Positions 1 through 64,000 of a DNA stretch of 64,000 bases are shown one piece after another. The DNA comes from Candidatus Latescibacterota bacterium. GTDB lineage: Bacteria > Latescibacterota > UBA2968. The stretch is taken from NCBI GenBank assembly GCA_965116885.1, contig OZ220741.1:4288001-4352000 (forward strand), written 5' to 3'. Position numbers and translations under genes: made by a program. Positions within the stretch are counted from its first letter, which is position 1, and every line of letters begins with the position of its first letter. The notes beneath the pieces were generated by a model that was not told the DNA's origin, ran no database searches, and saw only the letters and a list, made by a program, of their open reading frames with translations.

Positions 1-1
1 G

Positions 2-2935
2 TCTGGGCGGTTGCGGGTGATGAAGCAGGATGGGAATGGCAATTCGACAACTGTGGGCTATTTGTATGCGGGCGATCATTTTGGCGAAGGGGCACTGTTG
101 AGTAGGCAGGGGCACCGAGCGACGGTGCGAGCGGTTGAGGATGCGGATGTGTTGCAGGTGCCGAAGGATGAGTTTTTTAAGGCTGTGAGAAAACATTCTG
201 ACGTAAGGGCATATCTTGAGGAGCAGGTCTCCTGTATTGCGTATCGGGATTTTACGCGATTTTTGAAAGGGGATGTTCCGGGCGAAGTGATGCGGGTGTT
301 GTTTGCGCGGTTGAAGCGCGAGGCGGTTGAGGAGGGTGTGGCCGTTGTTGAGCGAGGTCAGTTGGGTCAGCGTTTTTATTTGATTGGCAGCGGTCAGTTG
401 GAGGCTGTGTTAGAAAATGGGGATACGGTGATTCTACGCCCGGGTGATTATTTTGGAGATGGTAGAGATGATGAAACGGTGATTCGCAGTCGGCGTGATA
501 GCGTGCTCTTTTATATAGATAAAAGCGATTTTAATAAGTTAAAAGCTATGATGCCGGGATTTGAGGCGGCGTTGGAGAAAGGTCGCATATCGCGTGGAGA
601 ACAGCGATCGAATGAGTCATTGTTTCAACGAGCGCGGGATGATCGGCAAGCCCTGTCCCCATCGGGGTATCGAGAGACCACACCTGTTGAGCAATCTGTC
701 GCCCAAGAAGACACAGAGGCCAATCCAGCATCCAATGTGGTTAATATCAGAATAGACGGTGAAAAACCACAAGTGCCCACATGGTTTCGCTTTCCGTTTT
801 TGAAGCAGCACGATCAATCGGATTGCGGCGCAGCGTGTTTGGGCATGATTTGTAAGTATTACAAGATGCCTATTGGGTTGAACAGACTGCGCGATATGTC
901 CAATGTGTCGCGGTATGGCACATCGATGGCGGCATTGGCTGAGGCTGCGGAAACCATAGGTTTTGTCACGCGCGGCGTGCGCACGGGATATGAAGCTCTG
1001 ATGCGTACAGAATTGCCGGCCATTCTCCATTGGGAAGGCAATCATTTTGTAGTCTTGTATCAGATAAATAAAAAGGAGGTGAAGATAGCAGATCCCGGCG
1101 TGGGTATTCGCAAGTTGTCGCGGGCAGAGTTTGAGAAGGGCTGGACGAATATGGCGCTTTTGTTGGAATACACAGATCAGGTGGCAGAGAATGAACCGTC
1201 TCAGTCTTCTTTTAAGCGGTTTTTTCCATTGATCAGGCCCTATAGGGGCATTTTGATTGAGGTATTGCTGGCGTCTCTGGTGCTCAGTTTGTTCGGTCTT
1301 GCATCGCCCATTTTTATGCAGACAATTGTCGATCAGGTCTTAGTGCATCACGATGAGGACTTGTTGAATTTGATGCTGGTGGGTATGGTCGTGGTTGCGT
1401 TGTTCCAGATGGGGACATCAACGTTGCGCGTCTATTTGATCGGGTATGTGAGTGCGCGGTTGAGCATTGCGATGTTGTCGCGTTTTTATCAGCATTTATT
1501 GGCACTGTCCATGCGGTTTTTTGCTCTGAGGCGCACGGGCGATTTGACCACGCGGTTTCGGGAGAATGCAACGATTCAGCGTTTGTTGACGGGTGCGACG
1601 GTTTCTGCGGTTCTGGATTTTATCATGCTGTTTGTCTATCTGGGCTTGATGTTTTATTACAATGCCGAACTGACGCTGGTCATGCTGATTTTCGTGCCGC
1701 TATCTGTAGGTCTCACGCTGATTTATACGCCTATTTTGAAGTCTTTCAGCCAGCGCGCTTTTCTGGCACGCGCAGAACAGTCATCGGTCTTGATTGATTC
1801 GCTGCATGGCATTGATGTGGTCAAAGCCTCGGCAGTAGAACGCGCGACACGGTGGCATTGGGAAGGCAAGTTCACAAAGGAGATTCAAATTGGCTTTCAA
1901 CGGTTAAAAATGCAGATGTTGTTTGGGGGGATGGGAAGCGTGATCAATTTGCTCAGCAGTACGGTGATTTTGTGGTATGGTGCCTCATTGGTGATTGCGG
2001 GGGACCTGTCGGTTGGGCAGTTGATGGCGTTTAATGCGCTGATTGGCAATGTGATGGGACCGATTATGGGGTTGATTGGAATATGGCCGCAGGTGCAAGA
2101 AGCGCGTATTGCTCTGGATCGGTTAAATGATGTGTATGATACGCAGATGGAGGATGCGCGGCAACAGGGTCAGGGTTTGATCTTAAAGCATTTGGAAGGG
2201 CGCGTGGTTTTTGAGGGGGTATTTTTCAGATATGGTGTCGGTTCTGATGAACCGTATGTGTTGAATAACATAGACCTGACGCTTGAACCTGGTCAAAAAG
2301 TTGCAGTTGTGGGACGCAGTGGCGCGGGTAAAACCACGTTGGTCAAGCTGGTACCCCGTTTGTTTGATCCGTCAGAAGGGCGCGTGACGCTTGATGGCAT
2401 GGATGTGCGAGATCTGGATCCCCATTGGTTGCGGCGGCAGGTGGGTATGGTGATGCAGGAGCCGTTTTTGTTCTCTGGCACGATTGCAGAAAATATCGCT
2501 ATTGGCCAGTCAGATGCGGACATGGACCGCATTTTGGAAGTGGCAAATCTATCTTGTGTACACGATTTCGTGAGCGATATGCCTTTGGGCTATGAGACAA
2601 AGGTGGGCGAGCAGGGTGTGGGGCTGTCTGGTGGACAACGACAGCGGATTGCAATAGCACGGGCGCTGTATTGTGATCCGAAAATTTTGATTTTTGATGA
2701 GGCGACTAATGCGTTGGATACAGATTCAGAACAGGCGATACAGGCGAATTTAGATCTGTTTTTGGATGCTCGCACGGCGTTGATTATCGCGCATCGGTTG
2801 AGTACGGTGCGGGATGCGGATGCGATTGTGGTCTTAGATAAGGGTCATATTGTGGAGGTGGGCACGCACGATGAGTTGATGGTGCAAGAGGGGTTGTATT
2901 ATCACATGTGCAGTCAACAGCTGCAGGTGGTGTGA
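2..2935 (+). CDS. Peptidase-containing ABC transporter (HlyB/PCAT type) with N-terminal cNMP-binding domains, 5' partial
   Basis: Two cNMP-like segments (GDHFGEGALL; GDYFG), C39 motif QHDQSDCGAACL...HWEGNHFVV, TM domain, Walker A GRSGAGKT, LSGGQRQR, ILIFDEAT. Frame is open to the window edge. Confidence 0.93.
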   Translation, partial: SGRLRVMKQDGNGNSTTVGYLYAGDHFGEGALLSRQGHRATVRAVEDADVLQVPKDEFFKAVRKHSDVRAYLEEQVSCIAYRDFTRFLKGDVPGEVMRVLFARLKREAVEEGVAVVERGQLGQRFYLIGSGQLEAVLENGDTVILRPGDYFGDGRDDETVIRSRRDSVLFYIDKSDFNKLKAMMPGFEAALEKGRISRGEQRSNESLFQRARDDRQALSPSGYRETTPVEQSVAQEDTEANPASNVVNIRIDGEKPQVPTWFRFPFLKQHDQSDCGAACLGMICKYYKMPIGLNRLRDMSNVSRYGTSMAALAEAAETIGFVTRGVRTGYEALMRTELPAILHWEGNHFVVLYQINKKEVKIADPGVGIRKLSRAEFEKGWTNMALLLEYTDQVAENEPSQSSFKRFFPLIRPYRGILIEVLLASLVLSLFGLASPIFMQTIVDQVLVHHDEDLLNLMLVGMVVVALFQMGTSTLRVYLIGYVSARLSIAMLSRFYQHLLALSMRFFALRRTGDLTTRFRENATIQRLLTGATVSAVLDFIMLFVYLGLMFYYNAELTLVMLIFVPLSVGLTLIYTPILKSFSQRAFLARAEQSSVLIDSLHGIDVVKASAVERATRWHWEGKFTKEIQIGFQRLKMQMLFGGMGSVINLLSSTVILWYGASLVIAGDLSVGQLMAFNALIGNVMGPIMGLIGIWPQVQEARIALDRLNDVYDTQMEDARQQGQGLILKHLEGRVVFEGVFFRYGVGSDEPYVLNNIDLTLEPGQKVAVVGRSGAGKTTLVKLVPRLFDPSEGRVTLDGMDVRDLDPHWLRRQVGMVMQEPFLFSGTIAENIAIGQSDADMDRILEVANLSCVHDFVSDMPLGYETKVGEQGVGLSGGQRQRIAIARALYCDPKILIFDEATNALDTDSEQAIQANLDLFLDARTALIIAHRLSTVRDADAIVVLDKGHIVEVGTHDELMVQEGLYYHMCSQQLQVV

Positions 2936-2937
2936 TC

Positions 2938-2976
2938 CGCAGATGAACGCAGATAGACGCAGATGAAAACGCAGAT
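2938..2976. repeat. Short tandem repeat, (CGCAGAT-N3-5) x4
   Basis: cgcagatgaa-cgcagataga-cgcagatgaaaa-cgcagat directly after the ABC transporter stop. Confidence 0.7.
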
Positions 2977-3050
2977 CTGAGGGCTGGTAGGCTGGGTGGT
3001 CATCTCATGTCTCACTTCTAACGTCTTACCGCTTTTAAGGAGTCTGCATC

Positions 3051-4433
3051 ATGGCAGAATCGCTTTTGGAGATATCGACCGAGACAATGTCTCCCGGTGT
3101 AATCCAAGGACAAGATGACGCGGCAGAAGAGGTACAGGCGTTTATGGGGTCTTTGCGGCCCTTTTGGGGGCGCGCATTGCTCTATATTGTCCTGCTATTT
3201 GTGATTGTTGCCATTACCTGGGCGTGGTGGAGTAAGATAGATGTGGTGGCATCAGCACCTTTTCGGTTGGTGCCTCTGGGACAAGTGAAGACGATGCAGG
3301 CACAGCGAGGGGGTGAGATTGAGTTGATTGGTGTGAAAGAAGGGGATCATGTCGAGAAAGGGCAGGTATTGTTCAAGCTGAAATCGTGGGAGACCTGGGG
3401 AGAGTTGCGGGAATGGGAGCAGGCAAAGATGGCTTTTCAAAAGGCAGAGTATGATTTCAAGACGGTGTTGCCACAAAGGGCAAGGTTAAATCGAGAGACG
3501 ATAGGGGCATTGGAACAACGTCTTTCTGTTTTGCAGCAGTTTATGGAGGCACATCAGGATGCGCTGGAAGATTATCACAGTGATGTGGGGGATGGTGTCG
3601 GATCGAAAACCACAACATCTGACGCGGGGTTGCAGGCACAGATTGGATTTCGACAGGCTGAGATTGATCTTATGAAAGGGGAGTTTTTGCAGCAAAAGAC
3701 GCTGTTTGAGCGCGAGTTGATCAGCCGGGTGGATATGAATCGCGCGCGTGTGCAGTATTTAAGTGCTTTATCTGCGCTTCCGTCGCGTATGTCAGAGATA
3801 TACAAGAATGAAATGGCAGTGACTGATCTCAAGCGTCAAATCACAGAGGCGCAAATTGCACACGAGCGCGAGGCATCGCAGATGCGACACACTTATGAGA
3901 CCGCACAATTGCGATTGGAACAGGCGCGCAAACGCATTGATCGCACCCTCGAAGCCGAGTCGGATTTGATTCTGGCACCTGAGTCGGGGATTGTCACACA
4001 GGTGATGGTAAATGCGATGGGACAGGTGATCAGCAAAGGGCAGGCTTTAATCGCGCTGGCACCTGCTTCTGCACCGGTGGTTGCAGAAGTGATGGTGTTG
4101 AATAAAGATGTGGGCTTGCTCAAGCCCGGACAGTTGGTCAAGCTGAAATACGATGCTTATGCCTTTCAGAATTTTGGTATCAAACGCGGGTGGCTTACAT
4201 CCATCTCGCCCGATGCGGTGATTGATGAAAGTGTCGGGACAATATTTAAGTGCGTTGTCGAGTTGGAAGAAAATACGATGCGCGTGAAAGGATATGACAA
4301 GCCTTTGATGTTCGGCATGAAGGGCACGGCGGAGATTATGACCGATCGGCAATCGGTTTTGCTGATGTTGCTTTCTCCTTTGCGACAGCTTTACGAGTCG
4401 GCGAGATACGATGTGCAGGAGGGGGTATTGTGA
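3051..4433 (+). CDS. HlyD-family membrane fusion protein
   Basis: N-terminal TM, VKEGDHVEKGQVL lipoyl-like motif, coiled coil, ILAPESGIV, C-terminal GMKGTAEI; AAGGAG RBS. Confidence 0.93.
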   Translation: MAESLLEISTETMSPGVIQGQDDAAEEVQAFMGSLRPFWGRALLYIVLLFVIVAITWAWWSKIDVVASAPFRLVPLGQVKTMQAQRGGEIELIGVKEGDHVEKGQVLFKLKSWETWGELREWEQAKMAFQKAEYDFKTVLPQRARLNRETIGALEQRLSVLQQFMEAHQDALEDYHSDVGDGVGSKTTTSDAGLQAQIGFRQAEIDLMKGEFLQQKTLFERELISRVDMNRARVQYLSALSALPSRMSEIYKNEMAVTDLKRQITEAQIAHEREASQMRHTYETAQLRLEQARKRIDRTLEAESDLILAPESGIVTQVMVNAMGQVISKGQALIALAPASAPVVAEVMVLNKDVGLLKPGQLVKLKYDAYAFQNFGIKRGWLTSISPDAVIDESVGTIFKCVVELEENTMRVKGYDKPLMFGMKGTAEIMTDRQSVLLMLLSPLRQLYESARYDVQEGVL

Positions 4434-5203
4434 TGTCAGAAGTACTAATTCAGGTCAATGGGACAGAGGTGTTATTGAGCCATGTCGTGCGGCAGATGGG
4501 TGTTGCTGATAATCTGCGTTTTTTTGATGGGTTTGCACGCAGGGAATTGATACGACAACTCGCCCGGCGCGAGGGTGTTTGTGTAGCGCAGGAGGATATT
4601 CAGCGCAGGGTAGATGAATGGCGGTATCAACATCGTCTCGAACAGGTGGAAGATACAGAGGTTTATCTTGCAAAGCGGGGTATTACGCTTCAGGATGTGG
4701 CAGAAGATGCCGAGGTGAGGCGGTTGGAGTTTTTGCTGTCTGAGAAGATTGCCGAGGGACAGGTTGAATCTTATTTTGCACAGCACACGCTGGAATTTGA
4801 CGAGGCGGAGATTTGCTGGATTTTTCACACGGCTAAGGATGTGATCGACGAGGTTGATTTGCAGATACGAGAAGATGGCGCAGATTTTTACGCGATGGCG
4901 CGTCGGTTTTCTCAAGATGCACACACGCGACCAGGCAGTGGCTTTCTGGGGCGTGTTCGGCGCAAGCAGTTACCAAAGGGGATTGCTGCGCGCGTTTTTG
5001 CCGCTTCGATAGGTGAAGTTTTTGGTCCAGAAAAAATATCGAAAGGCTTTGCGTTGTACCTGGTACAACAACTCTATCCAGCAACACTAAATGAGCAGAT
5101 AAAAAAAGAGATCCGCAAACATCTGTTTAATCAGTGGTTGCAACGAGAGATGCAGCGGGCAGATATACGGTATCCGATTTGGGAGGCGGAAACGCCTAAA
5201 TAG
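4430..5203 (+). CDS. PpiC/parvulin-like peptidyl-prolyl isomerase associated with the type I secretion cassette
   Basis: GADFYAMARRFSQD...GFLGRV...LP...VF...GP rotamase pattern; GTGA overlap with hlyD. Confidence 0.8.
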   Translation: MMSEVLIQVNGTEVLLSHVVRQMGVADNLRFFDGFARRELIRQLARREGVCVAQEDIQRRVDEWRYQHRLEQVEDTEVYLAKRGITLQDVAEDAEVRRLEFLLSEKIAEGQVESYFAQHTLEFDEAEICWIFHTAKDVIDEVDLQIREDGADFYAMARRFSQDAHTRPGSGFLGRVRRKQLPKGIAARVFAASIGEVFGPEKISKGFALYLVQQLYPATLNEQIKKEIRKHLFNQWLQREMQRADIRYPIWEAETPK

Positions 5204-5216
5204 AAGGAGAATATGG

Positions 5217-6296
5217 GTGAAAATTATTCTTGTTGCAGGTGCGCGACCTAATTTTATGAAAGTTGCCCCGCTGTGGAATCAACTAATTGAGACGCCCGAT
5301 GTGTTTGATCCGATTCTGGTGCATACGGGACAGCACTACGACGATTTTATGTCCGAGATTTTCTTTCGAGACTTAAATCTTCCCAGGCCACATTATGAAT
5401 TAAATGTGGGGTCGGGTAGTCACGCTTACCAGACAGCGCAGATCATGATGGGATTTGAGGAGGTTTTACTTCAAGAAAGGCCGGATTGGGTTCTTGTGGT
5501 TGGGGATGTAAATTCCACTTTGGCATGTGCGATGGATGCAGCGAAATTGCAAATTCCCATTGGACACATAGAGGCGGGGTTGCGAAGTTGGGACCGTTCA
5601 ATGCCCGAAGAGATCAATCGGCTCGTAGTGGATGCCATATCCGATCTCCTGTTTGCACCTTCAACGCAGGCATGTGAAAATCTGAAGCGAGAAGGCATAG
5701 AAGATCACCGCATTCATTTTGTGGGCAATGTGATGATCGATTCTCTGATGTTGCTATCTCCCAAAGCCGATGAATCCCGCATTCTGGATATACACGGTTT
5801 ATCAGTTCAAGATTACGTTTTTCTAACCCTCCATCGCGCCTCAAATGTCGATTGTCCGGATACGTTGGCTGGCATTGTCTCCGCGTTGCAAGTTCTCAAA
5901 TGTCCAATCGCGTGGCCTTTGCATCCAGGAACGCGCAATCGCCTGTCCCAATTTGGTTTTTTGCAAGGGCTTGAGATGATGGACAATATGAAATTTATGG
6001 ATCCCGTTGGCTATCTCGATTCTTTGAAACTTCAGAAGAATGCAAAATTTGTGATGACAGATTCTGGAGGATTGCAAGAAGAGACGACGGCTTTAGGTGT
6101 GCCGTGTTTGACGCTTAGAGAGAATACAGAACGACCAGAGACTATAGATATTGGGACGAACACACTGGTGGGTGTTTGTCCCGAACGTATTGTTGCAAAG
6201 GCTGAATCTGTTTTGAATGGCCATTATAAATCTGGTTGCTTGCCAGAATTGTGGGATGGAAATACAGCGGAGCGAATCGTCGCGTTACTTCCATGA
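5217..6296 (+). CDS. wecB: UDP-N-acetylglucosamine 2-epimerase (non-hydrolysing)
   Basis: GARPNFMK, HTGQHYD, HIEAGLRS, MPEEINR, TDSGGLQEE, RENTERP. Confidence 0.95.
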   Translation: MKIILVAGARPNFMKVAPLWNQLIETPDVFDPILVHTGQHYDDFMSEIFFRDLNLPRPHYELNVGSGSHAYQTAQIMMGFEEVLLQERPDWVLVVGDVNSTLACAMDAAKLQIPIGHIEAGLRSWDRSMPEEINRLVVDAISDLLFAPSTQACENLKREGIEDHRIHFVGNVMIDSLMLLSPKADESRILDIHGLSVQDYVFLTLHRASNVDCPDTLAGIVSALQVLKCPIAWPLHPGTRNRLSQFGFLQGLEMMDNMKFMDPVGYLDSLKLQKNAKFVMTDSGGLQEETTALGVPCLTLRENTERPETIDIGTNTLVGVCPERIVAKAESVLNGHYKSGCLPELWDGNTAERIVALLP

Positions 6297-6306
6297 ACCG
6301 ATGAGA

Positions 6307-6364
6307 AAAAAATCCCTGTAAATGCAGTGCGATTTCCCGCCCTTGCTATTCACAGGGATTTTTT
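6307..6364 (+). terminator. Long inverted repeat, probable intrinsic terminator
   Basis: AAAAAATCCCTGT...ACAGGGATTTTTT after the wecB stop. Confidence 0.55.
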
Positions 6365-6427
6365 GTTTAATTGTTTGTGGTTATCGACATCGACACAGAA
6401 TAATATGATATTGATCGGGAGGATTCC

Positions 6428-6610
6428 ATGAAGAAAAAAAATGTCGTCTATTCCGAGTCCCCTTGGCCGTTCATATTTCCTATCATTTTACTGTATTTGG
6501 GTCTTGTTATAGTAGGTATTTATTTCAAGGGCAAGGAACTGAATAACATTTCTTTCTTTCTGTTGCCCAAAATGCGTGATTTATATACCTTGAATACTTT
6601 AGAACTTTAA
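6428..6610 (+). CDS. Possible small membrane protein
   Basis: GGGAGG RBS, basic N-terminus and one hydrophobic helix; AT-rich. Confidence 0.35.
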   Translation: MKKKNVVYSESPWPFIFPIILLYLGLVIVGIYFKGKELNNISFFLLPKMRDLYTLNTLEL

Positions 6611-6668
6611 CATCTCATAATAGGGTAGGGGGCGACGTGCTCCCTCGAATTCTTTTAGGAGAACCTCT

Positions 6669-7331
6669 ATGCAGCCACCACAGCCGCAACAAGAAGACAT
6701 ACTGGTCTGGTTTCTCAAAGTGTGGAATCAGATTGAAGCAAATTATATCAGAATCCTCACGGGATTTGGCATTGCCATTGTCGCTGCGTTGATAGTCCTG
6801 TTTTTTTATCGGGCACAAACACAACAGGCAGAGGCAGCCCGTGCAGCTCTTGGAGACGTTTATATCGCACTTTATGAAGGGCGCGTAGAAGATGCGCTTA
6901 CCGCATCGCAGGAAGTAATAGAAACCTATGCGGGCGAAGCCGAGGCGGGCGAAGCATTGATGGCACTGGCTAATTTACATTATGAAGAAGGGCGTATCGC
7001 AGAGGCCCAGGCATATTTTCAACAATACCTGGATGAATATCCAACAGATGGACCATTGGGTTATGGTGCCTGGTCGGGCTTGGCATCATGTCTTGAAAAT
7101 GAAGAAAAATTCGCCGAAGCAGGTCAACAGTTCGCAGCCTTCGCCGAAGCACATCCCGGATCGCCATTTGCGCCGATAGCCCTGAAGGAAGCCGGCAGAT
7201 GTTACGAACTCGGCAAAATGCCTCAGCAGGCGAGTGATGCGTATCAAAAGATCGTCAAAGAATACCACGAGTCATCCGTCACAAGATTTGCACGCGGGCA
7301 ATTGAACATGATGGGTATTGAGATAGATTAG
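6669..7331 (+). CDS. Membrane-anchored TPR protein (YfgM/CpoB-like)
   Basis: Single TM followed by TPR-like helices (FQQYLDEYP, FAEAHPGS); AGGAG RBS. Confidence 0.8.
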   Translation: MQPPQPQQEDILVWFLKVWNQIEANYIRILTGFGIAIVAALIVLFFYRAQTQQAEAARAALGDVYIALYEGRVEDALTASQEVIETYAGEAEAGEALMALANLHYEEGRIAEAQAYFQQYLDEYPTDGPLGYGAWSGLASCLENEEKFAEAGQQFAAFAEAHPGSPFAPIALKEAGRCYELGKMPQQASDAYQKIVKEYHESSVTRFARGQLNMMGIEID

Positions 7332-7446
7332 ACACCTGTGGGATGGTGCATGAAAATAAACCATTGCGCCAATAAGGCGAATCAGGTAGATTTCGTTTGG
7401 CGGGTTCGAGTCTCGTTACATCTCTAAGCCCTTGTAAGGACACTTC

Positions 7447-7674
7447 ATGGCAAACATTATCAATCCTCAATCGGATTCTGAAAGACTGGCAAAACTGGAA
7501 GGTCTAATTGAGCAAATCGCCCAAAGGCTGACCAGCATCGAAAACCGCCTGAATAACATGGAAAGCCGCTTGAACAACCTGGAAAACCGCATGGACAAAC
7601 ACTTTCTTTGGGTTGTTGGTCTTATCCTTACAAGTTGGCTTTCGCTTGCGACACTGATCTTACTTAAAACCTGA
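7447..7674 (+). CDS. Small coiled-coil protein with C-terminal TM anchor (DUF1640/CCDC90-like architecture)
   Basis: Heptads LTSIENR-LNNMESR-LNNLENR (21-bp DNA repeats) then a hydrophobic tail; AAGGA RBS. Confidence 0.7.
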   Translation: MANIINPQSDSERLAKLEGLIEQIAQRLTSIENRLNNMESRLNNLENRMDKHFLWVVGLILTSWLSLATLILLKT

Positions 7675-7690
7675 TAGATACACCAAAAAC

Positions 7691-7729
7691 AAAAAAACTC
7701 CTTATGCGCGTCGCGTAAGGGGTTTTTTT
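7691..7729 (+). terminator. Intrinsic terminator
   Basis: AAAAAAACTCCTTATGCG-CGT-CGCGTAAGGGGTTTTTTT. Confidence 0.75.
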
Positions 7730-7796
7730 GTTTGCATGCTACACGCCATAAACTCCGCGAGTTAGGTTGCCCAAGTAGAAATTATCACTTCCAAAT

Positions 7797-7824
7797 ATAC
7801 GGTATAAGATGCATTATGTAAACT
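7797..7824 (+). other. dif: dif-like XerC/XerD recombination site
   Basis: ATACGGTATAA-GATGCA-TTATGTAAACT has the 11-6-11 layout with ATAA/TTAT inner symmetry. The right arm matches the B. subtilis dif arm TTATGTAAACT. It is intergenic and lies at the apparent strand-skew switch. Confidence 0.8.
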
Positions 7825-7928
7825 TAAGGCAAAAACAGCCCAAATCCTGTCTTGAACTGCTGTGCTTTAATCACCCATATCTTGCCCCATAATCCTGGAG
7901 ATTATTTCCACTGGTCTGCGCCCTTCGT

Positions 7929-8555
7929 TTATTGACGTTGTGGTGCTTGAAGCGATTCATCTGTGTCCGCGCGTCCAAGTCCAAGAGCCCGCTGGTATAA
8001 CATATCTGACAGCCGTCGATTCTCTTCTCGGAGCTTCTGAATCGTTTCAGCGCTTTTCTGAGCGGTTATTTCCACTTCTTTTTGTTGTCTGCGCAGCCAA
8101 TTTGCGTCTTGTTCCGCTTGTTTTTCCCTTTCTTTTGCCGCCTGTAGCTCTTCCCGCGTTTTTTCGAGTTCTTCTTTTAGAGCACGAGCTTCCGTCCATC
8201 CAGAGGCTGATGAAGCCTCTAATTGTGCATTTCTTTCGTTCAAACTGCGAATTTCCGCTCTCAACTCCCTATCAACTGTTTCGATCGCTGCCAACTTTCC
8301 CAATTGCTGTTGTTGAGCTTCAAATTCAGATTTTTCGACGAGAATTTGATCGGAATTATGACTCATGTCAATCTGGTTTTTCATCATTTTTTTTCCAAAT
8401 TTTTTTCTGAATAATTCCTCAATTTCATCTCTGGATATTCGCCAGGTTCCGTTCCATTTTTCAGGCTTTAAAAAACCTCTATTAATGTAATTTCTTATTG
8501 TTTTATCAGTCACTTTAAGAATTTTCGCAGCTTCGGTAATTCCATAATTTTCCAT
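7929..8555 (-). CDS. MerR/Xis-like HTH DNA-binding protein with long C-terminal coiled coil
   Basis: YGITEAAKILKVTDKTIRNYINRGFL...WRI HTH, then about 110 aa of E/K/R/Q-rich coiled coil. Start set at ATG 8555 after the AGGAGG RBS. Confidence 0.85.
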   Translation of the reverse strand: MENYGITEAAKILKVTDKTIRNYINRGFLKPEKWNGTWRISRDEIEELFRKKFGKKMMKNQIDMSHNSDQILVEKSEFEAQQQQLGKLAAIETVDRELRAEIRSLNERNAQLEASSASGWTEARALKEELEKTREELQAAKEREKQAEQDANWLRRQQKEVEITAQKSAETIQKLREENRRLSDMLYQRALGLGRADTDESLQAPQRQ

Positions 8556-8631
8556 TTTTACCCTCCTTTTATGTTCCAATTTATTTATATTATTTTTCCA
8601 TTAAATTAGTAATATTTTTCCATATTGTCAA
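8540..8631 (-). promoter_or_regulatory. Sigma70 promoter overlapped by direct repeats (putative operator array)
   Basis: Minus strand TTGACA(8631-8626)-N17-TAATTT. ATGGAAAAATA is exact at 8623-8613 and 8601-8591, with degenerate TGGAA copies starting at 8579, 8555 and 8545. Confidence 0.65.
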
Positions 8632-8881
8632 GAAGGGAAATAACGAAAAATGGCGCACAAATAACGAATTTTTGTTATTTTTTGAAGAAAGACGTATTTT
8701 ACACGAATTTTCAAAAAATAAATGCCCTGAAACTAAAAAAGCTGAACAAGGCAAAAAACAAGGAGAAATCTGAAAAAATATGGGAGAAAAAAACTAAGTG
8801 TTAAAAAATAGGATCAATACCGACTAAAAAACAAGAGCCAGGAGGAAAAACCAAAATTTTAGACACAAAGAGAGGGAAAAA

Positions 8882-9973
8882 TTGGAAAACTTAAAAAAAA
8901 CGCCACTAAACGAAATACACCACAAAACCAACGCCCGAATGGTTCCATTTGGCGGCTGGGAAATGCCGGTTCAATACGCGGGCATAGTCGCGGAACATCA
9001 AGCGGTGCGATCACACGCTGGACTTTTTGATGTCTCGCACATGGGAGAATTTGAATTTAAGGGCAAGGGAGCCAAAAAACTGGTCCAATTTCTCACTGCC
9101 AATGACATAGACCGCATCGGCATTGGGCGCGGGCAGTATTCTCTATTTCTCAACAAAAATGGCGGCGCAATTGACGACATCATCGTTTACCGCCTCGGCA
9201 AAACAACCTATCTGGTCGTCGTAAATGCCGCAAATGTCGATAAAGACTGGAAACATGTCCAAGCAGTCGCAAAATCTTTTGACAATGTTCAAGTAGCCAA
9301 TCGCAGTGAAGAATTTGCCCTTCTCGCGCTTCAAGGACCAAAAGCAGAGGCTGTACTCTCCCCTACCGCAAATCGGAATCTCTCTGAAATCGGTTTTTTT
9401 CGCATTCGCAAAGCAGAACTCGGAGGAATACCCGTTCACATTGCCCGCACGGGATATACTGGCGAAGGAACGAATGGATTTGAGATATTTACGCGAACAG
9501 AAGATGCAACGGCAATTTGGAATGCCCTCATCGCATCCCCCGATGTATCCCCTGCAGGATTGGGCGCGCGGGATACACTCCGCATCGAAGCCTCTCTTCC
9601 CCTCTACGGGCAGGAGCTCGATGAAGAGACAACACCATTAGAAGCCGGACTGGATATATTCGTCTCAAAGGCGGGTGATTTCTCCGGCGCCGAGGCACTT
9701 GAAAAACAGCGCACAGATGGCCTGACAAAAACACTTGTTATGATTGAAATGATCGACCGCGGCATCCCCCGCCACGGTTACGAAATCCTGGATGGTTCGG
9801 GAAATGCTATTGGCAAAGTTACCAGTGGTACAACCGCGCCGTATCTGAAAAAAAATATCGCAATGGGTTATGTCCCACCCAACCATTCAGAAATAGGGAC
9901 AGAACTCGCCATTGCAATCCGAAACCGCGCCCTCAAAGCGAGGATTGTTCCCAGACCATTTTTTAAGAGGTAA
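8882..9973 (+). CDS. gcvT: Glycine cleavage system T protein (aminomethyltransferase)
   Basis: LKKTPL, MVPFGGWEMPVQY, GLFDVSHMGE, RTGYTGE, GLGARDTLRIEA. Confidence 0.96.
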   Translation: MENLKKTPLNEIHHKTNARMVPFGGWEMPVQYAGIVAEHQAVRSHAGLFDVSHMGEFEFKGKGAKKLVQFLTANDIDRIGIGRGQYSLFLNKNGGAIDDIIVYRLGKTTYLVVVNAANVDKDWKHVQAVAKSFDNVQVANRSEEFALLALQGPKAEAVLSPTANRNLSEIGFFRIRKAELGGIPVHIARTGYTGEGTNGFEIFTRTEDATAIWNALIASPDVSPAGLGARDTLRIEASLPLYGQELDEETTPLEAGLDIFVSKAGDFSGAEALEKQRTDGLTKTLVMIEMIDRGIPRHGYEILDGSGNAIGKVTSGTTAPYLKKNIAMGYVPPNHSEIGTELAIAIRNRALKARIVPRPFFKR

Positions 9974-9979
9974 CTGTAT

Positions 9980-10015
9980 AAAAAAAGAGACAGGTAAAAA
10001 CCCGTCTCTTTTTTT
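9980..10015. terminator. Bidirectional intrinsic terminator between gcvT and leuS
   Basis: AAAAAAAGAGACAGG-TAAAAA-CCCGTCTCTTTTTTT between convergent genes. Confidence 0.75.
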
Positions 10016-10038
10016 ATACAGTCGTTGTGCAAAGTCCG

Positions 10039-12477
10039 TTACACAACAATATTGACCAGCCGATTGGGAATGACGATTATTTTTTTCGGTTTTTGATCCT
10101 GGACATGCACTTGTACATTCGGCTGTTCCAGAGCCAGACTTTCAACCTCCTCCTGCCCAGCATCGACCTCAACTTCCATTCGCGCACGGACCTTGCCATT
10201 GACCTGAACCGGCATCTCAATCGTTGCTGGTCGAGCGAGATTTTCGTCCCATTCAGGCCAATTCTGTTGATGAACGCTATACTCTCCCCCAATTCGAGAC
10301 CATAGCTCTTCGGAAAGATGCGGAGTAACAGGTGCCAGGAGCAAGACAAGCGTCTCAATGGCTTCTTTCCACGCATCCGTATGCACAACAGGCGTATTTT
10401 GAGCCGCTGACAAACCATTGCTAAACGTCATAAGCGCGGCCAATGCTGTGTTAAATCCGAAGGTCTCAAAATCTTCAGACACCTTGCGGATGGTCTGATG
10501 GGTTAAGCGCCGCAGATTATCCTGAGCTTCTTGTGTGACATCGCCCTTTGTCGGAGCACCATTTTCAAGAACTATACGCCACACGCGGTTCAAAAATCTC
10601 GGGATACCTTCCAGGCTCGACGAATTCCACGGGCCGCCCTGTTCCCATCGACTCAAAAACATCAAATAAGCCCGAATACAATCTATACCATACTGCCCTA
10701 TCAATTCGTCGGGATTGACAACATTGCCCCGCGACTTGCTCATTTTCTCTTGATCTTCACCCAGAATAACGCCCTGATTAAACAAACGCGTCATCGGTTC
10801 ATCGTCACTGACGAGATCCATATCGCGCATGGCTTTGGTGAAAAATCGCGTGTAGAGCAGATGCATAGTCGCGTGTTCTATACCCCCTGTATATTGATCT
10901 ATGGGCAACCAATATTCACCCTCGTGAGGTTCAAAAGGCCCCGCATCGTAATGTGGGCTTAAATAGCGGTATTGATACCAGGAAGAACACATAAAGGTAT
11001 CCATTGTATCCGTCTCCCGTTGCGCCGAGGCACCACATTTGGGGCAGGTTGTGTGTAAAAAACCCTCGTGGTATTTGAGAGGAGATTCACCCGTTGGCAA
11101 AAACTCCGCATCATCGGGCAGCATTACGGGGAGAGCACGCTCTGGCACGGGAACCGTTCCGCATGTATCACAGTAAATAATCGGTATGGGACATCCCCAA
11201 TAACGCTGGCGGGAAATCAGCCAATCGTGAAGGCGATAATTGATTTTTCTCTCGCCAATGCCCTGTGATTCCAGATCATCAGCCACTGCATCTTTTCCAT
11301 CTTCAGAGGGCAAACCATCAAATTTCCCTGAATTTACCATACGTCCTGCGCCAGTATGTGGCTGGATGAGTGTTTCACCGTCCCAATCATCCGGGGCAAT
11401 CACAACGGGAATGGACAACCCATACTTTTTTGCAAAATCAAAATCGCGTTCATCGTGTGCAGGCACAGCCATAATGGCTCCGGTGCCATATTGAAGCAAT
11501 ACATAGTCAGCGATGTAAATGGGCACATCGGCATTGTTCATGGGATTAATTGCATAAGCACCGGTGAAAACGCCATCCTGCTCTTTATCTACAGAAAGCC
11601 GCTCGATCTCTGACTGACGTTCGGTTTTGACACAATATGCTTTAACAGCTTCCCGCTGGTCGGGTGCGGTTATCTCATCAACCAATGGATGCTCGGGTGC
11701 TAAAACCGCAAATGACATGCCAAAAACGGTATCTGGGCGCGTCGTGAACACGCGAAACGAATAATCTGAATTTTTAACTCGCATCTCAAATTCAACGCCG
11801 TCACTCCGTCCAATCCAGTTCTCCTGCATGGCCTTCACACGGTCGGGCCACTCGATTTCTGAAAAATCGAGTAATTCTTCAGCATATCTGGTAATCCGAA
11901 ACAGCCATTGATCCAGGTCCTTTTTAATCACGGGCGTATCACACCGCTCGCAGTGCCGATCCTCGCCCCAAACCTGCTCTCGAGCCAGGGTCGTATTGCA
12001 CTTTGGACACCAATCAACGGGAGCTTTTTCGCGATAAGCCAGATCATTGGCGTAAAATTTGAGGAATAACCACTGCGTCCATCTATAGTATTCGGGCAAA
12101 CATGTGATCGCCTCGCGCGTCCAGTCAAACATTGCACCCATTGTTTTCAGTTGTCCGCGCATGCGCTCCACATTGTCCAGCGTCCATTTGGCCGGGTGAA
12201 TACCCCGTTGGATTGCAGCGTTTTCAGCCGGTAATCCAAAAGCATCAAAACCAATTGGAAACAATACATTATGCCCCTTCATCCGCATATATCGCGCCCG
12301 CACATCAGAAGGCACAATCGCATACCAGTGCCCAATGTGGAGATCACCCGAAGTGTAGGGAAGCATCGTCAAAGCATAGTGCTTGGGGCGGTTGGGATCA
12401 ATTTGGCTGCGGTGCAATCCGGTATCTTCCCAGCGTTGGCGCCACCGTTTTTCAAATTCTGTAAACTCGTAAGCCAT
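10039..12477 (-). CDS. leuS: Leucine--tRNA ligase
   Basis: MLPYTSGDLHIGH, FTTRPDT, DWLISRQRYWG, KMSKS, QVNGKVR. Start moved to MAYEF after an AGGAG RBS. Confidence 0.97.
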   Translation of the reverse strand: MAYEFTEFEKRWRQRWEDTGLHRSQIDPNRPKHYALTMLPYTSGDLHIGHWYAIVPSDVRARYMRMKGHNVLFPIGFDAFGLPAENAAIQRGIHPAKWTLDNVERMRGQLKTMGAMFDWTREAITCLPEYYRWTQWLFLKFYANDLAYREKAPVDWCPKCNTTLAREQVWGEDRHCERCDTPVIKKDLDQWLFRITRYAEELLDFSEIEWPDRVKAMQENWIGRSDGVEFEMRVKNSDYSFRVFTTRPDTVFGMSFAVLAPEHPLVDEITAPDQREAVKAYCVKTERQSEIERLSVDKEQDGVFTGAYAINPMNNADVPIYIADYVLLQYGTGAIMAVPAHDERDFDFAKKYGLSIPVVIAPDDWDGETLIQPHTGAGRMVNSGKFDGLPSEDGKDAVADDLESQGIGERKINYRLHDWLISRQRYWGCPIPIIYCDTCGTVPVPERALPVMLPDDAEFLPTGESPLKYHEGFLHTTCPKCGASAQRETDTMDTFMCSSWYQYRYLSPHYDAGPFEPHEGEYWLPIDQYTGGIEHATMHLLYTRFFTKAMRDMDLVSDDEPMTRLFNQGVILGEDQEKMSKSRGNVVNPDELIGQYGIDCIRAYLMFLSRWEQGGPWNSSSLEGIPRFLNRVWRIVLENGAPTKGDVTQEAQDNLRRLTHQTIRKVSEDFETFGFNTALAALMTFSNGLSAAQNTPVVHTDAWKEAIETLVLLLAPVTPHLSEELWSRIGGEYSVHQQNWPEWDENLARPATIEMPVQVNGKVRARMEVEVDAGQEEVESLALEQPNVQVHVQDQKPKKIIVIPNRLVNIVV

Positions 12478-12490
12478 TGAAATACAACTC

Positions 12491-13786
12491 CTAAGGATAT
12501 AATCTTTGCAAAAGTCGGGGAAATGGAATCGTCTCGCGGACATGGGATAATCCGCATATCCACGCGACTGTACGCTCAATACCCAATCCAAAACCGGAAT
12601 GTGGCACCGATCCATAGTCCCTGAGGTCCAGGTACCACTGGAACGGCGCCTCATCAAGACCGTGTTCGGCGAGCTTCCGCCGCAAGACCTCCTGATCGTC
12701 CTCGCGCTGTCCCCCACCGACGATTTCGCCGTATCCTTCGGGGGCCAACACATCCATACACAATGCCAGTTTGGAATCTTCCGGATCCCCCTTCATATAA
12801 AAAGCTTTGCAAGCTGCCGGATACCGATGCACAATCACGGGGCGATCATGTGCGTTGGCCAACACGGTTTCATCCTCAGCACCAAAGTCCTCCCCCCAGA
12901 TGTGATCGCGACCCGCGTCTTTTAGCAACTCATGTGCATCAGAATAAGATATCCTATGAAATGGCTTTTGCACCCGTTGTAGGGGCGCAAGGTCACGTTG
13001 TAAGGCCACAAGCTCAGACCGACAGGTTTCTATCACACGCTGAACAACACAACAGATAAAGTCTTCAGCCAGATCCATATTACCTGACAGATCCATATAG
13101 GCCACCTCTGGCTCAACCATCCAAAATTCGGTCAAATGACGCCGCGTCTTGGATTTCTCAGCTCTAAAAGTAGGCCCAAAACAGTACACTTTGCCAAATG
13201 CCATAGCTGCTGCTTCCATATATAGTTGACCACTCTGTGTCAAATATGCTGTCTCGTCGAAATAGTCGGTTTCAAAAAGCGTGCTGGTACCTTCGCAGGA
13301 CGACGGTGTAAAAATGGGCGCATCAACAAGTGTGAAGCCATTGTTGTCGTAATAATCGCGACAGGCTTTGACAATTTCGGCACGCACGCTTAAAATGGCG
13401 TGCTGGCGCGATGAACGCAGCCACAAATGGCGGTGATCCATCAAAAATGCCGTGCCGTGTTCTTTGGGCGTAATCGGATAATCCTCTGCGCGATGCACAA
13501 TTTCGATATCGCTGACGCCAATTTCAAAGCCGATGGGTGAACGCGCATCGGCCCGAACCGCACCCGTCACGCGAAGAGACGACTCTTGCCCCAGGTCTGA
13601 AGCCCTTTCAAAGACGTCTGGCGATACATCGCCCTGAAATATCACGCACTGAATCGTACCAGAGCCATCTCTGATCTGAAGAAAGTGCAATTTTCCACTT
13701 GATCGTTTATTGTACAGCCATCCCTCGATCACAACTTCTTTATCTTCCCATGCACTTACGTCGTTTATCCTGATGATATCTGGCAT
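12491..13786 (-). CDS. asnS: Asparagine--tRNA ligase
   Basis: OB-fold, [53 protein letters not shown]. Confidence 0.96.
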
Positions 13787-13880
13787 ATATCGTTCCCTGA
13801 AAGTAAAAAAACGAAAGACGACCGGGTACATCTGCTTGCCCACCGATCGCCTTGTGTTTTTTTCGCGTGTATTACAAATC

Positions 13881-15998
13881 TCACGATCTTTGGGGGGGGC
13901 GTTGCCTACCCTGCTGATTCGAATCACCATTGGGTTTATCGATAAGTACTTTGCGGCTCAGTCGAATTTTGCCCTGGTCATCAATAGCGATCACTTTGAC
14001 CTGAACTTTTTCGCCTTCACTGAGCACGTCGTTCACCTTACGCACCCGATGATGCTCAAGCTCAGAAATATGGCAAAGCCCATCCTTGCCGGGCAAAATC
14101 TCGACAAACGCGCCAAAGTCCGTGATTCGGCGCACTGTGCCATCATAGATTCGTCCAACTTCTGGCTCTTCGACGAGAGCTTCAACCATACCCATTGCGG
14201 TTTCACCGGCTTGCGCGTCTAAAGAGGTGACCGTAACCAACCCATCGTCCTCGACTGAAACCGTAGCGCCTGTCTCTTCAATACTGCGAATGGTCTTCCC
14301 GCCCGGGCCAATAACCGCGCCGATCTTTGCAGGATCAATGCGGATGGACAAAATACGCGGTGCGTATTCCGACAAGCTCGTTCTCGGCGCGGAAATAGCT
14401 TCTTCCATCAGACCGAGAATGTGATTTAATGCATCTCGGGCGCGCGAGAATGCCGTATTGAGAATTTCAAAACTTATACCACCGATCTTAATATCCATCT
14501 GAATCGCAGTCAGACCCGATCGCGTCCCCGCTATTTTGAGGTCCATATCGCCCAAATGGTCTTCTTCGCCTAAAATATCTGTGAGAACCGCCCACTGATC
14601 CCCTTCCATAACCAACCCGACGCCAGCACCGGCAACATGGCTTTTAATGGGCACGCCTGCATCCATCAAAGCGAGAGAGCCGCCACACACCGTGGCCATT
14701 GAAGACGAACTGTTGGATTCTAAAATCTCGGAAACCAGCCGGATCGTATATGGGAAATGCTCTTCACTGGGTATAACTGGTTCGAGTGCTTTTTCAGCCA
14801 AAGCTCCGTGACCAACTTCGCGGCGGCCGGGCGCTGCAATCCGACCCGTTTCACCAACACTGTAGTTGGGAAAGTTGTAATCGAGCATAAAGCTCTTGAA
14901 CGATTTACCTTCAAGATCATCTACCATTCGGGTGTCCATCTTGCTTCCGAGTGTCGCTGCACACAAAGCCTGCGTCTGTCCACGTGTAAAAATGGCGGAC
15001 CCGTGTGTGCGCGGCAATACACTCATATCGATATCAATGGGCCGCACCTGGTTGAGACCGCGCCCATCAATACGCTGATTTTCCGAGAGGATCATCGCGC
15101 GCATATCCTTTTTGATCAACCGATCAATTTCACCGCCAATTTCACCTTCTTCAAAGTGTTCTGCGAGTGCTTCTCGCACCTCGGCGCGGATTGCAGACAG
15201 CGTCTCTGCACGCGCCATCTTATCCGGCATGCGATTGGCTGTGTGAATCTGCTCTGAAGCGCGTTCGGCAACGGCAGTGGCAAGGGCCTCATTTTCTTCA
15301 GGCTCGTCGTAAGACCGCTTCGATTTCCCGGCACGGGAAATCAGGTCATCCTGTAATTCAATCAGTTGTACAATGCCCTCGTGGGCAACGCGCAGTGCTT
15401 CTACGACATCACCGTCGGCTACTTCGTGAAAATCGCCTTCAACTGAGATAATGGACTCGCGATTGCCCGATACCATCAGGTGGACATCGCTTTCTTCGAG
15501 TTGGGAAAGTGTGGGGTTGACCACAAATTCCCCATTGACCCGTCCAACACACACGGCTCCAATGGGGCCGTCAAACGGAATATCAGAAATACACAGTGCA
15601 GCCGAAGCACCTGTCATTGAGAGTACCGCAGGATCGTTTTCACCATCAAAAGACAATACAGTGACATAAACCTGCGTTTCAAAATCATAAGCCTCTGGAA
15701 ATAGGGGCCTGATTTGATGATCAATTAAACGCGCATGCAATTTTTCAGTTGTTGAAGGTGCGCCTTCTCGCTTAAAAAAGTTGCCGGGAATGCGCCCTCC
15801 AGCATACATCTTTTCACGATAATCGACTTGAAGCGGAAAAAAATCAAAATCCGAAGGTTTATTATCGGAAACTGCAGCCACCAACACAATGGTTTCACCG
15901 TACTGCATCCACACCGCCCCATGTGACTGTTTGGCCACCCGACCCGTTTCTATGGACAGCGGACGACCGGCATATTCAAGCTCTACTTTTGCTATCAT
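13881..15998 (-). CDS. pnp: Polyribonucleotide nucleotidyltransferase
   Basis: [46 protein letters not shown] and S1 domains. Confidence 0.97.
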
Positions 15999-16090
15999 TC
16001 TATCTCCTCTATTTACCTTAAAACACATCTATTCCAGCGCCCTGACAAAAAGGCCAGAGATACGACCAACTCCTGGAATATATAAAAAAC

Positions 16091-16360
16091 TCAACCGCGA
16101 ATATCCAGTGCCGCAATCAAGCTACGATAACCTTCTAAATCCACGCGCCGCAAATATCGCAACAGACGGCGACGACGCCCAACCAGTTTGAGCAGTCCTC
16201 GACGCGAGTGATGATCCTTCTTGTGGGTTTGAAAATGTTCGACCAGTTGTACAATACGCTCTGTAAGTTGCGCAATCTGGACTTGTGGCGATCCTGTATC
16301 GCCTTCTTTGCGCCCGTATTGTGTGATCAACTCGGCCTTCTTGTCTTTTGTTAACGCCAA
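16091..16360 (-). CDS. rpsO: 30S ribosomal protein S15
   Basis: [35 protein letters not shown] start after GGAGG. Confidence 0.97.
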
Positions 16361-17304
16361 AATTTACCTCCATAGGTATGATGCCGCGAAAGCATATCTT
16401 CCGCGGTCTGTATATCTGCTTGAATCTGTTCGACTAACGCTTCTTTGCTGCCAAATTCACGCTCGCCGCGAATGCGGCGCCATATCTCAAGGGGTAAAAT
16501 TTTTCCATAGAGATTTTGTGAAAAATTGAGCAAATGTACTTCACAACGCGCTGACTGCCCCCCAAATGTTGGGCGTTCGCCATAATTGACAACAGCGATG
16601 TAGGGCTGATCCAGCCTGGCAATACCAGCATAAACACCCGGTGTTGGCAAAAGTTTTCCCGGCGTTTCAAACAAGAGATTAGCAGTGGGAAAACCAAGTG
16701 CCCTGCCCCGTTTCTCTCCCTCTACTACACGCCCCCACAAGGGATACGGATGTCCCATAAGCTGAATAACCGCATCCAGATCTCCGCCTAAGAGTGCGTT
16801 GCGAATACGAGTACTGCTCACAGGTTTTTCGGCAATGCACACAGCCGGTGGTGAAAAAACAGAGAAACCAAACTGTTTCCCCAATCTTTTCATCGTCTCA
16901 AACCCACCCTGACGCCCCCTTCCAAAACCGTGATCGTAACCTATGATCACAGACCTGGCACTGAGTCTATCAACCAGGAAGCATTTGACAAATACTTCGG
17001 GAGACATCCGCCGGAGTGCATCATCAAATTCAACAACAGCCAGAATATCCACCCCCAACGAGGCGAGACAATGCTTTTTTTCCTCAAGCGATGTCAACAC
17101 CCCAGGGGCATCGGCACCGTCGATAAACTGGCGAGGATGCGGGTCAAAAGTGACGACGACAGACGTGCCCCTACACGTCCGTGCCATATCAATCATAGCC
17201 TCAATGACAGAGACATGCCCGATGTGAATGCCGTCAAATGTTCCAACCGTGACCACCGGGTGAGCAAGCGCGACCGGTTCTTCAAGCGTTATGATGCGCA
17301 TCAT
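16351..17304 (-). CDS. ribF: Bifunctional riboflavin kinase/FAD synthetase
   Basis: [46 protein letters not shown]. Start set at MMRIIT, overlapping the truB stop. Confidence 0.95.
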
Positions 17305-18176
17305 CAATTCTGGATCACGCGAATAGGCTTCAAGACGCCCTCGACGATATGACCGAGACCGAGCAAAATACCCCGGGAATTTTGCACTGTTACAATATCC
17401 TGGACATCTAATAAAATACCGGTCACGGAATTGCCATTTGAAAAACGCCCCTGCTGCGCCTCTGTCAAACACACCGATGACAGATTAAAAACAGCGTGGG
17501 GATTGAGCAACACATCAGCAATGCATTCTGCACGCTCGAGTTCATAAACCGAAACACATTGTCCCAATTCAATACACCCTACCGCAGTTCTGCGAAGCGT
17601 TGAGAGATGGGCACCACACCCGAGCCGTTTGCCGATATCGTCAGCAAGTGACCGAATATAAGTACCCTTAGAACAATGTACATTCAGGTGCAAGAGCGGT
17701 GGTGCATATACCGCAATATCGAGCTTATGTATGCATACATTACGCGCTGGGCGATCAATTTCAATACCTCTTCGGGCGAGTTCATAAAGCCTGCGCCCTC
17801 CCATACGTACGGCCGAATACATAGGCGGAACTTGTGCAATCGCCCCTCTGAATTCGGCAACGGCGGCATCGACCTGTGCATAATCGGTTGGAATATCTTC
17901 CGATCTGCTGGTAACCACACCATCGGCGTCGAGAGAATCGGTTGTCATTCCCAAACGCACAACCGCGCGATATTGTTTATCGCTGCCCGTAATATAAGAA
18001 CTCAGGCGCGTATAAGCCCCCAAACAAAGTAGCAAAACGCCTGTTGCCATAGGATCGAGGGTGCCTGTATGCCCTGCTTTTTTTATGTCAAAGTGCTTAC
18101 GCACCCAACTGACGACATCTTGAGAAGTCCAGCCAGCGGGTTTGTCTATGCATAGAAAACCGTTTATTGGCACCAC
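17304..18176 (-). CDS. truB: tRNA pseudouridine(55) synthase
   Basis: DKPAGWTS, KAGHTGTLDPMATG, QVPPMYSA, CSKGTYIRSLA. Confidence 0.96.
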   Translation of the reverse strand: MVPINGFLCIDKPAGWTSQDVVSWVRKHFDIKKAGHTGTLDPMATGVLLLCLGAYTRLSSYITGSDKQYRAVVRLGMTTDSLDADGVVTSRSEDIPTDYAQVDAAVAEFRGAIAQVPPMYSAVRMGGRRLYELARRGIEIDRPARNVCIHKLDIAVYAPPLLHLNVHCSKGTYIRSLADDIGKRLGCGAHLSTLRRTAVGCIELGQCVSVYELERAECIADVLLNPHAVFNLSSVCLTEAQQGRFSNGNSVTGILLDVQDIVTVQNSRGILLGLGHIVEGVLKPIRVIQN

Positions 18177-18518
18177 CTATGTGTTGAGACTTTTGAGCAA
18201 TTGCTCAATTCGAGTGCCCTGCGTAATGGAGTCATCCAGAGCGAAAAACAATTCGGGAACATGTCGCAAATGAACGCGCTGAGCGAGCGCACGACGGAAA
18301 AAAGACAGTGCGCCCATCAAGCGTTCGAGCACCTGTATTTGCGCTTCAGCCTCCCCCATCACACTGACGTAAACCCTCGCTGTGCGCAGATCCCGAGACA
18401 TCTCAACAGCCGTAATCGTGACTTCTGACAGACCGGGGTCACGGGTTTCCATGTGCAAAATTTCACTCAGAGCAACCTGAATGGCTTTTCCCACACTTTC
18501 CGGCCGATAAGATGGCAT
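18177..18518 (-). CDS. rbfA: Ribosome-binding factor A
   Basis: VTITAVEMSRDLRTARVY, LRHVPELFF; position in the infB operon. Confidence 0.95.
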   Translation of the reverse strand: MPSYRPESVGKAIQVALSEILHMETRDPGLSEVTITAVEMSRDLRTARVYVSVMGEAEAQIQVLERLMGALSFFRRALAQRVHLRHVPELFFALDDSITQGTRIEQLLKSLNT

Positions 18519-18519
18519 G

Positions 18520-18801
18520 TCAGAGCAACTCCAGCGAATAGTCCATCAAAATAAGGCGATCTTCGCGCTCGATTAAATCAACCACCTTTGACAACACCTG
18601 ATTGGCATACCGCGAATCGTTGGCAACTGTTGCGATACCCAACTGTGCCCTTTGCCAGCGATCATTGTCGCCCAGTTCGGCAACAGAGACATTGAATTTG
18701 TTGCGTGCGCGCGTCGTGATGCTCTTGAGCACGCTGCGTTTCTGTTTCAGCGAGGCGCATTCGGGCAAATACAAATCGATATGACAAAAACCAATGGTCA
18801 T
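18520..18801 (-). CDS. DUF503 (YlxP-like) protein
   Basis: SLKQKRSVLKS...RNKFNVSVAE...D.WQRA; typical position between infB and rbfA. Confidence 0.9.
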   Translation of the reverse strand: MTIGFCHIDLYLPECASLKQKRSVLKSITTRARNKFNVSVAELGDNDRWQRAQLGIATVANDSRYANQVLSKVVDLIEREDRLILMDYSLELL

Positions 18802-21233
18802 AAGATCGTGCGAGTAGTTTCAACGCGTTCGTAAGTTTCAATGACATCGCCGACTTTGACATCGTTAAAATTTTCGATACCAATGCCGCATTCAAAGCCG
18901 TTTTGCACCTCGCGAACATCATCTTTAAAACGCCGTAAAGATCCAATACGGCCTTCGTAAATAATAACGCCATCGCGCAAAACGCGCGCATTAGTCGTGC
19001 GGTGGATGAGCCCTTGAGAAACCAGACAGCCGGCAATTGTACCAACACGCGGCACCTGGAAAAGCTCGCGCACCTGTGCTTCTCCCTGCACATTTTCTTC
19101 AATTTTGGGTGCCAACAATCCAGAAAGGGCGGCGCGAATGTCTTCGACTACTTCGTAAATCACGCGATACAAGCGAATGTCAACGCGTTCTCGTGCTGCA
19201 ACTTCTCTTGCATTTGCATCGGGACGCACATTAAATCCGATGATGATGGCATCTGAGGCGGATGCGAGCAGAATGTCAGATTCGGAGATCGCCCCCACAG
19301 CGCGGTGAATCACCGATAGCTGCACTTCTTCGTGCTCGATTTGCAATAGCGCGTCTTGCAAAGCCTCGACAGACCCATCGACATCGCCTTTGATAATCAG
19401 GCGTAATTCTTCCATATTGCCCGTCTCAATCTGGTTGTGAATGTCGGACAACGATACGCGGCGTACCCGATGAAATTCTTGTTCGCGCCTGAGTTGCTGC
19501 CGTTTTTGGCTGATATCGCGAGCTTCGCGCTCATTTTCAACGACGTGAAATGTATCTCCTGCCTGGGGCAATCCCGCCAGTCCGAGAACCTGAACCGGAC
19601 GAGAAGGGCCAGCCGTTACTACGGATAGACCGCGCTCGTCAAGCATTGCGCGGACGCGTCCACTAAACATGCCAGTAATAAAAGGATCACCCACTTGTAG
19701 CCTGCCTTCTTGCACGAGCACTGTGGCGATATTTCCTCGTCCTCGGTCAAGTTTTGATTCTACAATGGTACCTTTGGCGCGCTTATCTGGATCTGCCGTA
19801 AGCTCGAGCATTTCTGTTTCAAGAGCCAATAGCTCGAGCAGAGCATCGACATTCTGTCCCGTTTTAGCGGAAATTTCGCAAACTTGAACACTACCGCCAT
19901 AATCTTCTACGACGACATTGTGCTCAGTCAACTCCCGTTTGATTTTATCGGGATCGGCGGTGGGCAAGTCGATTTTGTTTACTGCAACGACCAGGGGTAC
20001 ATTGGCCGCTTTGGCATGATCAATGGCTTCTACTGTCTGGGGCATCACACTATCATCTGCAGCCACAATCAGAACAACGACATCCGTTACACTGGCACCT
20101 CTGGCACGCATCGCCGTAAAAGCTTCGTGCCCGGGCGTATCGAGAAAACATATTTCACGACCATTACCGAGTTCAACGTGATACGCACCAATATGCTGCG
20201 TAATACCGCCGGCTTCACCTTCCATCACATTGGTCTCTCGGATATAATCCAAAAGAGATGTTTTGCCGTGATCCACATGTCCCATAATTGTCACTACCGG
20301 GGGTCTTGGTTTTAGACTCTCATCAGAAGCTTCTACCTCTGCATTTTCCAATATCTCTTCGCCGTATTCTTCGAGTTGCTCAATGCCAAAACCAAATTCA
20401 TCGGCAACAAGCGTGATAGTGTCCATATCGAGGCGCTGATTGATGGTCGCCACCATGCCGAGTTTGAGACATTGTGTGATGACTTCTGTGGGGCGCACAT
20501 CCATCTGAGAAGCGAGTTCGCCAATGGTTGTAAACTCATTGACTTTGAGAACTTGTCCGTCTGCGGTTTCGGCTTCGGGCTTTTCACTGTCTTGACGCCG
20601 GCGACGGCGCACCCGTGATGGTGCTGCGCCACTCGACATTTGCGCCCGTGTTCGACGCACATTTTCTAATACTTCGCGCTCATCAACGACAGGGCGCTTA
20701 CGCCTGCGGCGACGTTTTCTTGGAGACCGCGTGCGGCTTTTCTTTACCTGTGCGGGTTTTTCTTCAGACTTGGCTTTGTCCTGAACTACGGGTTTTTCTT
20801 CTTTGGTTTTTGGCGCTTTTGTTTCGGGTTTCTGCACCGGTGTCTGACTGACATCTTCTACGACAACAGTTGGATAATCTGTTCGGCGTCTTCTGCGCCG
20901 CGGGCGCTGCCTTCTCTCGCCGCGGGTCTCAGTCTTTTCAGCAGGCTGAGCCGAACGAGCCCGGCTCACGCGAGGCTTTTGCACGTGACTTTCGCGTTCT
21001 TTTCTTTCATCATCCTTGCGTCTGAGTTTTCGCCGCGTCGCCTGGCGTTCTGAATCAAATTTCTCTTGCACTGCATTGACCATTGCAGTCGTACAGACCG
21101 CCATGTGGTTTTTGACTTCAAAACCAAGGCTTCTAATCTGCTCAACCATTGCGACGCTCGACAAATTGAACTCGCGCGCAATCTCGTAAACTCGTTTTTT
21201 CTTAGCTATTGTTTTGCCTTTTGTCTTCGCCAA
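18798..21233 (-). CDS. infB: Translation initiation factor IF-2
   Basis: [48 protein letters not shown]. Start is probably TTG at 21233 after GGAGGTG. Confidence 0.97.
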
Positions 21234-21248
21234 TAGGTTCACCTCCGA

Positions 21249-22589
21249 TCATTCGTCATTTTCAGATGTATTGTCAGTAGATTTTGTTTCCTCTGCTTCT
21301 GCTTGCAAACGCGCTTGTTCTTCGCGGTAAGCAGATACTTTGTCATTAACAATTCCCTGCGCGGTCTCTCGCAACTTCTCAGCCGTCGTTTCACCGATAC
21401 CAGGCACTTTGAGCAACGTATTTAAAGATACGCGGACGAGGTCGTTGGCAGACAATATACCCGCGGCCTCAAGGCGATTTCGCGTCACTTGACCAGTGCC
21501 GGGAACTTCGGCCAATGGCACTGTCGTGGCCTGGCGTTCGGTTAGTATTTCCTCATAACGTGTTTCCGTCATGATATCGACATGCCAGCCAGTTAACTGC
21601 GATGCCAAACGGGCGTTCTGCCCCTCTTTGCCAATAGCCAGTGAAAGCTGATCATCATCAACTATAGCCGACATGCGTTTTTCGCGTCGGTCAATCACCA
21701 CGCGACGGACTGTGGCAGGGTTCAAAGCACGCGACAAAAAGATCGCTTCGTCGTCACTCCAGGGGACAATATCTATGCGTTCACTACTCAACTCGCGCAC
21801 CACAGCCTGTACACGCGAGCCTTTCATACCCACGCAAGCACCTACGGGGTCTATGCGCGCATCATTGGAGTAAACAGCAATTTTGGCCCGCACACCTGGT
21901 TCGCGCGAAACGGCCTTAATTTCGATAACACCTTCATAAATTTCAGGAACTTCAAGCTGAAAGAGCCTTTCGAGAAATATCGGATGTGTGCGACTCAACA
22001 CCACCTGGGGGCCTTTGGCTGTACGCAAAACATCGAGCAAGTAGGCCCGAATGGGATCTCCCTGTCGATAGCGTTCCTTTCTGATTTGCTCCTTAAGCGG
22101 AATAATCGCTTCTGTTCGCCCCAGGTTGATCAGAATATCCCCCCGACTGATTTGCTGCACGGTTCCCGAAACAATCTCTCCGATGCGTCCCTGATAATCT
22201 TCGTAGATTTTCTCGCGCTCGGCTTCCCTGACCCGTTGGACGAGTACCTGCCTTGTCGTTTGAATCGCATTGCGCCCAAAATCGGCAAAATTGAGGCGGA
22301 ACCTCACTTCTCCGCCGACCTTCGCATCTGTGTCTGCTTTTCGCGCTTGTGTCACGCCAATTTGGATTCCCGGATCTTCAACCAAGTCGTCGGCAACAAT
22401 TTCTTTGACTGCTTCAACGACAATCTCTCCAGAGTTGTTGTCGAAGTTGACTTCCACATTGTCTCCGGTTCCAAACCGCTTTTTTGCCGCAGAGATTAAC
22501 CCCATTTCAAGGGTTTCGATAACCATATCTCGGTTGACATTTTTTTCCTGGGCAATTTGCCTTAACGCTTCGAGTACTTCGTAATTCAA
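21249..22589 (-). CDS. nusA: Transcription termination/antitermination factor NusA
   Basis: FGRNAIQT, LSRTHP, EVPEI, REPGVRAKIAV, DPVGACVG, SLAIGKEGQNARLA. Start is probably TTG 22589 (ORF track gives 22610). Confidence 0.96.
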   Translation of the reverse strand: MNYEVLEALRQIAQEKNVNRDMVIETLEMGLISAAKKRFGTGDNVEVNFDNNSGEIVVEAVKEIVADDLVEDPGIQIGVTQARKADTDAKVGGEVRFRLNFADFGRNAIQTTRQVLVQRVREAEREKIYEDYQGRIGEIVSGTVQQISRGDILINLGRTEAIIPLKEQIRKERYRQGDPIRAYLLDVLRTAKGPQVVLSRTHPIFLERLFQLEVPEIYEGVIEIKAVSREPGVRAKIAVYSNDARIDPVGACVGMKGSRVQAVVRELSSERIDIVPWSDDEAIFLSRALNPATVRRVVIDRREKRMSAIVDDDQLSLAIGKEGQNARLASQLTGWHVDIMTETRYEEILTERQATTVPLAEVPGTGQVTRNRLEAAGILSANDLVRVSLNTLLKVPGIGETTAEKLRETAQGIVNDKVSAYREEQARLQAEAEETKSTDNTSENDE

Positions 22590-22609
22590 GTGAGGATCCT
22601 CCTCAACCA

Positions 22610-23062
22610 TTACAACTTAAAATGCACAGTGGCTTTCTGAATTTTTTCGCGTTCAATAATGGTTCGTTCACCTTGTAACTCGACATCGAGATGATCGGCT
22701 TTGACCTGTAAGAGCGTTCCGACCACAACACCCAGGCCATCTACAACAAGGCGAAGTGCTTTACCAACTACCCGCTCAAAATCTCGGTCTGTCTTTAAGG
22801 GCCGCGTCAAACCAGGAGATGAAACTTCGAGCAGATATGTGCCATCAATAGGATCGCGCGTATCCAGCATATCTGCAATATCCCGACTGAGCACAGCACA
22901 TTCGTCAACTGTAATTCCATCGGGGCGATCGACAAAGATGCGTACGATTTGCCGTCTATGGTTGCCAGAAACCGCTAACTCAACCAACTCGACATCCCGA
23001 CGCTTGAGAAGCGGAAGAATCAGATGGGTCAGGGTGTCTTTGATAAGCATTGGATAACTCAA
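22610..23062 (-). CDS. rimP: Ribosome maturation factor RimP
   Basis: RIFVDRPDGITVDECA, YLLEVSSPGLTRPL; upstream of nusA. Confidence 0.95.
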   Translation of the reverse strand: MSYPMLIKDTLTHLILPLLKRRDVELVELAVSGNHRRQIVRIFVDRPDGITVDECAVLSRDIADMLDTRDPIDGTYLLEVSSPGLTRPLKTDRDFERVVGKALRLVVDGLGVVVGTLLQVKADHLDVELQGERTIIEREKIQKATVHFKL

Positions 23063-23135
23063 GACTGCCGCTTTATCACACGTTGGAGCTATGCCTTACA
23101 GTAGGCCTGGCGGTTCTAACTACCCCCATATACTC

Positions 23136-23160
23136 AAAAGAGTGGGCAGAAGCCCACTCT
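23136..23160 (-). promoter_or_regulatory. rimP-leader hairpin/attenuator
   Basis: Minus strand AGAGTGGGC-TTCT-GCCCACTCT-TTT, between the promoter and rimP. Confidence 0.7.
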
Positions 23161-23174
23161 ATAATCAGAAATTA

Positions 23175-23203
23175 AATATAGAAAATTATATAGTATAACG
23201 CAA
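23175..23203 (-). promoter_or_regulatory. Sigma70 promoter of the rimP-nusA-infB operon
   Basis: TTGCGT-N17-TATATT on the minus strand. Confidence 0.6.
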
Positions 23204-23206
23204 GTT

Positions 23207-23593
23207 TTATTTCCCCGCATTCGATGTCTTATCTCCTTCTATCAGTTGCTTGAGTTCGACTAACATTCGCTGTAATTCAACCAGTGGATTTTCAATATTA
23301 GACGTCGCGCCTTCAATACTCTGGTTTTCCCATAAACTGCGGTCTATTTTCAGCCTTTCAACCGCCCCCCGAATCGTGTATTTCTGGCCATAGAGCAAGT
23401 CCTTAATAGCCAAAATGACCTTGATGTTTCGCTCTGTGTACGTGCGATTTCCCGACCGACCACGTCTGGGGTTCAGTTGGGAAAACTCCTTCTCCCAAAA
23501 CCGCAAGACATGAGATTCTACGCCAGTGAGTTCCGATACCTCGCGGATCGAGTAATAGAGCTTTTTGATACCCGTTGAACGCATAAATATCAC
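23207..23593 (-). CDS. MerR-family DNA-binding protein (ZapT-like subfamily)
   Basis: KLYYSIREVSELTGVESHVLRFWEKEF..L.PRR...GNRTY...IKDLLY.QKYTIRGA. Confidence 0.88.
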   Translation of the reverse strand: MIFMRSTGIKKLYYSIREVSELTGVESHVLRFWEKEFSQLNPRRGRSGNRTYTERNIKVILAIKDLLYGQKYTIRGAVERLKIDRSLWENQSIEGATSNIENPLVELQRMLVELKQLIEGDKTSNAGK

Positions 23594-24894
23594 TTCTTTT
23601 TAAATAAGATGCGGATGGGTGTACCCCAAAAATCAAACGCCTGTCTGAGTCTGCGCTCTAAAAACCGGCGGTAGTGCAGGGGAACATCTTTGGGGCGCCC
23701 GGTAAAAAAGAGAATGGTTGGCGGTGCACTGCGCGGCATAACGCAGAAAGACATGCGAAAGACCCGTCCATTCTTGGTAGGCGGAGCCGTTGTTGAATTG
23801 AGATGCGTCAAAAAGTCGTTCAAATCACCCGTTGAAATGCGATGGCGACGTTTCAGTGCCACATCCAGAGCCAGATCAATAACGCGCCAGGCGCGTTGTC
23901 CTGTAAGCGCCGAGAGAAAAACAATGGGATAGTTTTCGAGATGTACAAAGCGCGAGCGGATTTGTTGCGCTATTTTATCGGCTGTGTGGCCGTCTTTTTC
24001 AATCAAGTCCCATTTGTTGATACCTACGATCAGCCCCTTGCCCAACGCAACAGCGCGTTCTGAAATTTTGACATCCTGTACTGTACATCCTTCCACTGCA
24101 TCAACCAACACAATCGCCACATCGGATCGCTCAAGGCTTTCCACAGTACGGAGCGAACTGTAAAAATCGACTTGCTCTTTGACACGCGTCCGCCGCCTCA
24201 AACCCGCTGTGTCAACGAGAACAAATGGCCGTCCATTGCGTTCCATCGAGAGGTCAATCGCATCGCGAGTCGTTCCCGGAATCTCGCTCACCACCACCCG
24301 ATCCCGCCCCAGCAGACGGTTCACAAAGGTAGATTTACCCATGTTCGGACGGCCCAATACCGCGATTCGAGGGGGCAATTCTTCTTGTGAGTCGCCTTCT
24401 TCTTCTGGCAAACAGGTGAGGATTTCATCCAGCAAGTCACCCGATTGCCGTCCATTGATAGCAGAAACGCACAGCGGATCGCCAAGTGCGAGACCGTAAA
24501 AGGCCGCGCCATCGGCTTCGTTCTCATCTTTATCGACTTTGTTGACAATCAGCCGATATGGCGCGCCGGAGTCTCGGATCTTGCGCGCCATAATTGCGTC
24601 GTAATCCGTAGGGCCGGTCACTGCATCTACCACAAAGAGCAACAGGTCTGCTTCCCCCCAAGCAAGCTCGACCTGCCGAGAAACCAGATCGGCCATTATT
24701 TCGTCTGAATTGGGCACATATCCACCCGTATCGACCAGCGTAAACGTTCTGCCATTCCAGGTACACTGGGCATAATTGCGATCGCGCGTAACACCGGGAA
24801 AGTCATCTACCACAGCTTTGCGCTCGCCAATTAGTCGATTAAAGAGTGTTGACTTGCCGACATTTGGCCGTCCTACAATCGCCACGACGCCCAT
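23590..24894 (-). CDS. der: Ribosome biogenesis GTPase Der
   Basis: Two G domains (GRPNVGKST, GRPNMGKST, DTAG) and C-terminal GTPIRI. Confidence 0.96.
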   Translation of the reverse strand: MGVVAIVGRPNVGKSTLFNRLIGERKAVVDDFPGVTRDRNYAQCTWNGRTFTLVDTGGYVPNSDEIMADLVSRQVELAWGEADLLLFVVDAVTGPTDYDAIMARKIRDSGAPYRLIVNKVDKDENEADGAAFYGLALGDPLCVSAINGRQSGDLLDEILTCLPEEEGDSQEELPPRIAVLGRPNMGKSTFVNRLLGRDRVVVSEIPGTTRDAIDLSMERNGRPFVLVDTAGLRRRTRVKEQVDFYSSLRTVESLERSDVAIVLVDAVEGCTVQDVKISERAVALGKGLIVGINKWDLIEKDGHTADKIAQQIRSRFVHLENYPIVFLSALTGQRAWRVIDLALDVALKRRHRISTGDLNDFLTHLNSTTAPPTKNGRVFRMSFCVMPRSAPPTILFFTGRPKDVPLHYRRFLERRLRQAFDFWGTPIRILFKKK

Positions 24895-24897
24895 TGC

Positions 24898-26322
24898 CTA
24901 ATTCTCCATCTGATGTGATGCAATATACGGGTGCGCCACAATCTCACTGCCTGCACCTACAACAGCAGACACACCCTCGACGGCATTTTGAATGGTCTCC
25001 ACCAGATCGTAAGTACCCACAATGATCCGACAGCCCACCTCTTGCACCAGGTCTTCAAGCAAAAGGTCATCTAAAAATAAACCATTATGATTTAAGCAGT
25101 TGGGAGGTAAAAGGACGGTCTCATCGCTTCTGATAGAGGCATCTGTCAGGGTGCGACCAATATCATAGCCCGATAGCAACCCAGAAACCGTTATACCTTC
25201 GCCAAGAAAGCGGTTGACCACAGGGACAACGCGGGCATTAATCCAGGAAATACGGTTCAAACGTTTGACCATTGCATCTAAAAAATGCGTACCCAACATA
25301 CCCGTTACAAGAACAAAACGCTGCGGTGGTAATGCTAAATTCTCGAGATCCTCAATCCGATCTTCAAATCCATCGACAAAGCGGCGAACCATGCCAATTC
25401 CATTTTCGACGAGTGGAAACCCATCGTATTCAGATTGGGGAGGCACAGATTGGCCCGTCAGTAAATACATTTCATCGCCCAAATACACAAAGCGCGTACC
25501 CAGGCGTTTTTTAAGCATACTCTGCCACGCTGTTACCTGGCGAATTGCCAGGGCTGCATCGGCTTGTGTCACGCGGTTCAAGCTGGGGAGGTTTTTGCGA
25601 AATTTCGTCAAGCCCAGTGGCACAACCCCCACGGATTCAACGTGCGGATGACGCGCAGCGAGATCAAAAACCGTCTGTTTAAGTGCCTGATCATCGTTGA
25701 TACCCGGGCACAAGACTACTTGCGCGTGCATCTGAATCCCATGCAGGGCTAAGATATCAATCCTATCCAAAACAGGTGTTGCCCGTCTGCGACCGAGCAA
25801 CTCGGCTCGCAATTCGGGATCTGTTGCGTGAACCGAGATATACATTGGACTCAATTTTTGGTCAATAATGCGCTGAAATTCATCCTCAGATAGGTTAGTC
25901 AGCGTGACATAAGCCCCGTGTAGAAAAGACAATCGATAGTCGTCATCCTGGTAATACAGGGTCTTGCGCAGACCTTTGGGCATCTGATGCAAAAAGCAAA
26001 AAACGCACTTATTATCGCATTTGAGAATGGGCATGTCTTCAAAATCCACGCCCAGATCGTCTTCAATATCTTTTTCAATCTCAAATAAAAATCGCTCCTC
26101 GCCTCGCCGCACTGTGGCCGACACGTCTTCTTCACCCATGTAAAAACGATAATCAATGGGATCGCGCACCGGGTGTCCATTGATCGTTTCTACGACATCG
26201 CCGCGCTGCAACCCAATTGCTTCCCCAATGCCATCGGGATGTACCAGACGAATTTGCAAACCGGACTCAACGCGTTCAACACTGCGCCGTCCCTCGACCT
26301 GCGCTCCTTTTATAACATCCAT
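24898..26322 (-). CDS. PDZ + DUF512 radical-SAM-like protein
   Basis: CDNKCVFCF, DDDYRLSFLHG, QVVLCPGIND, VENGIGM, ITVSGLL; next to der. Confidence 0.9.
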   Translation of the reverse strand: MDVIKGAQVEGRRSVERVESGLQIRLVHPDGIGEAIGLQRGDVVETINGHPVRDPIDYRFYMGEEDVSATVRRGEERFLFEIEKDIEDDLGVDFEDMPILKCDNKCVFCFLHQMPKGLRKTLYYQDDDYRLSFLHGAYVTLTNLSEDEFQRIIDQKLSPMYISVHATDPELRAELLGRRRATPVLDRIDILALHGIQMHAQVVLCPGINDDQALKQTVFDLAARHPHVESVGVVPLGLTKFRKNLPSLNRVTQADAALAIRQVTAWQSMLKKRLGTRFVYLGDEMYLLTGQSVPPQSEYDGFPLVENGIGMVRRFVDGFEDRIEDLENLALPPQRFVLVTGMLGTHFLDAMVKRLNRISWINARVVPVVNRFLGEGITVSGLLSGYDIGRTLTDASIRSDETVLLPPNCLNHNGLFLDDLLLEDLVQEVGCRIIVGTYDLVETIQNAVEGVSAVVGAGSEIVAHPYIASHQMEN

Positions 26323-26584
26323 TTCAATTCCAGTAATTGATTGTTAGACAATACAATATTTCAATAACTTATAAGTATTCCTAAACCGCAAAAACTTACG
26401 ATAAAGCCAAAATAAGGTCAAGGGAAAAGCCGACTTCCCGCGATATTAATATCTGACAAGTTCAGAATATCTCTTTATCTTGGATACTGTCAAAATACGA
26501 AAAAATATTCTCCAGTCAACATGGGCAGTTATCCCTTTCATAAAGACATGAATGGATAAATCACTTTTGAGGAGAACATAGCCT

Positions 26585-27277
26585 ATGCCGGCTCCCCCAC
26601 GCATCTCGGTTATTATTCCGGTTTTTAACGAGCAGGATGCCATAGAAAAAGTAATTGGCGATATTCCCAGTCATTTACCCACCGAAATCATCGTAGTCGA
26701 TAATGGATCAACTGATCAAACTGCAAAATTAGCCGCTGCAATGGGCGCGCGCATTATTCGAGAAAATCGCCGCGGGTACGGTTCTGCCTGTCTCGCGGGT
26801 ATAGCAGCAACCAACGAGCCTGATATCGTGGTCTTTCTCGATGGCGACTACAGCGATCACCCCAACGAAATGCCGGATCTGATTGCACCCATCCTGGAAA
26901 ATCGCGCCGACCTCGTGATAGGCTCGCGCGTTCTGGGCAATAGCGAACCCGGTGCGCTGATGATTCAGGCGCGCTTTGGCAACCGTCTGGCCACCAGCCT
27001 TATCAAAATCCTCTTTGGCGTATCCTATACAGACCTGGGACCTTTTCGAGCGATTCGCTATCTGGCACTTCTGGACTTAAATATGCGGGATAAGACTTTT
27101 GGATGGACAGTAGAAATGCAGGTCAAAGCAGCAAAACAGGCGTTAAAAATACAAGAAGTGCCGGTAAGTTATAGAAAACGCATCGGCGTTTCCAAAATTA
27201 CCGGCACTCTAAAAGGCACCCTCAAGGCAGGGTGGAAAATTTTATTTACAATTTTTAAGTACTGGTTGACAAAGTGA
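26585..27277 (+). CDS. Family 2 glycosyltransferase
   Basis: SVIIPVFNE, VVDNGSTD, GYGSAC, FLDGD, TDLGPFRA, GWTVEMQ. Confidence 0.93.
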   Translation: MPAPPRISVIIPVFNEQDAIEKVIGDIPSHLPTEIIVVDNGSTDQTAKLAAAMGARIIRENRRGYGSACLAGIAATNEPDIVVFLDGDYSDHPNEMPDLIAPILENRADLVIGSRVLGNSEPGALMIQARFGNRLATSLIKILFGVSYTDLGPFRAIRYLALLDLNMRDKTFGWTVEMQVKAAKQALKIQEVPVSYRKRIGVSKITGTLKGTLKAGWKILFTIFKYWLTK

Positions 27278-27306
27278 GACGTAAGAGCATCCTCATCCCC
27301 CACTTC

Positions 27307-27603
27307 TCACTTTTTCGCGTCATCTATATGCTGCTCCAAACGCCTGAGTGCTTCATCTACGCGAATGTGGTCCTCTCTACGCCGAGTGCGTTGGCGCACA
27401 ATTTGATTGGCAATATCAAATGCGGCCATCAGTGCAATACGGGTGGTATCACCCGTATTTTCGGTTTCGGCAATCTGGTGCATCTTTTGATTGATAAAAT
27501 GTGAAATTTTAGAGGTATATTCCTCCGACTCCTCACTGCTGAGTACATACTCAGAGCCAAAGATCGTCACCTTCGTCTTATGTAAATCATTAGAATGGGA
27601 CAT
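27307..27603 (-). CDS. zapA: Cell division protein ZapA
   Basis: KVTIFGSEYVL...INQKMHQI...RIALMAAFDIA followed by a coiled coil. Confidence 0.85.
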   Translation of the reverse strand: MSHSNDLHKTKVTIFGSEYVLSSEESEEYTSKISHFINQKMHQIAETENTGDTTRIALMAAFDIANQIVRQRTRRREDHIRVDEALRRLEQHIDDAKK

Positions 27604-27657
27604 ATAAATTGTCAGTCGTCGGTTGTCAGCCCCCAACCCCTTGGGATGGGTGCTATA

Positions 27658-27909
27658 TCACGGCTTTGCCACAAGGTCCATGCGAACTACGCCATCAGTA
27701 GCGGGCACTTCCAATTCCACAATCCATCCTTTGACGCCCTCACCTTTCACAACAATTTCTTTGGCCTCTTTGGAAAGGATTTTGGCACCTTCTGATACAC
27801 GCGCCAGCGCGTGACACTTGTCATCATCCACACAGAAATAACGCTGAATCCGCGCTTCGGGCATTCCCCCAAGTCTGGGACATTCGGCTTCGAGTTTTTC
27901 TTCGTTCAT
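27658..27909 (-). CDS. Small hypothetical protein
   Basis: 83-aa ORF (MNEEKLEAEC...) filling the gap between nadD and zapA in the same orientation. Confidence 0.5.
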   Translation of the reverse strand: MNEEKLEAECPRLGGMPEARIQRYFCVDDDKCHALARVSEGAKILSKEAKEIVVKGEGVKGWIVELEVPATDGVVRMDLVAKP

Positions 27910-27943
27910 AACAAAACCCGTCGAAAGTTGTGGGTCTCTACCC

Positions 27944-28525
27944 CTAAAGATATAACCCATGGGTTCGAATATAATCTGCGACAGCGTCGGGTACCAAAAA
28001 AGAAATCGGTCTTCTGGTGCGTACGCGTTCTCTAATCGCCGTTGACGAAATATCCAGCAGAGGTGTTTCAACAAACTGCATCCTGGATTTGAAAGCGGGA
28101 TCAACGCGCTCTCGCTCAAAACCCGGGCGTTCAGCCACGAGCACATGGGCTAAATTCAACACGCCTGTGGGGTCAAACCAGTCGCCCATTTCAACGGCAT
28201 TATCGGCACCAATGATCAAAAATATCTTTGTGTCCCCACCCATATTCCTGCGCAAATGACGCAAGGTATCAATCGTATAAGATTTCCCTGAGCGCGACAA
28301 CTCGAATCGACTCAGTTCAAACCCCGGATAATCGCGCACGGCCAAACTGACCATCATCGCGCGATCTTCGGCCGAAGTCATCGTGTGTTTGAGCGGAGGA
28401 TCGCCCGACGGCATAAACACAACCCGATCGAGCGCGCATTGGAGCATAATTTCCTGCCCGATAATTAAATGCCCGATGTGAATGGGGTCAAATGTCCCGC
28501 CGAAAATTCCAACGCGCTCTGTCAT
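27944..28525 (-). CDS. nadD: Nicotinate-nucleotide adenylyltransferase
   Basis: GIFGGTFDPIHIGH, SYTIDTL, IIGAD, ISSTAIRER. Confidence 0.96.
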   Translation of the reverse strand: MTERVGIFGGTFDPIHIGHLIIGQEIMLQCALDRVVFMPSGDPPLKHTMTSAEDRAMMVSLAVRDYPGFELSRFELSRSGKSYTIDTLRHLRRNMGGDTKIFLIIGADNAVEMGDWFDPTGVLNLAHVLVAERPGFERERVDPAFKSRMQFVETPLLDISSTAIRERVRTRRPISFLVPDAVADYIRTHGLYL

Positions 28526-28536
28526 CCTAAGGTTTT

Positions 28537-29292
28537 TCAGTTGGACTGCTCTTTTTTTATTTTTTCCATCTCTTCAATGACTTTTTCCTTCAACTTCTCC
28601 GGTAAGTCCTGCCCTATCAACAACGTAAGCTCATTGAGCGCCTCGTCGAGTGCCCCGGTCTTCAAATTGACCTGTGCAATGATAAAGCGCGCCTCCAAAG
28701 CAGACTCTGTGTCGGGATATTCCTTCAATACGCCTTCTGCATAGACTTTGGCTGAGGTATAATATTTCCACAGGATATAATCGTATGCAATCATGACTTC
28801 CTTCCGGGCCAGTTGATTGCGCAACGATTTAATTTTTTCCTCTGCTTGAGAGACGAAGTCGCTTTGTGGATAGTCTTCGATAAACCGCGCAAATTCTCGA
28901 ATTGCCTTGTGCGTTTCATCCTGATCGTGGTGAATATCGCGCGCATCCTGATAATAACACTCGCCAATCTGGAATCGCGCTTCGGCGGCATAAGGACTCA
29001 CGGGATATTCGTTGAGCAGGCGTTCGTATTCAAAAATAGCAGTCACATAATCTTTTTGACACTGAAAAGCTTTGCCCAACCCAAATTGCGCCTCATCTGA
29101 TAAATGAGACCCTGGAAAATCCGATAGCATATTTCTAAACAATAGTTCGGCGTCGTAGCACTTCTTATTATCGAGTGCTTCTTGCGCGTCTTTGTAATAA
29201 ACCTCTGGACTCAATCGCCTGTATTTTTTTTGAGCACACCCCACACTCAACGCGATCAAACACGCACAACAGATATGTAAAAATTGTCTCAT
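28537..29292 (-). CDS. bamD: Outer membrane assembly lipoprotein BamD
   Basis: Lipobox LSVGC, TPRs with YPVSPY, HDQDET.KAI.EF..F...YP.S. Confidence 0.88.
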   Translation of the reverse strand: MRQFLHICCACLIALSVGCAQKKYRRLSPEVYYKDAQEALDNKKCYDAELLFRNMLSDFPGSHLSDEAQFGLGKAFQCQKDYVTAIFEYERLLNEYPVSPYAAEARFQIGECYYQDARDIHHDQDETHKAIREFARFIEDYPQSDFVSQAEEKIKSLRNQLARKEVMIAYDYILWKYYTSAKVYAEGVLKEYPDTESALEARFIIAQVNLKTGALDEALNELTLLIGQDLPEKLKEKVIEEMEKIKKEQSN

Positions 29293-29677
29293 AATTTGCC
29301 AATCTGCATGCCCCTAAAGAATTATTAACATACCATCCTGTCTGATAAACGATGCAGATTCTGTAATGTTCCCCAATTTCAAAAATAAAAAGGGCGCGTT
29401 TTTCTCGCGCTTCGTTCCAAAATTTTCAAACGTATAAGACTGTCACAACATAAGCAAACCCACCTATCAAGTCAAGAATGACGCACGCACAAATAGTATA
29501 AAAAAATACAAAAGACAGCTACAAATACAATGCCCCTTTTTGCTCAACCGGGGCTTTCGATCAAAAACAACAAAGTCCCTGAAAAATCCAGGGGATTTTC
29601 CGGTAGATTTTCAGGGCATATTGGTATTATATTGAGCGATATATGTGTTATTTGTGTAATATGTTTGAGAGGTTCTC

Positions 29678-30592
29678 ATGGCCCCTGTCCTTGTCATCGG
29701 GAGTTCCAACACCGATCTGGTTATTCGCACCAACAAATTGCCAACCCCCGGTGAAACAGTGCTCGGCGGCGCGTTTTTCACTGCTGCGGGTGGCAAAGGC
29801 GCCAACCAGGCCGTTGCCGCAGCCCGCGCAGGGGCACAGGTCACATTTATAGCGCGCATGGGTTGTGACGATTTTGGGAAGCGTGCTCTATCGGCCTTTC
29901 AACGCGAAGGGATCGACACAAGATGGGTTGTATCCGATCCCCATTTACCGTCAGGCGTTGCATTTATCCTCGTGGATGATCGTGGTGAAAACAGCATTGT
30001 AGTCGCTTCAGGCGCGAATGCAGCCCTATCCCCCGATCAAATCCATGATCAGGTCTATGAAGACGCAGAAATATGCTTGCTTCAACTCGAAATCCCGATT
30101 GAAACCGTCGTCCATGCCGCAGATCTATCGACAAAAAACGAGACCCGTGTCATACTCAATCCAGCGCCAGCAACAAATCTGCCAGAAGAAATCTGGCCTC
30201 ACCTTTTTCTCATTACCCCCAATCAAACTGAGACTGAATATCTCACGGGTATCTCTCCCAACAGCCCTCAAAATATCGCAAAAGCAGCCGACAAACTCCT
30301 CCAAAAAGGCGCTCAAAACGCCATCATCACCCTGGGAGCACAGGGCGCGTTTTTGGCGACACCAGATCAAACTTTACACATACCGGCTTTTAAAGCTACT
30401 TCAATAGATACCACTGGCGCCGGCGATGCCTTCAATGGCGCGCTATCCTGCGCTTTAAGCGAAAACCAATCCCTTGAAACCGCCATTCGCTTTGCATGCG
30501 CCGCAGGCGCTCTAACCGTTGGCAAAGCAGGTGCCCAACCCGCGATCCCCACCCGAGATCAAATCGACGCGCTGTTGGTGAATCTTCCTTGA
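29678..30592 (+). CDS. rbsK: Ribokinase
   Basis: GSSNTD, PGETVLG, GGKGANQAVAAAR, LQLEIP, NPAPA, DTTGAGDAF. Confidence 0.95.
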   Translation: MAPVLVIGSSNTDLVIRTNKLPTPGETVLGGAFFTAAGGKGANQAVAAARAGAQVTFIARMGCDDFGKRALSAFQREGIDTRWVVSDPHLPSGVAFILVDDRGENSIVVASGANAALSPDQIHDQVYEDAEICLLQLEIPIETVVHAADLSTKNETRVILNPAPATNLPEEIWPHLFLITPNQTETEYLTGISPNSPQNIAKAADKLLQKGAQNAIITLGAQGAFLATPDQTLHIPAFKATSIDTTGAGDAFNGALSCALSENQSLETAIRFACAAGALTVGKAGAQPAIPTRDQIDALLVNLP

Positions 30593-30684
30593 CGACAACC
30601 CTACCTTGTCCTATATTCCTATTCCCTTTCCCAGACTCCCCTCCCCCTCTCCCTGATGCCATCCCGTATCAGAAAGGAAATCTA

Positions 30685-30861
30685 ATGGGTTTGAGGAAGG
30701 CGAACGCGATCAAGCTCGATTTCGATGACCTCGTCAAAGAACTCGACGATTTCGAGCAAGACATTAGAACCCTTCAGGACCGTATAGACCAACTCATCAC
30801 CAACGCGCGACAAAAACCAATCAAAGCCGTTACGAGCGAAGGCGATATGGGCACGACCTGA
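30685..30861 (+). CDS. Small coiled-coil hypothetical protein
   Basis: 58 aa (MGLRKANA...), AAAGGA RBS, followed by a terminator. Confidence 0.6.
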   Translation: MGLRKANAIKLDFDDLVKELDDFEQDIRTLQDRIDQLITNARQKPIKAVTSEGDMGTT

Positions 30862-30867
30862 ACACAC

Positions 30868-30909
30868 AAATAAACAGGCGGGTATTCTTCCCGCCTGTTT
30901 ATTTTTTTT
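30868..30909 (+). terminator. Intrinsic terminator
   Basis: AAATAAACAGGCGGG-TATTCTT-CCCGCCTGTTTATTTTTTTT. Confidence 0.8.
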
Positions 30910-30914
30910 CTACA

Positions 30915-31124
30915 ATGTTCTACACCACTATATTTGCCATCGTCCTCATTATTGTCATACTGGCCAAATATCTCTACAAACCCGTTGAACGCTGTCCCGA
31001 ATGCAACGCTCCACGCGAGTCCGATCATCCGATATGCCCGTGCGGCTATGTTTTTGAATTTCCCGACGATGACGATCCCCTCGAATACGGTGCCCCCGAA
31101 GATTCTGCAAAGGATTCCCCATGA
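30915..31124 (+). CDS. Small membrane-anchored zinc-ribbon protein
   Basis: N-terminal TM, CPEC...CPCGY, acidic tail; ATGA overlap with purB. Confidence 0.65.
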   Translation: MFYTTIFAIVLIIVILAKYLYKPVERCPECNAPRESDHPICPCGYVFEFPDDDDPLEYGAPEDSAKDSP

Positions 31125-32479
31125 CCCTCACCGCACTCTCTCCCCTCGACAATCGCTACACGAGCCGCTTGACAGACCTCATTCCCTGTCTCTCACATTT
31201 TGCGCTAATAGCCTATCGCGTACAGATCGAAATCGAGTGGTTGCGCTTTCAATCAGAGCATCCCGCACTCACACACGTCCGCAGATTCACCGACGCTGAA
31301 CACCAGATATTGAAGTCCTGGATAGACACTTTCGACGAACAGCAGGCCCAGCGCGTTGTTGCAATTGAAAGGGTCACCAATCACGATGTCAAATCCGTTG
31401 AATACTACGTCAGAGAACGCCTTGAGGAAACATCGCTTGCCGACGTATGTGAAGCCGTGCATTTTTGCTGCACCTCTGAGGACATCAGCAATCTCGCTCA
31501 CGCGCTCATGATTAAATCCGCTATCAAAGGTGTCTTTCTTCCACTGGCACAGGAAGTTACCCAAATCACTTCACAACTCGCCCAAGACACTAAAAACCTT
31601 CCTGTACTCGCGCGTACACACGGTCAACCCGCCACCCCTACCACGATGGGCAAAGAACTCGCCGTATTTGCCTATCGCTGGCAGCGGCAAATCAAACAGG
31701 CGACAAAACTCGAATACCTCGGCAAATTCAACGGCGCCACAGGCAATTACAACGCGCATGTCGCAGCCTACCCCAATGTGCGCTGGCATGACCTCGCCCG
31801 CGATTTCGTCCAGCGCCTCGGTCTCACATTCAATCCCCTCACCACTCAGATTGAATCGCATGATTATATGGCCGAAGTCTTTCACCTGATTATCCGTTTC
31901 AACACCATCTCGCTCGACTTTGCCCGCGACATGTGGATCTATATATCCCTATCCTATTTTCGCCAAAAAACAGTCGCTTCAGAAGTAGGATCTTCGACCA
32001 TGCCCCACAAAGTCAATCCCATCGACTTTGAAAATGCCGAAGCCAATCTGGGCATCAGCACGGCCCTGCTCGAACACCTATCGACCAAATTACCCGTCTC
32101 GCGCCTCCAGCGCGATCTGTCCGACTCCTCAGCCAGTCGCAATATTGGTCCGGCCATCGGGCATGCGTGTCTCGCCCTGAAATCCATCCTGAATGGTATG
32201 GGCAAGGTCGCCATCGATAAACAGGCCATTGCCAGTGATCTCGAAAACGCCTGGGAAATCCTCGGCGAAGCCGTGCAAACCGTCATGCGAAAAGCCGGAT
32301 ATGAAAACGCCTACGAGCTTATGAAAGACCTCACCCGGGGCACAGACATTACAAAGGATGATCTCAACAACTTTCTCAACTCCCTCGACCTCCCCCAGGC
32401 AGACCTCAAAAATCTGAAAAAACTAACGCCTGAATCCTATATAGGGCTTGCCCCACAGCTTGTGGATGATATCTTGTAA
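31121..32479 (+). CDS. purB: Adenylosuccinate lyase
   Basis: LTALSPLD.RY, TNHDVK, TSEDI, RTHGQPATPT, GSSTMPHKVNPIDFEN. Confidence 0.96.
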   Translation: MTLTALSPLDNRYTSRLTDLIPCLSHFALIAYRVQIEIEWLRFQSEHPALTHVRRFTDAEHQILKSWIDTFDEQQAQRVVAIERVTNHDVKSVEYYVRERLEETSLADVCEAVHFCCTSEDISNLAHALMIKSAIKGVFLPLAQEVTQITSQLAQDTKNLPVLARTHGQPATPTTMGKELAVFAYRWQRQIKQATKLEYLGKFNGATGNYNAHVAAYPNVRWHDLARDFVQRLGLTFNPLTTQIESHDYMAEVFHLIIRFNTISLDFARDMWIYISLSYFRQKTVASEVGSSTMPHKVNPIDFENAEANLGISTALLEHLSTKLPVSRLQRDLSDSSASRNIGPAIGHACLALKSILNGMGKVAIDKQAIASDLENAWEILGEAVQTVMRKAGYENAYELMKDLTRGTDITKDDLNNFLNSLDLPQADLKNLKKLTPESYIGLAPQLVDDIL

Positions 32480-32539
32480 AGACGAGGGGCTAGAGACAAG
32501 CCCCAGTGTTCATCGCAGTCATCCTCTCATCCTGATCCT

Positions 32540-33094
32540 ATGCCCTTTGAATTTAAAAACCTCGATATACCCGACGTCATCCTCGTTCGCGCAAAGCGAT
32601 TTCCCGACGATCGCGGTTTTTTTGTCGAAACGTACAAACGAGACGATTTCGAAGCCAATGGCATTTTAGAAACGTTCGTTCAGGATAATCACTCTCGCTC
32701 TACCCGCGGCGTGCTGCGCGGATTGCACTATCAAAAAGCCCCTCGCGCACAGGGCAAACTCATCCAGGTGCTCAAGGGCGAAATATACGATGTTGCCGTC
32801 GATATTCGTCTGGGGTCTCCCACCTATGGTCGATGGACCGGCATTCATCTTTCCGAAGCGCGACCCGAACTCCTGTATGTCCCTCCCGGCTTTGCACACG
32901 GATTCTGCGTTCTCAGCGAGGTGGCGGACTTCACATACAAATGCACAGATATTTACGCACCAGAGACCTATCGCGGTATTTCCTGGGATGACCCCGACTT
33001 AAACATCTCCTGGCCGATAAAAAATCCAATCCTTTCCAAGCGCGATCAAAATCTCCCCCCGCTCAAAGAAGCAGACAACAATTTCATTTACTGA
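32540..33094 (+). CDS. rfbC: dTDP-4-dehydrorhamnose 3,5-epimerase
   Basis: DDRGFF.E, FVQDNHS, GVLRGLHYQ, DVAVDIR, PGFAHGF, YKCT. Confidence 0.95.
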   Translation: MPFEFKNLDIPDVILVRAKRFPDDRGFFVETYKRDDFEANGILETFVQDNHSRSTRGVLRGLHYQKAPRAQGKLIQVLKGEIYDVAVDIRLGSPTYGRWTGIHLSEARPELLYVPPGFAHGFCVLSEVADFTYKCTDIYAPETYRGISWDDPDLNISWPIKNPILSKRDQNLPPLKEADNNFIY

Positions 33095-33101
33095 GGACTC
33101 C

Positions 33102-36100
33102 ATGAGCCTGAAGCATTTCTTCCGCACATCCCCCACACAGCAACACACCCTGCTTCAATTGTCACAGCAACACGTCTCTGCACACATTCAAAATATTGAA
33201 ACCGAATACTGTTTCAACGTACAAACGGACAGTCCGCTTTCCGACGACCAGCAAAATCGGCTCACCTATCTTCTATCCGAAACCTTTGAAGCAGATCGGT
33301 TTGCAGAGCAGTCATTCCTTCAGGGGCCTGGCACGATCCTCGAAGTAGGGCCACGCATGAATTTTTCCACAGCATGGTCCACAAATGCCACGGCAATATG
33401 CCACGCCTGCGGTCTTACGCAAATTTCGCGCATTGAACGGTCGCGGCGTTACCTCATTGAGCCAGCCTTGAGCCTGGATCAACAGAATATCTTTTTGTCC
33501 CTCGTACACGACCGCATGACCGAATGCCTGTATCCCCACTCCCTCACCTCCTTTGACTCCGACGCAAAACCAGAACCCGTATCCGAGATTCCTCTCATAG
33601 AAGGAGGCCGCCGCGCCCTTGAAAAAATCAATCGCACCATGGGCCTGGCATTCGACGAATGGGACCTCAATTATTACACAGATCTCTTCCTCGATCAGAT
33701 CGGCCGCAACCCCACCAACGTCGAATGCTTTGACATTGCCCAATCCAACAGCGAACATTGCAGGCACTGGTTTTTCAAAGGCCGCCTTATCATCGACGGT
33801 GAAGAGATGCCCGACCACCTCATCGCCATGATCCAATCGACACTCAAAGCCAATCCCAACAACAGCACTATCGCCTTCAAAGACAATTCCAGTGCCATCC
33901 GAGGGTATCCGATACGCACCATTGTGCCCACCACTATCGGTAGTCCCTCTCCATTTGCATTCTCAGACCGCACCTGCGACATCATCTTCACCGCGGAAAC
34001 GCACAACTTTCCATCGGGTGTTGCTCCTTTTCCCGGCGCAGAAACAGGCACGGGCGGTCGCATCCGAGACGTGCAGGCCACGGGGCGCGGCGCGCTCGTC
34101 ATAGCGGGTACAGCGGCGTATTGCGTAGGCAATTTGTATATTCCCGGATACGACCTGCCCTGGGAAAATCCCAAATTTCAATATCCCGATAACCTCGCCA
34201 CACCCTTGCAAATCGCAATTGAAGCCAGTAATGGAGCTTCGGATTACGGCAACAAATTCGGTGAACCCCTCATACAGGGCTACACGCGATCCTATGGCCT
34301 GCGTCTGTCCAATGGAGAACGCAGAGAATGGATCAAACCCATTATGTTCAGCGGCGGGATCGGTCAAATGGACGCGCGTCATACAAATAAGGAGAAGCCC
34401 GAACCCCAAATGCTCGTTACCAAAATCGGCGGGCCAGCCTATCGCATTGGCATGGGGGGTGGTGCTGCTTCGAGCATGGTACAGGGCGAAAACGAAGCCG
34501 AACTCGACTTCAATGCCGTGCAGCGCGGCGACGCAGAAATGGAACAAAAACTCAATCGCGTGATCCGCGCCTGTGTTGAACTCGGCGATCAAAACCCCAT
34601 TGTCAGCATCCACGATCAGGGCGCGGGTGGCAACTGCAATGTCCTGAAAGAGATTGTTGAGCCTGCGGGTGCCCGCATCGATATTCGCGCCGTGCCCGTT
34701 GGAGATGAAACCCTATCTGTGCTCGAAATCTGGGGTGCCGAATATCAGGAAAATAATGCCCTGCTCATCCGTCCCGAGCACGCCCATCTCTTCGACGCCC
34801 TCTGCAAACGCGAAAAAGTCATTTACGCTTTTGTCGGCGAAGTAACCGGCGACGGGCGGGTGGTAGTCTTCGATAGCACAGACAACACCACGCCCGTTGA
34901 TCTCGACCTGGAAAAGGTCCTTGGCGATATGCCGCAAAAGCCCTTCAAACTCGACCGCTTTCCCACCCGCACAGAACCGCTCACCCTCCCCGAGAATCTG
35001 ACCGTTGAAAAAGCGCTCAACCGCGTGCTTCGCCTCGTCTCCGTAGGTTCCAAACGGTTTCTCACCAACAAAGTTGACCGCTGTGTAACCGGGCTTGTCG
35101 CACAACAGCAATGCGTGGGACCACTCCAGCTAACCGCAGCAGACGTCGCTGTCATTGCACAAAGTCATTTTGGCACGACTGGTGCCGCCACCGCCATTGG
35201 CGAACAACCCATCAAGGGGCTTATCGATCCCGCGGCGATGGGACGCCTGTGCGTGGGCGAAATGCTCACCAATATCGCCTGGGCACGCCTGAGCGCCATC
35301 GAAGACATCAAATGCTCTGGCAACTGGATGTGGGCGGCCAAATTGCCCGGAGAAGGCGCGGCACTTTACGATGCGGCCCTCGCCCTCACAGATATTCTGC
35401 TCGAATTGGACATTGCTATAGATGGCGGCAAAGACAGCCTCTCAATGGCTGCGATCGCACCGGGAGAGGATGGCGACGAAACGGTCAAAACACCCGGCAC
35501 ACTCGTCATATCGGGCTATGTCACCAGTCCCGACATTACGCAGACCGTCACACCCGACTTAAAACATCCTGACGAAGGCATCATACTTTACGTCGATCTC
35601 GGCGCAGACAAACATCGCCTCGGCGGGTCTTCTCTCGCCCATGTGTACGAGCAACTCGGCAACGAGTCACCAGATGTCGATGATCCCGCCCTGCTCAAAC
35701 GCGCGATTGAAGCACTCCAATCCTGCATCGCAAAAAATTACATTGCCTCGGGACACGACCGCAGTGATGGCGGCCTCATCACCGCGCTTTTGGAAATGGC
35801 TTTTGCTGGCAACTGCGGTATTCAGATTGACCTTCAAACCCGCGCCCATGCGATTCCCGCGCTCTTTTCCGAAGAACTCGGCCTCGTCTTTGAAGTGCAT
35901 CCCAAAAATCTGATGATCGTGCGAGAAATTTTTGGAAAAGTACCTATCCAAACCATTGGAAAAGTAACCTCCAGTCCCGACATCCAAATTTCTGTCAACA
36001 AGCAGTGCGTTCTCAAAAGACCCATGCCCGAATTGCGAGACTTATGGGAAGCTACGAGTTTCCAACTCGAACGCCGACAAACCAATCCATCCTGCGTCTC

Positions 36101-37001
36101 GCAAGAAGAGGCTACCCTGCACGCGCGTACAGGTCCCAACTTTACCGTACCCTTCGCGCCAATGCCCACGCCCCCCGCCATTCTCAATGCCAGTCGCAAG
36201 CCCGCGGTCGCCATCGTGCGCGAAGAGGGCAGCAATGGAGATCGCGAAATGACCTCTGCATTTTTCGCAGCGGGCTTTGAACCCTGGGATGTGACCACCA
36301 GCGATCTCTTATCTGGTACCATCGCACTTGACCAGCGATTCAGAGGCGTTGTATTTGTCGGTGGATTCAGCTATGCCGATGTGCTCGACTCGGCCAAAGG
36401 CTGGGCTGGCGTGATTCGCTTCAACGATGGCCTTCGCGCCCAGTTCGATGCCTTCTACAACCGTCCGGATACTTTCAGCCTCGGCGTGTGCAATGGCTGC
36501 CAACTCATGGCCTTGCTCGGCTGGGTTCCGTTCCCCGGCCTTGCCAATGCGGCACAACCCCGATTTATTCGAAACGAATCCGCACGTTTTGAATCCCGCT
36601 TTTCCACCGTGCAAATTCAGGACAGTCCAGCGATTATGTTCAAAAACATGACCGGCGCATCCCTCGGCGTGTGGGTCGCGCACGGCGAAGGCCGCGCATT
36701 TTTTCCCCGCGCAGACGTACTCGACCGCGTTATAGATGAAAACCTCTCTCCCGTACGCTATGTAGATGACAACAATACCGCAACCAAAGCCTATCCCTTT
36801 AACCCAAATGGTTCCCCGCACGGCATTGCCGGTCTTTGCTCTCCCGATGGTCGCCACCTCGCCATGATGCCCCACCCCGAACGCACCTTTCTCAAGTGGC
36901 AATGGGGCTACATGCCAAACCACTGGAAACGCGATCTTCAAGCCTCTCCGTGGCTTCAAATATTCCAGAACGCCCGCGAGTGGTGTGAGGGTAAAACGTA
37001 A
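33102..37001 (+). CDS. purL: Phosphoribosylformylglycinamidine synthase, large single-chain type
   Basis: QSNSEHCRH, ETHNFP, GAETGTGGRIRD, FLTNKVDR, fused glutaminase GVCNGCQ and MMPHPER; 1299 aa. Confidence 0.96.
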   Translation: MSLKHFFRTSPTQQHTLLQLSQQHVSAHIQNIETEYCFNVQTDSPLSDDQQNRLTYLLSETFEADRFAEQSFLQGPGTILEVGPRMNFSTAWSTNATAICHACGLTQISRIERSRRYLIEPALSLDQQNIFLSLVHDRMTECLYPHSLTSFDSDAKPEPVSEIPLIEGGRRALEKINRTMGLAFDEWDLNYYTDLFLDQIGRNPTNVECFDIAQSNSEHCRHWFFKGRLIIDGEEMPDHLIAMIQSTLKANPNNSTIAFKDNSSAIRGYPIRTIVPTTIGSPSPFAFSDRTCDIIFTAETHNFPSGVAPFPGAETGTGGRIRDVQATGRGALVIAGTAAYCVGNLYIPGYDLPWENPKFQYPDNLATPLQIAIEASNGASDYGNKFGEPLIQGYTRSYGLRLSNGERREWIKPIMFSGGIGQMDARHTNKEKPEPQMLVTKIGGPAYRIGMGGGAASSMVQGENEAELDFNAVQRGDAEMEQKLNRVIRACVELGDQNPIVSIHDQGAGGNCNVLKEIVEPAGARIDIRAVPVGDETLSVLEIWGAEYQENNALLIRPEHAHLFDALCKREKVIYAFVGEVTGDGRVVVFDSTDNTTPVDLDLEKVLGDMPQKPFKLDRFPTRTEPLTLPENLTVEKALNRVLRLVSVGSKRFLTNKVDRCVTGLVAQQQCVGPLQLTAADVAVIAQSHFGTTGAATAIGEQPIKGLIDPAAMGRLCVGEMLTNIAWARLSAIEDIKCSGNWMWAAKLPGEGAALYDAALALTDILLELDIAIDGGKDSLSMAAIAPGEDGDETVKTPGTLVISGYVTSPDITQTVTPDLKHPDEGIILYVDLGADKHRLGGSSLAHVYEQLGNESPDVDDPALLKRAIEALQSCIAKNYIASGHDRSDGGLITALLEMAFAGNCGIQIDLQTRAHAIPALFSEELGLVFEVHPKNLMIVREIFGKVPIQTIGKVTSSPDIQISVNKQCVLKRPMPELRDLWEATSFQLERRQTNPSCVSQEEATLHARTGPNFTVPFAPMPTPPAILNASRKPAVAIVREEGSNGDREMTSAFFAAGFEPWDVTTSDLLSGTIALDQRFRGVVFVGGFSYADVLDSAKGWAGVIRFNDGLRAQFDAFYNRPDTFSLGVCNGCQLMALLGWVPFPGLANAAQPRFIRNESARFESRFSTVQIQDSPAIMFKNMTGASLGVWVAHGEGRAFFPRADVLDRVIDENLSPVRYVDDNNTATKAYPFNPNGSPHGIAGLCSPDGRHLAMMPHPERTFLKWQWGYMPNHWKRDLQASPWLQIFQNAREWCEGKT

Positions 37002-37088
37002 ATGGCAGTATGGGTCGCATCAATATAAACTGGTGTGATACACAGGGTCCGGTGCTCATCTAATTTCTCTTCGCTGCAGGAGGTTTTC

Positions 37089-38768
37089 ATGCAGACCAAC
37101 TACGACGTCAACATGCAATTAGACGTAAAAGTGCCCATGCGAGACGGCATCAATCTCTCCGCCGATATCTACCTGCCTCGAGCGCGCGGTAAATTCCCCA
37201 CCGTGCTCATGCGGACGCCTTATGACAACAACGCCGACAACATGGTGGAAAAAGCCCGGCGGCTTGCCAACAACGGCTATGCCTGTATTATTCAGGACTG
37301 TCGCGGACGGTGGGACTCAGAAGGGGAATATTACGCCTTTCGGGAAGGCGAAGACGGATACGATACTCAGGAATGGATCGGCAAACAAAAATGGTGCGAT
37401 GGCAAAATCGGAATGGCCGGCAGTTCCTATGGCGGCACAGTCCAGTGGCGCAGCGCACCGTATCGCAGCCAGTATCTCAAATGCATCACACCCCGGGTTA
37501 TATGCACGGACTATTACTCCGGACTCGTCCACCCCGGCGGTGCTTTCCAGCTCAATGTCATGATGACCTGGGGCATGCGCACCAACGCCCGCACCGCGCA
37601 GACCATTGAATTTCACAACTGGACCGAAGCCTTTCGCGCATTGCCCCTCATCGAAATGGACGAACAGGCGGGCCGCAACCTGAATTTCTGGAAAGATTGG
37701 GTAGAACACGCCGCTTACGACGACTATTGGGAGCAATTCAACGACGAAACCAAATGGGGTGAAATCGCCGTCCCCGCGTTCAACATGGGCGGCTGGTACG
37801 ATCTTTACGCGGCACAGACCTTTACCAACTTCAACGGTCTGCGCCTGCACGGTCGCACCGAAGAAGCCAAAAAGAGCAAACTCATCGTCGGCCCCTGGCC
37901 ACATTCCCTCAGCCTATCACCCAAAACCGGTGACATTGACTTCGGCGCACCGTCAATGGTCGATCTGGAAAGCCTTGAACAGCGCTGGTTCGACCACTGG
38001 CTCAAAGGTATTGACAATGGCATCGCAGATGAACCGCCTTTGCGCCTCTTCATCATGGGCATCAACCAGTGGCGCGATGAACATGAATGGCCGCTTGCGA
38101 GAACCCGATGGCAAAAATGGCACCTGCACTCGGGCGGCAGTGCCAATACGCTACTCGGCAACGGCACGCTCTCCACAGCATCACCGGAGAACGAATCGCC
38201 TGATCGCTACACTTACGACCCTCACTACCCCGTCCCGACAATGGGTGGCAACAACTGTTGCTCACCCCACATCGTGCCGTGGGGGCCCTATGACCAGCGT
38301 CCCGTAGAGATGCGTAGCGACGTACTCTGTTACACCAGCGCGCCCCTTAAAACAGCCCTGGAAGTCACGGGTCCCATCAAAGCCGTCATCTACGCCGCTA
38401 CCGACTGCACAGACACGGACTGGACCGCCAAACTCGTCGATGTATCGCCCACCGGGTATGCCATGAACCTCTGTGACGGCATTTTGCGTGCGCGTTTTCG
38501 GGAAAGCCTCACCAACCCCACCTTGCTCAAACCCGACAGCGTCTATGCCTATGAAATTGACCTCGGCGTAACCGGCAACGTCTTCAAAAAGGGCCACCGC
38601 ATCCGCCTCGAAATATCTTCTTCCAATTTTCCCCGGTTCGACCGCAACCTCAATACCGGTGGTTCGCTGGGTCGTGAGACCGAGATGCGCCAGGCGCATC
38701 AGGCCGTCTATCACTCAAAAGCATACCCATCCCACATCACGCTACCCGTCATTCCCTGCGGAGAGTAA
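37089..38768 (+). CDS. CocE/NonD family hydrolase
   Basis: VPMRDG, RTPY, QDCRGR..SEG, GSSYGG nucleophile, GGWYD, GPWPH, SSSNFPRFDRN; CAGGAGG RBS. Confidence 0.93.
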   Translation: MQTNYDVNMQLDVKVPMRDGINLSADIYLPRARGKFPTVLMRTPYDNNADNMVEKARRLANNGYACIIQDCRGRWDSEGEYYAFREGEDGYDTQEWIGKQKWCDGKIGMAGSSYGGTVQWRSAPYRSQYLKCITPRVICTDYYSGLVHPGGAFQLNVMMTWGMRTNARTAQTIEFHNWTEAFRALPLIEMDEQAGRNLNFWKDWVEHAAYDDYWEQFNDETKWGEIAVPAFNMGGWYDLYAAQTFTNFNGLRLHGRTEEAKKSKLIVGPWPHSLSLSPKTGDIDFGAPSMVDLESLEQRWFDHWLKGIDNGIADEPPLRLFIMGINQWRDEHEWPLARTRWQKWHLHSGGSANTLLGNGTLSTASPENESPDRYTYDPHYPVPTMGGNNCCSPHIVPWGPYDQRPVEMRSDVLCYTSAPLKTALEVTGPIKAVIYAATDCTDTDWTAKLVDVSPTGYAMNLCDGILRARFRESLTNPTLLKPDSVYAYEIDLGVTGNVFKKGHRIRLEISSSNFPRFDRNLNTGGSLGRETEMRQAHQAVYHSKAYPSHITLPVIPCGE

Positions 38769-38769
38769 T

Positions 38770-40209
38770 ATGCCAGACTCTCGACCAAATATCCTGCTCA
38801 TCATGACCGACCAGCAACGCGGCGACTGCATAGGTCTCGACCCGTGTAGTCCACCGTGTCTGCAAACACCCAACCTGGACTGGATTGCCCGCACGGGCAC
38901 GCACTTTCACCGCGGATACTCCGAATGCCCCAGTTGTATCCCCGCTCGCCGCTGCCTGATGACCGGCACAGCACCTGCAGCAAATGGCGCTGTCGGATTC
39001 AAAAGTGCCCAGTGGCATCCACCTCACACCCTCGCTGGCGAATTGTCCAGGGCGGGATATCAAACAGAAATGATCGGCAAACTCCACCTATCCCCCGCCC
39101 GCAAGCGCTATGGCTTCGACCACATGCAACTGGCCGACGCCACCCGGGGCAGCCACAACGACTATGTCGAATGGCTACAGCAATACCACAAACGCAACGA
39201 AGTGCATCCCGGCATGGCCCACGGTATTTCCTCCAATGGATGGATCGGTCGCCCACACCACTTGCCCGAAGAACAGATGCACACCTTCTGGTGTATCGAC
39301 AGAGCAATGGACTTTCTCCAAAAACGCGATCCCACGGTTCCGTTTTTTCTCAACATATCCCTTATAGACCCCCATCCCCCGCTTACCCCCCCGGCTCTCT
39401 ATTACGACCGCTATATCCAACGGCGTTTGCCCGATCCCATCATAGGAGACTGGGCATCCGAATTTGACGGTCCTCAAAAAGGTCTCGACCCCAACGCCTG
39501 GCAAATTTGCCTTGACGAACACGACATGCGCTGTTCTCGTGCGGCTTATTACGGCATGATCAACTTTATAGACGACCAGATCGGCCGCCTCATTCAATAT
39601 GCCGGTGGTCTCAACAACTGCCTGACCATCTTCACATCCGACCACGGCGAAATGCTGGGTGACCACAATCTCTTTCGCAAAACCTGGCCATACGAAGCGT
39701 CTGCCCGAATTCCATTTCTCATGCGCGCGCCTAAAAACTGGGGGTACCCCGAAGAAATCACTTGCAAAAGCCCCGTCGGCATCCAGGACATTATGCCCAC
39801 TATCCTCGATGCGGCCGACATCGATATCCCCGAGACCTGCACGGGCAAAAGCCTCCTGCCCGTCATGCAAGGCGACACTGATCGCGTGCGGGAATTTCTA
39901 CATGGAGAACACGCTGGCTGTTATAACTACAACCACGGCAACCACTATGTCACAGATGGACACCACAAATACATCTGGTATTCTCAAACGGGTGAAGAAC
40001 ACCTTTTCAACCTGGACGAAGATCCCCATGAAATGCGCGACATTACGCGCAATCCCAACTCTGAAATACAACCCTGGCGAAATCGCCTCATCGAATTCCT
40101 CAAAGACCGTCCAGAAGGTTTTACCGATGGCACGCATTTGATCCCCGGCCAGCCCCACGAAGAACTCCTGCCAGGCTATGACCCCGAAGCGACCTACCCG
40201 TATTTGTGA
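38770..40209 (+). CDS. Formylglycine-dependent sulfatase
   Basis: RPNILLIMTDQQR, CIPAR (CxPxR), GKLH, DPHPP, FTSDHGEMLGDH. Start is ATG 38770. Confidence 0.93.
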   Translation: MPDSRPNILLIMTDQQRGDCIGLDPCSPPCLQTPNLDWIARTGTHFHRGYSECPSCIPARRCLMTGTAPAANGAVGFKSAQWHPPHTLAGELSRAGYQTEMIGKLHLSPARKRYGFDHMQLADATRGSHNDYVEWLQQYHKRNEVHPGMAHGISSNGWIGRPHHLPEEQMHTFWCIDRAMDFLQKRDPTVPFFLNISLIDPHPPLTPPALYYDRYIQRRLPDPIIGDWASEFDGPQKGLDPNAWQICLDEHDMRCSRAAYYGMINFIDDQIGRLIQYAGGLNNCLTIFTSDHGEMLGDHNLFRKTWPYEASARIPFLMRAPKNWGYPEEITCKSPVGIQDIMPTILDAADIDIPETCTGKSLLPVMQGDTDRVREFLHGEHAGCYNYNHGNHYVTDGHHKYIWYSQTGEEHLFNLDEDPHEMRDITRNPNSEIQPWRNRLIEFLKDRPEGFTDGTHLIPGQPHEELLPGYDPEATYPYL

Positions 40210-40231
40210 GGAATTACCGACCTTTCATCTC

Positions 40232-40261
40232 AACCGCCCGACACAACGGGCGGTTTTTTTT
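40232..40261 (+). terminator. Intrinsic terminator
   Basis: AACCGCCCG-ACACAA-CGGGCGGTTTTTTT. Confidence 0.85.
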
Positions 40262-40339
40262 ATATCTTTTGAAGCAACTTCTGTGCATCTTAACGGTTAA
40301 AATAAGAGTAATCCATTCCCTCACTCGAGGAGACGCCAA

Positions 40340-42433
40340 ATGATATTGCGAATGCTATTAATTCTCATATTTGTCACACCAACAGATATAGTATCGGCAA
40401 ATATCGATTCTTTACTCATTGCAGCCTCAGATACGACGCGTGCGTTTGATGAACGCGAGTCGCTGTTAAAAGAGGCTACAAAAAGCGACCCAGCGGGACG
40501 CGCGGCCCACGCGCTGGGTGAATTGTATATGTTGCAGGGAAAAAGTCATGTACACAGTGCCGAACGGTGGTTGAAAAGAGCGATGCAAAAACAGCCGAAT
40601 AATGGGAATATTTTGACCTCGCTGGCCGAGTATTACTGGCGCATCGGGCGACGAACAACCGCAATCGTATATGCCAAACGGGGGATTGAACGCGATCCCG
40701 ACAATATAGGACCATTGTATTGGGCGGCGCGCTTTGAGATGTGGAATATGACGCGGTATCTCGATGCCGAGCGCAGAATTGTGAATTATGGTTCGGATTT
40801 CAATAGATACAGGAGAACGGTCAGAACATTGAGTTTGGAGAATTACGGCATTGAAGCGCGCGATGCGGCCATTGGATATTTAACGCGTGCAATTGACAAA
40901 GATCCCGACCACTGGCCCTCACACCACTTATTGGGGCTGGTCTATTACGAAGGCCGAATGGCTCGTGAATTGATTCCCCTATTTGAAAATTATGTACAAC
41001 GGCATCCCGGCAATGCCCATGCACATTTTTTTGTCGGATTGGGTTATCAAGCTGAGGATCGATTGCAGGATGCGTATGCAGCCTATACCCGGGGACTTGC
41101 GCGCATGGCAGAAAAAGAGCAACGCTTTATGATGGGCGTGTTTGTGCTCGCCGATCCCGACTCAACTGCGCCAGATTACGCGGCGATTCGCAAATTCTGG
41201 ACGGGTCGCGATCCATTGTACTTGACCGAATACAACGAGCGATTACTCGAACATTGCCGGCGTGTGGCTTATGCCAATTTGCGATTTGGCGACCCCCTCA
41301 AGGGCATTCCCGGCTGGACAACGGATAAAGGCCAGGTTTATATCCGCTATGGTCATCCAGTATCTCTGGTCGCGCGGCCTGCGGAATTTCATACCGGCGT
41401 GGATTTGCCCGGATATATGCAGGAATATCTGGCATGGCGGGCGCGGTGGCAGATGATGTCGCACAATTACGAACACCGGAAGGAATTGTGGCGATACGAA
41501 GGCTTTACCATCATTTTTGAAAATACGGACACGCGCGATCACTGGAATTTCCGCCTGGGCTGGTTGGATTCGGAAATGAATCCCATGGGCTTTAAGATGT
41601 TTGTCGAGCGCAAATCCGACCATTTTCGAGACCCGTACTGGCACGAGCGATACAACGCGCCACATCAGATCGCGCAGTTTCGCGGAGAAGACGACAAAGC
41701 GCGTGTTGAAGTGTATTATGCCCTGGACGCCGATGAGGTCGAAACAAAAGACCTCCGCGCAGGCATAAAAGGCGTCAATTTGCGTCAGGGCCTGTTCCTT
41801 TTTGATGCCCAATGGGATACTTTGCGCCGGGATATAGGTCGGGTGCAACGCATGCCCATCGTGAAGTACGACGCACTTGGCACGGGCTATTTGTTAGCTG
41901 GAGATCGGCTCAATTTGAAAGCCGGGCGTTATTATCTATCGGCAGAAGTTGAGGATCGCGAAAAAAAATCTGTGGGCACATTTCGAGATACGCTCAATGT
42001 ACGGCAATTTTCAAAAGACCAACTGGATGTCAGCGATTTATTGATCGCACGGCGTATCGTTGAGCGCGAAGACCGACCCTTTGGGCGCAGTCGCTTTCTC
42101 GTATTGTCAAATCCCTTGCGACAATATGAACACAATGGTCAAGCCGTGGTGTATTTTGAGGTTTACAACTTACGACGCGATGTGTTTGGCGCAACCCATT
42201 ACAAACTCACCTTTCAAGTGCGGGCACTGAGCGATGCCGGAGATGTAGAACAGGCGGATTGGGTAACGGCCGTGTCTTACGAACAACGCGGCAACCGCGA
42301 CTGGGAACCATTGTTTTTGGCATTGGCACTGGACAAAACCATGCCGGGGCCCAAAGCACTGCGCGTGGTGGTCGAAGATTTGCAAACTTTGGAACGCGCA
42401 ATTTCAACAACGCAGTTTCGCGTGATGTGGTAG
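40340..42433 (+). CDS. Secreted TPR + GWxTD domain protein
   Basis: Signal peptide, TPRs, FW..RDP...TEYNERL.EH.RR..YAN..F...GWTTDKGQVYIRYG. Confidence 0.88.
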   Translation: MILRMLLILIFVTPTDIVSANIDSLLIAASDTTRAFDERESLLKEATKSDPAGRAAHALGELYMLQGKSHVHSAERWLKRAMQKQPNNGNILTSLAEYYWRIGRRTTAIVYAKRGIERDPDNIGPLYWAARFEMWNMTRYLDAERRIVNYGSDFNRYRRTVRTLSLENYGIEARDAAIGYLTRAIDKDPDHWPSHHLLGLVYYEGRMARELIPLFENYVQRHPGNAHAHFFVGLGYQAEDRLQDAYAAYTRGLARMAEKEQRFMMGVFVLADPDSTAPDYAAIRKFWTGRDPLYLTEYNERLLEHCRRVAYANLRFGDPLKGIPGWTTDKGQVYIRYGHPVSLVARPAEFHTGVDLPGYMQEYLAWRARWQMMSHNYEHRKELWRYEGFTIIFENTDTRDHWNFRLGWLDSEMNPMGFKMFVERKSDHFRDPYWHERYNAPHQIAQFRGEDDKARVEVYYALDADEVETKDLRAGIKGVNLRQGLFLFDAQWDTLRRDIGRVQRMPIVKYDALGTGYLLAGDRLNLKAGRYYLSAEVEDREKKSVGTFRDTLNVRQFSKDQLDVSDLLIARRIVEREDRPFGRSRFLVLSNPLRQYEHNGQAVVYFEVYNLRRDVFGATHYKLTFQVRALSDAGDVEQADWVTAVSYEQRGNRDWEPLFLALALDKTMPGPKALRVVVEDLQTLERAISTTQFRVMW

Positions 42434-42545
42434 TCCTATAGACTAAATTGTAACCCAATCTTCACCCTCGCTTAATACGATAGAAACAATGATACCTTAT
42501 TTTTAGTGTCATTATTCTGCGTTCCGTTCAGCAAGGAGTTGGGTT

Positions 42546-43394
42546 ATGTTCAACGCCTCATCCAAAAAATCAGATACCAGTCTCGAATACTATCTCAAAG
42601 AACTCTCCCATTCACACCCCCTTTCTGCTTCAGAAGAATTTGAACTCGCCGTCAAAATGAAGCGAGGTGATCTCAAAGCGCGCAATCGTCTGATCAAAGC
42701 CAACCTCCGTTTTGTGGTCAACGTGGCTCTGAAATACCGCAATCAAGGCGTGGCCCTGGCCGACCTGATCAGCGCCGGCAATGTGGGACTCATCACAGCT
42801 ACCGAACGCTTTGACGAAACACGAGGTTTCAAATTTATCTCTTATGCTGTCTGGTGGATTCGCCAATCTATTCTACAGACGCTCGCCGAACAGGGGCGTA
42901 TGATCCGTTTGCCCATCAATCAACTGGATCTGCTGCGCCGGATTAAAAATTTCAGCGATCAGTATCAATCCAATAAAGGCTACATGCCCACAGAGGCAGA
43001 AATCGCCACTGAATTTCACATCACCGAAGATCAGGTCAGCGATATGCTTTCTCACAGTCCAATCGTATTTTCTCTGGACAAACCGATTCACGACGAAGAT
43101 GCAACCCTTATTGATTTGATCCCCGACAAAGACCAGACGCCACCAGACGCTGCTATGTTTAACAATGCCCTGCGAGAAGAAGTCAACGATCTGCTCTACA
43201 CACTGGACGATCGCGAAGCCGACGTCATCCGTCTCTATTTCGGCCTCGACGGCCCCAGTTGGACACTTCAGGCAATAGCCAACAAATATAGCCTCACGCG
43301 TGAGCGCGTGCGGCAAATTAAGGAAAAAGCCCTGCGTAAATTGCGTCACCCCTCTCGGGGACACAAACTCATCGCGTATGCAGAAGCCGGCTAA
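42546..43394 (+). CDS. RpoD/SigA-family sigma factor (short, no region 1.1)
   Basis: ANLRFVV, DLISAGNVGL, RGFKFISYAVWWIRQSI, LTRERVRQIKEKALRKLR. Confidence 0.93.
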   Translation: MFNASSKKSDTSLEYYLKELSHSHPLSASEEFELAVKMKRGDLKARNRLIKANLRFVVNVALKYRNQGVALADLISAGNVGLITATERFDETRGFKFISYAVWWIRQSILQTLAEQGRMIRLPINQLDLLRRIKNFSDQYQSNKGYMPTEAEIATEFHITEDQVSDMLSHSPIVFSLDKPIHDEDATLIDLIPDKDQTPPDAAMFNNALREEVNDLLYTLDDREADVIRLYFGLDGPSWTLQAIANKYSLTRERVRQIKEKALRKLRHPSRGHKLIAYAEAG

Positions 43395-43416
43395 TCCATT
43401 ACATCTCTCCCAGGAT

Positions 43417-43455
43417 AAAAAAGCCTTTGAAGTGCATATCTTCAGAGGCTTTTTT
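43417..43455 (+). terminator. Intrinsic terminator
   Basis: AAAAAAGCCTTTGAAG...CTTCAGAGGCTTTTTT. Confidence 0.75.
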
Positions 43456-43487
43456 ATTTTCCACCAAAACTTGATTTGTCTGGGGTT

Positions 43488-43511
43488 ATTATGTACATTT
43501 CTGTACATAAT
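43488..43511. promoter_or_regulatory. Putative Phd/YefM antitoxin operator
   Basis: Inverted repeat ATTATGTACA-TTTC-TGTACATAAT with two TGTACA hexads. Confidence 0.7.
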
Positions 43512-43526
43512 TGTAAAGGAGGACAA

Positions 43527-43760
43527 ATGAAAACTGTGACTTTCACTGAATTTCGTCAGCATGCGGCGGCGTGTTTAAATGCCGTTGAACAGGGTGAGAC
43601 GTTTCGTATCTTGCGACACGGCAAGCCCGTCGCTGATTTAACACCTATAAAAACAGACAACTCTGTGCCTTCCTGGAAACGGTGTATTGAACCAATCAGG
43701 CTAAAAGGTATTTCTGTTTCAGATATGATAATAAAAGAAAGAGATGAGTACGGACGATGA
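43527..43760 (+). CDS. Phd/YefM-family antitoxin
   Basis: MKTVTFTEFRQH....L..VEQGETFRILRHGKPVA.L.P; AGGAGG RBS. Confidence 0.9.
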   Translation: MKTVTFTEFRQHAAACLNAVEQGETFRILRHGKPVADLTPIKTDNSVPSWKRCIEPIRLKGISVSDMIIKERDEYGR

Positions 43761-44179
43761 ATGCTTTTTTTGATTCTTCTGCCCTTGTCAAAAGATATGT
43801 TGAAGAAGATGGACGAGAAAGAGTTATCAATATCTTTGAAGAGGCAAGTGCTATAGGGGTAAGTGTTATCTGTTTTCCCGAGGTTATTTCGGCATTTTGC
43901 AGGTTACAGCGAGAAGGGAATTTGGACAAGCCTCAATATGAGCGAATTAAAGGCGATATGATTGCAGATTTTGAAGACTTCTTTATTTCTGCGATTACCC
44001 CACAAGTAAGAGGGTGTGTTACACGTCTTTTAGAAACATATTCTTTGCGCGCTATGGATGCACTGCACCTCGGAAGTGCTATTGAATGGCAAGCCGATAC
44101 CTTTGTTTCGGGAGACAAGCGTCAGATTATTGCAGCTCAAAATGAAGGATTAGATGTACTTGATATCCAGGATGAATAA
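43757..44179 (+). CDS. vapC: VapC (PIN domain) toxin
   Basis: FFDSSALVKRYVEE, LRAMDALHL.SA, FVSGD; ATGA overlap with the antitoxin. Confidence 0.9.
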   Translation: MNAFFDSSALVKRYVEEDGRERVINIFEEASAIGVSVICFPEVISAFCRLQREGNLDKPQYERIKGDMIADFEDFFISAITPQVRGCVTRLLETYSLRAMDALHLGSAIEWQADTFVSGDKRQIIAAQNEGLDVLDIQDE

Positions 44180-44260
44180 GGTTTTTTCCCTCTTTTTTTG
44201 ACTTTGCTTTATTTTTATTTTTTAAGTCACTATTTACCGAGACCCAACAGGAGGCAAGCA

Positions 44261-44830
44261 ATGGACGTTTTGGAAGCCATTCACACGCGGCGCACAATTT
44301 TTAAGTTCAAACCAGGTGGTGTGCCCAAAGATGTAATCGAAAAAATTTTTGAAGCCGGTCTGTGGGCGCCCAATCACCATTTGACAGAACCGTGGCGGTT
44401 TGTAGTCCTGGGAGAAGAAACCAAAGAAATACTGGCGCAACGCTACAGCGAAATTCAGGAGGCAAAAGCGGCTGAAGGTGCCAGCGACGAGGCCAGGCGC
44501 ATATTAAAAGATGCCGGTTATGACAAGTTCATGTCAAAGCCCACAATTATTGCGGTGGCGTGTTTGCAAGATGGCGATGACATCAAGAACAGAGAAGATT
44601 ATGCGGCTGCGTGTTGCGCCATGCAAAATGTACAGTTGGCTGCCTGGGCAGAAGGGGTTGGCATGCAGTGGAGCACGGGGCCGATCACGCTGGAAGAAAA
44701 CACCTACAAATTGCTGGGTGTAGATACCGGGAACGAATACATCATCGGATTTTTCTATACCGGATATCCCGATGAAATTCCAGAACCGAGGCGCAAGCCC
44801 CTCGAAGAAGTACTGAGCTGGACGGATTGA
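44261..44830 (+). CDS. Nitroreductase family protein
   Basis: MDVLEAIHTRRTI..F, WAPNHHLTEPWRF, AMQNVQLAA.AEG.G; CAGGAGG RBS. Confidence 0.9.
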   Translation: MDVLEAIHTRRTIFKFKPGGVPKDVIEKIFEAGLWAPNHHLTEPWRFVVLGEETKEILAQRYSEIQEAKAAEGASDEARRILKDAGYDKFMSKPTIIAVACLQDGDDIKNREDYAAACCAMQNVQLAAWAEGVGMQWSTGPITLEENTYKLLGVDTGNEYIIGFFYTGYPDEIPEPRRKPLEEVLSWTD

Positions 44831-45654
44831 TTCCGCTAACCATGAATGGCTTTGAATTTTTTATCCTCTATCGCCTGCCCTATTTTGCATTGCCTTTCTA
44901 TCTTATCATGCTTGGCGTGCGAATATGGGTGTGGATGCGGTTTTACAACCCCGCGCTCAAGCTATTGCCACGCGCCAGAGGATCTGTATATGGCGTGTGG
45001 AAGCAGCAGTACCGCCCAACCATTCACATTTTTCCCGGATCGCGCTCACAAAGCACAGAATGGAAGCGTGCGATAAAAGGCTTTGTTTTTTTTATTGGTC
45101 TCTATAAGCGCGACAAAATACTGTGGCTGGGCTCCTGGTCCCTCCATTTGGGGCTGCTCCTAGTAATTGTTGCCCATGTCCGCGTGATTTTGCCGCTTGA
45201 CCTGGACCCAATCTGTTTGCGCATCGCATTGATCGGCAGTGGATTGATGGCAGTGTCGGGCACTTATTTATTGCTGCGTCGGATAATCGTTCAACGCGTG
45301 CGAGAAATTACAGACTTTCGGGACTATCTCGCGGAATTCATCCTCCTGTTTTTTTCTGCGACAGCATTTCTCGTGATGTTAGACGGTGGCGTGTCATCCG
45401 AAGCCCTGCGCCACTATGTATCTGGGCTGTTGATGAACACAGTGGAAGTTATTGAAGTGCCACACATTTTTGTCTGGCACATGCTCGCCGCCCAGCTCTT
45501 ATTGATGGTGATCCCATTTTCCCATCTGTTGCATCTGGGCGGGATTTTTTTCAGTCGCGAATTTCTGGGCACATCCGATACATTTGCGGGGGAATTTGGA
45601 TCGGGATTTTCAGGATTAAAGGATGAGCAGGATGAAAAGATGAAAAACTCGTAG
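44827..45654 (+). CDS. dsrM: DsrM/NarI-like di-heme cytochrome b membrane subunit
   Basis: Multi-TM with His pairs SLHLGLLLVIVAHVR and VWHM...IPFSHLLH, plus LLRR...VREIT..DY. Alternative start ATG 44842. Confidence 0.8.
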   Translation: MIPLTMNGFEFFILYRLPYFALPFYLIMLGVRIWVWMRFYNPALKLLPRARGSVYGVWKQQYRPTIHIFPGSRSQSTEWKRAIKGFVFFIGLYKRDKILWLGSWSLHLGLLLVIVAHVRVILPLDLDPICLRIALIGSGLMAVSGTYLLLRRIIVQRVREITDFRDYLAEFILLFFSATAFLVMLDGGVSSEALRHYVSGLLMNTVEVIEVPHIFVWHMLAAQLLLMVIPFSHLLHLGGIFFSREFLGTSDTFAGEFGSGFSGLKDEQDEKMKNS

Positions 45655-45711
45655 GGGCGGTGCGTGAACGGGTCTGGACAGCGCCCCGTTGTACACCGCT
45701 CGTGCCCGCCC
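45651..45711. repeat. REP-like (GTAG-type) palindromic element
   Basis: GTAGGGGCG...CGCCCC stem between the dsrM-like and dsrK-like genes. Confidence 0.4.
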
Positions 45712-45729
45712 ATCGCAGGGATTGAACGA

Positions 45730-47064
45730 ATGGAACGAGAAAAAAAATACATTCCATCGGGCCTGGCTGGCACGTATATGCGGCGCATTGCCGAATCGGA
45801 TCCGTTTGTCCGCGAGATCCAGGATGAACCGTCGGCATTGCGTTTGTACATGGATACGTGTACCAAATGTGGGGTGTGTGCGCAGGAATGCCCGGTGTAT
45901 TACGGGCAGCCCGATAAGCGTATGCATCCGGTGGAACGCTCTCGGCAAGTGATTCGTTTATACAAAAAATATACGACATTTTGGGGGCGATTTTGGAACG
46001 CCATTTTTCCAAAGCCAGATTTTGAAGATAATGATGCCGAGTTGTTTGCCGAGCGCATGTACGAGTGTTTGACGTGTCGGCGGTGTGCGGCATTTTGTCC
46101 TGTGGGAATCGATCATTCGGTGATCTCGCGCGTTGGACGCTCACTTGTCGATTTAATGGGTTTGACGCCGCCATCCCTTGCTCAGGGTACGCACAATTCG
46201 TTTGAAACAGGCAATTTGGAAGGTGCGTCAGCCGAGGCATTTTTAGACGCGATTCAATTTATCGAAGAAGAGCTCAAAGAAGAAACGGGACGAGATATTG
46301 CCATTCCCTTAGACCGCGAAGGCGCGGAAATTTTCTTTTTGCCACCATCGGGTGATGTGCTGGTTTATGCTGAAAACTTAATGGGTATGGCAAAAATTTT
46401 TCACGCCATCGGTGCCGATTGGACGATGAGCTCGCGGGCATTTGACGGATCGAATTTCGGATTTACGACCGGCAATAATTTTTCAATGAAGTACGAGAAC
46501 AAACACTACATCGACGCATGCGAAAAATTGGGATGTAAGATCATGGTAATGGGTGAATGCGGACATGCGTATCGGGTGATGAAGTTCATGGCCAGCGAAG
46601 GACGCTGGTGGGGTGCATTGCCTTTTGAGATTACCAGTGGGTTTGAATATACGGCACAACTTATTCGCACGGGCAAACTGAAATTGGATCCTGGCAAAAA
46701 TCCCGATCCCGTGACCTATCACGACGCTTGCCAATTTGCTGCCGGGTGCGGGATTGTTGAGGAACCCAGAGAGATTTTGAAAGCGGCCTGTGTCGATTAC
46801 CGCGAAATGCCCGATGGTGGGTACACGCAGTGGTGTTGCGGTGGTGGCGGCGGGTTATCGGCACTCCGCTCGGTGCGCGCGTTTCGAATGGAGGTCTCGG
46901 GCAAAAAGAAAGCAGAGCAAATGCGCGAGACCGATGCGGAGATCGTATCGACCTCGTGTTTGCAGTGCCGCACACAACTCAAAGAAATCGCGCGCCATCA
47001 CAAAATGCCACTAAAAATTACAGGTGTACACGAGTTGATCAACAATGCGATTGTACTGGAATAG
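45730..47064 (+). CDS. dsrK: DsrK/HdrD-like Fe-S oxidoreductase with CCG domain
   Basis: CTKCGVCAQEC, CLTCRRCAAFCP.GID, GECGHA, TYHDAC, WCCGGGGG, SCLQC. Start uncertain (45664, 45730 or 45778). Confidence 0.82.
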   Translation: MEREKKYIPSGLAGTYMRRIAESDPFVREIQDEPSALRLYMDTCTKCGVCAQECPVYYGQPDKRMHPVERSRQVIRLYKKYTTFWGRFWNAIFPKPDFEDNDAELFAERMYECLTCRRCAAFCPVGIDHSVISRVGRSLVDLMGLTPPSLAQGTHNSFETGNLEGASAEAFLDAIQFIEEELKEETGRDIAIPLDREGAEIFFLPPSGDVLVYAENLMGMAKIFHAIGADWTMSSRAFDGSNFGFTTGNNFSMKYENKHYIDACEKLGCKIMVMGECGHAYRVMKFMASEGRWWGALPFEITSGFEYTAQLIRTGKLKLDPGKNPDPVTYHDACQFAAGCGIVEEPREILKAACVDYREMPDGGYTQWCCGGGGGLSALRSVRAFRMEVSGKKKAEQMRETDAEIVSTSCLQCRTQLKEIARHHKMPLKITGVHELINNAIVLE

Positions 47065-47074
47065 CCTATAGCTC

Positions 47075-48292
47075 ATGTCTGATTTAATTTACATGGACAA
47101 CGCGGCGACGACGTTTCCAAAGCCCCCCAGTGTGCTGGAAGACGCGCTGGCATTTTATCGAAAATACGGGGTAAATCCCGGGCGCAGTGGCACGGATCTG
47201 GCGCGCGAGGCCGAGGCTATGGTCGCCGAAGCGCGTACATCACTCGCGTCGTTTTTTGGAGCCACGGGCAGTCCCGACCGGCTTGTGTTTACACACAATG
47301 CCTCGGATGCGTTGAATATTGCGATTCAGGGCACGTTGAAATCCGGCGATCACGTAATTACAACTTGTCTGGATCACAATTCGGTTTTGCGCCCGATATA
47401 CCATCTCTCAAAATATGAGGGAATTGAGGCGACTTATGTGGGCTTTGGGACAGATGGCTTTATCGACCCGGAGGATATTGATAGGGCGATCAGGCCAAAC
47501 ACAAAACTCGTCGTGATGACCCATGCATCCAATGTACTGGGCACTGTGCAACCCGTAGCAGCCGTCGGCGCAATCTGCCGCGCAAGCGGTGTAATTTTTT
47601 GCGTTGATGTGGCGCAAACAGCGGGCATGTTGCCCATTGATATGGAGGCAATGCAGGCCGACATTTTGTGTTTTACCGGACACAAGTCACTCATGGGACC
47701 AACGGGGACTGGTGGGATGTACGTGCGCGACGGGGTGACAATTGCACCGTTGCGATACGGCGGAACGGGTGTGCGATCGGAGTATCCCGATCACCTAAGC
47801 GAGTATCCCTGGCGATTGGAGTGTGGCACGGGCAACCTGATGGGTATTGCGGGGCTGTTATACGCGCAAAAATGGATGCAACGCAAAGGCATAGAAAATA
47901 TTCACGCACGCGAGATGGCTTTGTTCAAACAACTGGTCAATGGCCTGCGCGAAGTCGATGGGACCATTTTGTATTGCGCTGAAAATTTTGATCAACACGT
48001 ACCTGTATTGTCAGCCAATATCGAAGGGATGACTGCAAACAATGTGGGTACATTGCTGGATGTGAAGTTCAATGTGGCAACGCGTACGGGATTGCAATGC
48101 GCGCCAAAGGTACATGAAACTCTGGGTACGAAAGCGATGAAGGGTACGGTACGTATTTCATTGGGACCCTTTAATACCGAAGCACAAATTGAAACTGTGA
48201 TCGAGGGCTTGAGCGATATTTCCCAACGGCACGGACGACGCGATGTACAATTGCACCAGCAGGTAAAAGGTCAGGTGCGGAATGGCGTATGA
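47075..48292 (+). CDS. Class V PLP cysteine desulfurase/selenocysteine lyase family protein
   Basis: IYMDNAATTFPKP, VNPGRSG, HNSVLRP, THASNV.G, DVAQTAG, FTGHKSLMGP, catalytic RTGLQCAP. Confidence 0.92.
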   Translation: MSDLIYMDNAATTFPKPPSVLEDALAFYRKYGVNPGRSGTDLAREAEAMVAEARTSLASFFGATGSPDRLVFTHNASDALNIAIQGTLKSGDHVITTCLDHNSVLRPIYHLSKYEGIEATYVGFGTDGFIDPEDIDRAIRPNTKLVVMTHASNVLGTVQPVAAVGAICRASGVIFCVDVAQTAGMLPIDMEAMQADILCFTGHKSLMGPTGTGGMYVRDGVTIAPLRYGGTGVRSEYPDHLSEYPWRLECGTGNLMGIAGLLYAQKWMQRKGIENIHAREMALFKQLVNGLREVDGTILYCAENFDQHVPVLSANIEGMTANNVGTLLDVKFNVATRTGLQCAPKVHETLGTKAMKGTVRISLGPFNTEAQIETVIEGLSDISQRHGRRDVQLHQQVKGQVRNGV

Positions 48293-48605
48293 AATTGTGA
48301 CGCTGGGCGGCAAAGAAATTGAGGTAGATGAAGATGGATTTATCCAACAGCCCGAGCTTTGGGACGAAGATGTAGCGCGCGATCTGGCCCGACAAGATGG
48401 TATTGAAGAGATGAGTGAAGATCACTGGCAGGTCGTGTATTATATCCGCAATTATTGGTTGAAATTTGAAATCGCCCCATTGATCCGCCGCCTTTGTAAA
48501 GAGACGGAGAAAGATATCGATACAATTTACGACCTGTTTTCTGCTGGTCCCGCAGATGGCGCGTGTAAAATCGCAGGTCTGCCGACGCCTACGGGTTGTA
48601 CGTGA
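48282..48605 (+). CDS. dsrC: DsrC/TusE sulfur carrier with both C-terminal cysteines
   Basis: VDEDGFI, W.E..A..LA, HWQVVYYIR, LF..GPA.GACKIAGLPTPTGCT (C-X10-C). Confidence 0.92.
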   Translation: MAYEIVTLGGKEIEVDEDGFIQQPELWDEDVARDLARQDGIEEMSEDHWQVVYYIRNYWLKFEIAPLIRRLCKETEKDIDTIYDLFSAGPADGACKIAGLPTPTGCT

Positions 48606-48644
48606 TCATTAAACAAAAAAATAAGACAAAAAATGAGGCCCAAA

Positions 48645-48911
48645 ATGTCGTCTATAAAGATTGAATGTCCCGCCCACATTCTGGATGCCCTAAAAGAAAC
48701 TCCTGATGAATTTGCACGGGAAGCACGGATACTCTTGGCAGCAAAGCTATATGAAATTGGTCGCTTATCCTCAGGGAGAGCCGCGGAACTCGCAGGCTTG
48801 GGTAGAGTAGCTTTTTTTGATATGTTGAAGTCTTACAAAGTGCCTGTCGCAAATTTAACCCGTGAAGAGTTAAAAAAGGACTTTGAGAGTGCCAGGAAGA
48901 TGCGTGGTTGA
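48645..48911 (+). CDS. UPF0175-family putative antitoxin
   Basis: LAAKLYEIGRLSSGRAAELAGLGRVAF.D.L..Y.VP. Confidence 0.85.
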   Translation: MSSIKIECPAHILDALKETPDEFAREARILLAAKLYEIGRLSSGRAAELAGLGRVAFFDMLKSYKVPVANLTREELKKDFESARKMRG

Positions 48912-48934
48912 TGCAGACGATTTTTAGGCCGATA

Positions 48935-48968
48935 AAAATAGCGACCTCATTAATGAGGTCGCTATTTT
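48935..48968. terminator. Perfect 34-bp palindrome, bidirectional terminator
   Basis: AAAATAGCGACCTCATTAATGAGGTCGCTATTTT between convergent genes. Confidence 0.75.
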
Positions 48969-48993
48969 ATTTTTTAAAATTTTTACATATGAA

Positions 48994-49893
48994 CTATTGC
49001 CCTGTACGCGCTTGAATATTCGACATATCTTCAATAATCGTGAGCAAACCCGAGTGGTCGAGTTCGCCGCGGCCTTTGACCATTGCGGTCTTAAAAAGCT
49101 CAAAAACCTCACTGGTAACGGGCAGGGGCACGTCGAAATCATTGCTCGTTTTCTGGATGATATTGAGGTCTTTGTAGTGCAGGCGAATGCGAAAGCCGGG
49201 ATCAAAATCGCCATTGACCATGCGCTCACCCCTGTTTTCAAGTACACCGCAGCGAGCGAGGCCCCCGCTGAGCACCTGAACGATTTTGATTGGATCAACG
49301 CCCGCTTTGGTACCCATTGTGAGGGCTTCTGATACACCGGCAATCGTGACGGCAACGAGGATTTGATTGCACGCTTTCACGGTTTGCCCTGCGCCGAGAG
49401 GCCCACACAAAATCGCACTTTGGCCCATAACGTCAAAGAGCGGTTTGACCGTGTTGAACGTGTCTTCATCGCCGCCAACCATAATCGAAAGGGTCGCGTT
49501 TTGGGCACCGATATCACCGCCGCTAACGGGTGCATCGAGACTTTGGACGCCTTTTTCCGCGAGCACCTCCCCCACCCTTGTGGTGACACTGGGCGCAATC
49601 GTGCTCATATCGACGAAAACCAGCCCCTCGTGCGCGCCTTCAAGAATACCCCCTTCGCCCAAAGCGACACTCTCGACATCGGGTGAATCGGGCAACATAG
49701 TGATAACGATATCGCTTTGCTCAGCCACCTCTTTGCCAGAATGCGCTTCTGCTGCCCCTTTACCCACGAGTTCATCGACCGCATCTCGATTGCGGTTGTG
49801 TACAACGAGTTCATATCCAGCATCTATCAAATGACCGGCCATCGGTTTGCCCATGATCCCGAGACCGATAAACCCAATTTTTGGCTTCGACAT
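48994..49893 (-). CDS. garR: 2-hydroxy-3-oxopropionate (tartronate semialdehyde) reductase family
   Basis: IGFIGLGIMGKPMA, MLPDSPDV, DAPVSGG, GAGQTVKACNQ, PGFRIRLHYKDL. Confidence 0.88.
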   Translation of the reverse strand: MSKPKIGFIGLGIMGKPMAGHLIDAGYELVVHNRNRDAVDELVGKGAAEAHSGKEVAEQSDIVITMLPDSPDVESVALGEGGILEGAHEGLVFVDMSTIAPSVTTRVGEVLAEKGVQSLDAPVSGGDIGAQNATLSIMVGGDEDTFNTVKPLFDVMGQSAILCGPLGAGQTVKACNQILVAVTIAGVSEALTMGTKAGVDPIKIVQVLSGGLARCGVLENRGERMVNGDFDPGFRIRLHYKDLNIIQKTSNDFDVPLPVTSEVFELFKTAMVKGRGELDHSGLLTIIEDMSNIQARTGQ

Positions 49894-49941
49894 GTATTAA
49901 ACTCCTTTCAACGAAAATATAATTTGTCAAAACAAGGATTT

Positions 49942-50865
49942 CTACAACTTCCTCAACTCCGCAAGCGAGGGAAAGGCATGACTCTCCCACACCCGCACGA
50001 TCACTCCATCCACGATATAGGCCAGACGCGGATAGCCGTGCCCAAAGGTCAAGCGCTTGAAATCGACAAAAGAAATAGTTGCTATGGTAAAGCGCGGTCG
50101 AAACTGCATTTTGAACTGCGCGGTCACGGGATGATCTTTGGGATACTGGCTCAAAGCAATCAATCTGGGCACCTCTGGATCGGCAGCCCAGAAATTGAGC
50201 TTAGGCACGGCGGCCTGGCAATAGTGACAACTTGGACTAAACAACTCGATCAGATAGGCTCCACGCGTCAAATCGATATCTGTATCTAACAGGGATAAAC
50301 CTTTCAGATAATCGCCCACTTGCAGGTCTGAATCAGCTATTCGATCGCGCTCGGGCACATATCTAAAACCCAGTACAGCCAGAGCAACCAATCCACCGAC
50401 CAGAACCACCCACCTGCTCCATGCCCACAGCGCAACAGACCGCCGACGCAGCCCCCACCAGGAAAAGACCAGCAACCCCAGCATAATACAATTTTCCACC
50501 ATTGCCTCAGTTGGCGACCGATCCACCAGAGTACCAAAACACCCACAACTCTCCCCCATCCCCCGATGCAAGGCATGGGCGGTAATCGCGATAAAAAAAA
50601 CCATCATCACCACACCTATAGGCAAAACGAGACGCGGCTTCCAATCGACCAGAAGCGCGAGACCCACCAGGCATTCTAACGGGCCGAGCAACAGAGCCAA
50701 TTTGGCGACCATTTCCACTGTCTCGCGCCCGACAAAAATCTGGGCAGGCACCACAGCCTCCCAAAAAAAGAGTACGGGGTCCCATATCTTAGTCAGGCCA
50801 GCCACGAGAAAAACCACACCCATAATTCTCTGGCTTACCCACAGGCTCTTTTCTAATCCACTCAT
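49942..50865 (-). CDS. MauE/DoxX-type membrane protein fused to a thioredoxin-like domain
   Basis: GVVFLVAGLTK, SCGCFG (MauE motif), C-terminal FSPSCHYC and YP. Confidence 0.75.
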   Translation of the reverse strand: MSGLEKSLWVSQRIMGVVFLVAGLTKIWDPVLFFWEAVVPAQIFVGRETVEMVAKLALLLGPLECLVGLALLVDWKPRLVLPIGVVMMVFFIAITAHALHRGMGESCGCFGTLVDRSPTEAMVENCIMLGLLVFSWWGLRRRSVALWAWSRWVVLVGGLVALAVLGFRYVPERDRIADSDLQVGDYLKGLSLLDTDIDLTRGAYLIELFSPSCHYCQAAVPKLNFWAADPEVPRLIALSQYPKDHPVTAQFKMQFRPRFTIATISFVDFKRLTFGHGYPRLAYIVDGVIVRVWESHAFPSLAELRKL

Positions 50866-50879
50866 AGATGTTTCCTCTT

Positions 50880-51710
50880 TCAGTTAATAAATAACGGCTG
50901 ATCGGATCGCGGTACAATGTCCGCTTCTTCTGCACGCGCAAAAAGATCAACCAGCGCTGCTTTTCCGTCTGCGCCGTAATCCAGCGTGTATTCATTGACG
51001 TAGAGATCGATGTGCTGCTGCATCACGGCTTCGTCCATCTCCTGTGCGTGCTGGCGGATGTAATTTTTAACTGCATCGGGGTTTTCATGTGCATATTTCA
51101 CACTGGCGCAAAGAGATACATCAATTTGTTGAATTATTTCTTCGCCGAGATCGCGGCGGGCGAGAATACCACCGAGCGGAATGGGGTGTCCCGTAGCTGT
51201 CTCCCACCATTCGCCCAGGTCAATGACTTTGTGCAGACCATAATCGGGATAGGTAAATCGCGATTCGTGGATGATCACACCCGCATCAACGTCGCCTTTT
51301 TGCGTAGCCTCCATAATCTCGTCAAAAGGCATCGCCACGAGGTTGTCAAGCGCGGGATTAAAGAGACGCAGCAAGAGCGCGGCCGTGGTGAGTTCGCCGG
51401 GAATGGCAATGCGTTTGCCCAACAAATCGCGTGGATCAAGGGCATCAGACGCGATAACGAGCGGTCCACACCCACGCCCCAATGCCCCGCCTGAATGCAA
51501 CAGACAATAGCGATCGCGCATAAATGCGAGCGCGTGGAATGATATTTTGGTCATATCCAATTTACCTGCCATAGCCATGCGATTCAGGGTCTCGATATCT
51601 TCGAGAACCTCGCGGCATCTGGGCGCGCCATCTATTTTTTTGTGCACCAGACCATAAAAAATATACGTATCATTGGGACAGGGTGAATAACCGAGAGAAA
51701 TACGGGACAT
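50880..51710 (-). CDS. mqnD: 1,4-dihydroxy-6-naphthoate synthase
   Basis: LGYSPCPNDTYIF, DIETLN, GGALGRGCGPL, IIHESRFTY, DLGEWW, PIPLGG, HIDLYVN. Confidence 0.95.
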   Translation of the reverse strand: MSRISLGYSPCPNDTYIFYGLVHKKIDGAPRCREVLEDIETLNRMAMAGKLDMTKISFHALAFMRDRYCLLHSGGALGRGCGPLVIASDALDPRDLLGKRIAIPGELTTAALLLRLFNPALDNLVAMPFDEIMEATQKGDVDAGVIIHESRFTYPDYGLHKVIDLGEWWETATGHPIPLGGILARRDLGEEIIQQIDVSLCASVKYAHENPDAVKNYIRQHAQEMDEAVMQQHIDLYVNEYTLDYGADGKAALVDLFARAEEADIVPRSDQPLFIN

Positions 51711-51723
51711 GGTAAACCTCGTG

Positions 51724-52443
51724 TCATAGAGCCTCAATGAATTTTCGCGCTGCAATTTGCACCCTCTGGACAGCGCGTGGAATATCCCAGGCGTCTTTAT
51801 TGCGATCTTCTACAAGATTACTAATAGCGCGCAATTCGAGAAATGGAACCGCATAAAGCGTGCTAATATGCGCCGCGGCAGCACCTTCCATGTTTTCGCA
51901 TATCGCATTGAACCGCGCTGCCAGTTCATTGCCAATATCCTCGCGTCCGGTGCATTGTTGCACCGTGACAAAAGGACCTTGCACAACGCATTCGCCCGAT
52001 TGTTCGAGTATGTGTTGCGCCCTGGCGACAAGCGCGGGATCGAGAGGATAAGTATTGTAATAATCGCGATCTATCGATAGGACGGGAATACCAATCTCAT
52101 CGGCAGGAAACCAGCCAGCAGGTGTGATGACGCCTAAATCGCCATAATTTTCTTCGGTCGCAAGTGCGAGATCACCCTTGTCCAGACCACTGCTGAGATA
52201 AGCACCTCCAATGCCGATTTGCAAGACGAGTTCAGGACCGATTTCCTGCAGTGCAACAGTCAGAGCCTGCGCCGTATTAACCGCGCCAATACCCGTTTCA
52301 ATCAGGACAACGGGCCTGATGCCAATCATACCGCGAACCCAGGCGCGATGTCCTATGCGCTGTATTGTCGCCTGTTGAAGGCTATCGCGCAAACGCTGTT
52401 GCTCATAAGCCGTAGCTGTCAGGATGAACAGAGGATCGGGCAT
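51724..52443 (-). CDS. mqnB: Futalosine hydrolase
   Basis: TGIGAVNTA, GIGGAY, E.YGDLG, ENMEGAA, ELRAISN.VEDR...W; next to mqnD. Confidence 0.9.
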   Translation of the reverse strand: MPDPLFILTATAYEQQRLRDSLQQATIQRIGHRAWVRGMIGIRPVVLIETGIGAVNTAQALTVALQEIGPELVLQIGIGGAYLSSGLDKGDLALATEENYGDLGVITPAGWFPADEIGIPVLSIDRDYYNTYPLDPALVARAQHILEQSGECVVQGPFVTVQQCTGREDIGNELAARFNAICENMEGAAAAHISTLYAVPFLELRAISNLVEDRNKDAWDIPRAVQRVQIAARKFIEAL

Positions 52444-52453
52444 GATTGAGCAC

Positions 52454-53473
52454 CTAAAAAGAAAAGGGCATCTTCAGAGGCACGGTTCGCCGTGCAGATT
52501 CATACCATCCCTGAGGCGCGAAATGGTCGGAATGCAAATAGCATTTTACATCTACTTTGTCGCATCCTTCCGTAAAGGTCAAAACGCGACTCATCGGCAC
52601 GTTCTTTTGCCCGTGAAATTTTGAAATCGCAGCGACGTTGATAAATGTCGCGCCCCACTTCTGTTCCACATGCGAACGCCCGCCAGTCGTATCTTCGGGA
52701 TTTGTATGCGTGTGTCCGCCCAGCCAAATATCAATAGCACCGGGATTATCTGCCAGAACACCCTCAAACTGTCCACTATCTGGTTTGCCACCTACCCAGT
52801 AGAGATACGACGCCCCAATAGGCGCGCCATCGTCAAAACGACCGTGATAGCCTTCATCCACGCCCACCCAATCGAGCGAAGCAACCGTCGTCTCCTTTAA
52901 CATGTGATGATGTGCGGAAATGATAATTTTATCTCGATTGGAAAGCACCATATCGCGCCACCATTCAAATGCCTCCTGCGTGACTGCGCCTGCGGGATAA
53001 CCGCCCCTTTTTCCCCGCCCTACAGGCGGCCCACCGTCATTGCGATCACCCATACACAGGAACAGGATATTGCCCACCTCAAAAGAATACCGATCCCACT
53101 GTCCGATTACGGAATACGGTCGTTGATTGGCATAAACCCCCGAATATTCGGAGTTCACACCCATCGGATCTACCCACTTTTGAAACCACCACTGCGTCTC
53201 TTCATCGGGACCACTCGCATCGTGATTGCCCACGATATTGTAAAAATGCGACCGCGGATGTTTGGTCGATACACCGTATTGTCGAACCACCTCCTCGCCT
53301 TCTTCATCGTCGGGCGGTTCCTGCGCGCCGGATAGATCGCCAATATCGAGCATCACATCCCATTCAAAATCCCGCTCTGCCTGTAAAATGGCTGTTTCCA
53401 AACTCTTTCGCCCCCGCCGCAGATCCGTTCCCACATGTGCATCGCCACCGGCCCAGAGTGTAAATGCGTTCAT
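52454..53473 (-). CDS. Calcineurin-like metallophosphoesterase
   Basis: GDAH, IGD, GNHD, AHH, GGHTH motifs. Confidence 0.85.
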   Translation of the reverse strand: MNAFTLWAGGDAHVGTDLRRGRKSLETAILQAERDFEWDVMLDIGDLSGAQEPPDDEEGEEVVRQYGVSTKHPRSHFYNIVGNHDASGPDEETQWWFQKWVDPMGVNSEYSGVYANQRPYSVIGQWDRYSFEVGNILFLCMGDRNDGGPPVGRGKRGGYPAGAVTQEAFEWWRDMVLSNRDKIIISAHHHMLKETTVASLDWVGVDEGYHGRFDDGAPIGASYLYWVGGKPDSGQFEGVLADNPGAIDIWLGGHTHTNPEDTTGGRSHVEQKWGATFINVAAISKFHGQKNVPMSRVLTFTEGCDKVDVKCYLHSDHFAPQGWYESARRTVPLKMPFSF

Positions 53474-54345
53474 TGCGTCCCCCGCCAACCGATATCAATA
53501 CTCGTGTACCCATCGGTATATCGCTTCAAATGGTCCGGTATATTTTTCAAAAACCACTGGCCTGATTCCGGTATCTCCCACGGAATATCAATTCTGTGAT
53601 TGCGATCTCTAAACCCAATCGCGCACGAAAGGCGCGTTTCACCCAACCGATTGGGAAATGCGCCGTGGTACGTGCGGTGGGCAAACACAATCATATCCCC
53701 CCCATTTGTAAACAGAGGTACCAACCCCGGAATATCAAACCCCGCGTAGCGGTGTTCTTCCTCGCCTTCGGGATAAAACGAGCGCCGATCTGTCGTCAAC
53801 TTAAATCCTTTGGGACCTTCCCAGCCTTCCACATGAGAATCTTCGATCACACACAGACCGCCGTGAACCGGGCGCGATCCCGTCAGATAAAACCACTTGC
53901 CCGACGGCCAGAGTCCGCGATTCAACACATCGCCCGAGTTCAAAACACTATTGGAAAAACCACACCAATCCGTATGCCATCCAACGGGCTGAGACCCCGA
54001 CATGCGGATAATCGCAGCAGAGCGATGGACGGTCATATCATTTGTGCCAATCAAATGCCGGTGAATAGCCATGAATGGCTCGTATTCCAAAAGCTCCCAT
54101 GCACCTGGTCCAGATTCAATCCACGCATGTCGCGTACGACTCTGCCCGCCCGCTAACGTCCCGTCTGGATCTGTGCCATCATACACTGCCTGTTTAAGCT
54201 TCTCGACAATCTCATCCGGCAATACGTCTTTAATAATCGCAAATCCGTGCGCCTCCAGGCACTCGGACATTGCATCGAGTTCATCTGTAGCAAACTCATA
54301 GCAATAGCCCAAATCGGGCTTTTTAATATGTGAATAGTCTGCCAT
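53470..54345 (-). CDS. Phytanoyl-CoA dioxygenase (PhyH) family Fe/2OG oxygenase
   Basis: HGFAII..VL, WHTD, GGLCVI..SH, GDMIVF....YHGA.PN...R. Confidence 0.85.
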   Translation of the reverse strand: MADYSHIKKPDLGYCYEFATDELDAMSECLEAHGFAIIKDVLPDEIVEKLKQAVYDGTDPDGTLAGGQSRTRHAWIESGPGAWELLEYEPFMAIHRHLIGTNDMTVHRSAAIIRMSGSQPVGWHTDWCGFSNSVLNSGDVLNRGLWPSGKWFYLTGSRPVHGGLCVIEDSHVEGWEGPKGFKLTTDRRSFYPEGEEEHRYAGFDIPGLVPLFTNGGDMIVFAHRTYHGAFPNRLGETRLSCAIGFRDRNHRIDIPWEIPESGQWFLKNIPDHLKRYTDGYTSIDIGWRGTQ

Positions 54346-54366
54346 TTTTCCCTCCTTGTATGTTCT

Positions 54367-55380
54367 TTATCTGGGTGGATCAGAAGAAAGGACATTTCCA
54401 TCTGTCACCTGGCACCCGGCCAACAACACTTCTTGCACAGCCAGATCGTGTGCCTGAGAATAATCCGGTTCTTTCTCGCCATTCATACACGCCCTCAACT
54501 CCCGCAACAGCGTTGAAAAACTATCCGGAGGTTCAATCTCCAATTCTTGCCAGCCGCTCTGATACCCTTCGGCTTCCTCTTCCAAACACAAACTCAGATT
54601 ATTGGAGCCAATGGGCGCGTGAAGCGCTGTTCCCAACGTCCCGTGAACCTCAATCCGCCGCGCCATACCCACCTGCATAGCGGCCATGTCAATCGTGCCG
54701 AGACCGCGTTCAAAATCGTGTACTACAACCGCATTGTCAACGACAGTTCGTTTGCCGTAATGTTTTCTGAGAATGGGATGTACATCTGTCGGCCGTCCCA
54801 TCAGAGCCACCATAATATCGACGAGATGACCCGCCATTTCAAAATAAATCCCCCCGTGATAAATACCGTTCTCCTCTTCCAACTCTGTGCGCCAACTGTG
54901 GGGCTTTGGGATATGCCCGCGGTAAGCGTAAATATCACCCAACACACCCAGTTTTGCCAATCGAATAATCTCGTGAACGCTCGGATTATAACGCCACATA
55001 TAGGCCAAATTGAGGACCAATTGTTTGTCCGACGCCAATTTTTGGATGCGCTTAAACTGGTCCAGATTGACCCCCGCGGGTTTTTCCAACAACACATGCT
55101 TGCCTGCGGTGAGTGCTTGTTCGGCATAATCCAAATTCTGATAGACATGCCCTTCTACAATAACAGCATCGACCTCACTGTTTAACACCGCGTCAACCGA
55201 ATCAAAAATGGGAATATCCAGCCCCACCTCCGCACTCTTTTCTCGCCGGATCGCAATCACTTCGGGATCGGGATCGTACATGCCAATGAACTCAACCTCA
55301 TCGGGCAATTGTGCAGCTTCTCGCAAGTGCATACTCGTATGACTGTGCCAACATCCCAAAAACGCAACTTTTAATGCCAT
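54367..55380 (-). CDS. Gfo/Idh/MocA oxidoreductase
   Basis: KVAFLG, ALTAGKHVLLEKP, YMWRYNP, GHLVD. Confidence 0.9.
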   Translation of the reverse strand: MALKVAFLGCWHSHTSMHLREAAQLPDEVEFIGMYDPDPEVIAIRREKSAEVGLDIPIFDSVDAVLNSEVDAVIVEGHVYQNLDYAEQALTAGKHVLLEKPAGVNLDQFKRIQKLASDKQLVLNLAYMWRYNPSVHEIIRLAKLGVLGDIYAYRGHIPKPHSWRTELEEENGIYHGGIYFEMAGHLVDIMVALMGRPTDVHPILRKHYGKRTVVDNAVVVHDFERGLGTIDMAAMQVGMARRIEVHGTLGTALHAPIGSNNLSLCLEEEAEGYQSGWQELEIEPPDSFSTLLRELRACMNGEKEPDYSQAHDLAVQEVLLAGCQVTDGNVLSSDPPR

Positions 55381-55394
55381 TGAACCCCCCTTTG

Positions 55395-58088
55395 CTATTT
55401 CATCTCAAAATCACCCGAACCAATCACACGTTGTTCCACGCCCTCATCTCGAATGGACACAAACGCCGATGTCCGAATCTGAAACTGCACTGTGCCCTCA
55501 ATCTCTCGAAGCGGAAAAAAGCAATGCGCCATTCCCGTATTTGTGACGCGAAAACCGGGATCGTCTTCGAGAATGACGTGCTCACCCACCACGCGTTGAA
55601 CGCGCAACCCGCGCGTTGTACCATCGCCAAATGTCACAACAGCAACAGCGCCATCTATGTCATCCATTTCAGGCAGGCCATTCACGACCAATGCATGGTA
55701 CGGCGCACCATCCTCTATTCGCAATACATCTGTAACCTGCCCCGTATAGATACCACCACCTGTTAACCGAGTGGTTTGCCATTGCACCTTCTCCCCACCC
55801 CATAACCCCAGAACTCGCGCCTCCCCATCCTGTTCGCGCACAAAACCGACTTCGCCTTGAAATGTAAGATCGCCCATGCGAAAAACTTCTGTCCCGGATT
55901 GCAGAACAATATGATCCGTACTCCCCCGGTGGCGCACTTTCAGGTACACGCCGCGCTCGCCAATATCTTCCACCTCGACAGAATCGATAAACGCCTTATC
56001 CCGAAACGGCTCGTGAACAGCCATGAACCGACTCGGCGATCGACCTTTTTGTCGAACCATCAACATGGGCATGCGAAATTGATCGAGTAGCGGTTCGTCT
56101 TCGTCTGCACGCCGCACAGAGGGCGCGTCCCCCACAAAAAGTTTGCTATCCGCCAACCCCACAAGATGAATACGCACGGCAACAGCATCTCCGTGAAAAG
56201 TGACACGCGCATCCTGTACATGATCGCTATATGACACATTTTGAAAAAATGCAAGCGCGACATTTCGTCCTTCTGCATCCCCCTGGTCGCGTTCGTGTTC
56301 TGGGAACCGCACCTTCACACCCGGTAGCAGATTTTCACCATAGTGCTGCAAAAGCACATTGGTCTCTGTCCGCATATCGACATCCGCGCTTCCGTGCATC
56401 ACCCAATCGCGCTGATCGCCGCCCTGCACGCGAAACAGATCGACCACATAGTGATCCTCTCCCCCCACATTTACGAGCATGACCAACCGCCGATATTCTT
56501 CCGCCAGTCCGGGATACACATCTTCCCCACTCGCTTCTACCCATTGCACCGGGTCATAAGCGGCTTCAAATGCCAGCAGAGAACCATCTATAATACCCTT
56601 TCTATTGGAGCGTTCTTGTTCCCCTTCATCAATTAACACAGTATTGTGGCACAAGGTGCTCGTTGCCCAGCTTCGATATCGGGTATGGGTATAGCCCACA
56701 TCGGAGAGCAGTTCCTGTCCCTTAGCAAAAAGCATCAGATTCAAATTGTCCGCATGGGCATGCCCATAAGCCCCCGAAAAGTGCAGATGCACCTGCATTT
56801 GATGTTCGCCCTTTCCTCTCCCCAACCACGCATGTCCAATACCGGACAGCAGTGTCGGATGCGACTGTTCAAGCGGTCTGACATTGGGACCAACCCGTCG
56901 GCTATCCAACCGCGCCCAGGCATCGTGCATGGGAATCCATCGCCCATCTGGATATCTGCAAATATCCAGAAGCTGATTTGCCTTTCTCACAATGGCAATA
57001 TCTCGCTCTAAATCCAGTTCGTCGTATCGCACGCCATCGTCCGACACATAATCCAACGGATCGGAATACCCGTTCAGCGCGTCAAATACCACTTGCATAC
57101 CCGCCATTGTCATCCGGTGATACCCCAAACTGCCTTCATGCCAGAAGCCATCCGCATAAAATTGACGCTCAAACAGACCGATACTGCGTCGAATGGCTTC
57201 GTGAACGAGTTCTGGATCATTTAGCACGCGGCCAATCACCGCATACCCGACGTAAATCCGAGGGCTCGCATTGCCATAAGTGATCTCGTGAAAACCTTCC
57301 TGGCGAATGGCTCCGCGAAAAAAATCGTCCTCAATCCGCTTTTTCACATCTATCCCAATCGCATCGGACAATCGCTCCAATTCGCCACTTGTATAAATCG
57401 CATCGTAAGCCAGAGCCAGATTAGTCGGCATTTCATCTGCGCGCCACCGCCCCCATTTTCCTCCAAAATTTGGATAGGGTGGTTCAAGCACAAATCCCTT
57501 TTGTTCGTGTGCTCGATCATAACTCACCAGAAAACCCGGATAATACCGCGCGAATGCGTCCAGAATCAGCACCGCGCGTCGCGCATACGTCGCATCTCCC
57601 GTTGCCTGGTATAACTGCCCCAAATCTTCCGCAATCGCCGCAAAATACACGCGCGCTTCCCGCCACGCCTTTGCCCGAAAGTAATACCGAAATCCCGTCT
57701 CATCTTCCCAAAAGGGATATGTCACCGCATCACCTACCGGGTTTACAACTGTCTGTATCTGATTATCCGGATATCTCTCATTGGGAAACACCATCTCGCA
57801 ATAGCGACACTGTACGCGCTGTGGATCTTTAATTGACCATCGCAACTGCCCTTCCTGAGCACCAGCATCACAATCGGGACATCCCACAAATCGAAACCCC
57901 GTCTTATCGGGGATCAACGCCACCATCTCTGCTTCAGAAAGTGCCATCACCACTCGCACGCGCCGCTTCATACGCGCGACTTCCTTCTCGGTTAAGCTCA
58001 CCTGATAAACCGGGCGTTCAATGGCTTGCATAGCCAACACTCCTGTGAGAATTTGTATGGTAATTAAAAGAATTATACGTATTGACAT
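55395..58088 (-). CDS. Heparinase II/III-like polysaccharide lyase family protein
   Basis: DGFWHEGSLGYH, GHAHADNLNL.LFA.G..LLSDVGY, TLCHNTVLID. Alternative start 58031 after AGGAG. Confidence 0.8.
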   Translation of the reverse strand: MSIRIILLITIQILTGVLAMQAIERPVYQVSLTEKEVARMKRRVRVVMALSEAEMVALIPDKTGFRFVGCPDCDAGAQEGQLRWSIKDPQRVQCRYCEMVFPNERYPDNQIQTVVNPVGDAVTYPFWEDETGFRYYFRAKAWREARVYFAAIAEDLGQLYQATGDATYARRAVLILDAFARYYPGFLVSYDRAHEQKGFVLEPPYPNFGGKWGRWRADEMPTNLALAYDAIYTSGELERLSDAIGIDVKKRIEDDFFRGAIRQEGFHEITYGNASPRIYVGYAVIGRVLNDPELVHEAIRRSIGLFERQFYADGFWHEGSLGYHRMTMAGMQVVFDALNGYSDPLDYVSDDGVRYDELDLERDIAIVRKANQLLDICRYPDGRWIPMHDAWARLDSRRVGPNVRPLEQSHPTLLSGIGHAWLGRGKGEHQMQVHLHFSGAYGHAHADNLNLMLFAKGQELLSDVGYTHTRYRSWATSTLCHNTVLIDEGEQERSNRKGIIDGSLLAFEAAYDPVQWVEASGEDVYPGLAEEYRRLVMLVNVGGEDHYVVDLFRVQGGDQRDWVMHGSADVDMRTETNVLLQHYGENLLPGVKVRFPEHERDQGDAEGRNVALAFFQNVSYSDHVQDARVTFHGDAVAVRIHLVGLADSKLFVGDAPSVRRADEDEPLLDQFRMPMLMVRQKGRSPSRFMAVHEPFRDKAFIDSVEVEDIGERGVYLKVRHRGSTDHIVLQSGTEVFRMGDLTFQGEVGFVREQDGEARVLGLWGGEKVQWQTTRLTGGGIYTGQVTDVLRIEDGAPYHALVVNGLPEMDDIDGAVAVVTFGDGTTRGLRVQRVVGEHVILEDDPGFRVTNTGMAHCFFPLREIEGTVQFQIRTSAFVSIRDEGVEQRVIGSGDFEMK

Positions 58089-58110
58089 TGTATATACAAT
58101 TCTCTAAATT
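58082..58110 (+). promoter_or_regulatory. Sigma70 promoter with palindromic operator for the BrnT TA pair
   Basis: TTGACA-N17-TAAATT with the perfect palindrome ATTGTATATACAAT (58087-58100) in the spacer. Confidence 0.72.
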
Positions 58111-58115
58111 GTTTT

Positions 58116-58412
58116 ATGGATATTTACTACGAACTGCACAATATCACCTTTGTCTGGGATAAAAATAAAGCTCGTACAAATTCAATTAAACACGATGGTG
58201 TAACTTTTGAGCGAGCTGTGGAAGCTTTCTTTGATCCCTTTTTAAAAGTGGTAGATGCGAGTCGTAGTGAAGAAGCCCGCGATGCCATTATTGGACTGGA
58301 TACACACTGGAATTTACTATTCGTTGTTCACATTGAAATACAAGATGATGAAATTCGGATCATTTCAGCCCGTAAAGCAACTCGAAGGGAAAGATTTGAC
58401 TATGAAAATTGA
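58116..58412 (+). CDS. brnT: BrnT-family toxin
   Basis: FVWDKNKARTN..KHDGVTFE.A..F.DP, E.R..IG, IRIISARKATRRER..YE. Confidence 0.92.
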   Translation: MDIYYELHNITFVWDKNKARTNSIKHDGVTFERAVEAFFDPFLKVVDASRSEEARDAIIGLDTHWNLLFVVHIEIQDDEIRIISARKATRRERFDYEN

Positions 58413-58698
58413 CAAACTGAAAAAACGCCTGCGAAAAAACCGTCCTATGACCACCGTATCTATTCGGTTTCCCGAAGATGTTATCGATGATCTAAAGCAA
58501 GTTGCTCCAATGATGGGCTTCTCTGGATACCAACCGCTCATTCGCGCTTACGTCGGTCAGGGCTTGCGTTTAGATCTTGAACGCTTAGATCAGGAACTAC
58601 TACCCGCTTTGGTCAATAATTTAAAAAAACGCGGTATCAATGAAGCAATAATCATCGAAGCTTTGGCAGAAGCAAGTCAGGAACCAAAACCGCAATAA
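58402..58698 (+). CDS. Cognate RHH (CopG/BrnA-like) antitoxin
   Basis: RPMTTVSIRFPEDVIDDLK..A...G..GYQPLIRAYV; overlaps the toxin end. Confidence 0.85.
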   Translation: MKIDKLKKRLRKNRPMTTVSIRFPEDVIDDLKQVAPMMGFSGYQPLIRAYVGQGLRLDLERLDQELLPALVNNLKKRGINEAIIIEALAEASQEPKPQ

Positions 58699-58758
58699 TT
58701 ATTACTGTACAAATCATCCCGTTTTTGAGCAAGCCTTGCAGAATTTTCTGTGAGGCTT

Positions 58759-60048
58759 TTATTTTATCTCATCCAAACGCGCTCGGAACCTGGGCAAAAG
58801 AGCTGTTACCAGTGCAGTTGTAACCATGGCGACACTGGTGTGTAAGCCGAGGGCGATAGGCGCGCCATAGACTTCGGTGAGTTTGCCAATTTGCAGGCTG
58901 CCAAGCGGTCCTGCGCCAATAGCGAGGACGAGTGTACCCATTGCGCGATCTCTCATATCATCGCGAGCAGCGATAAGCATAATTGAGCTTTGCATCACAC
59001 TGAAAAATGCATGCCCCAGGCCGGCAAGTATGAGGAGAAAGATCGCGAGTGGAAAGGCAACCGACGTGCCAAACAGTGTGAGCGCACCAACCCAGGACGT
59101 GCTAAAGGCAAAGACAAACAGCGCGAGGGACTGGAAAATCGATCCAATGGAAAATATCCACCCACGGCTGAGGCGCGAGCGCAACACACTGACCGCGTAA
59201 AGGCCGAAAAATGCACCAATACCATCGCACGCGCCCAGTATTCCGAATTCAAGCGGACCCTTATGAAGAATATCATGTGTAAAAACGGGCAGGATGATCC
59301 GGTAGGGAAACGCCAGAAAATTCATGATCACAGTAATGAGCAAAGTCCCCATAATCGGCTGGCTGGTACGTATATATTGCAAGCCTTCGCGCATCAGCGT
59401 CCACGGAGAGGTTTTGAGAATCGCGGGATGACGCGGCACTTTGACGCACAACATGATCAGGAATGAGATAAGGGAGATAAAAAAAATAGTGATATAACAG
59501 TCCAGTACGCCAAATAAAGCGTAAATATATCCGCTTAAAAAAGGCCCAATCATTCGAGCGATATTTTGGGTAAAGCCTTCGAGCATCATCGCTTCAACCG
59601 TGCGCTGCTTGCCGACCAGATCGGGTACCAGAGCACGGCGAGCAGTCCAGTTGAGAGACCACGAGATGCCAAATAACACTGCGCCAATCGCGAGATGCCA
59701 GAATGCCAGTTGGTTGGTCCAGAGCAGCAGGATAATGGCTGCGAGAACCAGTACGCTGAGCCATTGCGAGAAAATCACGATGCGAACGCGCCCAACGCTA
59801 TTGATCACTGGCCCGGCGATAAAACCGATGAGCAACAGGGGAATAGATCGGTAAAACCCAATCAGTGCGACGTCAAACGCAGAGTGGGTAATCTCAAAAA
59901 CGAGCCATCCCACGACAATCATTTCCATCCACATGGCCTGCCACCAGAGCATATTGCTCAAGATCAGGTAGCGGAAGCCGCGGTTGCCCAGAGGGGCAAG
60001 GGACCCTCGAAAGGAGATGACAAATTTTCCCGTTCTTCTAATGCGCAT
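58759..60048 (-). CDS. MFS transporter
   Basis: About 12 hydrophobic segments, WLVFEITHSAF, ARRALVPDLV, ARMIGP. Confidence 0.9.
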   Translation of the reverse strand: MRIRRTGKFVISFRGSLAPLGNRGFRYLILSNMLWWQAMWMEMIVVGWLVFEITHSAFDVALIGFYRSIPLLLIGFIAGPVINSVGRVRIVIFSQWLSVLVLAAIILLLWTNQLAFWHLAIGAVLFGISWSLNWTARRALVPDLVGKQRTVEAMMLEGFTQNIARMIGPFLSGYIYALFGVLDCYITIFFISLISFLIMLCVKVPRHPAILKTSPWTLMREGLQYIRTSQPIMGTLLITVIMNFLAFPYRIILPVFTHDILHKGPLEFGILGACDGIGAFFGLYAVSVLRSRLSRGWIFSIGSIFQSLALFVFAFSTSWVGALTLFGTSVAFPLAIFLLILAGLGHAFFSVMQSSIMLIAARDDMRDRAMGTLVLAIGAGPLGSLQIGKLTEVYGAPIALGLHTSVAMVTTALVTALLPRFRARLDEIK

Positions 60049-60124
60049 GGTCGAGTTTCAAACCCAAAATAATCCAATCTTCAGAGTGCGACTGATGTAA
60101 CCTATCACAATATCCTCTGCTCTT

Positions 60125-60697
60125 TTACCGCCCAATCTCAAAATCACGCGCCACCGCCCTTGCCATCGCCACGAGAACATCGCTGTCGATGCGCTCGCGA
60201 TAATTGGGATTAATATATTGAAATTGGATCTTGCGATTGGGTGCTATCACAAAGACCGATGGTACGGGTAAAGCGCGTCTTCTGTTATTCATAAACGCAA
60301 CGCCATAAGCCTTCGCTGCCTCAAATTCCACATCCGATAATAGAGTAAAATCGAGACCCACGCGATCGCGCACCTCAGCCAATTTTTCAGGCGGATCGGG
60401 CGCAATAGCAATAATTTCAAAACCCACCGCCTCTAACTGTGACTTCAGTTCTTGCAGTTGTCCCAACTGCCGTCGGCAGTGTGGTCACCAGTATCCGCGA
60501 TAAAAAACCAAAATCGTCGGCTTTTTGTGCGCACCCAGGTCAAAATCCCGTCCATTCGCATCGACGAGTGTCAGCGCGGGAACTTCATCGCCAACCATCA
60601 GGGGACGCACTTTATTGGGCGCATCGGGCAATTGCGCGTGCCCCCACCCAAAAGTACCAAACACCATCAGCAACGCGATCCAGATTATTTTCTTCAT
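60125..60697 (-). CDS. Exported AhpC/TSA peroxiredoxin-like selenoprotein (in-frame UGA = Sec)
   Basis: ORFs 60485-60697 and 60125-60466 are one frame separated only by TGA: FYRGYW-TGA-PHC, matching the FYRGxWCPxC motif. Signal peptide, AGGAG RBS, C-terminal LPVPSVFVI. Confidence 0.85.
60454..60470 (-). promoter_or_regulatory. Putative bacterial SECIS element
   Basis: GCAGTTG-GGA-CAACTGC hairpin, G-initiated loop beginning 21 nt after the UGA. Confidence 0.65.
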
Positions 60698-60727
60698 AAA
60701 AATCTCCTCTGTATTATATAACGAACA

Positions 60728-62200
60728 TCACAATGAGAGAATCTTCCCGATCTTTCCCGGTTGTGCCCAGTTGCATTTCCCCTCTCCGTTGAGTTGTCTC
60801 AACAAAGCGGGAATACCTGGATGTTGAAGCGCAGCGCAAACCCTCCCGGCATCGGCCTTGTTCCAACAAGGGATAAACGCCTGCATGGCCTGGTTTACTT
60901 GCCACACTTGCCCCTTCTCATTGCTCAAGATGATGGGATGAAAATCGCTCTTACCATAAGCCTCCCAGATAACCTTATAGGGCGCAAAAGAATACGGGCC
61001 AACGCCGAGCAGCGACCACCAGACGCCTTTGGCAATAGCAGATCGGATCAAGGTACCTCTCCGATTTTCAAGTTTGTCTCTAACCTCAATGAGATATTGT
61101 CTCAGTTCGGCATATTGCTCAATACTGGCCCACGAAAGCGGCCGTCCTGTATTTCTATTGTATGGAAGCAAAATCCATTTATGCGGGACCATGTCCACAT
61201 TCTTCCAGATCTCCTTTGTCGCAAGCGGAAAGAGAAATTCCCCAGGCAGATGCGCTGGCTTATCCTCGAACATGAAAATCGTATTCGCACCGCAAGTATT
61301 CACACCCTGACGCGGTTTCTGCTCAGAAGACAGTTCGACTTTGATGGCGCCAAGATCAGCAGTATCCCCGCGCGGAAGAACACGCCACTGATCATCAGGA
61401 ACCTTTAGGGGAACCGCCCGGTGTTCAATCCACTCCCCTCCCCGCTCTCTGAAATACCTGACGGGGAATTTGCGTGGCACATCCATGCGAAACTTGGCGC
61501 AACAATAAGATGTACCTACCCCTTCGAACACCTCTGTCGCGGTAAACTCACAGACCTCATCTACCGCAAATCTCCGACCGCTGGCAACGTAGTCCCTGAA
61601 TCCCCTGTGGGCATCACCTGAGAAGATAGAAAGTGGTAGATAGAAACACCCTATCCCATTCTTGCACAGCAAATTGCCCAGAACGACCTTCAACACCAGT
61701 GCCGCTATATCGGTGCGCGAGGCACCGAGAAGAACCTGTTTTTTATCGGGAACCAGACCTTCTGCTACAAAATAAGACTTGAGTCTCTCCTTATATGAAT
61801 CGGACAAATCCGTGAAATTTGCCCACGGCGGGTTGCCAAACAAGATGTCGTAATCGGTATTCGGAGGATTTGTAATCACATCTAAAGCGAGAAGCTGAGA
61901 CGCAGGAAAATCAACCGCGAAATTCCGACGCGCTTTACGCTGGAATGCATGGAGATGTGATGCACGGACCTCAATCAAAGTCAGCCGCGAAAGAAGCTCT
62001 GGAGACACCCGAACACCTCTTAATTTAGCGAGACGGAACAGCGCGAGCGCGAAAGCCCCCTGTCCCGCAGTCGGGTCACAAACAGACGCCCCATCAATCC
62101 ACGCATCGAAAATACTCCACCGCTCAATAAGCCATTCTGCCCATTTAATCGGAGTAAAAACCTGTCCCACCTCAACACTGTGCGAACTGTTTACAATCAT
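60728..62200 (-). CDS. Amino (N6-adenine type) DNA methyltransferase, gamma-class motif order, orphan
   Basis: GQVFTP (motif X), VCDPTAGQGAF (I), DILFGNPPW (IV). Start ATG 62200 after GGAGGT. Confidence 0.82.
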   Translation of the reverse strand: MIVNSSHSVEVGQVFTPIKWAEWLIERWSIFDAWIDGASVCDPTAGQGAFALALFRLAKLRGVRVSPELLSRLTLIEVRASHLHAFQRKARRNFAVDFPASQLLALDVITNPPNTDYDILFGNPPWANFTDLSDSYKERLKSYFVAEGLVPDKKQVLLGASRTDIAALVLKVVLGNLLCKNGIGCFYLPLSIFSGDAHRGFRDYVASGRRFAVDEVCEFTATEVFEGVGTSYCCAKFRMDVPRKFPVRYFRERGGEWIEHRAVPLKVPDDQWRVLPRGDTADLGAIKVELSSEQKPRQGVNTCGANTIFMFEDKPAHLPGEFLFPLATKEIWKNVDMVPHKWILLPYNRNTGRPLSWASIEQYAELRQYLIEVRDKLENRRGTLIRSAIAKGVWWSLLGVGPYSFAPYKVIWEAYGKSDFHPIILSNEKGQVWQVNQAMQAFIPCWNKADAGRVCAALQHPGIPALLRQLNGEGKCNWAQPGKIGKILSL

Positions 62201-62433
62201 TACCTCCAACCCATTCCAGTACAATTAGTTATGAAAATCATATAATGAATTTTATCCAGCGCAATCAGATACTGATTTCGGATCCATTTCTCCCTTGATA
62301 TTACATATCGCATCTATACACGCTTGTTTACCAAAATTCAACCCGATTATACCCGCCTGATAAACACCTGTCAACCGATTTGTGTCAATAAGACGCGTGA
62401 ATATCCCATTGGTTATTTTTAATCCGTTCAATT

Positions 62434-62473
62434 AAAAAAGACGGCACTGGGAAAATTGCCAGTGCCGTTCTTT
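62434..62473 (+). terminator. Terminator-like hairpin upstream of the deaminase
   Basis: GACGGCACTGG-GAAAATTG-CCAGTGCCGTT followed by a T-rich tract. Confidence 0.55.
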
Positions 62474-62539
62474 CATTTTTTAGATTATATTTTATTTTTT
62501 AGTTTTACAAAATATTAACAAAGAAAAGGAGATATTGGG

Positions 62540-63007
62540 ATGCAGCAGAAATTCATGAGCAGAGCCATAGAGCTCTCCCGGATTCATATGAGGGCGGGAG
62601 CAGGAGGCCCATTCGGTGCGGTTATCGTCAAGGACGGAAGAATTATTTCGGAGGGGTATAATGAGGTGCTCTCCAACAAAGACCCCACAGCCCATGCGGA
62701 GATCATGGCCATCAGAAAGGCTACATTCAAGCTCGACACCTTCCACCTCCAGGGATGCGAAATCTACACCAGTTGCGAACCCTGCCCCATGTGTCTCGCC
62801 GCCATCTACTGGGCCAGAATCGAGAAAATTTATTTCGCCAATACCGCTGAAGACGCCAGGAATATTGGCTTCGACGACCAATCCTTTTATCAGGAATTGC
62901 AACTGCCGTGGGCCGAACGTCAAATCCCTTCCCAGCAATTGCTGCGCGATCAGGCATTAGCGGTCTTCAGAGAGTGGCAGGAAAAGGTGGATCGCATTGA
63001 GTACTAG
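62540..63007 (+). CDS. guaD: Guanine deaminase (CDA-fold nucleoside deaminase)
   Basis: GGPFGAVIV, DPTAHAE, YTSCEPCPMCLAAIYWARI, GFDD, C-terminal Y. Confidence 0.88.
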   Translation: MQQKFMSRAIELSRIHMRAGAGGPFGAVIVKDGRIISEGYNEVLSNKDPTAHAEIMAIRKATFKLDTFHLQGCEIYTSCEPCPMCLAAIYWARIEKIYFANTAEDARNIGFDDQSFYQELQLPWAERQIPSQQLLRDQALAVFREWQEKVDRIEY

Positions 63008-63999
63008 AGTGACCCGACCACAAACCGGATCGCGAACAGCACCGCCACCGTAACCACCGCCAGATTCAGCTCAAGGCGGCGCCCGCCCAACACCTTAATA
63101 AGTACATATGAGATGAATCCGAGGCCGATTCCGGTGGCGATCGAATAGGTGAAAGGCATCGCTATCGCCGTCACAATGGCAGGCACGCACTCAGTCAGAT
63201 CTTCCCATTCTATGTGCCGAAGGGCGCGCACCATGACACACCCTACAAACACGATCGCTGGGGCAGTCGCGTAAACCGGAATCGCCGTTGCCACAGGCGC
63301 GAACACAAGCGCGACCAGGAAAAGCCCCGCCACGACCAGAGCCGTAAGTCCAGTCCGCCCACCAGCCCGCACCCCCGCTGCACTTTCGATACTTGACGTC
63401 GTGGTTGACGTACCCAGAAGTGCGCCTACAATAGTGGCAGAGCTATCCGCTACAAGGGCACGGCGCAGCCCTGTAACCCGACCGGCGCTATCGGTCAATC
63501 CTCCCTCGTTGAGTACCGCAACCAGCGTGCCGCTGGTGTCAAATAGATCCACCATCAGGAATGCGAATACGATCGAGATCAAGCCTATCTCGAATGCCCC
63601 GACAATGTCCAGTTGCAACGCTGTTGGAGCCAGCGAAGGTGGTAGCGCTACCACGGATTCCGGTGCTGGCGACAGCCCCCCTATCCAACCCACCAATGCC
63701 ACAACCAGAATGCAGATCAGCACAGAGCCAGGCACCTTCCGATGCTCAAGCGCCACGATTCCAATAAATCCGAGGCCCGCCAGCACCACTGTCCACTGAG
63801 CCAGATCGCCCAGCGTGACCAGCGTGGCTTCGCTGGCTACCACAATCCCTGCGTTGCGCAACCCAATAATGACAAGGAAGTATCCGATCCCCGCTGCAAT
63901 GGCCATCTTCTGCGAACGCGGAATGCTGTTGACGACCCACTCTCGCACGGGAAGCACGGACAGGATGAGCATCAGGCATCCAGAACAGAACACCGCTCC
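63004..63999 (-). CDS. NCS2/AzgA-family purine permease, 5' partial
   Basis: AIAAGIG.FL..IGL, DLFDTSGTL, GTSTTTS.IES.AG...GGRTGL, MPFTYSIATGI. Confidence 0.92.
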   Translation of the reverse strand, partial: GAVFCSGCLMLILSVLPVREWVVNSIPRSQKMAIAAGIGYFLVIIGLRNAGIVVASEATLVTLGDLAQWTVVLAGLGFIGIVALEHRKVPGSVLICILVVALVGWIGGLSPAPESVVALPPSLAPTALQLDIVGAFEIGLISIVFAFLMVDLFDTSGTLVAVLNEGGLTDSAGRVTGLRRALVADSSATIVGALLGTSTTTSSIESAAGVRAGGRTGLTALVVAGLFLVALVFAPVATAIPVYATAPAIVFVGCVMVRALRHIEWEDLTECVPAIVTAIAMPFTYSIATGIGLGFISYVLIKVLGGRRLELNLAVVTVAVLFAIRFVVGSL

Positions 64000-64000
64000 G

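Follow-up and report, generated by a model that had tools for sequence, protein, structure and literature searches.

A DsrM-DsrK-cysteine desulfurase-DsrC operon of a sponge-associated Latescibacterota bacterium points to quinone-linked handling of cysteine-derived sulfur

Operon layout in relation to known DsrC systems

In sulfite and sulfate reducers, DsrC and DsrMK act in menaquinol:DsrC-trisulfide reduction, and both are taken to belong to, or to mark, sulfite reduction or sulfur oxidation that depends on DsrAB. In HdrDE of methanogens, a b-type cytochrome anchor is joined to a CCG subunit, and a disulfide is reduced with a membrane quinone-like carrier. The operon examined here resembles the first of these systems in encoding a two-Cys DsrC whose C-terminal arm is canonical, a di-haem membrane subunit of the NarI type, and a cytoplasmic subunit with two [4Fe-4S] sites and a CCG domain, for which DsrK is the top-scoring model. 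However, the DsrAB that would make the trisulfide is missing, dsrK and dsrC are separated by the gene of a cysteine desulfurase, both DsrK and DsrM score under the equivalog cut-offs, and DsrK falls outside the canonical clade. With HdrDE the operon shares the cytochrome b anchor and the CCG subunit, and DsrC would serve as a protein-bound 'heterodisulfide'; in contrast to HdrDE, no Hdr model is the best match, the substrate would be a protein, and the quinone would be menaquinone. The desulfurase and DsrC also recall the SufS-SufE and CsdA-CsdE pairs, as a PLP enzyme (with Lys204 and Cys342) closer to SufS/CsdA than to IscS models, and an adjacent small Cys-bearing partner whose predicted docking site is next to the catalytic loop, at the dimer interface. 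Unlike in those pairs, the partner has the DsrC fold and not that of SufE, CsdE or SufU, and the pair belongs with a quinol-linked membrane reductase and not with Fe-S cluster assembly.

The operon points to an undescribed, quinone-linked handling of cysteine-derived sulfur. A full-text literature search, mostly at abstract level and with the DsrC review of Venceslau et al. 2014 outside its scope, found no publication in which DsrC or DsrMK is connected with a cysteine desulfurase, or in which they are described from Latescibacteria. DsrMK-only forms are known (PMC10504309), and that article makes no mention of desulfurase, Latescibacteria, Bacteroidota or Ignavibacteria terms.

The operon lies in a window of 64,000 nucleotides, which is the whole stretch of DNA analysed, from a closed genome of 5.56 Mb. 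The five genes had been described as co-oriented from the letters alone, and all five ORFs are indeed on the + strand, with identities confirmed by profile matches:

44261-44830, + strand: nitroreductase-family FMN protein (PF00881, 97.6 bits)
44827-45654, + strand: DsrM-like, NarI-type membrane cytochrome b (PF02665, 43.5 bits)
45664-47064, + strand: DsrK-like iron-sulfur protein (Fer4_8 and CCG domains)
47075-48292, + strand: PLP-dependent cysteine desulfurase, CSD (PF00266, 299.9 bits; TIGR01977, 422.8 bits)
48282-48605, + strand: two-Cys DsrC (PF04358, 114.2 bits)
48935-48968, + strand: terminator-like hairpin, a 15-bp stem and then a T run (consensus match only)

The nitroreductase and DsrM-like genes overlap by 4 nt, the 11-nt overlap reported for the desulfurase and DsrC genes is present at 48282-48292, and the other gaps between operon genes are 9-10 nt. 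A GGAGG lies 6 nt before the nitroreductase ATG, and the hairpin, by its match to the consensus, would close the + strand gene string. The true start of the DsrK-like protein is probably the ATG at 45730, because its relatives align only from residue 17-25. A sigma-70 promoter scan gave five sites, compared with a mean of 8.5 in shuffles, and none was usable upstream of the operon. In a Pfam scan of the 53 window ORFs, no Dsr genes were found besides the operon's own, as had been claimed, and dsrJOP were not among them. In sponge metatranscriptomes (RNA libraries of three studies), contigs extend over all five genes and across each of the junctions between them, although these are no proof of transcription because such libraries can contain DNA. 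Some parts, e.g. 45822-46015, have no contig cover in three of the four runs, and such uncovered parts are uninformative.

The sequence-only reading had made its proposal depend on conservation of the gene order in other genomes, and the order DsrM-DsrK-CSD-DsrC is kept at 24 of 26 related loci; the remaining two end inside dsrK at a contig end. Window-type DsrK was found in 28 of the 30 other genomes of the GTDB family and in none of the 138 in the rest of the phylum. Across five genera, with DsrK identity down to 74%, the frames are intact and the catalytic residues are invariant. The conserved core is thus the DsrM-like protein, the DsrK-like protein, the desulfurase and DsrC.

Protein families and missing Dsr partners

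The genome-wide profile search that had been proposed as a check found neither dsrA nor dsrB above cut-off in the closed genome, and the DsrE family (PF02635; TusBCD/DsrE) had no match anywhere in it. The sole NIR_SIR protein of the genome is a NirA-type assimilatory enzyme, and there is only one DsrC. Similarly, dsrA was absent from all 30 other genomes of the same GTDB family, and it was found in a single one of 168 genomes of the phylum.

As the sequence-only reading had stated, DsrC carries both C-terminal cysteines (C95-X10-C106-T). In the protein of 107 residues, Cys95 and Cys106 form the arrangement CysB-X10-CysA with CysA penultimate, and both are invariant in 20 aligned sequences (the DsrC of locus L121, which has an internal stop, was left out of alignment A3). 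The family models PF04358 (114.2 bits, cut-off 24.9) and TIGR03342 (109.5 bits, cut-off 53.5) are both passed. Of the solved structures, those of true DsrC proteins match best, namely 1ji8 (112.5 bits), 1sau, 2xsj_C and 2v4j_C; solved DsrC structures score 79-112 bits, versus 36 bits for 7syb_A, which was deposited as 'Sulfurtransferase'. One DsrC criterion, set out in a passage of the DiSCo paper (PMC8477390), is the motif AGLPKPTG before CysA with one difference allowed, and the motif here, AGLPTPTG-C, has one difference. A further criterion is that DsrAB be encoded in the same genome, which is not the case here. By its matches to solved structures, the operon DsrC is of the true DsrC type.

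The DsrM-like protein scores 44.3 bits with NF038037, under the cut-off of 300. Its His107, His117, His218 and His236 lie within hydrophobic segments and are invariant in 34 aligned sequences; as a NarI-like protein with four putative haem-ligand histidines, it is likely to form the quinol side of the module. For the DsrK-like protein the best NCBIfam model is DsrK NF045796 (312.7 bits, under the cut-off of 400), with which canonical DsrK copies of other genomes reach 530-736 bits. It has the cofactor motifs of DsrK, i.e. two ferredoxin-type 4-Cys motifs and one CCG domain, and its invariant cysteines are 66/69/72/76, 135/138/141/145, 356, 391/392 and 432/435. The CCG domain is the probable DsrC-reducing site.

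A DsrK phylogeny had also been proposed as a check. The quick tree had 68 rows, which included 22 random members of a family of about 50% identity and eight of the 24 full-length related DsrK (L006-L025, L027 and L032-L034); loci L185-L189 were dropped as duplicates of other loci. The window DsrK clade has a support of 100 and is sister to a paralogue family with a joint support of 97, and the clade of canonical and archaeal DsrK (support 100) stands apart from it. By its sequence, the DsrK-like protein therefore belongs to a paralogue family and is not the DsrK found beside dsrAB, and the view of the operon's DsrMK as the canonical complex had to be given up.

The sister family of the window DsrK occurs in genomes with dsrAB, which would fit the remains of a lost Dsr pathway, in decay and without a present function. 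This is rejected as very improbable because the operon is conserved and its residues are intact; additionally, the operon is found in the RNA libraries, dsrK and dsrC have gained a desulfurase gene between them, and other phyla show the same pairing.

The desulfurase scores above the TIGR01977 cut-off (377 bits), and it is nearer to SufS/CsdA than to IscS models (253 bits with the SufS subfamily model, 156 bits with IscS). Its Lys204 (FTGHK) and Cys342 (TGLQCAP) do not vary among 17 sequences. The earlier reading had allowed for a selenium module. In such a module the enzyme would be a selenocysteine lyase, DsrC would carry selenium, and DsrMK would reduce it, so that selenophosphate synthetase is supplied with selenide. 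No family is closer to the selenocysteine lyase SclA than TIGR01977, and the genome carries a selD with an in-frame TGA. However, the desulfurase stays at 331 bits with the SclA model NF040779, under the cut-off of 525, and selD lies 3.7 Mb from the operon. Moreover, selD is present in 133 of the phylum's 168 genomes regardless of the operon (for instance, in 22 of 22 and 71 of 76 genomes of two families that lack it, f2 and f4), and it was not found in one genome that has the operon and is 98% complete. The selenium option thus found no specific support and is quite improbable.

Desulfurase-DsrC pairs in other phyla

A functional link between the desulfurase and DsrC had been proposed, and it gained support from two sides. 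Firstly, the same desulfurase subfamily adjoins two-Cys DsrC in Bacteroidota, Ignavibacteriota, Acidobacteriota and Aminicenantes. Secondly, a model of the desulfurase dimer with DsrC passed its controls, with a score of 0.68 (best of three controls, 0.11). Among solved complexes, 116 of 157 reached this mark, as did two of 215 mismatched pairs; these benchmark counts are only rough, since the alignments were our own and the job had three chains. The runs had at least 78% of their contacts in common, and the partner pLDDT was at least 86. On the desulfurase side of the predicted interface, one protomer contributes residues 320-331 and 385-386 and the other contributes 37-44, and these flank the Cys342 loop; on the DsrC side lie residues 64-92, just ahead of the Cys arm. 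The model supports binding of DsrC by the desulfurase, with a score that is the model's own confidence and no measurement.

The desulfurase-DsrC link has recurred independently. At 51 loci the desulfurase is 49-56% identical to that of the operon, and at 21 of these it adjoins a two-Cys DsrC and/or a CCG reductase (both at 16 of the 21). At 29 loci with a desulfurase of 39-44% identity, no DsrK-like gene was found, and a weak one-Cys DsrC-like gene was found at one. Within the main tree group of the subfamily, for 26 of 58 desulfurases neither a DsrC nor a CCG reductase lies within 5 kb.

The other-phyla operons are similar to the one described here in that they combine the same desulfurase subfamily with a two-Cys DsrC, a membrane anchor and a CCG protein, and dsrA was found in none of the five genomes tested. 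However, their gene order is C-M-K-CSD and not M-K-CSD-C, their DsrC ends in PKPDGCV and not PTPTGCT, and the host here is an aerobe. Their reductase is TmcB/HmcF-like (295 bits with TmcB and 294 with HmcF, versus 250 with DsrK), is accompanied by an HmcE/TmcC-like anchor, and forms a clade separate from the window DsrK clade. Joint monophyly of the window-type and other-phyla reductases was rejected (p-AU 5.7e-30) for a group that was named after the tree had been seen; the loci L100, L122 and L128, with DsrK-like genes of other paralogue groups, were left out of the test.

These pairs bear on a biosynthetic or protective thiol relay, in which a TusE-like DsrC would feed a thiolation target or buffer persulfides, and DsrMK would only keep DsrC reduced. 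DsrC belongs to the TusE/DsrC family as defined by TIGR03342, and a dedicated acceptor protein is normal for SufS/CsdA-type desulfurases. However, DsrC scores only 76.1 bits with the TusE equivalog NF008562 (cut-off 191), TusBCD/DsrE partners were not found in the genome, and three or four other class-V desulfurase paralogues are available there for housekeeping. Two lineages keep a membrane quinol-linked reductase with the pair, which exceeds the need of a simple carrier. A relay of this kind is rather unlikely.

Candidate sulfur relay, electron flow and neighbouring genes

From the gene content, its conservation, the absence of DsrAB and the conserved catalytic residues, we infer a set of chemical steps and a direction of electron flow. 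The preferred reading, which is given a probability of about one half, is that the desulfurase persulfurates DsrC, DsrMK re-reduces DsrC with menaquinol, and sulfide is released, all without a dissimilatory sulfite reductase. The desulfurase would take sulfur from L-cysteine, leaving alanine, and hold it as a persulfide on Cys342. It would then dock DsrC and hand the sulfur to Cys106 on the flexible C-terminal arm, where Cys95 would resolve the persulfide; sulfide would leave, and DsrC would be left oxidised, either as a disulfide or with a sulfur bridging both cysteines. The CCG-domain cluster of the DsrK-like protein would re-reduce DsrC with electrons that reach it from menaquinol via the two haems b of the DsrM-like protein. 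The net reaction would be cysteine plus menaquinol to alanine, sulfide and menaquinone, and the relay would act as a quinol-linked sink for cysteine sulfur. By analogy with NarI-type anchors, it may add to the proton gradient.

Several observations count against this reductive reading. Mid-point potentials are about -74 mV for menaquinol and about -150 to -270 mV for a persulfide or disulfide. By these approximate values, electron transfer from menaquinol to a persulfide or disulfide is uphill, and therefore the module may run the other way or need coupling. The host is an aerobe, with a haem-copper oxidase (COX1, 477.7 bits) and 2-oxoglutarate dehydrogenase, for which the use of an extra electron sink is not obvious. 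Additionally, both the DsrK-like and the DsrM-like protein stay under the NCBIfam Dsr cut-offs, and 26 of the 58 desulfurases in the main tree group lack such neighbours as a DsrC or a CCG reductase.

In the oxidative direction, the desulfurase would load DsrC, and DsrMK would oxidise persulfurated DsrC to the trisulfide, with electrons flowing to menaquinone and on to oxygen, while oxidised sulfur would leave by another route. The host respires oxygen, and electron flow from a thiol or persulfide to menaquinone is downhill by the same values. Furthermore, DsrMK(JOP) is given this role in sulfur oxidisers in the introduction of PMC8477390. However, the genome has no rDsrAB, DsrEFH or DsrL to use up the trisulfide, and its DsrC is nearer to that of sulfite and sulfate reducers (90-112 bits) than to that of Allochromatium (78.8 bits). 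Oxidation thus seems unlikely as the direction of the module.

For the reductive reading, the operon and its relatives suggest that DsrC can receive its sulfur straight from cysteine and be recycled at the membrane with no sulfite reductase involved. If so, organic sulfur would become sulfide by a new route, which might also be a new electron sink for respiration. The reading of dsrC and dsrMK matches in metagenomes would change, and the desulfurase and DsrC would offer a two-protein system for DsrC persulfide and trisulfide chemistry in vitro. More tentatively, the desulfurase, DsrC and a membrane CCG reductase could possibly constitute an energy-conserving terminal reductase with cysteine sulfur as the electron acceptor of menaquinol ('cysteine-sulfane respiration'), assembled at least two times, from DsrK-like and TmcB/HmcF-like lineages. 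If that were true, DsrC and its CCG reductase would be a free-standing, DsrAB-independent sulfur unit that is also present in aerobic animal symbionts.

Two sets of neighbouring genes had been drawn into the sequence-only reading. The menaquinone genes mqnD (PF02621) and mqnB (futalosine hydrolase; TIGR03664, 214.5 bits, cut-off 124.7) do lie 2.3 kb downstream, as had been noted. However, they are read from the other strand and did not turn up at loci L032-L034, and they were rejected as a functional link and are regarded as mere local neighbours. Similarly, the nitroreductase did not hold as a constant member of the operon or of its core. It lies at most 350 nt from dsrM at 18 of the 26 loci and 1.2-3.1 kb away at four, and is not in the locus at the other four; a second copy with 96% nucleotide identity is present elsewhere in the genome in an unrelated context. 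The nitroreductase is thus an accessory or incidental first operon gene in this genus.

Layout, integrity and conservation of the operon

G000, the genome carrying the window (G000:C1:4288001-4352000), is a single contig of 5.56 Mb (98.4% complete) whose close relatives carry the name Candidatus Latescibacterota. As described in the sequence-only reading, five co-oriented genes lie together here, and the desulfurase and DsrC genes overlap by 11 nt (48282-48292).

Features of the operon and of a nitroreductase duplicate elsewhere in G000 (window positions unless prefixed)
44261-44830, + strand: nitroreductase (PF00881)
44827-45654, + strand: NarI/DsrM-like membrane protein (PF02665)
45664-47064, + strand: DsrK-like iron-sulfur protein (Fer4_8 and CCG)
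47075-48292, + strand: class-V PLP enzyme, the desulfurase (PF00266; TIGR01977, 422.8 bits, cut-off 377)
48282-48605, + strand: DsrC (PF04358; TIGR03342)
48935-48968: 15-bp terminator-like hairpin downstream of the operon
G000:C1:2582052-2582656 (L192:5060-5629), minus strand: second nitroreductase copy, adjoining FMN_bind and PepSY_TM genes

The ORFs are tightly packed, with overlaps of 4 and 11 nt and otherwise spacings of 9-10 nt, and GGAGG precedes the nitroreductase ATG. The true start of the DsrK-like protein is probably the ATG at 45730, because its relatives align only from residue 17-25. Among the 53 window ORFs scanned, the remaining 40 are housekeeping, unrelated or without a family match, and they include no Dsr gene. 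Upstream lies a Phd/YefM-PIN toxin-antitoxin pair (43476-44179) and downstream a UPF0175 gene (48633-48911). The presence of both varies among near-identical relatives, and RNA-library contigs from other strains skip 43769-44224 and 48613-49001, joining directly across; they resemble mobile elements inserted on either side of the operon.

Residues expected of each family are retained. Histidines 107, 117, 218 and 236 of the DsrM-like protein lie within hydrophobic segments and are invariant across 34 aligned sequences, with spacings of 10 and 18 that we take to be those of the NarI haem ligands. The DsrK-like protein retains two CxxCxxCxxxCP motifs and the CCG-domain cysteines, and the desulfurase, for which SufS and CsdA models outscore IscS models, retains its PLP-binding Lys204 and catalytic Cys342. 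DsrC ends in GACKIAGLPTPTGCT, and therefore both C-terminal cysteines are present with the C-X10-C spacing originally reported; both are invariant in all 20 aligned sequences. Among solved structures, true DsrC proteins match best (1ji8 at 112.5 bits, then 1sau, 2xsj_C and 2v4j_C), while 7syb_A, deposited as 'Sulfurtransferase', reaches only 36 bits. Additionally, the protein is one residue off the AGLPKPTG motif by which the DiSCo paper (PMC8477390) separates DsrC from TusE and RspA.

The DsrM-DsrK-desulfurase-DsrC order is conserved in 24 of 26 related loci, at DsrK identities from 98% down to 74%, and in the remaining two a contig end falls inside dsrK. Genome-wide, window-type DsrK occurs in 28 of the 30 other genomes of the GTDB family (five of six genera) and in none of the 138 phylum genomes outside it. 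One related genome has dsrM and dsrK separated by a GT4 glycosyltransferase gene (L032:4745-5914), and thus these two need not be contiguous.

The nitroreductase is less constant than this core: 18 of the 26 loci have it no more than 350 nt from dsrM and four have it 1.2-3.1 kb upstream (in L021, a related locus, genes for a chemotaxis receptor and a PhyH protein intervene), and four loci are without it. Its adjacency therefore holds here, but not constant membership of a five-gene operon. The second copy in G000, 96% identical at the nucleotide level over 605 nt in an unrelated context, suggests recent duplication or gene conversion. Similarly, mqnB and mqnD, previously offered as a downstream link to menaquinone, are indeed nearby, but they lie on the opposite strand and are neighbours in closer relatives only, so proximity stands without a tie to the operon.

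Absence of DsrAB and lineage of the DsrK-like protein

The lack of dsrAB first seen in the window proves to extend to the closed genome: the dsrA and dsrB models find one 742-residue protein, far under cut-off, which is a NirA-type assimilatory enzyme. The reported lack of dsrEFH/tusBCD also holds genome-wide, as no DsrE-family protein was found in G000, which has one copy of DsrC. Across the GTDB phylum dsrA occurs in one of 168 genomes; no copy was found in any of the other 30 members of the window's family.

The window DsrK-like protein scores 312.7 bits with the NCBIfam DsrK model, under the cut-off of 400. Outside the family, the closest sequences share approximately 50% identity with it and come from Gemmatimonadota, Planctomycetota, Zixibacteria, Elusimicrobiota, Myxococcota and others. 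Their 57 loci (L035-L091) have the order DsrC-like, DsrM, DsrK, with the upstream DsrC-like gene in 44 and a desulfurase gene in none; in their DsrC-like proteins, with the exception of L079, tyrosine replaces CysB, the cysteine equivalent to Cys95 here. These DsrC-like proteins have an extra cysteine in an FPCG motif, and a fused double-DsrC protein of ~215 residues without the terminal cysteine arm is often found near the clusters. The paralogue cluster is widespread in genomes with canonical dsrAB and DsrK (e.g. L069:2224-7293 and L081:4839-8036). In each of five paralogue-bearing genomes canonical DsrK (530-736 bits) is also present, a few kb from dsrA in three, and dsrA is above cut-off in four.

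A quick phylogeny with 68 DsrK-like sequences groups the window clade (support 100) and this paralogue family as sisters (joint support 97), apart from a clade of canonical and archaeal DsrK (support 100). On its score, loci and tree placement, the window DsrMK is therefore a paralogue of the canonical complex, in keeping with the proposed independence from sulfite reductase.

Desulfurase-DsrC pairing in other phyla

Desulfurase homologues of 49-56% identity were found at 51 loci from other phyla; 21 directly adjoin a DsrC and/or DsrK-like gene, and 16 adjoin both. Host lineages comprise Bacteroidota, Ignavibacteriota, Acidobacteriota, Aminicenantes, Zixibacteria, Chitinivibrionales and Krumholzibacteria. 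Gene order there usually runs from DsrC through a membrane protein of 214 residues and a CCG protein to the desulfurase, in contrast to DsrM-DsrK-desulfurase-DsrC in the window. All of the DsrC proteins are two-cysteine forms ending in PKP[D/E]GCV. In one Acidobacteriota MAG the desulfurase-adjacent DsrC gene (L121:6178-6498) has a stop at codon 23, not a cysteine position, which may be a sequencing error or mark a pseudogene. A DsrK-like gene is missing from all 29 loci with desulfurases of 39-44% identity (mostly Bacillota), one of which has a weak one-cysteine DsrC-like gene. A desulfurase tree of 88 rows splits a Bacillota-type clade (27 rows) from a 61-row clade with support 100; a 58-row group inside the latter holds the window's family, all 21 DsrC-linked enzymes and 26 enzymes without DsrC or reductase within 5 kb.

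The reductases differ, being TmcB/HmcF-like in other phyla and DsrK-like in the window. For instance, the CCG protein of L107 (Bacteroidales) scores 295 bits with TmcB and 294 with HmcF versus 250 with DsrK, and HmcE and TmcC models score best for its membrane anchor. These reductases form a clade separate from the window DsrK clade, and a tree forcing the two together was rejected (p-AU 5.7e-30, for a group named only once the tree had been seen). No dsrA was found in five genomes of uncertain completeness that carry such operons. The pairing of this desulfurase subfamily with two-cysteine DsrC thus persists while the membrane reductase changes, which makes the best genomic case for linking the three functions. 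In the parts of the literature covered, nothing was found that describes a DsrC-DsrMK unit tied to a desulfurase and independent of DsrAB; the window contributes a different gene order, a DsrK-like reductase lineage, an aerobic sponge-associated host, a closed genome without DsrAB and a complex model.

A candidate relay from cysteine to DsrC

With alignments supplied for both proteins, a model of the desulfurase dimer with DsrC scored 0.68 (runs 0.69, 0.68 and 0.65) versus 0.11 for the best control. Among solved complexes 116 of 157 attain this mark, against 2 of 215 mismatched pairs; these counts are a rough guide here, because the job had three chains and its own alignments. At least 78% of contacts are common to the runs, and the partner has a pLDDT of 86 or more. 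On the desulfurase side the interface comprises residues 320-331 and 385-386 from one protomer and 37-44 from its counterpart, and on the DsrC side residues 64-92. This would set DsrC next to the Cys342 loop, its Cys95/Cys106 arm emerging from the interface. We know of no solved desulfurase-DsrC complex, and the result is thus unlikely to be due to memory, but it is a predicted structure.

The best reading, drawn from known family chemistry, is a four-step relay. The desulfurase would convert cysteine to alanine, retaining a persulfide, and hand the sulfur to Cys106 of DsrC; Cys95 would then resolve it, freeing sulfide and leaving DsrC oxidised; and electrons from menaquinol would pass through the two DsrM-like haems and the DsrK-like CCG cluster to re-reduce DsrC. 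Menaquinol is, by its potential, a weak donor for reducing oxidised DsrC. The host is an aerobe: G000 has a haem-copper oxidase and 2-oxoglutarate dehydrogenase, and cytochrome bd was not found in it. Both points count against the reductive direction, and therefore electron flow in the oxidative direction is a real rival to the reductive relay. In three studies, whose libraries are labelled sponge metagenome or metagenome, metatranscriptomic contigs span all five genes and the four junctions between them, but this is only a hint of expression because such libraries can contain DNA.

The module had been proposed to handle sulfur or selenium. G000 does have selD, with one in-frame TGA, but selD is present in 133 of 168 phylum genomes irrespective of the operon, and none was seen in one operon-bearing genome; the selenium half of the proposal thus has no specific support. 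The gene lies at G000:C1:607704-608627 (L097), and its in-frame TGA, also found in most selD genes of the phylum, makes it probable that the selenophosphate synthetase is a selenoprotein in its own right.

Elsewhere in the window (11-4433), an ABC exporter has a C39 peptidase domain as well as two cyclic-nucleotide-binding domains, and an HlyD-type protein comes next. The two make up a secretion pair of the bacteriocin type, unusual for its cNMP-sensing N-terminus. A sulfatase (38659-40209) and a heparinase II/III-like protein (55395-58088) are encoded on either side of the operon region, consistent with the breakdown of sulfated polysaccharides as a lifestyle.

Follow-up and report, generated by a model that had tools for sequence, protein, structure and literature searches.

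A putative selenocysteine-containing, peroxiredoxin-like UxxC redoxin encoded across an in-frame TGA in Candidatus Latescibacterota

The closest described systems are the peroxiredoxin-like (Prx-like) thiol:disulfide oxidoreductases (pfam00578, UxxC/UxxU), a group of selenoproteins tabulated in PMC9312934 and PMC13188914, where the family is listed as predicted and without experimental verification. The Sargasso Sea and GOS surveys carry it under the aliases "Prx-like protein" or "Prx-like 1", and Table 2 of PMC2398784 enters Prx-like 1 with pfam00578, a UxxC motif, 225 selenoproteins and 2,740 Cys homologs. For the bacterial SECIS (bSECIS) elements that accompany such genes, the legend of Fig. 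2 in PMC13188914 gives as criteria i–iii a loop of 3–9 nt with G in the first two loop positions, an upper stem of 4–16 bp and a distance of 16–37 nt from the UGA to the loop, and as criterion iv an MFE of −7.5 kcal/mol or lower. Searching the literature for selenoproteins of the phylum or of sponge symbionts returned incidental co-mentions only (PMC8318568 among them), mostly as search listings.

We analysed a minus-strand locus in a 64,000-nt stretch of a Candidatus Latescibacterota genome (the window), for which the initial annotation had proposed a hidden selenoprotein with TGA at the first-Cys position of an FYRGxWCPxC motif and a frame continuing to a complete 190-aa protein. Reading the minus strand gives the expected codons (ttt tat cgc gga tac tgg TGA cca cac tgc, FYRGYW-U-PHC; TGA at 60487–60485), and with the TGA read through, a single 190-aa product with U71 is obtained that ends at the TAA stop at 60125–60127. 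Translation table 11 instead splits the frame into a 70-aa ORF (60485–60697, ending in FYRGYW) and a 113-aa ORF (60125–60466, TTG start), both in the same frame. An MKK/MNK start is common to close orthologs, and the Shine-Dalgarno-like GAGGAG upstream of the ATG (Table 1) may work as the ribosome-binding site. It had been expected that gene callers would split the gene, and they do: the 36 best database matches are 107–113-aa C-terminal pieces. The locus is very probably one gene for a 190-aa, Sec-decoded, Prx-like UxxC redoxin, a reading supported by the Sec machinery of the genome, the Sec/Cys pairing, the kept TGA and a covarying hairpin. The selenoprotein was indeed hidden in the sense that annotation missed it, although the literature already recognises its family as one of selenoproteins; the gene is a real member of an already known selenoprotein kind and no new kind of system.

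Table 1. Features of the redoxin locus (positions within the window).
Feature	Position	Strand	Remarks
Complete coding sequence	60125..60697	minus	190 codons + TAA stop, one in-frame TGA; AhpC/TSA (Prx-like) thioredoxin-fold protein
Shine-Dalgarno-like GAGGAG	60704..60709	minus	6 nt upstream of ATG 60697-60695
Signal-peptide-like N-terminus, codons 1-22, MKKIIWIALLMVFGTFGWGHA	60632..60697	minus	KK n-region, hydrophobic core, G-H-A end
Putative Sec codon 71, TGA (U71)	60485..60487	minus	first position of UxxC (U-P-H-C) redox motif
Codon 74, TGC (C74), putative resolving Cys of UxxC	60476..60478	minus	invariant in sequence set A1, nearly so in A2
Competing hairpin ACUGCC-GAC-GGCAGU	60466..60480	minus	overlaps 5' arm of bSECIS-like hairpin
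bSECIS-like hairpin GCAGUUG-GGA-CAACUGC	60454..60470	minus	stem starts 14 nt after UGA, loop 21 nt after
Codon 146, CCA (P146)	60260..60262	minus	Pro invariant in sequence sets A1 and A2, cis-Pro position

The predicted protein matches Pfam AhpC-TSA (PF00578) at 96.6 bits (cut-off 26; residues 35–159, profile positions 1–123 of 124) and Pfam Redoxin at 76.2 bits (cut-off 26.6). None of the NCBIfam profiles reaches its cut-off, and the thiol peroxidase profile NF006960 gives 60.7 bits where 140 is required. The AF2 model has a mean pLDDT of 88.5 and finds its best structural matches in Bcp4, AhpE, PrxQ and ResA. U71 aligns with the N-terminal Cys of the ResA CxxC, and C74 with the peroxidatic Cys of BCP-type peroxiredoxins (2cx3). 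P146 aligns with the Pro of ResA (PLPTTF), which we take to be the cis-Pro of thioredoxin-fold CxxC oxidoreductases, and with an Arg of the Aeropyrum pernix BCP 2cx3 (a-k-R-a-v-F), presumably the catalytic Arg of peroxiredoxins, before the following strand. In the peroxiredoxin motif PxxxT/SxxC, a Thr/Ser stands three residues before the peroxidatic Cys. This Thr/Ser is absent here, the Ser of 2cx3 S-P-V-C aligning with U71, and so is the catalytic Arg, the position of which is held by the invariant P146. The epithet "peroxiredoxin-like" from the initial annotation fits the fold and the Pfam family, whereas the active-site residues resemble those of a CxxC thiol-disulfide oxidoreductase. Since the protein lacks the Thr and Arg of peroxiredoxins and has a CxxC-type motif and cis-Pro, a thiol/selenol-disulfide oxidoreductase would be the most likely function, and on these residues we lean towards an extracytoplasmic enzyme of this kind over a true peroxiredoxin.

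It is possible, if rather unlikely, that the gene encodes a real selenoprotein that reduces peroxides, with U71 attacking hydroperoxides as in glutathione peroxidases and C74 resolving the selenenic acid; the product would then be a periplasmic antioxidant, a difference in function only with the same gene identity. Sec lends itself well to the reduction of peroxides, and oxidative stress is plausible in a sponge-associated setting. AhpC/TSA is moreover the best Pfam family, BCP, PrxQ and AhpE peroxidases head the sequence and structure matches, and the Cys homologs are named "antioxidant AhpC" or "peroxiredoxin" in their sources. Such a peroxidase would, however, have U71 itself at the Thr/Ser position and an invariant Pro in place of Arg, it stays far below the thiol peroxidase cut-off, and the literature files UxxC forms apart from TxxU peroxiredoxins.

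The N-terminus consists of MKK, IIWIALLMVFGTFGW and G-H-A, and a hydropathy heuristic gives a maximum 10-residue Kyte-Doolittle mean of 3.09 at residue 4. By this heuristic, signal-peptide-like N-termini are found in 10 of the 15 sequences of set A2 and in 11 of 14 TGA-type sequences, the start codons of the other three having been chosen by script. In the AF2 model, a low-confidence N-terminal helix (3–14) is followed by a disordered stretch. Export through the Sec translocon is probable, with predicted cleavage after about residue 22 to leave a mature protein of about 168 aa. An MFS_3 transporter gene lies 77 nt downstream and a weak Eco57I-like methylase upstream; this neighbourhood is syntenic in 19/19 same-genus loci (own included) but not in the next genus, and it was rejected as an uninformative clue to function. 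Contigs from RNA libraries bridge the redoxin and MFS_3 genes, a span that cannot show a single transcript. A consensus promoter and terminator scan of 59900–61000 returned 0 sites of either kind.

The TGA stands in the identical motif column in 44/44 aligned TGA-type sequences (33 distinct). A search of 168 genomes of the phylum gave matches at E ≤ 1e-25 in 43, of which 42 carry exactly one TGA, with TGA forms ranging down to about 40% identity. An ortholog with one TGA was recovered from 18 of the 20 other same-genus genomes, and the same-genus orthologs compared (n = 18, own copy included) are all 190 aa long with exactly one TGA and an intact frame; decay in relatives, which had been named as a possible objection, is not the pattern in these 18 orthologs or in the 42 genomes. 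Alignment of homologs bore out the Cys/TGA pairing, the U71 column being Cys in 14/14 full-length database relatives and in 80/80 Cys-type loci (TGC 49, TGT 31). The TGA forms essentially cluster as a single group in the tree (two label changes, as low in 0 of 500 shuffles). Across 153 pairs of same-genus orthologs, dN/dS is 0.153 over codons 1–70 and 0.163 over codons 72–190, and purifying selection acts on both halves of the gene; dS is 0.188 over codons 72–83 versus 0.337 over codons 84–190. A sequencing error is countered by independent assemblies and by contigs of four runs (RNA libraries from two studies and one DNA run) that span the TGA. None of the 40 differences listed falls on it (there are seven further differences), and the contigs from RNA libraries over the site are no proof of transcription and show neither translation nor Se. 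Selenium incorporation at residue 71 is predicted from sequence comparison.

Two members of the phylum depart from the common form. One relative (G051/L058) is broken, with a TAG in addition to the TGA, a match in two pieces and a degraded hairpin. The tree does not put the single Cys form of the phylum (L153) in the Sec clade, nor in any starred set, and this form may have originated by reversion or by paralogy.

Downstream of the TGA, the 7-bp hairpin described in the initial annotation was found exactly as reported (Table 1). In its consensus form it has a 6-bp stem and a 5-nt loop beginning with GG. All 33 distinct TGA-type sequences lie within bSECIS criteria i–iii, the window with its 7-bp stem, GGA loop and 21 nt from the UGA to the loop among them. 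The bare 17-nt hairpin of the window has −7.4 kcal/mol, just short of −7.5, and nine of the 33 cores pass this value; with the hairpin imposed as a constraint on the UGA+47 sequence, the window reaches −9.8 kcal/mol and 32/33 sequences reach the published MFE. Only 22 of the 33 distinct sequences have the SECIS hairpin in their free MFE, and the local fold of the 71 nt of the window alone is modestly unusual (z = −2.03; 9 of 200 shuffles as good). RNAalifold on UGA+47 recovers the hairpin as a 6-bp stem only and found no conserved lower stem; the flanking pairs of single sequences vary between genomes. For two lineages at genus level (L054, L147), folding favours a longer, displaced stem whose AGUU loop begins 16 nt downstream of the UGA. 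An Rfam scan of 60100–60750 at E ≤ 10 returned no SECIS or credible family and three chance-level matches.

At the hairpin, 94.4% of cells are paired and both-side changes occur in four of the seven pairs (19 cells), a level reached in 0 of 500 shuffles, with the limit that kinship among sequences alone can beat shuffles without structure. Slid controls pair in 3–45% of cells versus 94% at the hairpin, and pair 22–30 is U-A in 22 sequences, C-G in 11 and unpaired in none. The hairpin covaries at synonymous sites; it also encodes a conserved peptide, QL-x-[QE]-L, and part of its conservation is at the protein level. At least six of the seven pairs form in 32 of 33 distinct TGA forms versus 5 of 80 Cys forms (all seven in 1/80), and the mean local MFE is −8.6 kcal/mol for TGA forms versus −2.3 kcal/mol for Cys forms, the Cys-type loci being from other phyla and hence no matched control. 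The recurrence of the TGA column together with the hairpin in 44 sequences (33 distinct) is more than chance.

An alternative hairpin that had been noted as overlapping the first is present as well (Table 1) but, unlike the first, shows no covariation: one cell is changed on both sides, a value reached by 417 of 500 shuffles, and pairs 13–17 and 8–22 are frequently unpaired. The unconstrained MFE of the window uses this competing hairpin (−12.3 versus −9.8 with the SECIS hairpin enforced). Although thermodynamically preferred in the window, it was rejected as a functional element for its lack of covariation and is probably incidental.

A search of the genome for the Sec machinery, which had been proposed as a check, recovered selA (580 bits), selB adjoining selA (385 bits), selD (369 bits) with U in its GGU-ASK site, and, adjoining selD, a tRNA-Sec (selC, 70 bits) that ARAGORN names tRNA-SeC(tca); all four are above curated cut-offs. 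The UGA of selD is followed by AUCCAGC-GGU-GCUGGAU, a hairpin similar to that of the redoxin gene, with a loop that begins 20 nt past the UGA. A UxxS paralog is a further selenoprotein candidate. Among the ordinary stops, TGA is used most often, closing 21 of the window's 49 ORFs that are 200 aa or longer; it is therefore a normal stop here and is not reassigned.

This bears on the highly improbable reading that the UGA is read through without Sec, by a near-cognate Trp or Cys tRNA or under a lineage-wide code change, to give a full-length protein that is no selenoprotein. Leaky UGA read-through exists in bacteria and an open, conserved frame spans the TGA, but a code change is at odds with the use of TGA as a normal stop, and the occurrence of Cys in this column in all homologs is a signature of Sec. 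The full selABCD set, with a selD that uses UGA at a known Sec/Cys site, and a SelB-type hairpin at the expected distance from the UGA also argue for Sec decoding. It is scarcely credible that the TGA terminates translation and leaves the 70-aa and 113-aa pieces as a decaying pseudogene or as two products, for although table 11 splits the frame, public gene calls list only the 107–113-aa piece and the G051/L058 relative is truly broken, the same TGA persists in 42 of 43 matching phylum genomes to about 40% identity, the 18 same-genus orthologs are without other stops or frameshifts and have equal dN/dS on either side, a break would cut the thioredoxin fold at the active site, and the covarying hairpin is specific to TGA forms.

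With Sec decoding as the preferred reading, a ribosome would meet the UGA at codon 71, and the stem-loop that begins 14 nt on (6–7 bp, GG loop start) would recruit SelB and Sec-tRNA(Sec), so that selenocysteine is inserted and translation does not terminate. The signal-peptide-like N-terminus would then direct export through the Sec translocon and be cleaved after about residue 22. In the mature thioredoxin-fold domain, U71-P-H-C74 would lie just before the first long helix, opposite the cis-Pro-type P146. We propose that U71 acts as the attacking selenolate and C74 as the resolving thiol, with the enzyme cycling through a selenenylsulfide.

The practical consequence is an annotation fix that applies lineage-wide. 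Public protein sets hold only the fragment without the active site, and proteome, metabolic and metaproteomic analyses of these sponge-associated bacteria therefore miss a probably exported, predicted selenoenzyme. The locus further adds a well-supported member to a selenoprotein family so far classed as "predicted", and it offers clean covariation at synonymous sites in a bSECIS of unusually small size, with the selD UGA of the same architecture as an internal control and the Sec form almost fixed in the phylum (42 of 43 matching genomes). A further-reaching idea, which we regard as speculative and improbable, is that the exported U-P-H-C redoxin is a lineage-fixed periplasmic selenoenzyme of a sponge-associated phylum in which Cys is unable to replace Sec, and that the compact element represents a minimal SelB code. 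If true, the 42 of 43 genomes would retain a costly UGA because Cys cannot replace Sec; the strongly oxidising, DsbA-type "PH" dipeptide would stand here against "PY" in the Cys relatives; the redoxin might handle host-derived oxidants or oxidise envelope thiols; and the compact element (6–7 bp, GG loop), common to selD, would define the minimal SelB recognition code of the lineage.

Compared with known systems, the BCP/PrxQ and AhpE proteins (PDB 2cx3, 3hjp, 1xvw, 5ima) share the fold (Foldseek E 2e-15 to 1e-11, TM 0.68–0.76; phmmer E 3e-13 for BCP 2cx3), but with U71 in the place of Thr/Ser and P146 in the place of Arg, the protein is a fold relative and no canonical peroxiredoxin. In ResA/TlpA (PDB 1st9, 3c71, 1jfu; structural matches at E of about 4e-11), which act outside the cytoplasm, W-C-x-x-C aligns residue by residue with W-U-P-H-C, and the P-L-P-T-T-F of ResA with its cis-Pro aligns with P-V-P-S-V-F here. 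This similarity is weaker than that to BCP (NCBIfam ResA 44.4 versus 170, TlpA 30.8 versus 230), and ResA/TlpA are Cys proteins anchored in the membrane that serve cytochrome c/Cu maturation, a genomic context not seen here. The second-best NCBIfam match is to the SelL-related (NF040769)/Prx-like2 proteins, thioredoxin-fold proteins near the Prx family with U/C-x-x-C/U; at 50.2 bits against a cut-off of 120, over residues 38–132 only, membership was rejected.

The Cys-type homologs (P0040 from Balneola, P0041 from Pedobacter, loci L059–L138) derive from Bacteroidota, Gammaproteobacteria and others, are named "peroxiredoxin family protein / antioxidant AhpC" and have 30–47% identity over most of the length. 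They have in common with the gene described here the FYRG-x-W-C-P-x-C motif, L-P-V-P and the N-terminal hydrophobic leader, and differ in having TGC/TGT for TGA, mostly C-P-Y-C for U-P-H-C, and no hairpin. With the bacterial SECIS consensus of the Zhang and Gladyshev model, set out in PMC13188914, the hairpin shares a loop of 3–5 nt, a stem of 6–7 bp, a GG or GU loop start and 20–21 nt from the UGA to the loop, and it differs in being very compact and without a conserved lower stem. By domain and motif (PF00578, UxxC), the protein would belong to the published Prx-like thiol:disulfide oxidoreductase family. As catalogued, those selenoproteins share with it PF00578, a thioredoxin-like UxxC (not TxxU), pairing of Sec with Cys in numerous homologs, and a bSECIS immediately 3' of the UGA; the gene here is set apart by its sponge-associated lineage, a nearly fixed Sec form (42/43), the U-P-H-C motif and the signal-peptide-like N-terminus.

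The redoxin gene comprises a single frame on the minus strand that is interrupted once, by a TGA at codon 71 (U71). The elements described in the initial annotation, i.e. the TGA motif, the 190-aa frame, and both hairpins, were all found where it had placed them (table). Under translation table 11 this frame appears as a 70-aa ORF ending in FYRGYW and a same-frame 113-aa ORF starting from TTG. The 36 best matches in the protein collection (72–93% identity) are C-terminal fragments of 107 or 113 aa that cover 56–59% of the query, one of them named 'peroxiredoxin' by its source. The gene is thus represented in this collection by C-terminal fragments only, and gene callers therefore split it, as had been predicted. 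The TGA stop of an upstream 498-aa methylase-like gene (window 60728–60730, minus strand) lies in frame with the redoxin gene, and translation with TGA read-through from there yields an artificial 699-aa fusion. This shared frame looks coincidental, because upstream open-frame lengths vary among the redoxin orthologs.

Features of the redoxin gene and of the selenocysteine (Sec) machinery; L014 and L017 are extracted loci of the same genome
Feature	Position	Strand	Remarks
Redoxin CDS	60697-60125	minus	190 sense codons and TAA, one interrupting TGA
In-frame TGA (codon 71)	60487-60485	minus	motif FYRGYW-U-PHC, U71 and C74 (resolving Cys), on read-through
GAGGAG	6 nt before redoxin ATG	minus	read from sequence
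Hairpin GCAGTTG-GGA-CAACTGC	60470-60454	minus	start 14 nt, loop start 21 nt past TGA
Alternative hairpin ACTGCC-GAC-GGCAGT	60480-60466	minus	overlaps GCAGTTG-GGA-CAACTGC hairpin
selD UGA	L014 around position 2394	minus	U in ...CGG-U-ASKLDP, classic site
tRNA-Sec	L017:1497-1594	minus	directly beside selD

A reassigned code is excluded because TGA is otherwise the commonest stop and closes 21 of the 49 ORFs of ≥200 aa in the window. The genome, a single contig of 5.56 Mb, encodes the full Sec machinery whose presence had been named as a check, with selA (580 bits), the adjoining selB (385 bits), selD (369 bits), and a tRNA-Sec (70 bits; called tRNA-SeC(tca) by ARAGORN). Since the selD gene carries an in-frame TGA of its own at the classic site, UGA must be decoded as Sec in this organism.

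Among the 60 relatives examined, 18 of 20 genomes of the same genus carry an ortholog (75–95% identity) with exactly one TGA, and orthologs from other genera at 42–57% identity likewise contain one. The other two same-genus genomes, G010 and G018, are near-complete and single-contig but lack an ortholog; their best matches (E of 4e-12 and 5e-9) are paralogs, so that the gene was lost and not converted to a Cys form. In a survey of 168 genomes of the phylum, 43 had a match at E ≤ 1e-25, of which 42 contained exactly one TGA and one (G072) none. The TGA occupied the identical motif column in 44 of 44 aligned sequences, a set that takes in the weaker relatives L056 and L057 and leaves out a Cys form (L153) and a broken copy (L058, genome G051). 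The latter (L058:280–570, plus strand) matches in two pieces, with a TGA, a TAG, and mismatched hairpin arms, and is an example of decay after frame loss. All 18 same-genus orthologs, own copy counted, are 190 aa long and contain no stop apart from a single TGA, and mean dN/dS over their 153 pairs is 0.153 for codons 1–70 and 0.163 for codons 72–190. These near-equal values indicate that both halves are translated and constrained alike. Decay among relatives had been named in the initial annotation as a refuting outcome; 42 of the 43 matching genomes show the conserved TGA instead.

Full-length relatives in the protein collection begin at 47% identity, and 14 of 14 aligned have Cys in the U71 column. 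A scan of species-representative genomes, which could yield only Cys forms because its search pattern contained Cys, matched 601 stretches; the best 80 of these derive from Bacteroidota, Gammaproteobacteria, and other groups and encode this Cys by TGC (49) or TGT (31). The proposed pairing of TGA and Cys in homologs was thus recovered in both collections. On a tree with 44 TGA forms and 81 Cys forms, two label changes suffice, and 0 of 500 shuffles needed as few; the second change is caused by the long-branch pair L056/L057. The tree does not place the Cys form of the phylum within the Sec group.

The redoxin stretch also occurs in sponge-metagenome runs of several studies. Contigs of four runs, from RNA libraries of two studies (X8 and X14; X17) and one DNA run (X3), span 60485–60487, and none of the 40 differences listed, of 47, lies at the TGA. 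As this evidence consists of contigs, it shows the presence of the TGA in other strains, not transcription. One low-depth (about 3x) X17 contig has a 1-base deletion at window 60521, in the N-terminal half of the gene, which is absent from a second X17 contig over the same stretch and is probably an assembly error or rare variant.

The bacterial SECIS (bSECIS) hairpin was analyzed from the UGA to position +47 in 44 sequences, 33 of them distinct. In the stem columns 18–24/28–34, 94.4% of cells are paired, with both-side changes in four of seven pairs (19 cells); the observed covariation score and paired fraction were reached by 0 of 500 shuffles, although relatedness among sequences can be enough to outperform shuffles even where no structure exists. 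Sliding the partner by 1–3 columns lowered pairing to 3–45%. Most telling is pair 22–30, which is U-A in 22 and C-G in 11 sequences and never unpaired; its changes are synonymous, because column 22 falls on the first position of a Leu codon and column 30 on the third position of a Gln/Glu codon. Synonymous variation is likewise seen in pair 21–31 (G-C, A-U, G-U), and the switch from G-C to C-G in pair 18–34 is accompanied by amino-acid changes. Across codons 72–83 dS is lowered (0.188 versus 0.337 for codons 84–190). Of the 33 distinct TGA forms, 32 make at least six of the seven pairs, compared with 5 of 80 Cys forms, the latter drawn from other phyla, and mean local MFE is −8.6 versus −2.3 kcal/mol; this contrast persists although the peptide QL-x-x-LQ is retained in many of the Cys forms.

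RNAalifold predicted a stem of 6 bp whose 5-nt loop opens with G24 (≥90%) and the invariant G25. The bSECIS description in the legend of Fig. 2 of PMC13188914 lists the length of the loop, that of the stem, a G in the first two nucleotides of the loop, a spacing of 16–37 nt, and an energy of ≤−7.5; all 33 distinct sequences agree with its first four features. For the bare core, the window sequence is borderline at −7.4 and 9 of 33 cores pass this published energy threshold; when the hairpin is imposed within the UGA+47 context, the window sequence reaches −9.8 and 32 of 33 pass. No more than 22 of the 33 unconstrained MFE structures include the hairpin, the fold of the 71-nt region is only modestly more stable than those of shuffles (z = −2.03), and no Rfam family matched the hairpin region. 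The overlapping alternative hairpin is present as initially annotated and is the preferred local fold of the window sequence (−12.3 vs −9.8 kcal/mol), but it lacks covariation (one both-side cell; 417 of 500 shuffles reached that level), and between a third and a half of the sequences leave two of its pairs open. In selD, the UGA precedes a 7-bp hairpin (AUCCAGC-GGU-GCUGGAU) whose loop begins 20 nt further on. This is the same architecture as in the bSECIS hairpin of the redoxin gene, as would be predicted if a single SelB recognized the two. Two loci from one genus with a U-G-Y-C motif (L054:683–730 and L147:658–705, both minus strand) are predicted to fold much better into a longer, displaced stem whose AGUU loop begins 16 nt past the UGA (−19.5 and −23.2 kcal/mol, vs −7.9 and −11.1 when the common hairpin is imposed), which may be a lineage variant of SECIS.

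The redoxin matches the Pfam families AhpC-TSA (96.6 bits, cut-off 26) and Redoxin (76.2 bits, cut-off 26.6). None of the NCBIfam models reached its cut-off, the best being thiol peroxidase (60.7/140), SelL-related (50.2/120), and ResA (44.4/170). The AlphaFold2 model, based on 14 orthologs (mean pLDDT 88.5), has a thioredoxin-type fold with the first long helix starting at residue 72, directly after U71, and its top structural matches are Bcp4, AhpE, PrxQ, and ResA (E of 2e-15 to 1e-10). Fold and Pfam family thus mark the protein as peroxiredoxin (Prx)-like. Its active-site residues point to a predicted CxxC-type oxidoreductase: in sequence alignment, W-C-x-x-C and P-L-P-T-T-F of ResA pair with W-U-P-H-C, residue for residue, and P-V-P-S-V-F of the redoxin. 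In the alignment with A. pernix BCP, C74 pairs with the peroxidatic Cys, U71 occupies the Ser/Thr position of the T/SxxC motif, and the invariant P146 occupies that of the catalytic Arg.

The N-terminus MKK-IIWIALLMVFGTFGW-GHA resembles a Sec-type signal peptide, and a hydropathy heuristic was positive for 11 of 14 TGA-type sequences and 10 of 15 sequences of the alignment with full-length relatives, with misses mostly among uncertain starts; this supports a candidate signal peptide and putative export. A downstream MFS_3 transporter gene and an upstream weak Eco57I-like gene are syntenic with the redoxin gene within the genus only, and a search for consensus promoters and terminators at the locus found none. 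A 147-aa ORF (window 58255–58698), located past the 3' end of this transporter gene but on the plus strand, has a weak, sub-threshold CopG antitoxin match (20.5 bits, cut-off 28).

A second Prx-like paralog of 36% identity (L045:1639, plus strand; C1:3155314–3155646 of the same genome) contains a TGA in frame within FFRGTW-U-KRS; this UxxS motif lacks the second Cys. Comparable paralogs with a single TGA occur in many relatives, including genera without an ortholog of the main redoxin, and the predicted local fold at the paralog's TGA did not show the redoxin-type hairpin.

The initial interpretation of a Sec redoxin split by gene callers is thus supported, and we regard the gene as a genuine, mis-annotated selenoprotein gene with predicted Sec. 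Its value lies in correcting the annotation and in offering a clean example of a bSECIS that is both compact and covarying. A literature search on selenoproteins of the phylum or of sponge symbionts turned up incidental co-mentions only (including PMC8318568). In Table 2 of the GOS survey (PMC2398784), the entry 'Prx-like 1, pfam00578, UxxC' comprises 225 selenoproteins and 2,740 Cys homologs. By domain and motif alone, the redoxin has both defining features of this group; it joins an already known kind of selenoprotein and would not surprise a specialist.
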